Shown here: positions 1 to 47,299 of the stretch, piece after piece
How positions within the stretch are numbered: the stretch's first letter is position 1
How the letters are laid out: every line of letters begins with the position of its first letter
Source: a bacterium
GTDB lineage: Bacteria > Auribacterota > UBA3054
Length of the DNA: 47,299 nucleotides
Direction: 5' to 3'
Assembly (NCBI GenBank): GCA_017539325.1
Contig: JAFYHD010000104.1
Coordinates: 1 to 47,299 of the forward strand
Made by a program: the position numbers and the translations under genes
Notes under the pieces: model-generated
The model's database searches: none
What the model was told of the DNA's origin: nothing
The model's input: only the letters and a program-made list of their open reading frames with translations

Positions 1-43
1 ACTTACACGCTTATCCTGAGGGAGGCCGGACGCGCGCCTTAAA

Positions 44-72
44 TTGACAGGAAGGGGGCAAAAATGTATCAT
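44..72 (+). promoter_or_regulatory. Candidate sigma70-type promoter for prs
   Basis: TTGACA (44-49), a 17-nt spacer, then TATCAT (67-72), about 50 nt upstream of the prs ATG at 122. Pattern match only. Confidence 0.4.
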
Positions 73-121
73 ATGTCGTGTGTGTTCAATCCTCTTAAAC
101 CCTAAAAACCGCGAGTGATTT

Positions 122-1306
122 ATGAGTACTTCTCATGTGTTCGGAAGAGATTATCGTCACATCCCCCAAGCCCCTATCGGTATAATCGCCACCCCGGGAG
201 GACGGGAGCTCGCGGAATCCATCGACAAGGAACTCATAAAGGAGCGTCTCGCGCTTCTGGAAGAATATCCCCCTTATGAAAGTTTCCCGGGCTTTTTGAG
301 AGACACCTTCATCATCCCCTCCGACAACCCGCGCTTCCAGAACGGCGAAGGCAAAGCCGTCATAGATCTTTCCGTCCGAGGCCTCGACCTCTTCTTCATC
401 ACCGACATCGGCAACTGGGGCATGAAGTACAACCGCAACGGCGAGACAGTCTCGATGGCCCCGGACGAACACTTCCAGGATCTCAAGCGTCTGGTGGCCG
501 CGGCCCGCGGCATGGGACATCGCTGCAACGTCATCATGCCGATGCTCTATGAGAGCCGCCAGCACCGCATCTCCGGAAGAGAATCCTTAGACTGCGCCAT
601 CGCCCTGCAGGAGCTCGTCAATCTTGGCGTCAACAACATCATGACGATCGACGCTCACAACGCGCACGTTCACAACGCCATCCCCTACCACGGCTTCGAG
701 AACCTGCACGCCGCCTACCAGATCATCAAGAAGATCATCAACACCGTTCCCGATTTCAGGATCGGCCCGGACAACCTGATCGTCGTTTCCCCAGACCTGG
801 GCGGCATGTCGCGCTGCCGTTACTTCGCAGAACAGCTGCACACGCATCTGACCGGCTTCTACAAACTGAGAGACCTCTCGAGAGTCGTGGACGGCAAGGC
901 CCCTGTGCTTGAGCACAAATTCTTAGGCGGCAGCATCGCCGGAAGAGACGCCATCGTCGTCGACGACATGATCGCCTCCGGCGGCTCCGTCATCGAGGTC
1001 GCCTACAAGCTGAAGGAAGCCGGCGTCAGGAACATTTACGTCGCCTGCACATTCATGCTCTTCACGAGCGGCGTCGAGAAATTCCAGAAGGCTTACGAAG
1101 ACGGCGTCATCACCAGGATCTTCGGAACGAACGCGACCTATACCAGGCCTGAGCTCCTAGCGGCCCCCTGGTACACGCAGGTCTCGATCTCCAGGCTCGT
1201 CTCGCTTTACATCGACCTCTTCAACCGCAACGAGTCGATAGCGAAGCTGCTTGACAACAGCGCCAAGATCAGCAAGCTTCTTGAGAATCACAATCTGCAT
1301 GCCTAA
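122..1306 (+). CDS. prs: Ribose-phosphate pyrophosphokinase (PRPP synthetase), long form
   Basis: 394-aa ORF with an ATG start. It has the PRPP-binding loop 'DAIVVDDMIASGGS', 'IVVSPDLGG', and an N-terminal half with 'NVIMPMLYESRQHR'. It aligns by eye to class I Prs but carries insertions and a C-terminal tail. Confidence 0.85.
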   Translation: MSTSHVFGRDYRHIPQAPIGIIATPGGRELAESIDKELIKERLALLEEYPPYESFPGFLRDTFIIPSDNPRFQNGEGKAVIDLSVRGLDLFFITDIGNWGMKYNRNGETVSMAPDEHFQDLKRLVAAARGMGHRCNVIMPMLYESRQHRISGRESLDCAIALQELVNLGVNNIMTIDAHNAHVHNAIPYHGFENLHAAYQIIKKIINTVPDFRIGPDNLIVVSPDLGGMSRCRYFAEQLHTHLTGFYKLRDLSRVVDGKAPVLEHKFLGGSIAGRDAIVVDDMIASGGSVIEVAYKLKEAGVRNIYVACTFMLFTSGVEKFQKAYEDGVITRIFGTNATYTRPELLAAPWYTQVSISRLVSLYIDLFNRNESIAKLLDNSAKISKLLENHNLHA

Positions 1307-1748
1307 GCAAAGCGTCCTTCTCCTTCTTCTCGCTTCATGCCTGCTTGTTTCCTGCCGGCAGGAAAACGTTCCTCCCGCCGATCTGATCACGCCCGACCAG
1401 GATAGCGCCGAGCTCTACGATCCCATGCATCCGGAAGCTTTCGCGGAAGCCAATCCCGAGGACGGCCTCACTCCGGAAGATCCGCTTCCGGAAGTTAAGG
1501 GGCCCGGCAGCTCCCTTAGCTCCCCCGCCGTCATAACCGGCGTCTTCACCAGACTCGGCAAAATGGAAGCCGAGAGCGACTTCATTTCCGAGAAGCTCGG
1601 CAAGGAAGGCGAAGACTGGAAAATAAAAAGCACCTCCGTAAGGCCGATGGGAAGCAAGACCTTGGAAGAGATCATTGTCGAAAAGAAGGGAAACACCCAG
1701 AGCGCTTTTTATTTCGACATAACGGAATACGAGAATTCCTGGCAGTAG
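1299..1748 (+). CDS. Small lipoprotein of unknown function
   Basis: The ATG at 1299 gives 'MPKQSVLLLLLASCLLVSC', a signal peptide with a canonical lipobox (LVSC). The track ORF begins at a TTG at 1251 inside prs. The ATG start overlaps the prs stop by 8 nt. There is an acidic/Pro-rich linker followed by a small globular part. Confidence 0.6.
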   Translation: MPKQSVLLLLLASCLLVSCRQENVPPADLITPDQDSAELYDPMHPEAFAEANPEDGLTPEDPLPEVKGPGSSLSSPAVITGVFTRLGKMEAESDFISEKLGKEGEDWKIKSTSVRPMGSKTLEEIIVEKKGNTQSAFYFDITEYENSWQ

Positions 1749-1752
1749 CGAA

Positions 1753-3705
1753 ATGAAAAGTTTTCATCCTTTCCCCTACGACGAGTTCCAGAAGAAAGCC
1801 ATCGAGGCTATCGAAGGAAACGCCTCGATTTTCGTCTCCGCGCCGACCGGTTCCGGCAAGACGGTCATCGCCGAGCACGTCATAGCGGACGCCATCACGC
1901 TCCACCAGCGCGTCGTCTACACCGCCCCAATAAAAGCCCTCTCCAACCAGAAGTACCGCGAGTTCGTAAGGCAGTACGGCGAAAGCTCAGTGGGCATCCT
2001 GACCGGCGACGTGAACATCAACCGCGACGCCCAGATCATCGTCATGACGACGGAGATCTACCGCAACACGCTGCTCGACGAAGGCAGCACGATAGAAGAC
2101 GTCGCCTGGATCATCTTCGACGAAGTGCACTACCTCGACGACGCGGAGCGCGGCACCGTCTGGGAGGAAGCCATAATCTTCACGCCGAAACAAACGAGGA
2201 TACTGGCGCTCTCGGCGACCGTCCCGAACGCCAGGGAGCTCTGCGACTGGATGGAGCAGATACTGGACCGCCCGATGGTCCTCGTTGAGGAAACGAAAAG
2301 GCCTGTGCCGCTCACCTTCGCGTTCCAGGCCCAGAACAGATTCTACACCGACTTCAAAGATTTCAAGGAAGACGCTTACAAGGATCTCAAAAAGCCGAGA
2401 AGATATTTCCGAGGCAGAAGACCGAAAGACCCCGTCACACCAAACTCCCTTCCCAGGCTCATCGAGCGCATAAAGGGAGAGGACGGCTTCCCCTGTCTGT
2501 ATTTCGCCTTCGGCAGAAAACTGACGGAGGAACTGGCCTACAATTCTCTCCCGAACATGCAGCTCAGCAAAATAGAAAAGGAAGAAATAGAAAAACGCTT
2601 CTCTGAGCTCTGCGAAAAATACGCCGTCCAGAACGAACCCACAATAAAGAAGCTCACGCCTCTTGTAAAGAACGGCCTTGCCTATCATCACGCCGGCATG
2701 CTTCCGACGACGAAGGAAATAATTGAGCAGCTCTTCAACGAGAAGCGCCTCAAGATGATCTTCGCGACCGAGACTTTCGCCCTCGGCCTCAACATGCCAG
2801 TAAGAACCGTCATCTTCGACAGCATCAGGAAATACTATCCCGGCGGCTTCGACGTTTTGAAGACCAGGGACTTCTTCCAGATGGCCGGCCGCGCCGGCAG
2901 GCGCGGCATGGACGACTTCGGCAGAGTCTATCTAAGGATCAACCCGAGGCAGGTAAGGGCCGAGCAGGTCAAGAACTGCGTCTACGGCGAAGCCCAGCCC
3001 GTCCTCTCCCAGTTCAACGCCTCTTATGCCACGCTCCTCAACCTCTATGACAAGCACGGCGAGGACGTCATCAGCATCTATCCCAGCACGCTGAATTATT
3101 TTCAGGCCTCCAAACGCCAGCGGCGGATAGAACGTCAGAAATTCCTCGACCGTTTGCAAGTTCTTAAGAAGACCGGCTGCATAAGAAACGACGCGCTCAC
3201 CGGCAAAGGCCACTTCGCCTGCTGGTTCTTCGGCTACGAGCTCATCATGTCCGAGCTCTTCATGGCAGGCCTCTTAGACCGTTGGGATCCTGTGGAACTG
3301 GGCTTGGCCCTAGCAACGCTTGTTTACGAAGCAAAACCCGGCACCCCGCCCATACGCCATCTTCCCAACCGCCTCTCCAGAGTGTTGAGGGAAGTCACCA
3401 AGGCCTACTACCAGATCGAAATAGTGGAAGGCTCTTACCGCATCGAGAATCCCGTGAGAGCCCCGGAGCCCAGCCTTATGAAAGCCACGGAGCTCTGGCT
3501 CAAGAACGCCAACTTCCAGGACACCGTCCAGGCTTCCAAAATTGACGAAGGCGAACTCATCCGCTACTTCAGGATGATCATCCAGCTCGCCAGGCAGTTG
3601 ACGCAGGCTCCCAATGTTTCGGAAAAGATCGTGAAGACCGCCGAAGACTTAAGGCGCCTTATGGACCGCGGCGTAGTCGACGCCGAGCGTCAGCTGCGCT
3701 CCTAA
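1753..3705 (+). CDS. Ski2/HelY-like superfamily-2 DEVH-box helicase
   Basis: 650-aa ORF. Motif I is 'SAPTGSGKT', motif II 'DEVH', motif III 'SAT', motif VI 'QMAGRAGRRG', plus 'AYHHAGMLP'. A C-terminal helical region resembles the Ski2/Mtr4 DSHCT domain. Confidence 0.85.
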   Translation: MKSFHPFPYDEFQKKAIEAIEGNASIFVSAPTGSGKTVIAEHVIADAITLHQRVVYTAPIKALSNQKYREFVRQYGESSVGILTGDVNINRDAQIIVMTTEIYRNTLLDEGSTIEDVAWIIFDEVHYLDDAERGTVWEEAIIFTPKQTRILALSATVPNARELCDWMEQILDRPMVLVEETKRPVPLTFAFQAQNRFYTDFKDFKEDAYKDLKKPRRYFRGRRPKDPVTPNSLPRLIERIKGEDGFPCLYFAFGRKLTEELAYNSLPNMQLSKIEKEEIEKRFSELCEKYAVQNEPTIKKLTPLVKNGLAYHHAGMLPTTKEIIEQLFNEKRLKMIFATETFALGLNMPVRTVIFDSIRKYYPGGFDVLKTRDFFQMAGRAGRRGMDDFGRVYLRINPRQVRAEQVKNCVYGEAQPVLSQFNASYATLLNLYDKHGEDVISIYPSTLNYFQASKRQRRIERQKFLDRLQVLKKTGCIRNDALTGKGHFACWFFGYELIMSELFMAGLLDRWDPVELGLALATLVYEAKPGTPPIRHLPNRLSRVLREVTKAYYQIEIVEGSYRIENPVRAPEPSLMKATELWLKNANFQDTVQASKIDEGELIRYFRMIIQLARQLTQAPNVSEKIVKTAEDLRRLMDRGVVDAERQLRS

Positions 3706-3706
3706 A

Positions 3707-6220
3707 TTACTTCAGGTATATGCCGGCCCAGTGGTCGCCCTGCACCAAAGCGCGGTCGAATTCCAGTATGATCTTTCCGCTGCCAAGAGGCTTTTTGCTC
3801 CTAAGCGTATAGCGATGCTCGTCGCTGTGCACGAAGTCTTTCTTATATTCCAGCGGCTTGAAGACCAGCCTTCCTTTCCCTTCCCTTTTGAAATAGACCT
3901 TCATCGGCACGGCGTTCGCCGGTCCCTTTATGATGACCGTAATCTCGTTTTTGTCCTTGAACTCTTCCGGCAGTTCGAAGGTTTTTCCGGTGATAGGTTC
4001 CTTGCTGTCACTGAAGCCGAAGCCGGCGTACTGCTTTCCCCTGTCCAGCAAAAGCATTTCATCCACGAGGCCAGCCGAATATTCATAATCCTTAAAAGCC
4101 TGTTCCAAGACTTCTTTGCACTCGCCCTGCCAATCAGGATTGATCTCCCTGCAGCCTTCCTTGTCGCTGCCGGCGTTCCAGAAGTCTTTCTCAATATCCC
4201 TTAATTCCCACTGGATGTCATCTTCCTTAATTCCCGCCGCCAGCCTTCTCAGATAATGCTGCCACTCGCTGTTGTGGTAATAGATGATGCCGCTCCAGGC
4301 TCTCGTGGCGTAGCCGTTCAAAAATCCTCCCCAGGCAGTCACCAATCTCTTGGCGTCGCTGGCGTAATACTTCTTCTCCTCTTCCGTCGAGCCCCAATCC
4401 CTGGCCCTGTCAGCCCAACGTGACAACAGCAAATGCTCCCTGGTCGCCGCCAGATTATCCATCGAACCGGCAAGTTTGTCCAGCCTATCCGCCGCAACGA
4501 CCATCTCATTGGTCTTCCCGAAGAGATAAAGATAAGCCGCTTCCATTATGATCCTGTCCGCCGCCACCATTCCATAGCGCATGGTGAATTCCACGCAGTC
4601 GTCAATATACAAAGAGCTCTTCGCAAACTTGTTAGAACAGGACAGAAGATTCGGCAGACCGTCCTTCCAGCCCTCCTCGAAACTGTTGCGGGCCCAGGCT
4701 GACATATGCGGGCTCCCTTGGAAATGATAATGGTCGCCTTTGGTCTTATAGAAACTCCTAAGGAAGTGAGCCCAGGCGTTGGAAACGGCCGGGGTGTAGG
4801 CGCCGTACCTGTCCTCGCAATACTTGGCCAGCCAATCCTCAAGTTTGCCTTCCTTCGTCTGCCAGGCCGAATCCGCCAGCATCTCGAAGACCACCTCGTT
4901 GTTGTCCAAACCTTCCGGGGTCAGGCCCACGCCCACTTGCTTCCCCTTGTCGGGGTCGCCTTGCTGATCGAACATCTTGGAATAATTCTTTTGCAGTTCC
5001 CCGTGCGGATCGTTGAAACCTCCGAAGGTGTGCGCGATGCACCTAAGCCACTCATGCCCGTAGAAACCGTCGTGTTCTTTCCAGACTTGCATATTGTCGT
5101 TAGCCAGATCGATGATGATTATTCCCCCGACAGGAATATCTTTCAGGAACGACTGTACCGCTTCCCTTGTCCAAGTGTCTTTTTGGAAGAAGAACATCCA
5201 GCCCTGCATCACCCAGACAGCGTCCGAGATCGCGGCGTGGATCGCCTGGTAGCTTTCCCTTCCGTACCTTTGGAGATCCTCGTTCAAAGAAGAAGTGACA
5301 GGGATATCCATCTCGTTGAAACTGTCCGCCAGGAAATATTTCACAGGTCCGAACATGTTGGTGTAAGTCCGCATCCACTCTTTCGTCAGATCAGCGAAGG
5401 TCCGCGTTCCCGGTTCTATCCACCATGACTGGCATTCGCCCGGCAAAGCGCACCAGTGCGCCCTCGCGTGGAAATTCGTCTTGCCGTGCGTTTCGGCGTA
5501 CTCTTCCGGAACGAAGCCCGCGAAACCGGGGACCACAGGCGTCATGCCGAATTCCCGCATCCTGGCCAGGATCTGATCCTGCAGAACTTTCGTCTCGTCG
5601 ATATACTTGTCCGGGCAAGGTCCGTTGTGCTTGTAAAGGTTCCCCATGATGAACCAGGGCGCGAAGGCCGGGCCGGGGAAATACTCCTTCAAACCTTTTT
5701 CGCTCACGCCAAGATCAGTCCAGACTTTCCTGGCCACCGCCTGATAGCCTACCATCGCCAGCGGCATATTCACGCCGTGCAGCGCCAGCCAGTCCAGTTC
5801 TTCCTCCCAGCGGTCCCACTTCCAATACGGCGCGGTGTAACCGAAAGTGCAGACGTTGAAATGATGACGGAATTTGTGCGGCGTCCCCCCGACGGTCAAC
5901 TCGGCATCCGGATAATTCTCGATCTTCGGATGTCTCTGCTGCCATGTCACCATCACGCCCGCATGATCTTTCAGATACTCATAGCAGCCGCGCACGATAG
6001 CGAGATCGTTCTCACCTTTCACCAAGACCTTCCCATCTTTGGCTTCGTAGGAAAACGTATCGAAAAGATTCGTATCGACAGACGGAGCGTAAGCAAGCTT
6101 AAAATGGCTCGCGTCGCCGAAGACTCTCTCCAAAACTCCGTACGCCGCCGCCGGCCTTTTGCCGCCGCCCTTTTCACAAGCGCAAAGAGCCAAAACCAAA
6201 ATGACCAAAATTTTTTTCAT
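3707..6220 (-). CDS. Alpha-N-acetylglucosaminidase (GH89, NAGLU-like), probable lipoprotein
   Basis: 837-aa ORF. The N-terminus 'MKKILVILVLALCAC' is a signal/lipobox-like sequence. There is strong by-eye similarity to NAGLU: 'WDRWEEELDWLALHGVNMPLA', 'GPAFAPWFIMGNL', 'FGMTPVVPGFAGFVPEE', and the catalytic-Glu contexts 'ADSFNEM' and 'TPEGLDNNEVVF'. An extra C-terminal domain of about 110 aa is beta-rich. Confidence 0.9.
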   Translation of the reverse strand: MKKILVILVLALCACEKGGGKRPAAAYGVLERVFGDASHFKLAYAPSVDTNLFDTFSYEAKDGKVLVKGENDLAIVRGCYEYLKDHAGVMVTWQQRHPKIENYPDAELTVGGTPHKFRHHFNVCTFGYTAPYWKWDRWEEELDWLALHGVNMPLAMVGYQAVARKVWTDLGVSEKGLKEYFPGPAFAPWFIMGNLYKHNGPCPDKYIDETKVLQDQILARMREFGMTPVVPGFAGFVPEEYAETHGKTNFHARAHWCALPGECQSWWIEPGTRTFADLTKEWMRTYTNMFGPVKYFLADSFNEMDIPVTSSLNEDLQRYGRESYQAIHAAISDAVWVMQGWMFFFQKDTWTREAVQSFLKDIPVGGIIIIDLANDNMQVWKEHDGFYGHEWLRCIAHTFGGFNDPHGELQKNYSKMFDQQGDPDKGKQVGVGLTPEGLDNNEVVFEMLADSAWQTKEGKLEDWLAKYCEDRYGAYTPAVSNAWAHFLRSFYKTKGDHYHFQGSPHMSAWARNSFEEGWKDGLPNLLSCSNKFAKSSLYIDDCVEFTMRYGMVAADRIIMEAAYLYLFGKTNEMVVAADRLDKLAGSMDNLAATREHLLLSRWADRARDWGSTEEEKKYYASDAKRLVTAWGGFLNGYATRAWSGIIYYHNSEWQHYLRRLAAGIKEDDIQWELRDIEKDFWNAGSDKEGCREINPDWQGECKEVLEQAFKDYEYSAGLVDEMLLLDRGKQYAGFGFSDSKEPITGKTFELPEEFKDKNEITVIIKGPANAVPMKVYFKREGKGRLVFKPLEYKKDFVHSDEHRYTLRSKKPLGSGKIILEFDRALVQGDHWAGIYLK

Positions 6221-6251
6221 CGATAACCAGCCCGTTTTTGGTGAGAAGAGC

Positions 6252-7142
6252 TTATTTTCGGGGATGGGATTTGTCGTAGACTTCTTTCAGTCTTTCTATG
6301 GTCACGTGGGTGTAGATCTGGGTGGTGCCGATGGAGGCGTGGCCGAGCATGGTTTGGACGCTTCTAAGATCGGCTCCGTTGTCGAGAAGGTGCGTGGCGA
6401 AGCTGTGGCGGAAGACGTGGGGCGTCACGTGCTTGTCGATGCCGGCCATTGCAGCGTAATTGGCGATAAGGCGCTCAATGGTACGGGGAGAGAGTTTTCC
6501 CTTCGGCCCCGGGAAGCAGGGGCTGTTGTGTCCCTTTGAGGGATATTCGGGGTTGTTGAAATAGTTGTTGAGGGCGCGCATCGCCAGCTCGCCAAGCAGG
6601 ACGTACCGCGTCTTGTTGCCTTTGCCCACGACTCTAGCGGCGTGTTCGTCCATGTCGAGCATGCCGTGGGTAAGGTTCACGAGCTCGGAAAGACGCAGTC
6701 CGGTGGAATAGAAAAGCTCCATGATGGCTTCGTCCCTCAGACCTTCGAGAGTTTCCTGATTCGGCATGGAAAGAATGGCTTCCATTTCTTTTAAGGTAAG
6801 AACGGTGGGAAGCGGTTTGCCGCGCTTGGGAGTAGTGAGGCTGGTGGCGGGAGAGGCTTTGATGTTCCTTCTTCTAAAATGGAAGCCGAAGAAGGAACGG
6901 ATGGCGGAGGCCTGTCTCGCTACGGTCTTGGGATCGTGGTCTTTTTCCGCGACAGAGTCGGATAGGAAAGCGCGCAGATCTTCCCTTTGAATGTCTTCAA
7001 GGCTGGGAAGCTTGCCGCATTCGTTTAAAAACGCGACGAAACCGTCGAGATCCCTTTTGTAGCTGATGATGGTCCTGGGACTGTAACGCCGCTCGCTTTT
7101 AAGGTACTCTAAGAATTGTTCTATAGCGGCAGAAAGTTCCAT
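6252..7142 (-). CDS. Tyrosine site-specific recombinase, XerC/XerD type
   Basis: 296-aa ORF. The N-terminal SAM-like domain has 'FLEYLKSERRYSPRTIISYKRDL'. The C-terminal catalytic region has 'ATGLRLSEL' (Arg), 'HVFRHSFATHLL' (HxxR), 'LGHASIGTTQIYTH' (His/Tyr). Confidence 0.85.
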   Translation of the reverse strand: MELSAAIEQFLEYLKSERRYSPRTIISYKRDLDGFVAFLNECGKLPSLEDIQREDLRAFLSDSVAEKDHDPKTVARQASAIRSFFGFHFRRRNIKASPATSLTTPKRGKPLPTVLTLKEMEAILSMPNQETLEGLRDEAIMELFYSTGLRLSELVNLTHGMLDMDEHAARVVGKGNKTRYVLLGELAMRALNNYFNNPEYPSKGHNSPCFPGPKGKLSPRTIERLIANYAAMAGIDKHVTPHVFRHSFATHLLDNGADLRSVQTMLGHASIGTTQIYTHVTIERLKEVYDKSHPRK

Positions 7143-7149
7143 GATCTTT

Positions 7150-7704
7150 TTAGTAAGTGAAGTTGCAGTCGATGTTCTCTAAGAACGGCGCCTTCTCGTC
7201 TTTGGGACTGGTGATCTTCGGGAGATCAGGCAGAGGCCATTCCACGTTGACGGTCGGATCGTCGTAGCGAAGACCGCCTTCCGCTTCGGGATGATAGAAC
7301 TCGGTGCATTTGTAATGGAAGACCGCTTCGTCGCTGACGACACAGAAGCCGTGGGCGAAACCTTGCGGCACATAAAGGGATTTCTTATTCTCTTCGCTGA
7401 GAAGATCGCCTACCCATTTGCCGAAATAGGGAGAGCCTTTCCTAAGGTCGACGGCGACGTCGAAGACTTCGCCTCTGACAACTCTCACGAGCTTGCCCTG
7501 GGAATAGGGGTTCTTCTGGAAGTGCAGTCCTCTCAAAACGCCCTTGCGGCTTGAGCTCATGTTATCCTGCACAAAATTGGTGGGTATGCCGGCTTCTTTG
7601 AAAAGATCGGCGCGGTAGGTCTCCATGAAGAAGCCCCTATTGTCGCCGAACACATCCGGCTCGATCAGTTTGACGTCCGGAATAGCAAGAGAAATTATCT
7701 TCAT
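7150..7704 (-). CDS. rfbC: dTDP-4-dehydrorhamnose 3,5-epimerase
   Basis: 184-aa cupin with 'FGDNRGFFMETY', 'RGLHFQ', 'QGKLVRVVRGEVFDVAVDLR' and 'YVPQGFAHGF'. Confidence 0.9.
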   Translation of the reverse strand: MKIISLAIPDVKLIEPDVFGDNRGFFMETYRADLFKEAGIPTNFVQDNMSSSRKGVLRGLHFQKNPYSQGKLVRVVRGEVFDVAVDLRKGSPYFGKWVGDLLSEENKKSLYVPQGFAHGFCVVSDEAVFHYKCTEFYHPEAEGGLRYDDPTVNVEWPLPDLPKITSPKDEKAPFLENIDCNFTY

Positions 7705-7712
7705 TTTAATTT

Positions 7713-7937
7713 TTAGTCGCGATAACGATAAGTGATTCGGCCCTTCGTCATGTCATAGGGAGACATTTCCAGTTTGACGCGGTCGCCGGCGACGATCTTG
7801 ATGAAGAAGTGACGCATCCTGCCGGAAATGTGGGCAAGCACTTCCATGCCGTTGTCGTCGAGTTTGACACGGTAGAGAGTGCTGGGCAGAACTTTGGTCA
7901 CGACGCCCTCAACTTCGATTACATCATCTTTAGCCAT
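7713..7937 (-). CDS. infA: Translation initiation factor IF-1
   Basis: 74 aa: '[13 protein letters not shown]...LAHISGRMR...[27 protein letters not shown]', a textbook IF-1 S1-like sequence. Confidence 0.95.
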
Positions 7938-7966
7938 AAATAAAGATAGTTGGTTAAATTGCGAAT

Positions 7967-7975
7967 ATAATAGCA
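7967..7975 (-). promoter_or_regulatory. Candidate extended -10 element (TGCTATTAT) upstream of infA
   Basis: The minus strand reads TGCTATTAT, 29 nt upstream of the infA ATG, in the 48-nt gap after the preceding gene. It is one of nine sites with the same motif (see findings). Confidence 0.3.
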
Positions 7976-7985
7976 GAAGAAGGGT

Positions 7986-9332
7986 TTAATTGCAAGAAAA
8001 ATCATCGCTGAAATGAGATTCCCGCCAGGCCTTGTTGGCGGCAACGTCTTTTTTGACCACGATGTTTTTGCCGCCGGCGACCAGAACCGAGCCGGCTTTG
8101 GCGTTTCTGGGCTTGGAAACGAACTTTTTATAAGTGTAGATGACGTCAACTTTAGCAAGGTCCGGAGCCTTGGAAAGCGCGGCGCAGAGCTCGGCCGCTT
8201 CCTTCCAGGCGGCGGGCGTGATCTCTCTCCCCTTCTCCGCCCTTATGATGGCGTGGCTTCCGGGATAGTCCCTGACGTGCAGCCAGCCGTCGTTTCCGTT
8301 GGCAAGACGGATGGTGACGTAGTCGTTGTCGCTTGCGCTGCGGCCGATGATTATTTTGAAACCGTCGCTTGAAGTGCAGCGGTAAACTTTATAGGGGCCG
8401 TCGGGATTAGCTTTCTTTACAGGCTTTTCTTTCTTTGAAGGCTTGGCTTCCGCCGGACTGTTAAGAGCTTTGAGTTCAGCCAAAGAACAGGCTGAGACCT
8501 TGGCAAGTTTTTCTTTCAGTACGGCGAGTTCCGCTTCCGTCGCGTCATGGCGCTTCTGGAGAGTTTCGTAACCTCTCTCGGCTTTTTGGGCGAGCTGGTA
8601 ATAGTGCGTGACGTTGTCCTTGGGAGATCTGCCTTCCAAAAGTTTTATTTCTACGGTGGGAGCGTCCGGTTCGAAAACATCCTGGAGCTCGATAGTGGTC
8701 TGCCTCGGAGAGATCTGGTTGTAGTTTATCTTAAGAAGGTCTCCCAATCTGCGGTAATGGTCGGCATTCTGGGCTTTTTGGAGATCTTCCTCGATCTTCT
8801 GAAGCTTCTTTTCCGTCTTGGAAAATTCTTTTTCAAACTTTCTTGTGAGAGCGTCCCTGATGAGCGAGGTCTCCAGTTCTTCCGCTTTTTGCTTAAGCTC
8901 CTCTAATGTGATCGTCCCCCATTCATATCCGGTCGTTCTGTCGGGAGGAGGCGTGTAGGCTTCCTTGGCTTTCAGCCTTTTGCAGTTGGTGGCTTCCACT
9001 ACGCCGCATTCGTCTAAAAGCGTGGCGTGGGCGCCGGCGAAGTGGAGATGCAGTATCCTTCTGTCTGAGAAGTAGAGGCTCACGATGGAAGTCTCGGGAT
9101 GGAAAACGAGCTTCTTAAGATCGACGTCTTTTAAAGTGAGAGCAAGAGTGCCCAGTTGGTCGGTCGCCTCGGGATACTCTTCCTTGGGAGAAGAGTCGCT
9201 GAGAAGCACGGCGTTGATGGGGTTGGGAGCGAGATAGAGATAATAAGTTTTACTGCCTTCAAGACGCAAGACCCAGACCAGACCGTGCCAAAGGCCCAGC
9301 TTCCGTAAACTGAGAGGCAGAGGAAGGTCCAT
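7986..9332 (-). CDS. NFACT-family (DUF814 / RqcH-FbpA-like) RNA-binding protein
   Basis: 448-aa ORF. It has a central coiled coil (KEFSKTEKKLQKIEEDLQKAQ...) followed by an NFACT-R/DUF814-type block 'GFKIIIGRSASDNDYVT...GWLHVRDYPGSHAIIR'. Confidence 0.75.
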   Translation of the reverse strand: MDLPLPLSLRKLGLWHGLVWVLRLEGSKTYYLYLAPNPINAVLLSDSSPKEEYPEATDQLGTLALTLKDVDLKKLVFHPETSIVSLYFSDRRILHLHFAGAHATLLDECGVVEATNCKRLKAKEAYTPPPDRTTGYEWGTITLEELKQKAEELETSLIRDALTRKFEKEFSKTEKKLQKIEEDLQKAQNADHYRRLGDLLKINYNQISPRQTTIELQDVFEPDAPTVEIKLLEGRSPKDNVTHYYQLAQKAERGYETLQKRHDATEAELAVLKEKLAKVSACSLAELKALNSPAEAKPSKKEKPVKKANPDGPYKVYRCTSSDGFKIIIGRSASDNDYVTIRLANGNDGWLHVRDYPGSHAIIRAEKGREITPAAWKEAAELCAALSKAPDLAKVDVIYTYKKFVSKPRNAKAGSVLVAGGKNIVVKKDVAANKAWRESHFSDDFSCN

Positions 9333-9335
9333 GAA

Positions 9336-10556
9336 CTAAACTCCCAGGGCGTCGTAGAGCGCGAAAACTTTCCTTGCGTTGGTCTCCGCGTCGAAACTCC
9401 TTTTGGCGAACTCAGCGGCTTCTTTGCCGCAATTGATTCTCAATTCGTCATCCTCTATGAGGCGTTGCAGCGCGTCGGCAAGAGCTTTATGATCGAAAGG
9501 CTTTACTGTAAGGCCGGTCTCGCCGGGAATGATCTCTTCGCCCGGGCCGTCGATGTCGAAAGCGACTGCCGGTTTGCCGGCGGAGCTTGCCTCGGCGATC
9601 AATCGGGAGAAGTGGGGTTCCAAAAAAGGCACGGCGAGAACATCGCAGGCTGCAACGAGAGGATCGACGTGCGTGGAAGGTCCGCAATAAGTTACTTTGT
9701 CCCAGATGGCGAGTTTGTCGGTCAGAGCCCTTAATTTGTCGGACCAGGAGAGCATGTTGGTGATACGGCGCCAAAGAGGATATTCCTTGGGAAGCTCTAT
9801 GGGACCGACCAGGGCGAGATGGAAATTAACGCCGCGGGCCTTGAGAAGAGCCGCGGCCTTGAGAAGCTTATGCACGCCTTTGGCTCTGGTGAAACGTCCG
9901 AAGTAGCCGATCAGCTTTTTGTCGGGATCGTCCCCTACCAAGGTGTTCCTGAAATTCGCGTCGGGCTCAACGTTCTGGTATTCCTTGACGTCGATGAAGT
10001 CGAAGACGTCGGTAGTGGGAACGTCTTTATTGATGCGCCAGCGGCGGTGTTCGCTCGGGAGCATGAAGACGAAGGCGTTGCCCCAGCGCTTGGTATAGTG
10101 GCGCATCAGCATTCTTCTGAAGCCGACGTATCCGTGGGATAGGACTTCCAGGACGTTGACGACCACGGGTTTTCCCGTAGCGTGCGCGGCTTTCAATATG
10201 CCCGGCACCACTATGGTGTTGATGTGGATAAGGTCAGGGTTCACTTCCTTGAAGATGCGTTTTGCAGTGCGGTAGGAAGTGAACTGCCCCTTCGTCATGC
10301 GGTAGATCAGATGCGGTTTCTTGATGCCGTAGAAACCGTCCGAAATATGCAGGAAAGGAATGGCCCTCTGGTCGATTATGACCTTGTATCCGCTCCTTTC
10401 GAAAAGGTCGGACGCCGAGCTCTTCCTTATGCACCAGATAACCGGGTCGTATTTTTCCTTGTCCAGGTGCTTCAACAGTTCCAGAAGGAGCTGCGGAGCG
10501 CCGCCCATTCCGGAACCATGGTGCACGAAAAGGATCTTTTTTCTTGTGTCAGCCAT
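9336..10556 (-). CDS. Glycosyltransferase family 4 (GT-B, retaining)
   Basis: 406-aa ORF. The N-terminus is 'ILFVHHGSGMGGAP'. The C-terminal half has 'GYFGRFTRAKGVHKLL' and an EX7E-like region 'EPHFSRLIAEASSAGKPAVAFDIDGPGEEI'. Confidence 0.8.
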   Translation of the reverse strand: MADTRKKILFVHHGSGMGGAPQLLLELLKHLDKEKYDPVIWCIRKSSASDLFERSGYKVIIDQRAIPFLHISDGFYGIKKPHLIYRMTKGQFTSYRTAKRIFKEVNPDLIHINTIVVPGILKAAHATGKPVVVNVLEVLSHGYVGFRRMLMRHYTKRWGNAFVFMLPSEHRRWRINKDVPTTDVFDFIDVKEYQNVEPDANFRNTLVGDDPDKKLIGYFGRFTRAKGVHKLLKAAALLKARGVNFHLALVGPIELPKEYPLWRRITNMLSWSDKLRALTDKLAIWDKVTYCGPSTHVDPLVAACDVLAVPFLEPHFSRLIAEASSAGKPAVAFDIDGPGEEIIPGETGLTVKPFDHKALADALQRLIEDDELRINCGKEAAEFAKRSFDAETNARKVFALYDALGV

Positions 10557-10565
10557 GGGAATGGC

Positions 10566-11501
10566 CTATTTCGTCCTGAAAGCTTTAATCTCTTTGGCGA
10601 TCATCTTCACCAGCTCGACTCTAGACTCATAGCTGGCCCAGGAGATGTGCGGGGTAAGGATGATCTTGTCAGGGTCGTTGACCTGGAAGTAGGGATGGTT
10701 GAAAGGCAGAGGCTCCTGAGTGTAGGTGTCGCAGGCCGCGCCGGAAATGGTGTAGTCGTTCAGGCACTGCACAAGATCCTCTTCGTTAATGATCCCGGCG
10801 CCGCCGAAGTTCAGAACGCAGGCTGTCGGGCGCATTAGCTTCATCATCTTGTTGGTGATGAGGTTTATCGTCTGGGAGTTGGCGGGAGCATGGACGGAAA
10901 CAACATCAGAGCGCCTCATCAGATCTTCCATCGTGACAGCCTCGTAGCTTCCCACGGGCTCCTCATCCCTCAGAGGATAGTAGATTATCTTCATTCCCAG
11001 CGTCGTCGCCATTTCAGCGACCCTGACGCCGATCTTGTTCATGCCGATGATGCCCCAGGTCTTGCCGATGATGTCGAAGAAATTCTGACTGCTGTCGGTG
11101 AAGGAGTGGCTTCTGGAATAGGCGCCGGACTTCACCGATTTGTCGAAGTAGTGGAATTTGCAGACAAGGTTCAGCATAGCCGCGACCGTGCACTGCGCGA
11201 TCGAATTCACGGCGAACCCCGTGATCCCGACGACCTTGATGCCGTTCTGTTTGGCGTATTCCAGATCGATGTTGGGAATATTGGAGTCGATCGTCACGAT
11301 CAGCTTAAGATTGCGGGCGCGCTCCATGTTGATGGCGCGGATGGGAACGTGGCTGGCCACCACGCATTCGCAGTTTTTGATACGTTCAGTAAGGTCAAGA
11401 GCGCCTGAACTGGCGTAGACCATGAGAGCCCCCTGCTCTGCTATGGGCGAGAGATCAAGCATGCCGAGCGAATCGGCGTCCAAAAAAACGATATTGAACA
11501 T
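10566..11501 (-). CDS. D-isomer-specific 2-hydroxyacid dehydrogenase (glycerate/hydroxypyruvate reductase-like)
   Basis: 311 aa. NAD-binding motif 'GIIGMNKIGVRVA', 'SVHAPAN', 'LNFGGAGIINEEDL' and the catalytic His context 'ILTPHISWAS'. Confidence 0.85.
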   Translation of the reverse strand: MFNIVFLDADSLGMLDLSPIAEQGALMVYASSGALDLTERIKNCECVVASHVPIRAINMERARNLKLIVTIDSNIPNIDLEYAKQNGIKVVGITGFAVNSIAQCTVAAMLNLVCKFHYFDKSVKSGAYSRSHSFTDSSQNFFDIIGKTWGIIGMNKIGVRVAEMATTLGMKIIYYPLRDEEPVGSYEAVTMEDLMRRSDVVSVHAPANSQTINLITNKMMKLMRPTACVLNFGGAGIINEEDLVQCLNDYTISGAACDTYTQEPLPFNHPYFQVNDPDKIILTPHISWASYESRVELVKMIAKEIKAFRTK

Positions 11502-11554
11502 AAACTATGATTGGTTGATTGATTAACGGTTGGATATCTCTACTAATCGGTCAA

Positions 11555-11563
11555 ATTATAACA
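11555..11563 (-). promoter_or_regulatory. Candidate extended -10 element (TGTTATAAT) for the 11501-to-9336 genes
   Basis: The minus strand reads TGTTATAAT inside the conspicuously AT-rich 177-nt gap 11502-11678, 53 nt upstream of the ATG at 11501. Confidence 0.35.
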
Positions 11564-11678
11564 GAATTCAACTTAAAATGGAAGGAATCAATTTCCTAAT
11601 TTTTCTTTTAATATTCTAATATTTTTCAACTGTGAGACAATGTTTTTTTAAGACATGCCACGCTTGAAATAAAGAACA

Positions 11679-12545
11679 TCAGATCAGACTTTTCAACTTG
11701 GCCAATATCAGATCGATATCGGATTGCGGAGTGGAAGCGCCGGCCGTGACGCCTATCCTGCGGTAAGGTGTGAGCTCTTTCGGCTCCCAGTTCGCGGGAT
11801 CTGTAACGAAGAAAGTCGCTTTGCCGCTGCCCCTGCAGATCTCAGCAAGACGGTTGCTGTTCGCGCTGCCAATTCCTCCTATGACGACCATGGCGTCGCA
11901 AGTTTCACAAAGGGAGAGCGCTTCCTTCTGACGCTTTTCCGTCGCCTGGCAGCGCGTGTTGCGGATCTTGGCAAAGGGGAATTTATCTAAGATAGCCTTT
12001 GTGACCGCTTCGAAAGTGGAACTGTCGAGCGTCGATTGGCAGACGACGGTGAAAGGCTTGGTAAAATTCAATGAGGCGACTTCCTCGACTGAACTGACGA
12101 CCGTCCCCTCTTTGGCGAAACTCATGAGCCCCGTCACTTCCGCGTGCCCCTTGTCGCCCAGGATGACGACAGGTTCTCCTTCTTCCGCGGCGCGCTCAAT
12201 GATTCTCCTTATGGCGATGACGTGCGGGCAGGTGCCGTCCAGGATGTCGAGAGCATTATCTTTCAAAAGGGCGTACTGCTCTTTGGGGACGCCGTGGGCC
12301 CTGACAAGAAGCTTCGCGTTTTTGGGAAGCTTTTTTATCTCTTCCTCGCCGAGCGAGGAACTGAGGACGCTCATGCCCTTTTTCCCCAGGGCTTCTATGA
12401 CGGAAGGATTGTGGATCAAGGGGCCGAGCGAGCAGAGCGCTTTAGTGGGCTCCTTTTCCAAAGAATCGTTGGCCAGCTGCACCGCGCGCTTGACGCCCGC
12501 GCAGAAACCGGCTTCCCTGGCGACTATGATCTCGCGTTCCATCAT
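11679..12545 (-). CDS. ispH: 4-hydroxy-3-methylbut-2-enyl diphosphate reductase
   Basis: 288 aa with 'AREAGFCAGVKRAV', 'GPLIHNPSV', 'DGTCPHV' and 'NTRCQATEKRQ', i.e. the three conserved Cys contexts of IspH/LytB. Confidence 0.92.
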   Translation of the reverse strand: MMEREIIVAREAGFCAGVKRAVQLANDSLEKEPTKALCSLGPLIHNPSVIEALGKKGMSVLSSSLGEEEIKKLPKNAKLLVRAHGVPKEQYALLKDNALDILDGTCPHVIAIRRIIERAAEEGEPVVILGDKGHAEVTGLMSFAKEGTVVSSVEEVASLNFTKPFTVVCQSTLDSSTFEAVTKAILDKFPFAKIRNTRCQATEKRQKEALSLCETCDAMVVIGGIGSANSNRLAEICRGSGKATFFVTDPANWEPKELTPYRRIGVTAGASTPQSDIDLILAKLKSLI

Positions 12546-13201
12546 TCCTCCTCGACCTTTACCTGGATGCGTTCGTAACGCCTAAGCGACGAGGTTATCT
12601 TTTCAACGTACCCGGCGTATTCTTCTTCGCTGACGTTGCCAAGGCAGGGCGCGCAGCAGCGTTCTATCTGGTAATAGAGGCAGGGCTTGCCCTTTTTCAG
12701 CTGATTGACGGTGCAGCGCCTGAGTTTGAAGCGGTCGCGGTAGCGCCGCAAAAGCTCGTCGGCGGAAACGCCCACTATGAAGGGACCGAAGTAGCGGCTG
12801 CCTTTTTTCAAATGACGGTGCGCCGGAATAAGCCGCGGGAAGGGCTCCATCACCGTCAGCTCCAGGGAGGGATAACTCTTGTCGTCTCGCCCTAAAACGT
12901 TGTAGCGCGGCAGATATTTCTTGATGAGTTCGTCCTCAAGCAGAAAAGCCTTCGCTTCGTTTCCGGTGATCCTGAACTCGATCTTCCTCACCTTCTCGAC
13001 AAGGAAAGGCACGCTCCTTCTTCCGTCCCCGCCAGGACGAAAATACTGCTGCATCCTCAGCTTCAGGTTCACGGCCTTGCCGACGTAGATGACGGTCCCC
13101 TCCTCGTCGTACATGAGATAGACTCCGGTCGCCTTGGGAGCGTCCTTGTAACCCGGAGCTGTCTCCATTACGCTGATAGGCTCATCAGAGGAAACGGCCA
13201 T
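12542..13201 (-). CDS. Stand-alone UvrC N-terminal domain protein (GIY-YIG nuclease plus Cys-rich region)
   Basis: 219 aa. GIY-YIG elements are 'GVYLMY', 'VIYVGKAVNLKLRMQQY' and 'LLEDELIKKYLPRYN'. The UvrC-type Cys cluster is 'RRCTVN...KPCLYYQIERCCAPC'. The ORF ends just inside what would be the UVR domain. Its stop overlaps the ispH start (ATGA at 12542-12545). Confidence 0.75.
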   Translation of the reverse strand: MAVSSDEPISVMETAPGYKDAPKATGVYLMYDEEGTVIYVGKAVNLKLRMQQYFRPGGDGRRSVPFLVEKVRKIEFRITGNEAKAFLLEDELIKKYLPRYNVLGRDDKSYPSLELTVMEPFPRLIPAHRHLKKGSRYFGPFIVGVSADELLRRYRDRFKLRRCTVNQLKKGKPCLYYQIERCCAPCLGNVSEEEYAGYVEKITSSLRRYERIQVKVEEE

Positions 13202-14512
13202 TTACTTGACAGCGGGACGACCTATGCTGTAATAGGTGAAGCCCAGTTCCTTCATTTCGGAAGGCGAATACTGGTTGCGGCCGTCGAAGATGACAGGCTG
13301 CTTCAAAAGTTCCTTGATACGCGGGAAATCCGGAACTCTGAATTCGTTCCATTCGGTCAGAAGCATCAGTGCGTCGCAGTCTTTGAGCGCTTCGTAAGCT
13401 TCGTCGCAATAAGTGATCGTGTCGCCGAAGACAGCCTTGGCGGTCTCTTTCGCCACCGGGTCGTAGCCCTTGACCTTAGCTCCGGCTTCCAAAAGCAGCT
13501 TTACGATGATCTGCGAAGGAGCGTCGCGCATATCGTCGGTCTGAGGTTTGAAAGCCAGTCCCCAAAGGCCGAAAGTCTTGCCCTTAAGGTCGCCCTTGAA
13601 ATGTTCCTTGGCCAATTCGAAAAGCACTTCTTTCTGCCTGGCGTTGACCTTTTCGATGGCGTCTATCATGATCGGCTCATAATCGTTCTCCCTGGCCGTG
13701 GCAGCCAAGGCCTTAACGTCTTTCGGGAAGCAGGAGCCGCCGTAGCCGATGCCGGAATAGAGGAAGCGGCGTCCGATGCGGGAGTCGAGCCCCATCGCGA
13801 TCCTGACTTTCGTAACGTCCGCGCCGACTTTCGAGCAGATGTTGGCGATCTCGTTCATAAAGGAGATCCTGGCGGCCAGCATGCAGTTCGAGGCGTATTT
13901 GCACATCTCGGCGGACTTGTTGTCCATGACAAGGATGTCTGCGCCGGATTTGGTGAAGGGATCGTAGAGGATGCGCATGATCTCGGCGGCCTTCTCGCTG
14001 GTCGTGCCGATGACCACGCGCTCAGGTTTAAGGAAATCATCCAAAGCCGCGCCTTCCTTTAAAAACTCGGGGTTCGAGACAACGTCGAAAGGCTGCGTGG
14101 TGCCCTGGGAGAGCACTTCCTTGACTTTTGCGGCCGTGCCGACGGGGACCGTGCTCTTGTTGACGACGATCTTGTAGCCGTTGAAGTAAGGCGCGATCTC
14201 TTTCATGACCGCCCAGACGGCGGAAAGGTCCGCTTTGCCGTCTTTGCCGGTCGGGGTTCCCACCGCGGAAAAAATAACGTCGGAATTTTCGATGGCATAG
14301 CGCATGTCGGTCGTGGGAACAAGGCGCTTGGCGGCCAAATTGCGCTTGACCATCTCCTCCAGGCCGGGCTCGAAAATAGGGATCTCGCCATTAAGCAGTT
14401 TTTTAATCTTCGCTTCGATCTTGTCGACGGTAATGACAGTGTTGCCGCTGTCAGCGAAACAGGTGGCGGCCACTAAGCCGACGTATCCGGTACCGATCAC
14501 TGCTACTCTCAT
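13202..14512 (-). CDS. ugd: UDP-glucose 6-dehydrogenase
   Basis: 436 aa with 'MRVAVIGTGYVGLV', 'NPEFLKEGAA', the catalytic Cys context 'GIGYGGSCFPKDV' and 'GLAFKPQTDDMRDAP'. Confidence 0.92.
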   Translation of the reverse strand: MRVAVIGTGYVGLVAATCFADSGNTVITVDKIEAKIKKLLNGEIPIFEPGLEEMVKRNLAAKRLVPTTDMRYAIENSDVIFSAVGTPTGKDGKADLSAVWAVMKEIAPYFNGYKIVVNKSTVPVGTAAKVKEVLSQGTTQPFDVVSNPEFLKEGAALDDFLKPERVVIGTTSEKAAEIMRILYDPFTKSGADILVMDNKSAEMCKYASNCMLAARISFMNEIANICSKVGADVTKVRIAMGLDSRIGRRFLYSGIGYGGSCFPKDVKALAATARENDYEPIMIDAIEKVNARQKEVLFELAKEHFKGDLKGKTFGLWGLAFKPQTDDMRDAPSQIIVKLLLEAGAKVKGYDPVAKETAKAVFGDTITYCDEAYEALKDCDALMLLTEWNEFRVPDFPRIKELLKQPVIFDGRNQYSPSEMKELGFTYYSIGRPAVK

Positions 14513-14527
14513 TTTGCGCTCCTTATT

Positions 14528-15730
14528 TTAACGAATGACTTTCAAAAACTTTCTCTTGCCAACTTTCAGAATGAAGCTGTCGGCTTTCGGCATGGTAAGG
14601 TTGAAGCCCGTCACTTTCTCGCCGTCGCAAGTCACGCCGCCCTGCTGGATGACTCTCCTGGCTTCGCTCTTCGTGGCGGCCAGTTTGTTCTCCACCAGAA
14701 GCTCGAGAAGGTCAAGCTCGGGAACTCCGCCCTCTTTCAGCTTGTATTCCGGGATATCGTCCGGGATCTCTTTGTTGCTGAAAACATTTTCAAAATTGGC
14801 GATGGCCGCGTCCGCGGCCTCCTTGCCGTCGTAGATCTCAGTGATGGCGTGCGCCATGGCTTTTTTGACCGTCATCGGATGGACGGTGCCGTCCTTGACG
14901 CCCTTCTTCCATTCCGCGATCTGCTCCATGGGAATGTCGGTCAAAAGCTCAAGGTACTTGAACATCAGCTCGTCGTTGACGGACATCAGTTTGCCGACTT
15001 TCTCATTCGGGGGATCGGCGATGGCGACGTAGTTGCCGTAGGATTTCGACATCTTCCTGACGCCGTCAAGGCCTTCCAGCAAAGGCATAGTGAGGCAGAC
15101 CTGAGGCTCTTGGCCAGCTTCTCTCTGCAGGTCACGGCCGACCATAAGGTTGAAGGTCTGGTCGTTGCCGCCCAGCTCCACGTCGGCTTTCAGAACGACC
15201 GAGTCGTAGCCCTGCATGAGAGGATAGACGAATTCGTGCATGTGGATGGGAAGATTGGCCTGGAAGCGCTTCTGGAAATCGTCGCGCTCCAGAGTCCTCG
15301 CCAAGGTCGCCTGCGCCAACAAAGCGATCACTTCCTTGAAAGTCATCTTCGAGAACCACTCGCCGTTGTAGCGGACGATAAGCTTGTCTCTGTCGAGGAT
15401 GCGGGAAGCCTGCTCAAGGTAGTGCTCGGCGTTCTTCAGGACCTGCTCCTCCGTGATCTGCGGGCGCGTCTTGTCGCGGCCGGTCGGATCGCCCACCTGG
15501 GCCGTGAAGGAGCCTATGAGAAGCACGGCCTGGTGGCCGAGATCCTGGAACTGCCTGAGCTTTCTCAATACCACGGTAAAGCCCAAGTGAAGGTCGGCGG
15601 CCGTCGGGTCGACGCCCAGCTTGACGATCAAGGGTTTGCCCTTGGCGAGTTTCGTTTTAAGTTCTTCCCTTTCCGTAATGGTCATGGCGCCTCTTTCCAA
15701 GATCGCCATCTGTTCCTCAACTGGTCTCAT
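14528..15730 (-). CDS. tyrS: Tyrosine--tRNA ligase
   Basis: 400 aa. Class I signatures are 'DLHLGF' (HIGH-type) and 'KMSKS'. The C-terminal S4-like domain has 'SEARRVIQQGGV'. Confidence 0.93.
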   Translation of the reverse strand: MRPVEEQMAILERGAMTITEREELKTKLAKGKPLIVKLGVDPTAADLHLGFTVVLRKLRQFQDLGHQAVLLIGSFTAQVGDPTGRDKTRPQITEEQVLKNAEHYLEQASRILDRDKLIVRYNGEWFSKMTFKEVIALLAQATLARTLERDDFQKRFQANLPIHMHEFVYPLMQGYDSVVLKADVELGGNDQTFNLMVGRDLQREAGQEPQVCLTMPLLEGLDGVRKMSKSYGNYVAIADPPNEKVGKLMSVNDELMFKYLELLTDIPMEQIAEWKKGVKDGTVHPMTVKKAMAHAITEIYDGKEAADAAIANFENVFSNKEIPDDIPEYKLKEGGVPELDLLELLVENKLAATKSEARRVIQQGGVTCDGEKVTGFNLTMPKADSFILKVGKRKFLKVIR

Positions 15731-15787
15731 ATTTATCCTTAATTTATTTTTTACGTGATTTTATCAGAAGCTTTGAATTATGGCAAT

Positions 15788-17422
15788 TTACTGCCCGTCC
15801 CTTACTCCGTGCAGAAGCATCTTCATCTGCGCCATCTTCTCCTCGCTGGCGGCCATGATGAGAAGCTCGTCGCCTTCCTGGATGACCGTGGAGCCGTTCG
15901 GCGTGATGAAGTCGCTGCCTCTCTTTATGCCCATGACAAGGCAGGATTTGGGGAAGGACATGGAGAGAAGCGAACGGTTGATGCACTGGTCTCCCGGACA
16001 TACGGTGAAACTGTCAAGGTTCGACTGGAAGGAATCGGAGACTTCCAATCCGAAATCGCTGGTCTTGCTCTTGTCCTCGGGGATGGTGACGTCCAGAAGC
16101 TTTCCGGCCCAGACTAAGCTCGAGCCCTGGAAAAGCACCGAGGAGAAGGAAATGCAGCAGACCATGAAGAAGATCGCCCGCGCCATCGGGTCGTGAACGC
16201 CGAAAGCGACAAGAGGGTACGTCGCGAAAACGATCGGCACAGCGCCCCTCAAGCCCACCCAGGAAACGAAGAGCTTGTCCTTTATGGGCATCTTGAAAAA
16301 GTGCAGGCACAGGAAAACGGAGATGGGGCGAGCCACGAACATCAGAAGCGCCGAGACCGCGAGTCCGAAGCCGATGTAAGGCTTGAAACGCTCGAAGGGC
16401 GCCGCCAGAAGTCCCAGCATAATGAACATCGTGATCTGCATGAGCCAGGCGAAGCCGTCGAAGAAACGCGACATGCTTCGTTTGTGGATGATGTTCGCGT
16501 TGCCCAAGACCATCGCGGAGATATAGACCGCCAAAAAGCAGTTGCCGCCCAGGTGCTCCGCCGCGGAGTAAACGATCAAGGTCATGCTGATGACCAAAAC
16601 GGAATAGAGCCCGTCCGCCTCCAGTCTGATGCGGCGCATGATGAAACTCATGCCGTGACCCAGCGTATAGCCTACGAAAGCGCCGACGATCATGCCCTTC
16701 GCGAGCGTAAGAAGCATATTGCCGGGCGCGCACTGCCCCATGCACAGGTCGATGCAGGTGACGGTCAAAAAGTAAGCCATCGGGTCGTTGGAACCGCTCT
16801 CAAGCTCCAAGAGAGGCCTGAGGTCGTTCTTGAAGTCGAGATTCTTGGTCCTGAAGATGCCGAAGACGCTCGCCGCGTCGGTAGAGGAAACGATGGAGCC
16901 GAGAAGCAAGGCGTAAGGCCAGGTGAAATTCTTCCAATGGAAAAGATAGGCCAGAAGCATCGTCAGCGAGCCCAATATTCCGGCCGTTACAAGAACGCCG
17001 ATCGTCGAAAGGACGATTCCCTTGTAGAGAACCGGCTTTATCTTGTAGAACTTCGTCTCAAGACCGCCGTAGAAGAGGATGAATATAAGGGCGAAGTCGC
17101 CCAGGCCTCTCGCCACCGCGATGCTCGAGAAATCGAGCCCGTACTCCCCTGCCAAAAATCCCACGAAGAGGAAAAGCGCGAGGATCGGGATGCCGGTGCG
17201 GCTGATCGTTCGGCTGAAGATGATCGACAGGAAGAAAAGGATCGCGCCGATCAGGAGGAAGTTTTCCGTCGAAAGCTTGATGAAGCCCTTGGCGGTCTCA
17301 GTGACAACGTTTGTACTGCAGGGAACAGAAACGGAAACGGCAGCGTAAAGGTCGGTCAGAGACGGGATCGTCTCAGAGACCAGACTCTCAAAGCTTTGAG
17401 TTAAAACTTGTTCCACTGCCAT
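15788..17422 (-). CDS. CPA1-family K+(Na+)/H+ antiporter (NhaP2/CvrA-like) with C-terminal RCK_C domain
   Basis: 544 aa and polytopic. It has 'LESGSNDPMA' and a C-terminal soluble TrkA-C-like segment 'VMGIKRGSDFITPNGSTVIQEGDELLIMA'. Confidence 0.85.
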   Translation of the reverse strand: MAVEQVLTQSFESLVSETIPSLTDLYAAVSVSVPCSTNVVTETAKGFIKLSTENFLLIGAILFFLSIIFSRTISRTGIPILALFLFVGFLAGEYGLDFSSIAVARGLGDFALIFILFYGGLETKFYKIKPVLYKGIVLSTIGVLVTAGILGSLTMLLAYLFHWKNFTWPYALLLGSIVSSTDAASVFGIFRTKNLDFKNDLRPLLELESGSNDPMAYFLTVTCIDLCMGQCAPGNMLLTLAKGMIVGAFVGYTLGHGMSFIMRRIRLEADGLYSVLVISMTLIVYSAAEHLGGNCFLAVYISAMVLGNANIIHKRSMSRFFDGFAWLMQITMFIMLGLLAAPFERFKPYIGFGLAVSALLMFVARPISVFLCLHFFKMPIKDKLFVSWVGLRGAVPIVFATYPLVAFGVHDPMARAIFFMVCCISFSSVLFQGSSLVWAGKLLDVTIPEDKSKTSDFGLEVSDSFQSNLDSFTVCPGDQCINRSLLSMSFPKSCLVMGIKRGSDFITPNGSTVIQEGDELLIMAASEEKMAQMKMLLHGVRDGQ

Positions 17423-17428
17423 AAAAGA

Positions 17429-18043
17429 TCAGAGCTTATTCTTGGGCAGGACCGCCCTTAAGTGAAGGTAGATAGCGTCCGCGGGAAGGTCTTCGCCGTT
17501 CTCCATTTTTTCCATGGCCAGCGCCAGGAGAAACTTCGCGTCGAAACCGCTTGGCGTGGGAACAAAAAGTTTACCGGGGAAAGCCGTTTCGCCGCACTCG
17601 CCGTAATAGCGCTCGCAATCGGGAAACTTGAGCGCAAGCTCGTCTTTCTTGCAGAAGCCCGCTTCTTTCTTTTCGTCTGTGCGGTACTCGTAATAGAATC
17701 CGCCGCCGGCCTTGGCGTCGAGAAGGAGCAGCTCGTTCCCGCTCTCATCCGCCCTTGGGTAGAAGTCGAAACGCGAAACGCCTATAAGCCTCGCTCCATA
17801 GCCGAGCGCGAGCCCCTGGGCCGCCGCGAGGCCTGTCCTGATGCCAGTGAAGGAACCCGGCCCGCGGTCCACCACGATGATCTCGGGAACGCAACCGCGG
17901 ATCATTTTCTCTATTGCCGGCATGATCTGGCTGGAAAGGTCCCTGCCCATCGGAAAGATCTCCTGGAAAGGCCCGGCGTTCTCGCCAAAGAACGCTACCG
18001 AGGCTTCCTGATAAGAGGCGGTCTCAAGAGCGAGCATACTCAT
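17429..18043 (-). CDS. tsaB: tRNA t6A biosynthesis protein TsaB (YeaZ)
   Basis: 204 aa with 'MLALETAS' and 'VVDRGPGSFTGIRTGLAAAQGLALG'. Confidence 0.85.
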   Translation of the reverse strand: MSMLALETASYQEASVAFFGENAGPFQEIFPMGRDLSSQIMPAIEKMIRGCVPEIIVVDRGPGSFTGIRTGLAAAQGLALGYGARLIGVSRFDFYPRADESGNELLLLDAKAGGGFYYEYRTDEKKEAGFCKKDELALKFPDCERYYGECGETAFPGKLFVPTPSGFDAKFLLALAMEKMENGEDLPADAIYLHLRAVLPKNKL

Positions 18044-18654
18044 TTACAGCTTCTCCTCATCGCCTTCCTTTATCACGAAATTCTCCTTGGGCGCGTAAAC
18101 GCCCTCGCCCTTGGCCCAGACGCCGAAGGTCATAAGGAAGATCTTGATGTCGAGCCAGAGCGACCAGTGCTCCACGTACCAGACGTCAAATTCGATCCGC
18201 TGCGGCCAGGTCAGGGAGTTGCGGCCGTTGACTTGGGCCCAGCCAGTCACGCCGGGCGGGACCAGAAGACGCTTCTTCTGGCGCTCGTCGTATTCCGCCG
18301 TCTGGTAGAGCAGCGTCGGGCGAGGTCCCACGACGCTCATTTCACCCAGAAAGATGTTGATGAGCTGCGGCAGTTCGTCGAAGCTCGTCTTCCTTAGGAA
18401 ATTCCCGACTTTCGTGATCCTCGCATCGCCTTCTCCGGTATAGAAGCCTTCCTTGTCAGCTCCGACCGTCATGGTCCGGAACTTGTAGATCATGAAGGGC
18501 TTGTTGTCTTTCCCGGCCCTTTCCTGCAGGAAGAAGACCGGTCCCTTGCTGTCGAGCTTAATTAGGACAGCGATAACGAGCCACGGCAGGGCGCAGAAAA
18601 TGAGCCCTGCTATGGCGATCACTAGATCGAGAACTCTTTTAAGAAATCTCTGCA

Positions 18655-18655
<1 letters not shown>
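18044..18655 (-). CDS. Small monotopic phosphoglycosyl transferase (bacterial sugar transferase, PglC/WbaP C-terminal type)
   Basis: 203 aa with 'KRVLDLVIAIAGLI', 'SKGPVFFLQERAGKDNKPFMIYKFRTM', 'DELPQLINIFLGEMSVVGPRP' and 'PGVTGWAQVNGR'. Confidence 0.88.
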
Positions 18656-20625
<1,970 letters not shown>

Positions 20626-20626
<1 letters not shown>

Positions 20627-21312
20627 TACTTGATATCCGTAAATTTCCTAACGTTGGTGTCGGTGCCCACGACGACAAGAATGTCGTTCTCCTCCAGAGG
20701 CGAGTGCGGGTCAGGCGAGAGCATAAGGAAACGCTCCTTCTCCTCGCGGTTGACCGGAAGGCGCTTGATGCCGATGACGTTGACGCCGTAGCGGTCGCGG
20801 AGCCTCAGATCGATCATGCTCTTTCCCACGAAGCTCTTTGGCAGATCCACTTCGGCGATACTCGCGCCCGAGGCGAAGGGAATGACTTCCCTCAGATTCG
20901 GGGCGTAGATCATTCTGGCGACGCGGAGGCCCATTTCCTTCTCGGGGTTGACCGCCTCAGTCGCGCCAACCTTCTTCAATATGTTGGCATGCAGTTCGGA
21001 ACTGGCGCGAGCCACAATGCGCTTCACGCCCAGCTGCTTTAGGAGCGCCGTCACCATGATGCTGTTCTCGACGTGATGGTCGCCTATCGCGACGACCACG
21101 ACTTCCATAGAGGTGATGTCGGCTTCCAGAAGCGCTGATTCATCCGTGCAGTCCATGCACAGGGCGCCCGTGACGTTCTCTTCGTCCGCCACTTTCTGGA
21201 CCACGTCCTTGTCGGAATCTATAGCCAGGACCGGAATGTTGTGCGATTCCAGCCAGCGTACAACTTCCGTACCGAAACGGCCGAGGCCGATCACTGCGCA
21301 TCTTTTGATCAT
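20626..21312 (-). CDS. K+ uptake regulatory subunit (KtrA/TrkA, RCK_N plus RCK_C)
   Basis: 228 aa. The Rossmann motif is 'VIGLGRFGTEV', and there is a C-terminal TrkA-C segment. Confidence 0.88.
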
Positions 21313-21324
21313 AAGTATTCCTCC

Positions 21325-23397
21325 TTAACCCACCATCAAAGGTGTCTTGGGATATTCTATAGCCGAGCGTTTCCTGGTCGGCAGTAAAAGCAAAAGCGTA
21401 AGCGGCCCGATCCTTCCGATGAACATCATGGCGGTGATGACGAGCTTGCCCATGACGGAAAGTTTCTCGGTGATGCCCATGGCAAGACCGGTCGTGCCAA
21501 TGGCGGAGACCGGCTCGAAAAGGATCTCCTCGTAGCCTCCGTTCTCAAAGGTCAGAAGCAGAATGAAGCCGACCAGGAACGAGACGTTGTAGAGCATGAA
21601 GACCGTGACGGCGCGCCAGACGGTGTTGGCGTTGAAAGAGTGGCGCCCCAGCGTCACGTCGTCGCGGCCTCTGAGCACCGCCAAAAGAAGCGCCAAAAAG
21701 ATCACCAAAGTCGTCAGCTTGACGCCGCCGGCGGTGGATCCCGGCGCGCCGCCCACGAACATGAGTATCATGGTCAAAAAGCGGCCGGCGCGGCTCATGT
21801 CGTTGAGATCGAAAGTCGAGAAGCCGGCCGTCCTTGCGGTGACTGAACAGAAGAGCGCGTTGCAGATCTTCTCCGGCCAGTCGAAATTGGAAAGGCCTCT
21901 GGCATGGTCCCAGATCAGGAAGCCTATCATGCCGCCGAAGACCAGAATAAGCGTGCCCACTATGACTACGCTGACGTAGAAATTGGAATGGGGCTTCTTG
22001 AAGCGCACAAAATCGCTGATCCAGGAGAGCACTCCGAAGCCCAAGCCGCCGGCCACGATGAGCACAGTGAAGGTCAGAAGGATCCAGGGGTGGTGCTGGA
22101 ACATCATCAGACTGTCGGATTGCAAAGAGAGGCCTCCGTTGCAGAAAGCCGAGACGGCATGGAAGACGCTCTTCCAAAGCGCTGCCCTCCATTCCAATCC
22201 CATGTGCAGCATCTGCGGGAAAAGGAACGCTATGCCAACCGCCTCTATGATGAAGGTCGCGGCGCAGATGAAGATCGTCAAAGGCAGAACGTTCGACTGG
22301 CGCTTTTCGCCCAGCATGTCCCTGACGAAGTACTCCTGCCTCAAACCTATGGCCCTGCCCAATACTAGCGCGCTGAACGTTGACAAAGTCATGATGCCCA
22401 AGCCGCCGACCTGGATGAGGCCTAAGATCACGACCTGACCGCTGAAAGAGAAGACCTTCGAGATGTCGACCGTCGCGAGGCCCGTGACGCAGGTGGCGGA
22501 AGCCGACATGAAGAGCGCGTCCACCAGTCCTATGTCACAGCCCTTGTTCAAGACCCAGGGCAGGGCGAGCAGGTACGTTCCCGTAAGGATGACGCCCAGG
22601 AAGCTCACGACCAGAAGAAGCGCCGGGTGCTGGAAAAAGTAATTGCTAAAACGGTCGAAGGCCGCGGAGCGGGCGAAATAATGGATAAGCACAAGAGCAA
22701 GCACCGCCATCACTCCCAGAAGGCCCAGCGACCATTCGCCGAAACAGAAAGCCGCAATCGTAAGGACAAAGGCCGTCAGGATGAAGAAGCAGAATTTCCC
22801 CTTGCTGCGCTTGTAAAGGTGTATCTCGCTGCGGAAACTGCCGTACAAAGCCCAGAGCGCCAAAACGGAGCTTGTAATGAAAGCCGCGCATCCCATGACG
22901 TCCGAGCGGTAAAGCAGCAGGGCGAGCGTAAAGAGCGCCAGCCAGTTCAAGGGCATGAAGAGCATCGTCCTCGGGCCGAAGACGGGCTTCAGCCAGCGCT
23001 TCTCGTTCAGAACGGCCGCCTCCGCGTCAACGTTGGCCCGGTAGAAGTTGAAGGCTACCCTGAAGACCAGAAATCCGCAGAATATAGCGGGCGCCAGGCC
23101 CAGGAGCCAGCTGCGCCAGTCATTTGTCCAGCAGAAGAAGAGCGGGCTGAAAGCAAAAGCCAGCAGCGTCCCCAAAAGCAGGGCGCTCAAAGGCCTTTTC
23201 ACGGCAAGGAAAAAGGCGCCGGCCAAAAGAAGGACGTTCCCCGCCAAGATGGAAAGGAACAAGGGATCAGCCAGCCTTTTCGTTCCGAAAGCGAAGGCGA
23301 CGAGGAAGACGTTGCAAACCAGTTCCGCCAAAAGCAAAAGCAGGGCGTTCCTGGTCTCCCTCTGGACCAAGACTTCTTTAACACGGAATATTAGCAT
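21325..23397 (-). CDS. KtrB/TrkH-type K+ transporter with N-terminal membrane extension of about 250 aa
   Basis: 690 aa. From about residue 255 ('HPALLLVVSFLGVILTG...SATCVTGLATVD...IQVGGLGIMT') it aligns by eye with about 445-aa KtrB proteins, including the selectivity-filter glycines. The first ~250 aa form about 8 further hydrophobic helices. Confidence 0.85.
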   Translation of the reverse strand: MLIFRVKEVLVQRETRNALLLLLAELVCNVFLVAFAFGTKRLADPLFLSILAGNVLLLAGAFFLAVKRPLSALLLGTLLAFAFSPLFFCWTNDWRSWLLGLAPAIFCGFLVFRVAFNFYRANVDAEAAVLNEKRWLKPVFGPRTMLFMPLNWLALFTLALLLYRSDVMGCAAFITSSVLALWALYGSFRSEIHLYKRSKGKFCFFILTAFVLTIAAFCFGEWSLGLLGVMAVLALVLIHYFARSAAFDRFSNYFFQHPALLLVVSFLGVILTGTYLLALPWVLNKGCDIGLVDALFMSASATCVTGLATVDISKVFSFSGQVVILGLIQVGGLGIMTLSTFSALVLGRAIGLRQEYFVRDMLGEKRQSNVLPLTIFICAATFIIEAVGIAFLFPQMLHMGLEWRAALWKSVFHAVSAFCNGGLSLQSDSLMMFQHHPWILLTFTVLIVAGGLGFGVLSWISDFVRFKKPHSNFYVSVVIVGTLILVFGGMIGFLIWDHARGLSNFDWPEKICNALFCSVTARTAGFSTFDLNDMSRAGRFLTMILMFVGGAPGSTAGGVKLTTLVIFLALLLAVLRGRDDVTLGRHSFNANTVWRAVTVFMLYNVSFLVGFILLLTFENGGYEEILFEPVSAIGTTGLAMGITEKLSVMGKLVITAMMFIGRIGPLTLLLLLPTRKRSAIEYPKTPLMVG

Positions 23398-23405
23398 ATT
23401 TATAT

Positions 23406-23414
23406 ATTATACCA
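23406..23414 (-). promoter_or_regulatory. Candidate extended -10 element (TGGTATAAT) 8 nt upstream of the ktrB-like ATG
   Basis: The minus strand reads TGGTATAAT, 8 nt, then ATG (23397). It sits immediately downstream of the terminator at 23437-23469. The geometry implies a leaderless or near-leaderless mRNA. Confidence 0.35.
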
Positions 23415-23436
23415 TCTTAGCCCCAATTTGGGGGCG

Positions 23437-23469
23437 TAAATAAAAAGCGGGCGGCTTTGAGCCGCCCGT
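23437..23469 (-). terminator. Rho-independent terminator after the FGE-like operon
   Basis: The GC-rich hairpin pairs gcgggcggc with gccgcccgt (23447-23469, loop tttga). On the minus strand it is followed by TTTTTATTTA. It lies 27 nt after the stop at 23497. Confidence 0.7.
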
Positions 23470-23496
23470 TTCATGATCGTATAAACTTTGAAACGC

Positions 23497-24726
23497 TTAC
23501 TTAACGATGCAGAGCCTTACGCCCCTATTGGGATTGCAGTCCGCCTTGAAGACGTGCATTCTTCTGCCGGAACGGGATCTGATGGCCCATTCGTTGTAGG
23601 CGCCGCCCCTTATGACGCGGTCGTTTCCGGTCTCGGGGCCGACGGGGTCGACGGTAAGAGCGGTGATGTTGTCAGCGTATCTGTCAATGCACCATTCCCA
23701 AACGTTTCCGTGCATGTCATAAAGACCGAGCGCGTTCGGGATCTTCAACCCGACCTGATGCAAAGAGCCGCCGTTTCCGGTATACCAGCCAAGATTGTCG
23801 AGATCGCTGTTGGAAAGACCGCTGCCGGCGCCGTCGCCAAGCCAGGCGGTGCCGTTGTTCCAAGCGGTCGTCGTTCCGGCGCGGCAGGCTTTTTCCCATT
23901 GCGCTTCCGTAGGAAGATCGAAAATGAAGGAATTGTTGGCAAGAGCGCGGAGCTTGCCCAGGATGCTGTCAGCGTCCACCCTGTAGTCGGTGTACTGCGG
24001 CCAGGTGGTGCCGAAATTTTCGCCTCTCAGTTTAACATAAGAAACGTTCGTAAGCGGGAAGGTGTTGTTGGGATCGAGGCTGCCGCTGTTGGAGATGTTC
24101 TCGCCAAAGAGCCTGACGTATTGCCCCTGCGTCAATTCGAAAACGCCGATGTAATAGGCTTTCGTTATTGTGACGGTGTGAAGCACTTCGTTGTTATTGT
24201 TGTTGAAGTGGCCGGTCTCGTCTTCCGGGGAACCCATCTCGAAAACGCCCGGTTCCACGCGGCGGAACCAGAGCTCGCCGGTCTGGGCGGCTTCCATCGT
24301 CGCCTTGGTGAGCGTGGAGCTCACACTCATCGTCTTGCTCGCGATGTTATAGCGGAGGTAAGCGGCTTCGTCGGTGATCTCCTTGGCGACCACGCCGATC
24401 TTCATGTTCGTGGTGTCGATCGCGCGGCCGGAAGTGTTGGAATCCCAGGTGAGGCGCTTCTCGCCCGCACCGATGACGATCCCGCAGGAGCCGTCGCCGA
24501 CGGTATCCAGCATTTCAAAGACGTCGCTGCCGTTGACGTTGGCGTAAAACTTAACGCTGTAAACGGGGAGCGACGAATCGCTCTCTTTCAGGGTGTAGCT
24601 GATGTCGACCTTGCCGTTCCAGGGCCAGCGCTGCTGGCACTTGATGTTTGAGACCACGTCGTCCGCGGCGGAGGCGGCAAGAACAGCCGCAAAGGCAAAC
24701 ACCGTTAATATTCTCTTTATTTTCAT
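23497..24726 (-). CDS. Secreted FGE-sulfatase (SUMF1/DUF323, C-type-lectin fold) domain protein, paralog A
   Basis: 409 aa. Signal peptide 'MKIKRILTVFAFAAVLAASA'. The N-terminal module has 'CQQRWPWNGKVDISY'. FGE-domain motifs are 'WFRRVEPGVFEMGSPEDETGH', 'DLPTEAQWEKACRAGT', 'YDMHGNVWEWC' and 'RGGAY'. Confidence 0.85.
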   Translation of the reverse strand: MKIKRILTVFAFAAVLAASAADDVVSNIKCQQRWPWNGKVDISYTLKESDSSLPVYSVKFYANVNGSDVFEMLDTVGDGSCGIVIGAGEKRLTWDSNTSGRAIDTTNMKIGVVAKEITDEAAYLRYNIASKTMSVSSTLTKATMEAAQTGELWFRRVEPGVFEMGSPEDETGHFNNNNNEVLHTVTITKAYYIGVFELTQGQYVRLFGENISNSGSLDPNNTFPLTNVSYVKLRGENFGTTWPQYTDYRVDADSILGKLRALANNSFIFDLPTEAQWEKACRAGTTTAWNNGTAWLGDGAGSGLSNSDLDNLGWYTGNGGSLHQVGLKIPNALGLYDMHGNVWEWCIDRYADNITALTVDPVGPETGNDRVIRGGAYNEWAIRSRSGRRMHVFKADCNPNRGVRLCIVK

Positions 24727-24754
24727 ACAGTTTCCTGAGTTGATTCCTTTAAAA

Positions 24755-26086
24755 CTACTGAATTATGATCGCGGGCCTGAAGCCGATGGAGGAAGTCTTC
24801 ATATTGCCGGTCGAACCCTTCTCCGGGGCGCAGGCGAAACGTCTCGCCACTCTGGCGCGGACCGCCCATTCGTCCCAGGCGCCGCCGCGCAGAGAGCGCG
24901 TGCCGCCGGTCGCGGGTCCCGGTGAGTCAGCGCTCACATAAGAGCCGCCGTGATAAGCTCTGGTAATGCACCATTCCCAGACGTTTCCGTGCATATCGTA
25001 AAGCCCGAACGCGTTCGGAAGTTTCTGGGCGATCTCTTTGCAGCTTGTGTACTGGGTGTTCTCGCTGTACCAGCCGAGCAGGTCAAGATTGTCGCAGGCC
25101 CTTTGTTCGGCCTCTATCTCGACGATCTCAACGTCCTCGCCGTCGCCCTCGACGGGTTCCACAGGTTCGCTTTCATTCGCTTCAGATTCCGCGACGAACC
25201 AGGAGACGCCGTTGTTCCAGGTATTCGTCGTTCCGGCGCGGCAGGCCAGCTCCCACTGGCTGTCGGTCGGCAGGTCGAAGATCACGCTGTTGGCGACGGA
25301 AGAACGCATGGTATAGAAGACGCTGTCCGGGTCCACGCGGTAATCCTGGTACTGGGGCCAGGTGCTGCCGGCGTTCCTGCCTCTCAGGTCATAGTAGGAA
25401 ACGTTGTTGACCGGGCAGAGCAGTTCGCCAGGGCTGGAAGTCGAGGGATTCGTTCCCGTAATATTCTGATACTGGGCCTGCGTCACTTCGAAGACGGCGA
25501 TGTAGAAGGTCTTGGTCACGCTCATGACGCGCTGGATCTCAGCGGCGGCGTTCCTCAAGTGGCCGACCTCGTTTTCAGGAGAGCCTGTCACGAAAGTTCC
25601 GGGCTCCACTCTTCTGAACCACATCTGGCTCGTCTTGCAGGCTTCGTTGTTCAGATCCGGGCCTTCCTTGCTCAGGTTCAAAGTGCCGTCGCTTAGGGTA
25701 AGGCAGATGTATCTGGCGTTCACGGTCACATCCTGGGCGGTGATGCCAACGCTGAGCTTCTGCGTGCTGGTGAAAGGCTTGTCAACGGAAGCGTCCCAGG
25801 TCACGCGCTTGACGCCGGAACCGAAAACGTAGCCCTTGGCGCCTTCGCCTTTCAGGCTCTCGAGCCTGAAGGGCTCGCCGTTGTCGATCTTTCCGTAGAA
25901 AGCGATGTTGAAGATAGGCGCGGAGGTCTCGTTGGTAGTTTCGATGGAATAGTCGATGTCGACCTTGCCGTTCCAGGGCCAGCGCTGATGGCAGCTGACG
26001 CTGACGCTGACAACGGGCGTGTCAGCAAAAGAGGCTAAAGTCAAAAAACAAACCGAGAGTATGTTCAAATACGTTTTCATGATCAT
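24755..26086 (-). CDS. Secreted FGE-sulfatase (C-type-lectin fold) domain protein, paralog B
   Basis: 443 aa. Signal peptide '...CFLTLASFA'. It has 'CHQRWPWNGKVDIDY', 'WFRRVEPGTFVTGSPENEVGH', 'DLPTDSQWELACRAGT', 'YDMHGNVWEWC' and 'RGGAW'. An acidic insert 'ESEANESEPVEPVEGDGEDVEIVEIEAE' is absent from paralog A. The start overlaps the upstream stop (ATGA). An alternative ATG lies at 26080. Confidence 0.85.
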   Translation of the reverse strand: MIMKTYLNILSVCFLTLASFADTPVVSVSVSCHQRWPWNGKVDIDYSIETTNETSAPIFNIAFYGKIDNGEPFRLESLKGEGAKGYVFGSGVKRVTWDASVDKPFTSTQKLSVGITAQDVTVNARYICLTLSDGTLNLSKEGPDLNNEACKTSQMWFRRVEPGTFVTGSPENEVGHLRNAAAEIQRVMSVTKTFYIAVFEVTQAQYQNITGTNPSTSSPGELLCPVNNVSYYDLRGRNAGSTWPQYQDYRVDPDSVFYTMRSSVANSVIFDLPTDSQWELACRAGTTNTWNNGVSWFVAESEANESEPVEPVEGDGEDVEIVEIEAEQRACDNLDLLGWYSENTQYTSCKEIAQKLPNAFGLYDMHGNVWEWCITRAYHGGSYVSADSPGPATGGTRSLRGGAWDEWAVRARVARRFACAPEKGSTGNMKTSSIGFRPAIIIQ

Positions 26087-26958
26087 TTGACCCTCTTAAT
26101 AAGAAGCATTGCAAGGGCGAAAAAGAAAAAGACGCCCGGTTCGGGAACAAGGTTGATGGTCGCGGAAGCGTTCTCGCTGCCGAAGACCGTGTCGCCGTTA
26201 TATACTGTATAGGTAAGGGAGTAGGAGGCGTTCCTGGGCAGGACGGTGGGGTCGACGCCCGAGTAATCCCAGCTGTAGTCGCCCTGGTCCTCGCCGGAGC
26301 TGGTGAAGACCGTGTAAGGTTCGACGGATGCGGAGAAAATGCTCGGTTCGGAAGATTCCTTTTCCGTGATCTGGATCTTAACGTTCCTTTCATAACCAAC
26401 GATCCAGTCGGTGCTGTAAGTGATCTTCGCCGGGGTGTCGAGTTCCAGCGTCGGACCGAGAACGCTCACATTGTCAAGCTCAAAAGAATCGGACCAAGTC
26501 GCGTCCACCCGGATGTCACGGGAAAGCGTGACATAAACGATCTCGGTATCCACAACATAAGTCACGCCGTTGGTAGTGTCGTTGATGGTATGCGTGACGG
26601 TGTAAACTTTTTCTCTGGGAAGAACGGCAGGGTCGGTGTTGCAATATTTCCAGCAGAAAGTGCCCTCAAGGCCGTTGACGTCAGTGGAGAAAATATTCTG
26701 TTCAGAAACACCCTCGGCGTTCGCCTTTACTTCAACGCTTCTTTGGAAGCCGGTGTCAGCCCATCTGGTGCTGTAGTCAAGTTCATCCAAAAAATGGATC
26801 TCGATAGGGTTCGCCGCGGTGTTGGGGAGGTTAACCGTGTCGAGGGCGGCGTCGTTCGACCAGGCTTCGCAGACAGCGCTTACGCAATCAGCCTCCCCGG
26901 CTAAGGAAGGCAAGTTGAGAAGCACCAGCAGCAATGATGTAAAGATCGCTTTTTTCAT
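26083..26958 (-). CDS. PEP-CTERM-anchored secreted protein with two tandem ~115-aa modules
   Basis: 291 aa. Signal peptide 'MKKAIFTSLLLVLLNLPSLA'. The C-terminus 'VPEPGVFFFFALAMLLIKRVK' has PEP, a hydrophobic helix and a basic tail. The internal duplication shows as 'LDT..(n)..IEIHFLDELDYSTRW...DPAVLPREKVYTVTHTI' versus 'LDN..(n)..AKITYSTDW...DPTVLPRNASYSLTYTV'. Confidence 0.75.
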   Translation of the reverse strand: MKKAIFTSLLLVLLNLPSLAGEADCVSAVCEAWSNDAALDTVNLPNTAANPIEIHFLDELDYSTRWADTGFQRSVEVKANAEGVSEQNIFSTDVNGLEGTFCWKYCNTDPAVLPREKVYTVTHTINDTTNGVTYVVDTEIVYVTLSRDIRVDATWSDSFELDNVSVLGPTLELDTPAKITYSTDWIVGYERNVKIQITEKESSEPSIFSASVEPYTVFTSSGEDQGDYSWDYSGVDPTVLPRNASYSLTYTVYNGDTVFGSENASATINLVPEPGVFFFFALAMLLIKRVK

Positions 26959-27026
26959 ATCTATATGACTCTTTCTTTTGTTTACTTTTTAAGCTTTTTC
27001 CCAGGAAAAAAACACACTGAAGGTCA

Positions 27027-27035
27027 ACTTTATCA
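27027..27035 (-). promoter_or_regulatory. Weak candidate extended -10 element (TGATAAAGT) for the PEP-CTERM/FGE operon
   Basis: The minus strand reads TGATAAAGT, 68 nt upstream of the ATG at 26958. It is the only TGnTAnnnT match in the 175-nt leader region and a poor hexamer. Confidence 0.2.
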
Positions 27036-27133
27036 AAGCTGTCAACAAAAATCAAGCAAGCCAAAATCGCAAGAGGTCAAACAGCGTATTTTAAAGCACT
27101 TGATTTTTTGAGCGGTTGTTGAAAATACCCTAT

Positions 27134-27165
27134 AAAAAAAAAAACGGGAGAGGAAAACTCTCCCG
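27134..27165 (-). terminator. Rho-independent (bidirectional-looking) terminator after the esterase gene
   Basis: A perfect 8-bp hairpin pairs cgggagag with ctctcccg (27145-27165, loop gaaaa). It is flanked by an 11-A run on the plus strand (a U-tract for the minus strand) and by TTTTT on the other side. It lies 30 nt after the stop at 27196. Confidence 0.75.
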
Positions 27166-27195
27166 TTTTTATAGCCCGGATTACGGTCCCGAATA

Positions 27196-29019
27196 TCAGA
27201 ACCAGGGGGCGTTGTTCTTGAATTTGCCCTGGCTGTCAAGGAAGATGTTGGTCGAGGCCTCGTAGTCCCCAATTTTGACCTTGAAAGGCACCGAAGAATT
27301 GAAGGGAATATTCTGCAGTCCCTCGCAGTAGGCGCTGCTGGTGGTCAGGGTCTTCAGATTGCACTGGAAGAAGTCCTTGTTCGGCTTGGAGTGGATCTTG
27401 CCGGCGACCTTGTCGTCGCTCGTTTTCTTCTTGTAGTTCGAGACGAAGGTGTTGGCTTTCGTCCAGGCGCCCTGCTCCAAGGGGAAGGTCAGCGGACCTA
27501 TGGTCACGCTTCCCTCTCCGTTGGGCGCCACCCACACCAGGTTCGTCTGGGTGATGTTGGAGATGTAGAAGTTGAGGCCGGTGCGCTTCTTGTTCACGAT
27601 GACTTTCTTGATCCTGAAATCCTTGCTGCCCCGGAATACCGTGATTGAAACGTTGTTGGTCAGATGGTGGCCGCTGACGGCGTAAACGCGCAGGACGTTA
27701 TTGCCCTTATAAAGCTTGGCCGTGAAGGCCCAGTTCACGCAGTTGGTCGAAACGTAGGTGTCCCCTTCCCCTCTCTGGCCCTTGACGGACAGGTAGACGT
27801 TGCTGACGCCGCTGTCGGCGTAGGCCGTGCCGTAGATGTCCACAGTCTCTTCGTAGGTGAAGTATTTCTCGCCGGCCTTGTGCGAGAGGATCTCGATCTC
27901 GGGCTTGGTCTCTTTCGGAACTCTCAGGTTGACGAACGCCCAGTTGGTGTAGCCGTTGTTGGCGATGGCGTAAGCCTTGATCTTATTGGCGCCTTCCTCG
28001 AGGTTCAGCTCGCACTGCCAGTTGGTGGTTCCTTCCGCGACGAAGTCTTTTGTTCCGCTGGCGGAGACTTGTTTAACGGTCACTTTCTTGATACCGTCAG
28101 CAAATTCCGCCGTTCCGGTAAGGGTATATTTTCCCTGGACCGCCGGAACCTCATCCTCGCCCTCGTCCTTCCCGTCAAGGATGATCTTGATGTCCGGGAA
28201 GAGCGCCAGCTGCTTGGAGAAGTGGTCGAGATGCTCTGGGATCCTGGCACGCCAGTATTTCCAGTCGTGCTCTCCGTCGGGCCTTATGTAAACAAGATCA
28301 ACGTCTCTTCTACGTCCTAGATCCATAAGGCAATTGGCCATATCCATGTTTATATTCGCCAGATTATAAGTACTCAGCCAGACGTCCTGGTTGCCGCAAT
28401 CCATACGAAGCTTGATGAATTTCTTGGGGGCGACGGCCGCGGCCACCTCGTTAGTATGGAGGGTGCTGACGCCGTCCAAAAGTTTGCTGATCTTGGGCCC
28501 CACGAAGGCGCCGCTCATGGAGGAGGCGGCGCAGTAGCGGCAGTTGAAATAGGCGTCGCAGCAGCCGGCGATCCTGAAGGCCGCGTAGCCGCCCATACTG
28601 ACGCCGCTGACGCCGCGGATGTTCTTCACGCGGTATTTCTGCGCGATGTGTTTCGGCAGGTCGCGGCACACGGCGCCCATGTAGCCGTTGCCGTACTCGA
28701 ACCAGGAGTTTTCATACACGGCGCCTTTCCAGCGGCTGCCCTGAGGGAAGATCATGATGAACTCATTGGTGTGGTCCGTGCCCATGAAGGTCGCGTAGGC
28801 TTCCTCATACCAGGTCTGGTCGCTCTCGTCGCGGCCGTGCAGGAAATAGATGACCGGATAGTACTTGTTGGTCTGCCAGTTGTAGCCGGAAGGAAGTAAG
28901 ACGCCATACCTAAGGTCTCTGCCGACGCTGTCAGAATGGTAGACCTTGTTGGTCTCCCAGACCATGGCCTGGGCGGCGAACGAGACTGTTAAAAGGAAAA
29001 AGAACAACAGTTTCTTCAT
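27196..29019 (-). CDS. Secreted alpha/beta-hydrolase esterase (esterase D / CE1-like 'putative esterase' family) with C-terminal Ig-like repeats
   Basis: 607 aa. Signal peptide 'MKKLLFFFLLTVSFAAQA'. It has 'YPVIYFLHGRDES', the nucleophile elbow 'GVSMGG' and a His context 'DGEHDW'. Two Ig-like repeats follow ('...TNWQCELNLEEGANKIKAYA' and '...VNWAFTAKLYKGNNVLRVYA'), then a further beta-rich domain. Confidence 0.8.
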   Translation of the reverse strand: MKKLLFFFLLTVSFAAQAMVWETNKVYHSDSVGRDLRYGVLLPSGYNWQTNKYYPVIYFLHGRDESDQTWYEEAYATFMGTDHTNEFIMIFPQGSRWKGAVYENSWFEYGNGYMGAVCRDLPKHIAQKYRVKNIRGVSGVSMGGYAAFRIAGCCDAYFNCRYCAASSMSGAFVGPKISKLLDGVSTLHTNEVAAAVAPKKFIKLRMDCGNQDVWLSTYNLANINMDMANCLMDLGRRRDVDLVYIRPDGEHDWKYWRARIPEHLDHFSKQLALFPDIKIILDGKDEGEDEVPAVQGKYTLTGTAEFADGIKKVTVKQVSASGTKDFVAEGTTNWQCELNLEEGANKIKAYAIANNGYTNWAFVNLRVPKETKPEIEILSHKAGEKYFTYEETVDIYGTAYADSGVSNVYLSVKGQRGEGDTYVSTNCVNWAFTAKLYKGNNVLRVYAVSGHHLTNNVSITVFRGSKDFRIKKVIVNKKRTGLNFYISNITQTNLVWVAPNGEGSVTIGPLTFPLEQGAWTKANTFVSNYKKKTSDDKVAGKIHSKPNKDFFQCNLKTLTTSSAYCEGLQNIPFNSSVPFKVKIGDYEASTNIFLDSQGKFKNNAPWF

Positions 29020-29029
29020 AAGAGTTGCC

Positions 29030-30400
29030 TCACTTGAGATTTTTTATGATCGACAGGTAGCGCTTCCTTGCGTTGTTCGCCCACTCTGTCTGTAGCTTTG
29101 CTTTCTTTTCCGGATCCGTGTATTCCTTTACGCCCAGCCCAAGAAAATCCTCGTTACTCGTAACGGGATGCTCGAAGAACAGCTTTTTCCAAGTGTCGTC
29201 ATCTTTGAGATCCTTCACCAATTTCCAAGCTTTAGTGCATTCAGTTATCTCGTCAACGAAAAGGATCCCGATGTAATCCCTGAAGATGTTCATTCTAGCC
29301 GAGGCGTCAGCTATATTATAGCGAAATTTCGACTCCATTTTAAAGGGAGAATTTTTCAGCATCGCGCCGCCGGGGTACTTATCGTACATGTAGGGGCAGA
29401 CCGACATCTTCAGCAGCGCGTATTCTTTCGGCGCGTCCGGGTCCGTTCCCGGGAACAGCGACCAGAGTTTCTGGCCTTTCTCGGACAAATTGAAAAGGAT
29501 GAATTCGCGCGCGAGTTCGGGTTCGGGCGCGCCTTTCAGGAGCGCTATGGCGTCCGGCGTTATGACCGTTTCCCCGGGAGGCAGTAGAAATCCCAGCCGC
29601 TCTTCGCCCGCGTCCATAATGGCGTTCAGGGCGTAAACGTCGATGCAGAGCCCGAAGGCCGCCTCTCCCAGCGCCACGTCCTTGGGAATGCTTCCGGCGT
29701 TCCCGGAGAACGACCGGCAGTTGCCGCTCATGGCGCTTATGATCTTCATCCCCTCGTCCCAGCCAAAACGCTGCACGATGATCTCGTACATCATGAAGAC
29801 GGAGCCCGACTTTCTCGGGTCGGCGGAGGCGATCCAGGAAAAAGCCTCGGGCTTCGCCAGATCGCTCCAGCTCTTCGGCTCGTCTATGCCGAGCTTTTTC
29901 AATAAAACTTTGTTGTAGATTATCCCGAAGCCTGACAGCCCCACGCCGTACCAATAGCCTTCATTGTCAAAGGTAGGCACTCCAGCGCAGTCTTTGCCGA
30001 TCGTGGACAAGAGCTCCTCAGGCAGTTCGCAGGGAGCCAAAAGCCCGTCCTTCTTGAGGGCCAGATACGGATCGGTGCCGCCTCCGTAAAGCAGATCGAC
30101 GCCGATGCCGTCCGGTTTGTTCTGAAAAGAGGAGCGGATATAGCGGATGATATCGGAAGTGCCGCCCACGTCGAGCCAGTCGAATTTTACGGGCGCCTCT
30201 CCCCTATCAACTCTGTTGCTGTTGAATGCTTTCTCAACTTCATTCCTGACGCCCTCCCAGTGCGGGGAAAGGATCGTCAGCGTTCCGGCGTAAGAAATGG
30301 AGCCGCCTCCCTTGCCCGCCTCCCGGAGGCTTTTTCGCAGGAAAAAGCCTCCTATGGCAACGGACAAAGCTAAAAGAAGAATGAGAGAGCTTAAGCGCAT
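29030..30400 (-). CDS. ABC-type periplasmic solute-binding protein (family 1, Fe3+/polyamine-like), membrane-anchored, orphan
   Basis: 456 aa with an N-terminal TM helix 'LILLLALSVAIGGFF'. The SBP-like core has 'LTILSPHWEGVRNEVEKAF' and 'GIIYNKVLLKKLGI..PKSWSDL'. No permease or ATPase gene is adjacent. Confidence 0.7.
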   Translation of the reverse strand: MRLSSLILLLALSVAIGGFFLRKSLREAGKGGGSISYAGTLTILSPHWEGVRNEVEKAFNSNRVDRGEAPVKFDWLDVGGTSDIIRYIRSSFQNKPDGIGVDLLYGGGTDPYLALKKDGLLAPCELPEELLSTIGKDCAGVPTFDNEGYWYGVGLSGFGIIYNKVLLKKLGIDEPKSWSDLAKPEAFSWIASADPRKSGSVFMMYEIIVQRFGWDEGMKIISAMSGNCRSFSGNAGSIPKDVALGEAAFGLCIDVYALNAIMDAGEERLGFLLPPGETVITPDAIALLKGAPEPELAREFILFNLSEKGQKLWSLFPGTDPDAPKEYALLKMSVCPYMYDKYPGGAMLKNSPFKMESKFRYNIADASARMNIFRDYIGILFVDEITECTKAWKLVKDLKDDDTWKKLFFEHPVTSNEDFLGLGVKEYTDPEKKAKLQTEWANNARKRYLSIIKNLK

Positions 30401-30403
30401 GAA

Positions 30404-31399
30404 TTATTCAGTGACAGCGGTAATGGCCGCGACCGTCACGATATCCTCGGGCTTGCAGCCGCGGGACAGATCGTTGACGGAGCGGGCGCAGCCCTGGAGC
30501 AGCGGGCCGAAGGCTTCCGCTTTCGCGAGCCTTTCGGTCAGCTTGTAGGCGATGTTGCCGGCGTTCAGATCCGGGAAGATCAGAACGTTGGCCTTGCCGG
30601 TGACGGGGCTGCCCGGGGCTTTCTTGGAGCCGATGGCTTCGATCAAAGCGGCGTCGGCCTGCAATTCGCCGTCCACTTTCAGTTCCGGAGCGCGCTCTTT
30701 GACGATATTGGTCGCCTCGATGACCTTGTCAACGATGGCGTCCTTGGCGCTGCCTTTGGTGGAGAAGGAAAGCATCGCGACGTAAGGTTCGACCTGAAGG
30801 ATGTTGCGGCAGGATTCGGAAGCCGCGATGGCGATGTCAGCCAGCTGTTCGGCGGTCGGGTTCGGCACCACGCCGCAGTCGGAATAGACGAAAGCGCCGT
30901 CCGCGCCGTAGGGGCAGTTCGGGACAACCATGAGGAAGTAGCTGGACAAAGTCTTGATGCCAGGTTTCGTCTTCAGAACGTGCAAAGCGGAACGAAGCAT
31001 GTTGGCCGTGGAGTTGAAGGCGCCGCCGACGTAACCGTAAGCGAGGTTCTCCTTCGTCATCATAGCGGCGATGTAAAGATGGTTTTTCATCATCTCAGCC
31101 GCCTGGTCCATAGTCAGACCTTTGGCCTTGCGCATTTCGTAGAACTTCTCAACGAAGCCGTTTTCAGCGACCACCTTGTCAGGGTCGTAGAGCGTCACGC
31201 CGTCAAGGCTGGCGCCGTTTTCCTTGGCCAGCTTGTAGACCTCGTCGGTCTTGCCGATCATGGCCACTTTGCAGAAGCCTTCCTTCACGGTCTTGTCGGC
31301 CGCTATTACCATCCTGGGATCCCAGGATTCGGACAGAATGATGGTGCGCTGCAGTTTGGCCGCGCGTTCCTTAAGTTCGGAAATAATGTTGCGACTCAT
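30404..31399 (-). CDS. pta: Phosphate acetyltransferase
   Basis: About 331 aa from the ATG at 31399, which is preceded by AAGGAG at 6-nt spacing. Motifs are '[16 protein letters not shown]', '[15 protein letters not shown]', 'DCGVVPNP', 'SFSTKGSA' and '[17 protein letters not shown]'. The track's extra 17 codons (to 31450) run into the divergent promoter region. Confidence 0.9.
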
Positions 31400-31481
31400 A
31401 TTGATACTCCTTGTATTTTTGTTTCTAAATATTCTACTAAATTCTCCCATATTTTGCCTTTAATCCGGGAAGGGGCGCTTA

Positions 31482-31490
31482 TGCTATAAT
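31482..31490 (+). promoter_or_regulatory. Candidate extended -10 element (TGCTATAAT) for the aminotransferase gene
   Basis: TGCTATAAT sits 26 nt upstream of the ATG at 31517. An SD-like GAGAGG lies between them. Confidence 0.4.
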
Positions 31491-31516
31491 TAGCCAAACA
31501 GTAGAGAGGTTATAAA

Positions 31517-32704
31517 ATGATTTCAAGACGCATGCAGAAGATGGTCGCCGCCAATTCCGTCATCAGGGCGATGTTCGAGGAAGGCCTCAAGCTCGCCAGG
31601 GAATACGGCAAAGAAAACGTTTACGATTTCAGCCTGGGCAACCCCAACGTCCCCGCTCCGGAAGCCCTAAAACAGGCTGCCCTGAAGATCCTGTCCGAAG
31701 ACGATCCCGTCAAGGTGCACGGCTATATGCCGAACGCCGGCTTCCCGGAAGTCAGAGAAAAGATCGCCCTCTCCCTGAACAAGCGTTTCGGGACCGAATT
31801 CACCTCCGCTAACATTCTGATGACCGTCGGCGCGGCCGGCGGATTGAACATCGCCCTCAAGGCTCTTCTCAACCCCGGCGACGAAGTCATCGCCTTCGCG
31901 CCTTTCTTCGGCGAATACAGAAACTACGTCGCGAACTTCGAGGGCGAACTGGTCGTCGTTCCTCCCAACACCGAAACTTTCCAGCCCGACCTCAGGTCTT
32001 TCAAGGAGCTCATCCATCCCCAGACCAAGGCCGTCATAGTAAATTCTCCGAACAACCCGACCGGCGTCGTCTACAGCGAGGAGACCGTCAAGCGCCTCGC
32101 CGCCATACTTGAGGAGAAGCAGAAGGAATTCGGCACCTCCATCTACCTCATCTCCGACGAACCGTACCGCGAGCTCGTCTACGAGGGCGCATTCGTCCCC
32201 TATCTGACCAAATACTACCGCAACACCCTGGTCGGCTACTCTTACAGCAAATCTCTCTCCATTCCCGGCGAGCGTCTGGGCTACGTGGTCGTTCCCAGTG
32301 AAGTCGACGACTTCGAGGATCTCTTCGCCGCCATGACCGTCGCCAACCGCATCCTGGGCTTCGTCAACGCCCCCAGCCTTATGCAGCTTGCTGTCGCGGA
32401 ATGCCTGGAAGAAAAGACCGACATCGCCTATTACGCCCGCAACAGGGAAACGCTCTACAACGGCCTCACCAAGCTGGGCTTCAAGTGCGTCAAGCCGGAA
32501 GGCGCCTTCTATCTCTTCATGAAGACGCCAGTGGAAGACGATTCCGCCTTCGCTCAGGCCGCCAAAAAGTTCAACATCCTCTTGGTACCAGGCAGCGCTT
32601 TCGCCTGCCCGGGCTTCGTCAGGATCGCCTACTGCGTTTCCTACGAAACGATCGTCAACTCGCTTCCCAAGTTCGCGGAACTGGCCAAGCAGTACGGTCT
32701 TTAA
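31517..32704 (+). CDS. Class I/II PLP-dependent aminotransferase (AspC/AlaA-like)
   Basis: 395 aa with 'YDFSLGNPNVP', 'NSPNNPTGVVYS', the PLP-Lys context 'YSYSKSLSIPGERLGY' and 'VRIAY'. Confidence 0.9.
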   Translation: MISRRMQKMVAANSVIRAMFEEGLKLAREYGKENVYDFSLGNPNVPAPEALKQAALKILSEDDPVKVHGYMPNAGFPEVREKIALSLNKRFGTEFTSANILMTVGAAGGLNIALKALLNPGDEVIAFAPFFGEYRNYVANFEGELVVVPPNTETFQPDLRSFKELIHPQTKAVIVNSPNNPTGVVYSEETVKRLAAILEEKQKEFGTSIYLISDEPYRELVYEGAFVPYLTKYYRNTLVGYSYSKSLSIPGERLGYVVVPSEVDDFEDLFAAMTVANRILGFVNAPSLMQLAVAECLEEKTDIAYYARNRETLYNGLTKLGFKCVKPEGAFYLFMKTPVEDDSAFAQAAKKFNILLVPGSAFACPGFVRIAYCVSYETIVNSLPKFAELAKQYGL

Positions 32705-32707
32705 AGC

Positions 32708-33355
32708 TCAGCACCAAACGATCGGCGATTTGCCGATTGAAACTAGGAATTCGTTGGCGAGTTTGAAATGACCGCAACCGAAAAATTTTCTCGCGGAAAG
32801 CGGCGAGGGATGAGCGGATTCCAGGATAAGGTTGCCTTCGGCCCTAATAACATCTTTCAATTTTCTGGCGTTGTTGCCCCAGAGGAAGAAGACCAGCCCT
32901 CCCCTTCCGCTCAATTTGCGCAGTACGCCGGAAGTGAATATTTCCCAGCCTTTGCCGGCATGGGAATTGGCCTCCCCTTCCCTGACGGTCAAGACCGTGT
33001 TCAAAAGCAGAACTCCCTGGGCGGCCCAGTTTCTCAATTCGAGTTTCGGTATTTCCCGCTCAAATTCCATTGAAAGTTCCCGCCGGATGTTCCGCAATGA
33101 GGGCGGCTCCCGGACACCCTCCGGCACGCTGAAAGCCAAGCCCTCAGCCTGGCCTTCCTCATGATAGGGATCCTGTCCCAAAATGACCGCTCTGGTCTCC
33201 TCGGGCGGGAAAAAAGAAAAGGCGCGGTACACCTTTTCCTCGGGAGGAAAAACAGCGTACCGCGCCCGTTCCGCAGCGAGAAACTCTTCCAATCGAGCGA
33301 AGCTTTCGGCCTTCGTCTCCTCAAGAAGAAATTCTCGCCACTTATCAGGAAGCAT
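32708..33355 (-). CDS. ung: Uracil-DNA glycosylase (family 1)
   Basis: 215 aa with 'VILGQDPYH', 'GLAFSV', 'GVLLLNTVLTV' and 'HPSPLSA'. Confidence 0.92.
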   Translation of the reverse strand: MLPDKWREFLLEETKAESFARLEEFLAAERARYAVFPPEEKVYRAFSFFPPEETRAVILGQDPYHEEGQAEGLAFSVPEGVREPPSLRNIRRELSMEFEREIPKLELRNWAAQGVLLLNTVLTVREGEANSHAGKGWEIFTSGVLRKLSGRGGLVFFLWGNNARKLKDVIRAEGNLILESAHPSPLSARKFFGCGHFKLANEFLVSIGKSPIVWC

Positions 33356-34152
33356 TACTTTTCTTCGATTATGGCCTTCATGTCCGGATCATTTTCCATG
33401 ACCCAGCGGTAGTGCGCCTGGCGCGTCAGCTTGGCCGCGGCCGCCTCGTCGGCGATGATGAGGGCATGCTGATGGAACTGCAGGGCGGAAGAGCTGATAA
33501 GGGAGGTCACGGGGCCTTCCACGGCCTTGGCCAGGATCTCAGCCTTGCTGGAGCCAGTGGCGAGCAAGAGGCAGGCCTTGGCGTCCAGAACGGTGCCGAC
33601 GCCCATCGTCAGGGCGTGAGTCGGAACGTTCTTGGGGTCGCCGCCGAACATTTCGCAGTTCTGCTCAAGCGTTTCCGCGGAAAGCACGACTTTCCTGGTG
33701 CGGGATGAAAGCGGAGACAAAGGCTCGTTGAAGCCGATGTGGCCGTCCACGCCGATGCCGAGGAGCTGGAGGTCGACGCCGCCCGCTTCCTTCATGGCTT
33801 TCTCATAGTTGGCGCATTCCTCGACCGCGCATTTGGCCGTGCCGCAGGGAACGTGGGTGTTGGCCTTGTCGATGTCGATGTGGTCGAAGAGATGGTAGTT
33901 CATGTAGTAGCGGTAGGAGTTCACATCCGTGCCGGGCAGTCCCCAGTATTCGTCGAGGTTGAAGGACTTGCAGCCTTTGAAGCTGATGCCTTTTTCCTTG
34001 GCGCGCTGGGCTAAGCAGGCGTAGACTCTTTCCATGGTGCGGCCGGTCGCGAGACCAAGGACCGCGTCCGGTTTGCTTTTAACGAGATCGGCGATGATCT
34101 TGGCCGTCAGCTGACAGGCGTCTTCCGTCGTTTTGCAAATGATAACTTCCAT
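33355..34152 (-). CDS. nagB: Glucosamine-6-phosphate deaminase
   Basis: 265 aa with 'VLGLATGRTMERVY', 'FNLDEY', 'LLGIGVDGHIGFNEP' and 'ALTMGVGTVLDA'. Confidence 0.92.
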   Translation of the reverse strand: MEVIICKTTEDACQLTAKIIADLVKSKPDAVLGLATGRTMERVYACLAQRAKEKGISFKGCKSFNLDEYWGLPGTDVNSYRYYMNYHLFDHIDIDKANTHVPCGTAKCAVEECANYEKAMKEAGGVDLQLLGIGVDGHIGFNEPLSPLSSRTRKVVLSAETLEQNCEMFGGDPKNVPTHALTMGVGTVLDAKACLLLATGSSKAEILAKAVEGPVTSLISSSALQFHQHALIIADEAAAAKLTRQAHYRWVMENDPDMKAIIEEK

Positions 34153-34170
34153 AATATTTCCTTTATATTT

Positions 34171-35022
34171 TTACTTTAAGAGCAGATCCTTGAGGGATTC
34201 CTCAGAAGAGAGCATTTTGCCTTTTTCGTAGAAGGGCTTGAATTCGCCGTTCTCAAACTTCGTGGCGTAGTAGATGGCCGCGAAGGTGAAATCGGGCACA
34301 GCGCCGCCCTGGCCGCCGACTATTTCGCCGCCGCGTCTGACGTTGTCGATCATCCAGCCCGGGAGGGAGAGATGATAGGGGTTCCTGCTCACTTCGCCGA
34401 TGTGGAAGGAGATGCCGGTCATCAGAGCCGCCACATCCTCAGGCTGCAGTTCGCACATAAGGTTCGGCTTGTCCATGGCACCCCAGAATTCCGTTTCCAC
34501 GAAGGTGCACTTGTAGTTGAGCTGACGGACGGCGTCCTCGACAACGTAGTGCGTGCCGATATGCGTGCCGTTCCAGTCGCCGGCGTGAGGAACGCCGATG
34601 ATGGCTGGCTGGTATTTCTCGATGATGCCTTTGATGACGTCGACTTTCTTCTGCCACTCTTCCGGATTGGCTTCCCTTTCCTTCTTGGTGACGTGCTCAA
34701 GTCCGACGCCCGGAACGGAGACTTCCAGACCGAAGTTCATGTATTCGCAGGCGGTCTTCAGTTCCGCTTCGCGGCCCAGCTGGCGGGCCTTGTTGCTGCC
34801 CAAGGTGACGGCCACGTCGATGACGTTGCAGCCTTCCTTTCTCAAACGGAGAGCCCAGCCGCCGGAGATGCATTCATCGTCCGGGTGCGGAGCGAACCAT
34901 AGGACGGTCGGACCGTCGGCGGGAGGCATAGGGAGTTTCTCGAAACCGCCGCAGGGGAAAGTTCTGCCTTCGGCGAACAGTTTGGCGTACTTCTGCGCCA
35001 GGGTAACATACGGATTTTCCAT
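34171..35022 (-). CDS. PIG-L/LmbE-family N-acetylglucosaminyl deacetylase
   Basis: 283 aa with the 'WFAPHPDDECISGG' signature (PHPDDE) and a later His-rich segment 'VPHAGDWNGTHIGTH'. Confidence 0.8.
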   Translation of the reverse strand: MENPYVTLAQKYAKLFAEGRTFPCGGFEKLPMPPADGPTVLWFAPHPDDECISGGWALRLRKEGCNVIDVAVTLGSNKARQLGREAELKTACEYMNFGLEVSVPGVGLEHVTKKEREANPEEWQKKVDVIKGIIEKYQPAIIGVPHAGDWNGTHIGTHYVVEDAVRQLNYKCTFVETEFWGAMDKPNLMCELQPEDVAALMTGISFHIGEVSRNPYHLSLPGWMIDNVRRGGEIVGGQGGAVPDFTFAAIYYATKFENGEFKPFYEKGKMLSSEESLKDLLLK

Positions 35023-35052
35023 GTTTAAAGCCTTATATTGTTTGATTAAATT

Positions 35053-36471
35053 TTATTCCTGTCCGGGAACGACAGCCAAAGAGGCGGCGGCGATAGCCTG
35101 GCCGTGGCGTTTGTCGCGTTCGCTGGGGGTGTGGAAAGCGATCTTCTCGGCGAGTTCGGGGAACTCGGCCTTCAAGGTTTCCTGCGCCTTCTCAAGGATG
35201 ATGGCGCCGCCTTCACCGCTCGTCACGCGGCCGAGGCTCAGGATGTGGCGGATATCGTAGAAGGAAGCGTAATGCGCCACGCCGTAGCCCATGAAGACGC
35301 CGATGGTGTTGTAGATCTTCCTGGCTCTGGCGTCGCCTTCCGCCATCAGCTGCTGCACGTATTTGAGTTTTTCAGGCAGCTTCAAGCTTTCGTCGCATTC
35401 GATGCCGGCGGGCTTCAGAAGACGGCCGACGCACTGTTGGGAGAAATACTGCACGCCGCAGCCAGCGTCGCCGGACCACTCGTCCTTGGGAGCGTTTTCC
35501 CTGACGTCGACGGGCGCGAAAGCGAGCTCGTTCAACCAGGTCGTGATGTTGCCCTGGGAGGTGCAGTAGCCGACGGCTTCGCTGGAACCAAGCGCAATGC
35601 CTAAGACCGCGCCGTCATTCAAAGAAATGGAGCCGGCCAGCGCCGTCACTTCGCCGTCGTTCACGACTTCGAAGGGCACCTTCCACTCGTCTCTTAATCT
35701 TAAGAAGACATCCTTGGCGGCCGCGACCTTCACGGGATCCTTAACCGGAGCGTCCAGGACGCCGCGGAACAAAGAAGCGACCTTCACTCTGTTGTCGACG
35801 TAAACGCCGGCCGCGCTGCCGCCGATGGCGTCCACTCTCGGGAGTTTCGCCTTGGCGCTGTTCAGCATGGCCATGAATTCGGAATGGTGCCATTCGGGAT
35901 CGCTTTGCTTGACAGGATCCCAGACCACTTCCTCGCTGAAGACCACTTCGCCGTCGATGACGGCCGCGACTTTACGGTCGCTGGCGCCCAGGTCGAAACC
36001 GATGCGACAGCCTTTGAAATGGCGGCCCAGAGGAGCGGTGCTCTCTTTGGGAGCGGGCAGCTGACTGGCGTCGGCGACGCTCACGACCTCGAAGGGTTTC
36101 TCGTAGATGCGGCCGCCCATGATCTCAGCGTCGAAACGGCCCACTTCGGTCTCGGTGTAATGCTTTCTAAGATAATCGGCCAGGTACGCCGGGCCGGCCA
36201 CGGTGATGCGGTAGCCGCCGCGGGACCAGAGCAGGAACTTCACCAGCCTTTCGATGAAGGCCGGATTGTACTTCGCGTAAGCGCTGGTTTCCGGGAAGAC
36301 AATGGTCTCAAAATGGAAGACCGAGCCGTTGGCCTGTTCCAGGGCGATGGTGACCGGAACTCCGCCTTCGGCCTTCGCGGCCTGCGTGAAGTTACGGACG
36401 AAAATTGAGGAGGGAGAAAATTCTGGATCGAGTTCCGGGACGATCCTGCCGCCGAATAAAGATGTGTTCAT
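35053..36471 (-). CDS. ROK/polyphosphate-glucokinase-like ASKHA sugar kinase with N-terminal extension of about 150 aa
   Basis: 472 aa with 'IGFDLGASDRKVAAV', 'AIGGSAAGVY', 'VNDGEVTALAG' and 'GIALGSSEAVGY'. The N-terminal 150 aa are not recognisable to me. Confidence 0.65.
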   Translation of the reverse strand: MNTSLFGGRIVPELDPEFSPSSIFVRNFTQAAKAEGGVPVTIALEQANGSVFHFETIVFPETSAYAKYNPAFIERLVKFLLWSRGGYRITVAGPAYLADYLRKHYTETEVGRFDAEIMGGRIYEKPFEVVSVADASQLPAPKESTAPLGRHFKGCRIGFDLGASDRKVAAVIDGEVVFSEEVVWDPVKQSDPEWHHSEFMAMLNSAKAKLPRVDAIGGSAAGVYVDNRVKVASLFRGVLDAPVKDPVKVAAAKDVFLRLRDEWKVPFEVVNDGEVTALAGSISLNDGAVLGIALGSSEAVGYCTSQGNITTWLNELAFAPVDVRENAPKDEWSGDAGCGVQYFSQQCVGRLLKPAGIECDESLKLPEKLKYVQQLMAEGDARARKIYNTIGVFMGYGVAHYASFYDIRHILSLGRVTSGEGGAIILEKAQETLKAEFPELAEKIAFHTPSERDKRHGQAIAAASLAVVPGQE

Positions 36472-36503
36472 TGTTAATCCTTTTATGTTTCGTTTTTCAA
36501 TTT

Positions 36504-36532
36504 ATTCTAGCATAAGCGTCAAAAAGATACAA
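36504..36532 (-). promoter_or_regulatory. Candidate promoter for the ROK / PIG-L / nagB / ung operon
   Basis: The minus strand reads TTGTAT (36532-36527), a 17-nt spacer ending in TGC, then TAGAAT (36509-36504). It is 32 nt upstream of the ATG at 36471, which has an AAGGA SD. It starts immediately after the stop of the preceding gene. Confidence 0.4.
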
Positions 36533-36535
36533 CGT

Positions 36536-37645
36536 TTAATCCAAGATTTCAACGTTGGCCCTGGGTACTGTTATTATCTTTCCGTCCCCCATGTCGACAC
36601 TTAGGACGCGCACCTTGGAACCCGTGCCTATCTCTATAGGCTTCTCTATCAGTTCGTGCACTCTGCCGATCTGACCAAAATGCGGGCGGCGGATAAGGCG
36701 CACCCTTACTCCGGGCTTCAGCTCGGAGTTGTTGACGTGCAGATCCTCCTTGGTCTCGTAACCAGGCACGATCAGTTCCGGCCTGATGACGCCGGCCCTG
36801 ATCTGGGTGGCGCCGTTGATGGCCGCAATATGACCGTCCAGCGCGCGCAGAAGATGCGCTGTCCTTTCCGGCATGACCAGGTCGCCGAAGCCTTCCGTCA
36901 ATACTAAGGTGAAGGGAATTTCCTCTTCGCCCGTCACGGCCACGCCGATGTCGAAGCCCAAGAATCCCATCAGTTCGGAATCGACTATGCCGGCACCCAC
37001 GATGCCAAGTATGCCTTTCTTTTCCGCGGCGTAGAGCACCGAGCCGTCGATCTTACCCGGGAACATGATGATCTTGCCTTCCAAGTTTTCAGGCAACATG
37101 TCGGCGGTAAGGATCGAGCGTCCGTTGTCGAACCACAGAAGCTTGCCGTGCCTCTCCCCTCCTACGCCGAAGATGCCCTGCACCAGCGCGCCGTAGGTCT
37201 CTATAACCACGCCTTCCTCTTCCATGATCTCGACGATCTCACCGGAAATGTAGGCGTGGCAGAAAATAGGTTTCGGCACGCCGCGGACGCCGATGTTGCC
37301 GGAGAGTTTGGAAATGTATTCCAAGGACCCGTCTATGGGCGACGTGACGTTGTTAGTGATGAGGTTGAAGAAGACCGTCCGGCTGGCCAACAGTTCCTCT
37401 TTCTTAACGGGATCGCCGGCCTTTTTCAGAACGAACTTTTCCAGCTGGTCAGGACCGCAGCCCAGAATGTTCGCGGCCTTCACGACCGCGAGCGTTCCCG
37501 GCAGATCGACCTTCGCGACGACCGTCTCGGGCTCGACCTTGTCGCCCAGCTTCACCACCACCTCGCCCTTGACGGGCAGGCGGCGTGTTTTTCTTATCTT
37601 AACGTGCGGGCTTATCGTAAGCCCCGGAGTAAATGCATTTCCCAT
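36536..37645 (-). CDS. Conserved-looking hypothetical protein with N-terminal barrel-sandwich-hybrid-like and C-terminal KOW/SH3-like segments
   Basis: 369 aa. The N-terminus 'RRLPVKGEVVVKLGDKVEPETVVAKVDLPG' is lipoyl/biotinyl-like in shape but lacks the modifiable-Lys motif. The C-terminus is 'KPGVRVRLIRRPHFGQIGRV...KVRVLSVDMGDGKIITVPRANVEIL'. It starts 3 nt after the GlmL-like gene. Confidence 0.7.
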   Translation of the reverse strand: MGNAFTPGLTISPHVKIRKTRRLPVKGEVVVKLGDKVEPETVVAKVDLPGTLAVVKAANILGCGPDQLEKFVLKKAGDPVKKEELLASRTVFFNLITNNVTSPIDGSLEYISKLSGNIGVRGVPKPIFCHAYISGEIVEIMEEEGVVIETYGALVQGIFGVGGERHGKLLWFDNGRSILTADMLPENLEGKIIMFPGKIDGSVLYAAEKKGILGIVGAGIVDSELMGFLGFDIGVAVTGEEEIPFTLVLTEGFGDLVMPERTAHLLRALDGHIAAINGATQIRAGVIRPELIVPGYETKEDLHVNNSELKPGVRVRLIRRPHFGQIGRVHELIEKPIEIGTGSKVRVLSVDMGDGKIITVPRANVEILD

Positions 37646-37648
37646 AAT

Positions 37649-39451
37649 TTATTCCAGCGGCAGCGAAAGCGCGTGATAGTCTTTTAATCTGCGCTCGGCG
37701 TTCATGGTTTGGTCGTTGTCGAAAACGAGGGGCCTGCAGCGGCCGTCCAGCAGTATACCGGCCACGCCGCCGATCACTTCGGTCTCCATCGGCTTGCCAT
37801 AGCCTTTACCTACGTTGAAGCGCCTGGTCGGGAAGATCTGCACTCTGGCTTTCTTGCCGGTCGGCAGAGGCACTCTCAGAAGGTCCCCGCTCTTTATGGT
37901 TATCTTCTCATCCCGGCCGTCGATCTTGACTAAAACGTCCATGATCTTTGCGCCTTCCTTGGCCGTTCCCACCGGCGCGATGGCCGTTCCCAGAACGATC
38001 ATGCAGTCCTTGGCAAAAACTTCCTTGGCGGCTTCAGGATTCAATTGCGACATCACGCCCAATTGCGGCATCATGAAAATGGAGTCGACCGCCAGCTGCG
38101 TCACGCCTTCCAGCTGGAAAGCGTCCAGCATCATGAGAGCGGACTGCGTTCTGTCGGGAGCGTGCGAAAGCACGCCGCCCGAGCCTATGCAGAGGTCGAG
38201 CTTCATGAGATCGACCAGCACGGACTGATCGTTGTCGAGAGCGGAGCCGATGTCGCTGTCGGCGTCCTTTTGGTTGGCCGCCACGTCGACCGCCAGCGAG
38301 CGGTGGTGGATGAGGGAGAGTCGCAAGGCTTCCCTGGCCGCGGCCTGCTCGATGTATAGTTCTTCTTTTGTTTCCGGAATGGTCGTGGGACGGATCATCT
38401 TGTTGCGCAGAATGTCGCGCAGAACTTTCACGTCGAACTTGAAGGGCAGCCAGCGCAGAATGTTGTCCACGCCGCTTTCCGCCATAACGTTGCAGAGGCT
38501 GTAGCTCATGCCGTAGTTCGCGGAGACCGTGCGGTGGAAGTGACCACCGAAAACGGAGAAGACGTCCGTCGTGGCGCCGCCGATGTCGACGGCCAGAACG
38601 TTCTGGTGTCTTTCCCTGGCGACTTCCTGAATGATGATGCCGACCGCCGTGGGCGTCGGCATAATGTCCGCGGAAGTGATCTCCATCAGTTTCGGGTATC
38701 CCGGCGCCTGCTGCATGACGTGCTCCAAGAAGAGGTCGTGTATAGCCTGGCGCGCTTCCGCCACGTCTTCCCTGTTAAGGTCCGGCCTGACGTTGTTGAC
38801 GTTTCTGATTGAACACACTCCGCCCAGCATGTCTTCCACCACGTCTCGTGCTTCCACGTTGCCGCTGAAGATGACCGGCAGATTGAATCCCTGCCCGAAC
38901 CTGGGCTGGGGCTTGGCGGCTCTGATTATTTCAGAGATCATCTCGACGTGCCGTCTGGACCCGCCGTTGGTGCCGCCCGCCATCAAGATCATGTCGGGGC
39001 GGATGTGGCGGAGACGTTCTATTCTTTCGTAATTCTCCCTGGGATCGTCGAGGGAAATGGTGTCGATGACGATGGCGCCCGCGCCGAGGGCCGCTCTTTC
39101 CGCGCTGGCGCCCGAAATAGAGCCTACGATGCCCGTGCATGCCATTTGCAGGCCTCCCCCGGCTGAAGATGTGGAGAAGTAGGCATCCACCCCGTCCTCG
39201 CCCTTTCTGGGGCAAATGAGGTTCCTGTTCTCGTCCAGGAGACGGCGGCCCGTAATGTCCTCCAATTCCTCCACGGCGTTCTTGACGCCCACCGTCACGT
39301 CGTCGAAGGGCGCTTCCACCGTAGTGGGCGCCTCTCCCCTGCCGGCCAGACGGTAACCATCAGCAGTCTTGACGACCAGGATGGCTTTCGTCGTCGTGCT
39401 GCCGCAGTCGGTGGCCAGCATCACTTCCAGTTTCTCAGTGTCTTTTGTCAT
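37649..39451 (-). CDS. GlmL/MutL-family (glutamate-mutase-L-like) ASKHA-fold ATPase
   Basis: 600 aa. The phosphate-1 motif is 'LATDCGSTTTKAILV', phosphate-2 is 'VLAVDIGGATTDVFSV' and the adenosine-type motif is 'CIGSGGVLSHAP'. A C-terminal beta-rich domain adds about 120 aa. Confidence 0.8.
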   Translation of the reverse strand: MTKDTEKLEVMLATDCGSTTTKAILVVKTADGYRLAGRGEAPTTVEAPFDDVTVGVKNAVEELEDITGRRLLDENRNLICPRKGEDGVDAYFSTSSAGGGLQMACTGIVGSISGASAERAALGAGAIVIDTISLDDPRENYERIERLRHIRPDMILMAGGTNGGSRRHVEMISEIIRAAKPQPRFGQGFNLPVIFSGNVEARDVVEDMLGGVCSIRNVNNVRPDLNREDVAEARQAIHDLFLEHVMQQAPGYPKLMEITSADIMPTPTAVGIIIQEVARERHQNVLAVDIGGATTDVFSVFGGHFHRTVSANYGMSYSLCNVMAESGVDNILRWLPFKFDVKVLRDILRNKMIRPTTIPETKEELYIEQAAAREALRLSLIHHRSLAVDVAANQKDADSDIGSALDNDQSVLVDLMKLDLCIGSGGVLSHAPDRTQSALMMLDAFQLEGVTQLAVDSIFMMPQLGVMSQLNPEAAKEVFAKDCMIVLGTAIAPVGTAKEGAKIMDVLVKIDGRDEKITIKSGDLLRVPLPTGKKARVQIFPTRRFNVGKGYGKPMETEVIGGVAGILLDGRCRPLVFDNDQTMNAERRLKDYHALSLPLE

Positions 39452-39721
39452 CTACTTAGCCAACTCCTTAATTCTCTCCTCAAGCCTCAGCGTATTGGAA
39501 TCGTCCAGCAAAAAAAGACCAAGGTCCCGCATGTCGAGCGGCATCACCGTGTTCAGTATCCCCCCGAACCCGATAAGAATGTGGGCGGTGATGGGCGCGA
39601 TGGGACGGTTGACCTCGAAAAGGAAAGTCATCGCCGCGGGCAAGTCGTACTTCTTGCTCCAATTGGCGATCCTTTCGACGATCTCTTCCGTCTCCTCAGT
39701 TGTCAGACTAGTCTTTATCAT
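39452..39721 (-). CDS. Small (89-aa) protein with an acidic N-terminus and a central hydrophobic segment
   Basis: 'MIKTSLTTEETEEIVERIANW...PIAPITAHILIGFGGILNTV...EERIKELAK'. Its stop abuts the start of the GlmL-like gene with 0 nt of spacer. An in-frame TAA five codons upstream fixes the ATG start. Confidence 0.6.
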   Translation of the reverse strand: MIKTSLTTEETEEIVERIANWSKKYDLPAAMTFLFEVNRPIAPITAHILIGFGGILNTVMPLDMRDLGLFLLDDSNTLRLEERIKELAK

Positions 39722-39729
39722 ATGAAGAA

Positions 39730-39738
39730 ATTATAACA
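39730..39738 (-). promoter_or_regulatory. Candidate extended -10 element (TGTTATAAT) 8 nt upstream of the 89-aa gene ATG
   Basis: The minus strand reads TGTTATAAT, 8 nt, then ATG (39721). There is no SD. The geometry matches the ktrB-like site. Confidence 0.3.
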
Positions 39739-39764
39739 AAAGGAGCGTCGGGCTCGGCATGGGA

Positions 39765-39917
39765 TCATTCCGCGTCGGGATAGACCACGCTCTGCTGGTC
39801 GGGGTCCCTGAAGATGTGGTTGTTGGGAGCGTCGGCGTCGAGGGAATCCTGCATGGCGCAGCCGGCTAAGCTTAAAACGAAGAGGATGAGAAGAGAAAGG
39901 AAAAGCAGTTTTTTCAT
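39765..39917 (-). CDS. 50-aa mini-lipoprotein (absent from the ORF track)
   Basis: My own translation is 'MKKLLFLSLLILFVLSLAGCAMQDSLDADAPNNHIFRDPDQQSVVYPDAE'. It has a canonical signal peptide plus lipobox (LAGC). GAGGA lies 7 nt upstream of the ATG. The start is 10 nt after the stop of the YfhO-like gene. Confidence 0.55.
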   Translation of the reverse strand: MKKLLFLSLLILFVLSLAGCAMQDSLDADAPNNHIFRDPDQQSVVYPDAE

Positions 39918-39927
39918 GGTTTTTTCC

Positions 39928-42273
39928 TCAGGATTTGTTTATGAAAAGAAGTGATGTTCTGTATACCGCGGCCGCAAGGAAAAGCACGAGCCCCATTGTG
40001 TAGCAAATTATGAGCGCGCTCTGGTGGCTGACATGAGCCTGCAGCGTTATCGTGTGTTCGCCCGCGGAGACTTGCACCGCTCTCAGGGCGGCGTCGGCGC
40101 GCAGGATAGGCGTCGGCTTATCATCGAGCGTGGCTGTCCAGCCGGGATAATAGAGTTCGCTGAAGACGACGTACCCGGGAACTTCGGCGTTTACCTTCGC
40201 TTTGATCTCCTGCGGAGCGTAATCGGTCAGCGTCACTTTGCCGAAGGGGCCTTCCTCCCCTGCTTCGCCTGAGAGCTGCTCGGGAATGGAAGCGCCGCTT
40301 ATGACGACCTTGCGGGAGGGCTCGAAGTCATTCGACATGACGATAGAAGCGGGATCATCGTCTTCCCTTACCGCCGTGGGAACAAACCAAACTCTCGGCA
40401 TGGCGAAGATATTGTCCTTGACGAAAATGCCGTACTTGGAGAAGCCTCTGGCCCATTTCGGGATCTTTTCGGCGGGAAGCCTTGTCTGGTTGTTAAGGTC
40501 GTAGCGGATGTTGAAGATCTCGTCGAAACGCCTTTTGGACGCCTCGCCCTGCTTCCTGGCGTTCCATAATGGCTGCTCCCAGCTAGTCCTCGTCATGATG
40601 TAGCCGTTGACGGAATCAAGGCCCCAGATGACGGTCTTCTGCGTGGCCTGCACGGCGTCCCAGCGGTAGCGGCAGCGACCCTGAGGCCCCTTGGAGATTT
40701 GATCGCCTTTCAGCGCCATGGAAACGGGATTGACGGCGTTGGATTCCGCGGCGGACTGAGGGCAGGCGTTGATCTCGCCGCCGAAAGAGGCCAGGTCGAA
40801 AACTATGAGCGCGGCGAAGGCCCACTTGGTGATCGTCTGCTCTTTTTTGCAGGCGATGAGGTAGAGCGCAATGCCGATCAAAAAGATGACATACTGCCTC
40901 AAGACCGCGAAGTTGAAAACGGCTTTCGTAACGGCGTTGTCGGGAACCTTCTTAAGCCCGATGATGACGGCAATTCCGATGATAAAAAGGCTCGCGAAGA
41001 GGAAGAGCCAGAAACCCTTTTTTATTTCGGTCTTTTCAGTAGGCCAGAATTGGTCGAACAGGAAGGCGAAGAGCAGGCTAATGGGAAGCGAGATGAAGTA
41101 AGCGTACCTGACCGGGATCCTAAGGTTCCTCAGCGGCTTGACAAGATAAGCGAGGAAATACTGGAAGGGATTTTCAATTCCGTAGATGTAGAGCACCGCG
41201 ATAAGGGCGATCAGGAAAAAGACCAGCGCCCTGACGGAAAAATGTTTTTTCAGATAGGCCGGGACCAAGAGGAGCGCCAGGAAAGGCCAGAGCCCGGTGT
41301 AAGCCACGCGGCACCAGTACTGCCAGAATTGTCCGATGTGCCAGCTGTCCCCTCCCCAGAAGATATTCCAGTCGCTGCCGGAATTCGGCGCTTTCACGCG
41401 ACCGAAAAGATCGGGAATGATGTTCGTAAGGAAAAAGTACCAGCTCGCCTGGTCGGAAACGTTCTTGTAGATGTCCTGTTCGGGACGGCCGCTGTTGCCG
41501 TAATACTCCAGACCGGGAACGACAAGGATAGCGGAGATCAAAAGCCCGACGGCTAGGAAGAGCGCGCCCTGAAGGAGGAACCTTATGAGCGCCTGTTTTT
41601 CCTTCCTGAGCTCGATAAGTTCGTAAAGGAAGAAAGCGAAAAGGAAAGCCGCCATGTACGGCATCCTCTGGATAACGCCAACCAGAAAGCAGAAGCCAAG
41701 AGCGCCGCCGCCGATGACGGAAAGGGAAAGCGTTTTCAGGCTGAGCTTATCTTCCGCTTCCACTTTCATATGCTCCATTGCGAGCATGATCCAGGGAATG
41801 AAACCGTAGCCCGCGCCGTTGTTGGCGCTCGTCATCGTTATGACGACCGAGGCGCAGTAGCCGGCGGCCGCGGCAGCGGCCGTGGCGGCGGGACGCGAGA
41901 CCTTCCAGAATCTCAGGAGAAAATAAACGCCCAGCGCGCCGAAGAAGACCTGAAAAACGTAGATGAAGGAAACCGCTTTTTCAAAGGCGGCCAGGTCTTT
42001 CGCGAGAGGAACGCAGAGAAGGTACAGCGGGTAGAAGACGGAGTGCCAGGCCATCTGCCCGAAGGGACGGCCGAGGTCGTGATAAGGGCACCAGGCCGGG
42101 AAACGGCCCTGCAGAAGTTCGCCGGCGTTGAAGAAAAGCTTGGGAAGATCCTGGTTGGCGAAATCGCCGAAGAAGAAGCCCGTGCCTAGAAGCACGGCGC
42201 GGAAGAGCCAAAAAAGACCGAGGGCAAGCAGAGCTGCCCCGAACCATTTCAGCTCTTTCCTCTCGTTACCCAT
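39928..42273 (-). CDS. Large polytopic membrane protein, YfhO-like / GT-C-fold glycosyltransferase candidate
   Basis: 781 aa. There are more than 12 hydrophobic helices in the first ~500 aa, then a soluble (periplasmic) domain of about 230 aa and a final C-terminal TM helix ('ALIICYTMGLVLFLAAAVY'). This architecture is typical of YfhO. I recognise no sharp motif. Confidence 0.6.
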   Translation of the reverse strand: MGNERKELKWFGAALLALGLFWLFRAVLLGTGFFFGDFANQDLPKLFFNAGELLQGRFPAWCPYHDLGRPFGQMAWHSVFYPLYLLCVPLAKDLAAFEKAVSFIYVFQVFFGALGVYFLLRFWKVSRPAATAAAAAAGYCASVVITMTSANNGAGYGFIPWIMLAMEHMKVEAEDKLSLKTLSLSVIGGGALGFCFLVGVIQRMPYMAAFLFAFFLYELIELRKEKQALIRFLLQGALFLAVGLLISAILVVPGLEYYGNSGRPEQDIYKNVSDQASWYFFLTNIIPDLFGRVKAPNSGSDWNIFWGGDSWHIGQFWQYWCRVAYTGLWPFLALLLVPAYLKKHFSVRALVFFLIALIAVLYIYGIENPFQYFLAYLVKPLRNLRIPVRYAYFISLPISLLFAFLFDQFWPTEKTEIKKGFWLFLFASLFIIGIAVIIGLKKVPDNAVTKAVFNFAVLRQYVIFLIGIALYLIACKKEQTITKWAFAALIVFDLASFGGEINACPQSAAESNAVNPVSMALKGDQISKGPQGRCRYRWDAVQATQKTVIWGLDSVNGYIMTRTSWEQPLWNARKQGEASKRRFDEIFNIRYDLNNQTRLPAEKIPKWARGFSKYGIFVKDNIFAMPRVWFVPTAVREDDDPASIVMSNDFEPSRKVVISGASIPEQLSGEAGEEGPFGKVTLTDYAPQEIKAKVNAEVPGYVVFSELYYPGWTATLDDKPTPILRADAALRAVQVSAGEHTITLQAHVSHQSALIICYTMGLVLFLAAAVYRTSLLFINKS

Positions 42274-42274
42274 C

Positions 42275-44197
42275 TTAAAGCGCGGCTTCTATGGCCTTGA
42301 TTATGCCAGGAGCGTCCAGGGAATATTCGGCGTAGAGTTCTTTCGGCGTGGCGGAGCCCGCGAAAGACGTGACGCCCAGTTTCACGAGCTTGCAGTTCAA
42401 GCCGAGCTCCTGAAGTTTCTCGGCCACGCTCATGCCCAGTCCGCTGACAACGAGGTGGTCCTCGACGGTCACGATGAGGCCGGTCTTGGCCGCGGCTTTC
42501 AAAACCTCAGCGTCGATCGCCAAAGGCGAGGAAACGTTGTAAACGGAGACTTCCGTCCCCTTCTTCGCCAGTTCGTCGGAAGCGGCGACAGCGTTCGCGG
42601 AAGGAGTGCCGCAGACAAAGACCGCGGCCTTGGGATCGGATTTGGGGCGCAGCTCGTCAGCCTTGCCGTAAGCGTATTTGTAGTCCGTGCCGAAGAAGGG
42701 AGTTCCGTCTTCTTTGGCGACGATCGCGACTTTCGAGCGGCCCATGACCAGAAGCGTCGGCTTCTTGGTAAGGGCGAGGTATCTGACGGCCCTGTCGGTC
42801 TGATTCGGGTCGGCCGGAACTATGACCTCGAAGCCGAGTAGGTTCCTGTAGAGGCCGAGATAGTCGACGCACTGATGCGTCCTGCCGTCTTCGCCCACGT
42901 CCAGGCCGCAGTGCGTGCAGACGACCTTCGGGAAGGCGCCGTTCATCACGGACATGCGGTGCTGGTTGTAAGTCTCGTCCACGCCGAAAGCGCCGAAGTC
43001 GGCCCAGAAAGACTGGACGCCCCTAATGCTCATGGCGCCGGCGATGACCGCTGCGTTGTGTTCCTGAATGCCGATCTGGAAAAAATTCTCGGGCCAGACT
43101 TTCTCGAAGTCCGCGACTTTCACGCTGCCCTTGAGGTCGCAGTCGAGGGCGGCCATCGGGCTGGCGCCGGCTTTGTCCTTATTGGTTTTCGCGATGTCGG
43201 CGAGCGCTTTGCCCCAGGCGCTCCTGTTGTCGGTGCTCTCGGTGTAGAGCTCGGGCGTTCCGGGGTCGAGCGTAATATCGGGGCTCGCGGGACGGACGGG
43301 ATGACGCGGCTCCTTGGCCTTGCGTTCCGCGGCGAGTTCATCGAGGTCATCGGGAAGACCGAGTTCCTTGAGGGCTTCGCGGCAGAGGTCCATGTTAAGG
43401 GCAGAGCCGTGGTATTTCGCCTGGTTCTCCATGAAGGAGATGCCGTGTCCCATGATCGTTTTGGCAAGGATCATGACGGGCTTTTCGGAAAGGTAGGCTT
43501 TTCTAAGCGCGCCGTAGAGAGATTGGAGGTCGTGGCCGTTCACCTCGACGACGTCCCAGCCGTCGGCTTCCCATTCGGCCTTCAAAGGCTGGTACATCAC
43601 TTCATGGATGTCGCCGCAGATCTGCAGTTCGTTGTAGTCGATCACGGCGACCAAGGGCAGAGCGTATTTGACGGCCGTTCTTCTCGCTTCCGCGATCTGG
43701 CCTTTCTGCTGTTCGCCGTCCCCCATCACGCAGAAGACTTTCGCCTTGACGCCGGTCATGCGGTCGGCAAGCGCGAAGCCTACGCAGGCGGAGAGACCCT
43801 GGCCCAGGTTGCCGGTGTCCCATTCGACGCCTGGCACGCACTGCTCGATGTGTCCAGGGAAAGAACTGCCGTTCTGACGGAAGGTCACGACCGCTTCCCT
43901 AAGATCGATGAAGCCCGCGCCCGCCAAGGCCGCGTAAACGCCCGGCGAAGTGTGGCCGTGGCTGACGACTATGGTGTCCCGACCGAATTTCCTCGGCTCT
44001 TTGGGATCGACGTTCGCGCACTGCCAAAGCAGGGTGTAAGTTTCAAGGGAGGAAAGCGAACCGCCGGGGTGACCGCAGCCGGCCAGAGTCGTCATTTTGA
44101 CGATGGCTCCGCGGCTGACTTTCAGCTGCTCGTTTAAAAGACTGATCTCTTCCCCGGAAAGTTTTTCTTCCGTGAAACCTCTTTTCAGAATGCTCAT
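42275..44197 (-). CDS. tkt: Transketolase
   Basis: It has 'GHPGGSLS', 'VVSHGHTSPGVYA', the ThDP motif 'GDGEQQKGQIAEA...NELQI' and 'GIQEHNAAVIAGAMS'. I chose the ATG at 44197 (GGAAGGG upstream) over the track's GTG at 44230. Confidence 0.9.
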   Translation of the reverse strand: MSILKRGFTEEKLSGEEISLLNEQLKVSRGAIVKMTTLAGCGHPGGSLSSLETYTLLWQCANVDPKEPRKFGRDTIVVSHGHTSPGVYAALAGAGFIDLREAVVTFRQNGSSFPGHIEQCVPGVEWDTGNLGQGLSACVGFALADRMTGVKAKVFCVMGDGEQQKGQIAEARRTAVKYALPLVAVIDYNELQICGDIHEVMYQPLKAEWEADGWDVVEVNGHDLQSLYGALRKAYLSEKPVMILAKTIMGHGISFMENQAKYHGSALNMDLCREALKELGLPDDLDELAAERKAKEPRHPVRPASPDITLDPGTPELYTESTDNRSAWGKALADIAKTNKDKAGASPMAALDCDLKGSVKVADFEKVWPENFFQIGIQEHNAAVIAGAMSIRGVQSFWADFGAFGVDETYNQHRMSVMNGAFPKVVCTHCGLDVGEDGRTHQCVDYLGLYRNLLGFEVIVPADPNQTDRAVRYLALTKKPTLLVMGRSKVAIVAKEDGTPFFGTDYKYAYGKADELRPKSDPKAAVFVCGTPSANAVAASDELAKKGTEVSVYNVSSPLAIDAEVLKAAAKTGLIVTVEDHLVVSGLGMSVAEKLQELGLNCKLVKLGVTSFAGSATPKELYAEYSLDAPGIIKAIEAAL

Positions 44198-44243
44198 AAT
44201 GGCCCTTCCGCTAAAATTATCTAGAAACACACACGTTTCGATT

Positions 44244-44252
44244 ATTTTAGCA
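44244..44252 (-). promoter_or_regulatory. Candidate extended -10 element (TGCTAAAAT) upstream of tkt
   Basis: The minus strand reads TGCTAAAAT in the 31-nt gap after the flippase gene, 46 nt upstream of the ATG at 44197. Confidence 0.3.
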
Positions 44253-44261
44253 TAATTCGAC

Positions 44262-45728
44262 CTAGAAGCGCTTATAGTCTTGAAGCCTAATGATTTTGAG
44301 GGCCAGAGCGAGGGAAATGAAGACGATTCCGTAAACGAGCCAGGTCAGATAGACCGGAACATAGGGCTTGATCAGGAAAACTACCGGCAAAGTAACGATC
44401 GCGAGCACAGCCGGCCTGGCGAGCGCCAGAAGGCTCGCTTTGGCACGACCGAATTCGGCAAAGCTGATAACGTAGCCGATGAACATGATGGAAAGGGAAA
44501 CGACCATGGAAAGCGCGGAAGCTATGGGCGCCAAGGTCGGATCTTTTCCCCTTCTAAGACAGAGGAAATAGATCAGGATAATGTTGGCGAGGATGTTGCC
44601 GACCAGGCTGGCAAGGTTGATGAAGAAGACCTTGCGCTCCTTTTCCTTGACGTAAAGGACGTGCCCGAAGAAGGGGCAGAAAAGGTCTAGCCCCTGGCCC
44701 CAGATCAGGATCTGGAGCGCCAGGGCGCCCTCCACAAATTCTTTGCCGTAGACGAGGTCAAGGATCCTGGGGGCTTCCAGCGTCGCCCAGAAGAGGAACG
44801 GGAAACCGAGGCAGCCGATCCACCTTAAACTTATCATGACTCTCTGCCAGAAGTCCTCCTCCACCGCTTCTTTGCTGCTGGCGAGGGCGGGATACATGGA
44901 TTCCGTGAAAGAGTTTGTCAAAAAGAGCGGGATAAGGACAAGATTGTACGCGGCGCCGTAGACTCCCAGCTGCGCCTTGAAGCCGAACCACCACAAAAGG
45001 ACGTGGTCGAATTTGAGGTGCAGCGTAGAGGTGAACATAATCGTAAAGAACTGCCAGCCCTGGGTCAGCATCTCCATTATCACTTTCAAGCTCGGGTTGG
45101 GAAGGCCCAGCTTGTAGCGCAGTCTAAGCGCGATCGTTCCCAGAACCAAGGGAACGAATGAACCTAGGGCGAAGTAAACGGCCATCAGCCTCGTCTTGAC
45201 GTCCAAGCCGCATTTCGCGAAGCAGAGCGTACCGAAGCCGAGGGCGACGTAGAGCACTTTGCCGATCAGGAAAAGCGCCGCCTCGAGGTGGTTGTCCTGA
45301 TGGCCCCTTAGAATGGCCGCCATCGACATGTACCAGGCGTTGGCGAAAAGGAAGAGGCAGAAGAGCGCGATGAGCGTCAGATCTTCGCCGCCCGCCCCGA
45401 AGCCCAAGAGATCTCTCAGAACGAGCGCGCCTATGGCCAAAGCGACGGCCAAAATGGAGCAGAAGGTCTTAAGGATTACGGAATTCCAGAAAAGCTCGTC
45501 GCTTCTTTCCGGCTCCCTGGCCACGATCCTCGTCATGAGCGTGCCAAGGCCGTATTCCGCGACGATGGAGAACATTACGATCCAGGAGAGCGCGCCGGTA
45601 AAATCGCCGTAGAATTCCTTGCCAAGGGCCCGTGTCAGATAGATGTTGAAAACAGCCGTCAGAGCATGGGAGGCGGCTTTGCCGGTAAAGAGGGAAAAAG
45701 TGTTTCTCAGGACACGGTTGGTCTGCAT
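44262..45728 (-). CDS. Wzx-type oligosaccharide/polysaccharide flippase (MOP superfamily)
   Basis: 488 aa with about 12-14 TM helices. The N-terminus 'LRNTFSLFTGKAASHALTAVFNIYLTRALGKEFYGDF' is typical of polysaccharide biosynthesis (Wzx/RfbX) proteins. Confidence 0.85.
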   Translation of the reverse strand: MQTNRVLRNTFSLFTGKAASHALTAVFNIYLTRALGKEFYGDFTGALSWIVMFSIVAEYGLGTLMTRIVAREPERSDELFWNSVILKTFCSILAVALAIGALVLRDLLGFGAGGEDLTLIALFCLFLFANAWYMSMAAILRGHQDNHLEAALFLIGKVLYVALGFGTLCFAKCGLDVKTRLMAVYFALGSFVPLVLGTIALRLRYKLGLPNPSLKVIMEMLTQGWQFFTIMFTSTLHLKFDHVLLWWFGFKAQLGVYGAAYNLVLIPLFLTNSFTESMYPALASSKEAVEEDFWQRVMISLRWIGCLGFPFLFWATLEAPRILDLVYGKEFVEGALALQILIWGQGLDLFCPFFGHVLYVKEKERKVFFINLASLVGNILANIILIYFLCLRRGKDPTLAPIASALSMVVSLSIMFIGYVISFAEFGRAKASLLALARPAVLAIVTLPVVFLIKPYVPVYLTWLVYGIVFISLALALKIIRLQDYKRF

Positions 45729-45746
45729 ACGCCGGTAATAAAAAAA

Positions 45747-45823
45747 TGGTCGGAGCGACTGGATTTGAACCAGCGACCACTTGACCCCCAGTCAAGTGCG
45801 CTACCAGGCTGCGCTACGCTCCG
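45747..45823 (-). tRNA. tRNA-Pro (anticodon GGG), CCA encoded
   Basis: A hand-folded 77-nt cloverleaf: acceptor CGGAGCG/CGCTCCG, D-arm GCGC-AGCCTGGTA-GCGC, anticodon arm CTTGA-CTGGGGG-TCAAG (GGG at positions 34-36, G37), variable loop TGGTC, T-arm GCTGG-TTCAAAT-CCAGT, discriminator A, then CCA. Confidence 0.9.
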
Positions 45824-45837
45824 ACACATTTCTCCTT

Positions 45838-45866
45838 ATGCTACCACAACGAGGGTTAAAAAACAA
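45838..45866 (-). promoter_or_regulatory. Candidate promoter for tRNA-Pro
   Basis: The minus strand reads TTGTTT (45866-45861), a 17-nt spacer ending in TGG, then TAGCAT (45843-45838). It lies 14 nt upstream of the mature tRNA 5' end. Confidence 0.4.
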
Positions 45867-45963
45867 GTGGCGGGATGTTAGCGAAGGGGCTTTTTATTGC
45901 ATAAAAACCCCCTTTAAGATAAAATAAACAAATAAAGGTTAAAACTAACATAGGGATAATGCC

Positions 45964-47220
45964 ATGAAAAAATCGCTTCTCTGTCTTCTTTCGCTCTTAG
46001 TAGTGTCTTCCGCCTTCGCGGAGGACGTAATCAACCCCGGAACGGTGCGCGGCACGGCGCAGCGCCAGGGCATCCCTATTTATGTCTGCGACTTCAGGGG
46101 CGGCGCGGTCTCCATTGCCGACGTCGTCAGGAAAGACCTCAACATCCACGGCGGTTTTTCCCTGGCGCGCATCTCGACTAGCGACGCGACGACGCTCAAT
46201 AATGCCGACTACAGCCAGGGCGCCATCCACTTTCAGAACTGGCGCAACTTGGGCTGCGCGCTGATCGGCAAGGGCGAGGTCTCCGGCTCGACGCTGTCCT
46301 TCAAGCTCTACAACACCTCGAACGGGTCCACCGTCATGGGCAGGACTTACAACATGGGCTCCGTCTCCCCGCGCAGGGTGGCCCACGCCATCGCCAACGA
46401 CATCGTCCAGGACGTCCTGAAAGAGAAAGGCTTCTTCCAATCCAGGATGCTCTATGCTTCAGGCTACGGCCGCTCCAAGAACATCGTGATGTGCGATATT
46501 CTGGGCGGCGACAAAAAGAACCTCACGAGCGGCAGCGACCTCAACACTTTCCCGGACTGGTACCCAGATCACAAGAACATCCTCTACACTAGCTACCGCG
46601 CCAATCACGCCGTCATCTACAAGCTTGATCTGACGAGCGGCAAGACGCAGAAGCTTCTGGCCATGCCCGGCATGAACACCTCCGGCTGCGTTTCCCCGGA
46701 CGGCAGGCAGCTCGCTGCCATCTTGGACAAGGACGGCTTCCCGGAACTGTACACCTACGCTCTGAACGGCGGATCTCACAAGCGTCTGACCAGAGGCCGC
46801 GACAACGAATCCTCCCCCTCCTGGTCCCCAGACAGCAATAAGATCGTCTTCTCCTGCGACGAGGGCAAGAGCCCCCAGATCTACATCATGAACGCAAGCG
46901 GCGGCGGCCGCACCCGCATCTGCCGCAATGTCTCCCGTTACTGCACGAGCCCGGCCTGGTCGCCCGACGGCAAGAAGATTGCCTTCGTCGCCCAGATCGG
47001 CGGCAACTACGAGGTCTGCGTTTGCGACCTCTCAAGCGGCAACTCGAAGAACGTCACGAACAATCCCTCTAACGACGAATTCCCCTGCTGGGCCGCCGAC
47101 TCCCGCCACATCGTCTTCGCCCGCGCCGGCTCTTCCATCGTGATAGTTGACAGCGAGACCGGAAAGGAAACGACGCTAGTTTCCGGCGGCAGCAACACCT
47201 CGCCCGCGCTTGAACCATGA
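45964..47220 (+). CDS. tolB: TolB-like periplasmic beta-propeller protein
   Basis: 418 aa. Signal peptide 'MKKSLLCLLSLLVVSSAFA'. There is a TolB N-terminal-like domain, then repeated 'SPDG/SPDS...I.F' blades ('WSPDSNKIVF', 'WSPDGKKIAFV'). Confidence 0.85.
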   Translation: MKKSLLCLLSLLVVSSAFAEDVINPGTVRGTAQRQGIPIYVCDFRGGAVSIADVVRKDLNIHGGFSLARISTSDATTLNNADYSQGAIHFQNWRNLGCALIGKGEVSGSTLSFKLYNTSNGSTVMGRTYNMGSVSPRRVAHAIANDIVQDVLKEKGFFQSRMLYASGYGRSKNIVMCDILGGDKKNLTSGSDLNTFPDWYPDHKNILYTSYRANHAVIYKLDLTSGKTQKLLAMPGMNTSGCVSPDGRQLAAILDKDGFPELYTYALNGGSHKRLTRGRDNESSPSWSPDSNKIVFSCDEGKSPQIYIMNASGGGRTRICRNVSRYCTSPAWSPDGKKIAFVAQIGGNYEVCVCDLSSGNSKNVTNNPSNDEFPCWAADSRHIVFARAGSSIVIVDSETGKETTLVSGGSNTSPALEP

Positions 47221-47299
47221 GCATTATTCCTGATATAACGGCCGTGGGCTCCATGGCCCTCGACACCGTCACGACGCACTACGGAACGCATGAGAACTG
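47217..47299 (+). CDS. Partial CDS (5' end only), possibly a PfkB/ribokinase-family sugar kinase
   Basis: The ATG overlaps the tolB stop (ATGA at 47217-47220). The 27 visible residues 'MSIIPDITAVGSMALDTVTTHYGTHEN' resemble the N-terminal GS.A.D motif of PfkB kinases. It is too short to be sure. Confidence 0.35.
   Translation, partial: MSIIPDITAVGSMALDTVTTHYGTHEN

Follow-up and report, generated by a model that had tools for sequence, protein, structure and literature searches.

An operon of an uncultured rumen bacterium, lying in a 47,299-nt stretch of DNA that was analysed as a whole (the window), encodes what we read, with a probability of roughly 55%, as a lineage-specific two-component module of the cell envelope, in which a sorted protein (g1) is paired with putative glycan-binding proteins of the formylglycine-generating enzyme (FGE) fold (g2 and g3). 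The two kinds of part clearly work together, because the operon recurs in five versions per genome, sometimes as one protein, and they probably form a binding device of the envelope or surface. In the mechanism that we propose, g1 would be exported by way of its signal peptide, and kept in the inner membrane by a C-terminal tail of PEP motif, helix and basic residues, after which an exosortase-type enzyme would probably process and relocate it. The g2 and g3 proteins would be exported in soluble form, each with two domains: Nmod, an Ig-like beta-sandwich, and a non-catalytic domain of the FGE/C-type-lectin fold, which may be the head that binds a ligand, most likely a glycan. Both would act jointly with g1, probably through physical contact in the envelope or on the cell surface.

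The ORF list of the window places g1, g2 and g3 together on the minus strand as one operon (Table 1), in agreement with an earlier, sequence-only reading of this DNA. Direct inspection also confirms the tight coupling described there: the g2 start overlaps the g1 stop in an ATGA (26086-26083), and an AGGAA-containing spacer precedes g3. The claim that the operon sits between the two clearest terminators of the window holds as well. The two terminators bordering the operon are the strongest of the whole window, the remaining terminator-like matches there are about as frequent as shuffling predicts (23 versus 23.6 and 26 versus 21.3), and both positions are kept in an orthologous locus, L001. 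Insulation on the 5' side of the operon comes from the upstream terminator. No match to the sigma-70 consensus was found in the window; at the place in L001 equivalent to the leader, there is a candidate promoter (TTGAAA-17-TATAAT, with TG).

Table 1. Positions of the operon, its signals and its protein domains in the window
Feature	Positions	Strand	Description
5'-side terminator	27140..27170	-	13-bp stem, then T11; closes the upstream esterase gene
Intergenic leader	26959..27139	-	181 nt; presumed promoter region of the operon
g1	26083..26958	-	291 aa; secreted; signal peptide, two beta-sandwich modules, PEP-CTERM-type tail
g1 module 1	26515..26862	-	aa ~33-148; internal repeat
g1 module 2	26152..26496	-	aa ~155-269; type present in single-module, fusion and subtilase relatives
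g1 C-terminal sorting tail	26086..26151	-	LVPEPGVFFFFALAMLLIKRVK; PEP motif, hydrophobic helix, basic cluster
g2	24755..26086	-	443 aa; secreted Nmod + FGE-sulfatase-fold protein
g2 Nmod beta-sandwich	25631..26014	-	aa 25-152; includes CHQRWPWNGKVDIDY; custom HMM E=4e-64
g2 FGE-sulfatase domain	24776..25609	-	aa 160-437; PF03781 E=1.7e-24
g2-specific acidic insertion	25094..25192	-	ESEANESEPVEPVEGDGEDVEIVEIEAEQRAC; aa ~299-331, within the FGE fold; in g2 orthologues, not in g3
g2-g3 spacer	24727..24754	-	28 nt; AGGAA twice, ribosome-binding-site-like
g3	23497..24726	-	409 aa; secreted Nmod + FGE-sulfatase-fold protein
g3 Nmod beta-sandwich and hairpin linker	24280..24666	-	aa 21-149
g3 FGE-sulfatase domain	23512..24258	-	aa 157-405; PF03781 E=3.1e-29
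g3 loop	23560..23610	-	RGGAYNEWAIRSRSGRR; site of the FGE catalytic Cys336/Cys341 loop; no Cys, 3 residues shorter
Operon-closing terminator	23438..23468	-	9-bp stem, 8 GC pairs, then T5

We examined linkage in eight ruminant-gut MAGs, one of them named UBP3, which gave 24 informative loci. At all 24, an Nmod gene stands next to a g1-family module or is fused with one. With NF denoting an Nmod-FGE protein of the g2/g3 type, five arrangements occur: g1-NF-NF, NF-g1-NF, a single-ORF fusion, a short g1-NF-subtilase in which the subtilase ends in a g1 module, and g1-NF-NF-NF. Each genome carries five cassette versions, with two to three diverged NF copies per cassette; the cassette types lie at unrelated genomic positions, are flanked by unrelated housekeeping genes and share only 29-48% identity with one another. 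The identities of g1 modules and NF proteins co-vary (Mantel r=0.86, with 0 of 2000 permutations as high). Orthologous loci also keep the g1-NF pairing, although their synteny is uninformative because the flanks are collinear too. The genetic linkage of g1 with NF is strict and ancient and includes translational fusions, and the earlier idea that g1 belongs with the FGE-like genes survives the comparison. Nmod-FGE relatives in Kiritimatiellae, Lentisphaerae and Verrucomicrobia keep the motif QR[YW]PWNGKVDI; a g1 partner was found at 0 of 35 of these distant loci, and Nmod is therefore not exclusively a g1-docking domain.

The single-ORF fusions, seen in five MAGs and six metagenome contigs, run from a signal peptide through a g1 module, LLPEP, a helix and RK, and then continue in frame, with no stop codon, into a signal peptide, Nmod and the FGE domain. 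Seven protein clusters at 50% identity show the same architecture. In one of them (L017), the junction codon is ATA rather than ATG. A topology in which the basic cluster is cytoplasmic, between the two helices, with both domains facing outward would be self-consistent. In the literature searched, we found no mention of an internal PEP-CTERM signal followed by a second signal peptide. One fusion relative, P0158, has the order g1 module, PEP-CTERM, signal peptide and Nmod, but the place of its FGE head is taken by a Cthe_2159 carbohydrate-binding domain (PF14262, E=2.6e-45).

Profile searches assign g1 to no family in Pfam or NCBIfam, and its own family is small, with 37 clusters out of 1.84 billion representatives. 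The signal peptide and two modules noted earlier are borne out, the modules being an internal repeat with 31% identity (E=1e-14). An AlphaFold2 (AF2) model of g1, of low confidence (pLDDT 56), is all-beta and gives weak matches to FN3/Ig. The PEP-CTERM call fared less evenly: the tail is recognizable by eye, and its P-E-P is invariant throughout g1-family members, but it scores below the curated TIGR02595 model. Sorting by the PEP-CTERM/exosortase system was reportedly described by Haft et al. in 2006. The tail is defined as tripartite and its sorting requires a diderm cell (PMC3237569); g1 has the N-terminal signal peptide and the Pro-Glu-Pro/helix/basic tail, and TolB, encoded in the window, indicates a diderm host. 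The differences are that the g1 helix is short (13-14 residues), that the window and ~0.9 Mb of examined loci revealed no exosortase gene, and that the signal is internal in the fusion relatives. Two homologous tails of the clade do pass TIGR02595, and PEP-type tails number 37 among the ORFs of all examined loci versus 0 in shuffled sequences; many PEP-tailed proteins, subtilases among them, occur in the same MAGs. Together with the tripartite form and the invariance of the tail, these tails and proteins argue for a putative PEP-CTERM signal on g1.

The g2 and g3 proteins are, judged by their sequences, diverged paralogues of one architecture, as had been proposed (42% identity over 407 aa, E=4e-119), each with a signal peptide, an Nmod beta-sandwich and an FGE-sulfatase domain. 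The Nmod motif C-x-QRWPWNGKVDI-x-Y, previously called invariant, is so in 8 of 8 aligned orthologues and paralogues. Nmod is a new beta-sandwich domain: in the AF2 model of the g3 Nmod (pLDDT 87, pTM 0.77), RWPWNG forms the loop joining strands 1 and 2, and comparison of the model with PDB structures gave no significant neighbour. The second short module of the sequence-only reading did not stand as a domain of its own, as it is a ~30-aa beta-hairpin linker in the g3 model. Neither protein has a lipobox, because the conserved Cys lies ~10 residues past the hydrophobic core of the signal peptide.

Matches to PF03781 uphold the assignment of a full FGE-sulfatase domain to both proteins. This membership, and the database name 'formylglycine-generating enzyme family protein' borne by relatives, would suit genuine FGEs that mature sulfatases encoded elsewhere. 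Such a role is scarcely credible, since alignment to human FGE shows that both g2 and g3 lack the catalytic, Cu-binding Cys pair in a loop shortened by 3 residues; the Cys336-equivalent position is a Cys in 0 of 73 cases, and HMMER alignments with true FGEs end before the catalytic loop. A sulfatase is encoded by none of the 36 major ORFs of the window, and no pyoverdine or type IX secretion (T9SS) genes lie nearby, in line with the earlier statement that partners of FGE-family enzymes are missing here.

Among solved structures, g3 comes closest in sequence to TvpA (2Y3C; E=5.9e-17 across aa 265-395). This exported bacterial protein has the FGE-sulfatase fold but no FGE activity, and binding is its presumed mode of action (PMC5758913). 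Of the targets of diversity-generating retroelements (DGRs), FGE-sulfatase/CLec proteins form the largest class (PMC5758913), and g2 and g3 might, like TvpA, be variable proteins diversified by a DGR elsewhere in the genome. We regard this as very improbable. The 47-kb window holds no template-repeat-like copy, its only repeats being g2 versus g3 at 68-90% identity, and no reverse transcriptase occurs among 36 scanned ORFs. When strains at 94-96% nt identity are compared, g2 and g3 vary least at their 3' ends, where a bin has 0-6 differences as against up to 16 mid-gene, and orthologues conserve the C-terminal loops. TvpA also differs in having neither an Nmod domain nor a PEP-CTERM partner.

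Could g2 and g3 instead be enzymes in which the FGE fold performs other chemistry, such as PvdO-like oxidoreductases that modify either g1 or a component of the envelope or exopolysaccharide, g1 being the substrate or a carrier of the cofactor? PvdO, a periplasmic protein of pyoverdine maturation annotated as an enzyme though it lacks the FGE cysteines, gives the best NCBIfam similarity (g3, E=7.6e-19) and ranks second among PDB sequence matches (5HHA), and tight coupling or fusion with g1 would also fit an enzyme-substrate pair. We nevertheless find this unlikely. The PvdO score is 67.8 bits against an equivalog cutoff of 500, PvdO differs from g2 and g3 in lacking the extra Nmod domain and the PEP-CTERM partner, and its pyoverdine context is absent here. 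Moreover, no Cys is invariant in g1 and the fused g1 modules are entirely Cys-free, the multiplicity of NF copies and cassette types resembles a diversified binding repertoire, and in P0158 a carbohydrate-binding domain stands in for the FGE head.

Structural subunits of an envelope machine offer another comparison, with g2 and g3 resembling PorK/GldK and GldJ of type IX secretion and gliding and g1 as a partner subunit. These too are non-catalytic FGE-fold envelope proteins with dedicated partners, and g2 and g3 match them weakly in NCBIfam (E=1e-14 to 1e-5) and match PorK chains in the PDB sequence search (E~2e-8). However, the scores are 47-55 bits against a cutoff of 350, PorK/GldK and GldJ are lipoproteins whereas g2 and g3, having no lipobox, are not, PorL/M/N-like and other machine genes are absent from the window and the cassette flanks, and a multi-copy paralogous family in five cassettes per genome is atypical of a single machine, so that we judge this role quite improbable.

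A sorted g1 working with probably glycan-binding g2 and g3 remains our preferred reading. The sequence-only reading had likewise suggested binding at the surface or outside the cell, to which the nearness of TvpA and the head swap in P0158 lend indirect support; its overall interpretation is supported in part, as neither the synteny nor the state of the catalytic cysteines speaks against it. As a functional analogy, the system might be likened to cohesin-dockerin display: an anchored g1 module, in one cassette type borne directly by a protease, would present subunits that share an N-terminal Nmod and have interchangeable heads (FGE fold or Cthe_2159). There is no relationship of sequence or fold to cohesin-dockerin, and the analogy serves the hypothesis rather than any claim of membership. 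Paralogues differ more than average in the FGE-head loops that follow RGG, the counterpart of the variable region of TvpA; the excess is a modest one in these putative binding loops, and other surface insertions share it.

The three minus-strand genes, which we call g1, g2 and g3, were recovered as co-directional ORFs just as the sequence-only reading had described them, and the DNA itself bears out their tight coupling: the ATGA tetranucleotide is common to the stop codon of g1 and the start codon of g2, and the g2–g3 spacer is 28 nt long with AGGAA present twice. The operon also lies, as had been proposed, between the two clearest terminators, since the rest of the window (37 kb) is at shuffle expectation and contains nothing comparable. 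Both terminators recur at equivalent positions in the orthologous locus L001, where g1 is ∼67% identical, as does a strong sigma-70-like promoter candidate before g1. Based on the gene coupling, the terminators and their L001 counterparts, the operon is real, insulated and conserved. Across the region GC content stays within 0.51–0.59 and gives no sign of an island, and horizontal acquisition was rejected.

Features of the operon, the rest of the window and related loci (NF, gene or protein joining the N-terminal domain of g2/g3, Nmod, to an FGE fold; L and P numbers, related loci and library proteins)
Feature	Locus	Position	Strand	Description
g1	window	26958-26083	minus	ORF, 291 aa
g2	window	26086-24755	minus	ORF, 443 aa
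g3	window	24726-23497	minus	ORF, 409 aa
Terminator	window	27170-27140		13-bp hairpin then T11 (terminator scan)
Terminator	window	23468-23448		9-bp hairpin, 8 GC, then T-tract (terminator scan)
Acidic insertion of g2	window	25094-25192		∼33 aa
Polysaccharide-synthesis genes	window	9336-10556, 13202-14512, 18044-20626, 39928-45728		
TolB	window	45964-47220		TolB_N + PD40
ORF without Pfam family	window	35053-36471		472 aa
ORF without Pfam family	window	36536-37645		369 aa
'MutL protein' gene	window	37649-39451		PF13941
MutL + 372-aa unknown pair	L017	4298-7224		
Cassette type A				g1-NF-NF; window type
Cassette type B				NF-g1-NF
Cassette type C				single ORF (fusion)
Cassette type D				154-aa one-module g1, then NF, then subtilase ending in g1 module + PEP-CTERM
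Cassette type E				g1-NF-NF-NF
MAG fusion	L013	5955-7730		type C
MAG fusion	L015	114-1877		type C
MAG fusion	L016	8261-9961		type C
MAG fusion	L017	9482-11212		type C
MAG fusion	L022	9159-10949		type C
Further fusion ORFs	L069-L074; P0040, P0045-P0050			
Type-D subtilase	L020	5480-7876		Peptidase_S8
Type-D subtilase	L026	4362-6902		Peptidase_S8
Large PEP-tailed protein	L020	7947-10931	opposite to subtilase	
Large PEP-tailed protein	L026	6973-11517	opposite to subtilase	
Esterase upstream of cassette	window	27196-29019		type A; Esterase + Big_7
Esterase upstream of cassette	L019	5178-7091		type B; SASA + F5/8 type C
Esterase upstream of cassette	L025	7649-9667		type B; SASA + F5/8 type C
Tandem protein	L032	6998-9445		Nmod-FGE-Nmod-FGE, 815 aa
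Small PEP-CTERM protein	L036	9324-9878		184 aa
Nmod-FGE gene	L036	9899-11068		

The g1 protein matches no family in Pfam or NCBIfam, and when 1.84 billion cluster representatives were searched exhaustively with a profile, only 37 clusters fell into its family. The two copies of a ∼115-aa module noticed earlier align with 31% identity (E = 1e-14). The AlphaFold2 model is all-beta with a C-terminal helix but is poor (pLDDT 56), with only weak Foldseek matches to tandem FN3/Ig arrays (TM 0.2–0.3), and indicates a beta-sandwich fold and nothing more specific. PEP-CTERM substrates are defined by a tripartite C-terminal tail together with an N-terminal signal peptide (PMC3237569). By this definition g1 has both, as the sequence-only reading held: it begins with the signal peptide MKKAIFTSLLLVLLNLPSLA, followed by GE, and its tail, LVPEPGVFFFFALAMLLIKRVK, has the Pro-Glu-Pro, transmembrane helix and basic cluster at the extreme C-terminus. 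These three elements are invariant across g1-family proteins down to ∼30% identity. The TIGR02595 model does not hit the window g1, whether the full protein or its tail alone is searched, and the protein has only matches of E = 0.04–0.16 to tails that belong to other PEP-CTERM families; with a cutoff of 16, TIGR02595 scores the homologous tail of a type-D subtilase at 16.7 bits and a non-g1 tail of the clade at 18.1 bits. A simple tail pattern picked out 37 PEP-type tails among the 4,426 ORFs in all retrieved loci and 0 in shuffled ORFs, and such tails in the same MAGs include those of unrelated non-g1 proteins of 183–1514 aa, some of them subtilases.

Exosortases (EpsH/Xrt) have about eight TM helices. 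We screened the clade loci by motif and TM count and ran Pfam scans on the candidates; the polytopic candidates were only MatE, Gate, Na/H exchanger and flippase proteins. An exosortase turned up neither among the major window ORFs nor in the ∼0.9 Mb of retrieved loci. Because TIGR02595 is silent on the window tail and the loci searched contain no exosortase, we treated g1 as a divergent PEP-CTERM-type protein whose cognate exosortase is only presumed. The host envelope is diderm, given that TolB is encoded in the window. PEP-CTERM proteins are usually associated with exopolysaccharide, and the polysaccharide-synthesis genes scattered in the window fit this association; they encode GT1, UDP-glucose dehydrogenase, Bac_transf, epimerase, GT2, YfhO-like and Polysacc_synt flippase proteins, with no exosortase among them.

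Both g2 and g3 contain the FGE-sulfatase domain that had been recognized by eye, with PF03781 scores of 87.4 bits (E = 1.7e-24) and 102.8 bits (E = 3.1e-29), respectively, against a gathering cutoff of 23.3. They are 42% identical over their whole length and are indeed paralogs of one architecture, in which a signal peptide is followed by a ∼130-aa N-terminal region (Nmod) and then the FGE fold; the second short module described between the two is instead a ∼30-residue hairpin linker. Since g2 and g3 fall into separate orthologous series, their duplication is old. No orthologue of either gene departs from the C-x-QRWPWNGKVDI-x-Y motif. Nmod has no match among Pfam or NCBIfam models and no detectable homology to the g1 modules (hhalign probability 0.3%). 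Its AlphaFold2 model (28-sequence alignment) is all-beta and confident (pLDDT 87, pTM 0.77), with RWPWNG as the loop joining strands 1 and 2. A Foldseek search of solved structures found no significant neighbor for it (best E = 0.02, TM ≤ 0.4), the insignificant matches being generic Ig/FN3/CBM21-like sandwiches. Among 45 clade paralogues, conservation is highest in QRWPWNGKVDI and in two fold-core motifs, FDLPTEAQWE and MHGNVWEWC; variability is highest in two surface insertions and in the loops after RGG, the counterpart of the variable region of TvpA, a Treponema denticola protein diversified by a diversity-generating retroelement (DGR). A strongly acidic insertion in the FGE fold is present in g2 and its orthologues and missing from g3; its sequence differs between species and its acidity is maintained. 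Domain number varies as well, with a tandem protein at L032 and a ∼700-aa class from other lineages (P0017-P0029) that has one Nmod and two FGE domains.

Catalytic aerobic copper-dependent FGEs have two active-site cysteines, Cys336 and Cys341 in the human enzyme. We aligned 73 non-redundant NF-family FGE domains to human FGE (reference sequence 100% identical to PDB 1Y1E). The Cys336 column contains a cysteine in none of the 73, the loop from RGGA to RxxRR in g2 and g3 is 3 residues shorter and free of cysteine, and HMMER alignments to true FGEs end just short of it. The catalytic pair, which the sequence-only reading had left to be checked, is absent from g2 and g3, and for practical purposes this rules out that they are true FGEs. 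Consistent with the earlier statement that no FGE partner genes are nearby, the 36 major window ORFs include no sulfatase, EgtD-like, pyoverdine or Por/Gld gene.

Enzymes of a new kind that use the FGE fold to act on g1 or the envelope are unlikely; g2 and g3 score 50–68 bits with the PvdO model (NF051459) against a cutoff of 500, and a PvdO-like enzyme would sit oddly in a window devoid of pyoverdine genes. We regard as rather improbable a structural role of the PorK/GldJ kind, because the scores (47–55 bits for GldK, cutoff 350; 22–29 for GldJ, cutoff 458) are far under the cutoffs and because, unlike PorK, GldK and GldJ, the two proteins have no lipobox and no Por or Gld genes in the window. 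In the sequence comparison with the PDB, TvpA is the closest solved structure (E = 5.9e-17), with PvdO, true FGEs and PorK ranking behind it, and this would favor g2 and g3 as DGR targets. However, no copy resembling a template repeat occurs in the window, where the only repeats are g2 versus g3 (68–90% identity), no reverse transcriptase domain was found among the scanned window ORFs, and between the window and the L007/L008 strain (94–96% nucleotide identity) both genes vary least at their 3′ ends. That they are active DGR targets is therefore highly improbable.

A word search for g1 homologues returned few, all from unclassified ruminant MAGs. Orthologues keep the g1–g2–g3 order, but their whole neighborhood is collinear, which makes orthologue synteny uninformative as evidence of linkage; for this reason we analyzed paralogous cassettes instead. 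A scan of 185,579 species genomes for the Nmod motif gave 60 loci and was followed by a custom HMM scan. Cassettes are present in eight MAGs, from buffalo, yak and goat gut and from the bacterium UBP3_UBA3054; UBP3 is described as a forestomach-specific candidate phylum (PMC8831627). At all 24 loci on sufficiently long contigs of these MAGs, the Nmod gene adjoins or is fused to a g1-family module. The five arrangements (types A to E) occupy different places within the same genomes, and their differing flanks are mostly housekeeping genes (argininosuccinate synthase, MatE, DNA-alkylation repair, glycosyltransferases). Identity between types is 29–48% for both partners, and the divergences of the g1 module and the NF protein correlate across types (Mantel r = 0.86, 0/2000 permutations). 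A metagenome scan with a narrow g1 alignment yielded only further type A and type C cassettes. The g1–NF linkage is solid, strict and ancient; the lineage that has it is narrow, and its function we infer.

Carriers of the motif keep the g1 partner within the clade and lack it outside. NF proteins are common in MAGs of Kiritimatiellae, Lentisphaerae and Verrucomicrobia, where the motif is QR[YW]PWNGKVDI without the cysteine, and none of 35 such loci has a g1 partner beside the distant NF gene. The conservation of Nmod and its motif where g1 is missing means that Nmod cannot serve g1 docking alone; its invariant hairpin may pack against the FGE domain or recognize something that all these bacteria share. 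At one locus in the Verrucomicrobia bacterium UBA740 (L036), the gene of a small protein that passes TIGR02595 immediately precedes an Nmod-FGE gene, with 21 nt between the two. We rejected it as a distant g1 relative, the relationship being undetectable (probability 2%), and the locus may be an independent, analogous PEP-CTERM/NF pairing outside the clade. The literature searched does not link PEP-CTERM with FGE-like proteins.

The type C ORFs join the two partners in one reading frame, with no stop codon between the halves: a signal peptide, the g1 module, LLPEP, a helix and (G)RK, then M/I-KLF...AAA|DVVSG, Nmod and the FGE fold. This fusion is seen in five MAGs and six metagenome contigs, and the architecture occurs in 7/37 g1-family clusters. 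At L017 the junction codon is ATA, not ATG, which precludes initiation of the second half at that point. The topology predicted for the fusion makes sense as a whole: the basic cluster would lie in the cytoplasm, flanked by the PEP-CTERM helix on one side and the second signal peptide on the other, and the two folded parts would face outward. As Rosetta-stone evidence, the in-frame fusions argue that the g1 module and the NF protein are made together and in the same compartment. The fusion would be an envelope 'polyprotein' that would need both signal peptidase and exosortase. A related 854-aa library protein, P0158, has the order g1 module, PEP-CTERM, signal peptide and Nmod variant, and here a Cthe_2159 carbohydrate-binding beta-helix domain (PF14262, E = 2.6e-45) replaces FGE as the C-terminal head.

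We favor, with a probability of roughly 0.55, the interpretation that the operon encodes a lineage-specific envelope module, close to the binding module first suggested. The g1 beta-sandwich protein would be sorted by an exosortase-type enzyme and would work, probably in physical contact at the envelope or cell surface, with the secreted NF proteins; these non-catalytic lectin-fold proteins would bind a ligand, probably a glycan. More tentatively, and with some doubt, an uncultured ruminant-gut lineage could have in these cassettes an undescribed, modular system of surface display. A scaffold of g1 beta-sandwich modules, attached through the exosortase-type PEP-CTERM signal, would dock Nmod subunits bearing interchangeable C-terminal heads (the FGE/lectin fold or the Cthe_2159 beta-helix), and the g1 module would also anchor subtilases directly. 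The fusion forms would then be anchor and head made as one polyprotein, whose internal signal peptide and internal PEP-CTERM would be the cleavage sites of signal peptidase and exosortase, respectively.

The envelope module is made of parts of known kinds: non-catalytic proteins of the FGE/CLec fold and sorting signals of the PEP-CTERM type. None of the Pfam/NCBIfam models tested and none of the literature searched covers the g1 family, Nmod, or the obligatory g1–NF pairing and the internal PEP-CTERM with a second signal peptide. PVC-group bacteria of the gut and rumen have non-catalytic FGE-fold proteins in great abundance, and >5,400 relatives were found at E < 1e-20; such relatives are routinely misnamed 'formylglycine-generating enzyme' and, to our knowledge, almost none in these bacteria has an assigned role. 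The g1–NF linkage is a concrete handle on this very large misannotated class. It supplies a fixed genetic partner, the natural fusion argues for co-production and co-localization, and the domain swap points to glycan binding; together they give a testable hypothesis of polymer attachment or sensing by an uncultured rumen lineage. The biochemistry of PEP-CTERM/exosortase sorting is still largely inferred. An exosortase substrate whose PEP-CTERM is internal and precedes a second signal peptide would be unusual, which would make the fusion useful for studying this sorting.

Several observations concern the surroundings of the cassettes. Beside each type-D subtilase is a very large PEP-tailed protein; the one of 1514 aa is itself a subtilase, and no Pfam family matches the one of 994 aa. 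Directly upstream of cassettes of two types are secreted carbohydrate-esterase-type proteins with lectin/Ig add-ons, which may be coincidence or a functional neighborhood. Clade-typical NF genes also occur on short contigs assigned to Clostridia bacterium Tb.RUG.494 (L018, 3.2 kb) and Anaeroplasma sp. (L034, 1.9 kb); as the genes are typical of the Gram-negative clade, these contigs are probably mis-binned in MAGs labeled Firmicutes or Mollicutes. Finally, the two window ORFs without a Pfam family adjoin the 'MutL protein' gene, and a similar pair of MutL and a 372-aa unknown protein lies ∼2 kb upstream of the type C fusion in L017.
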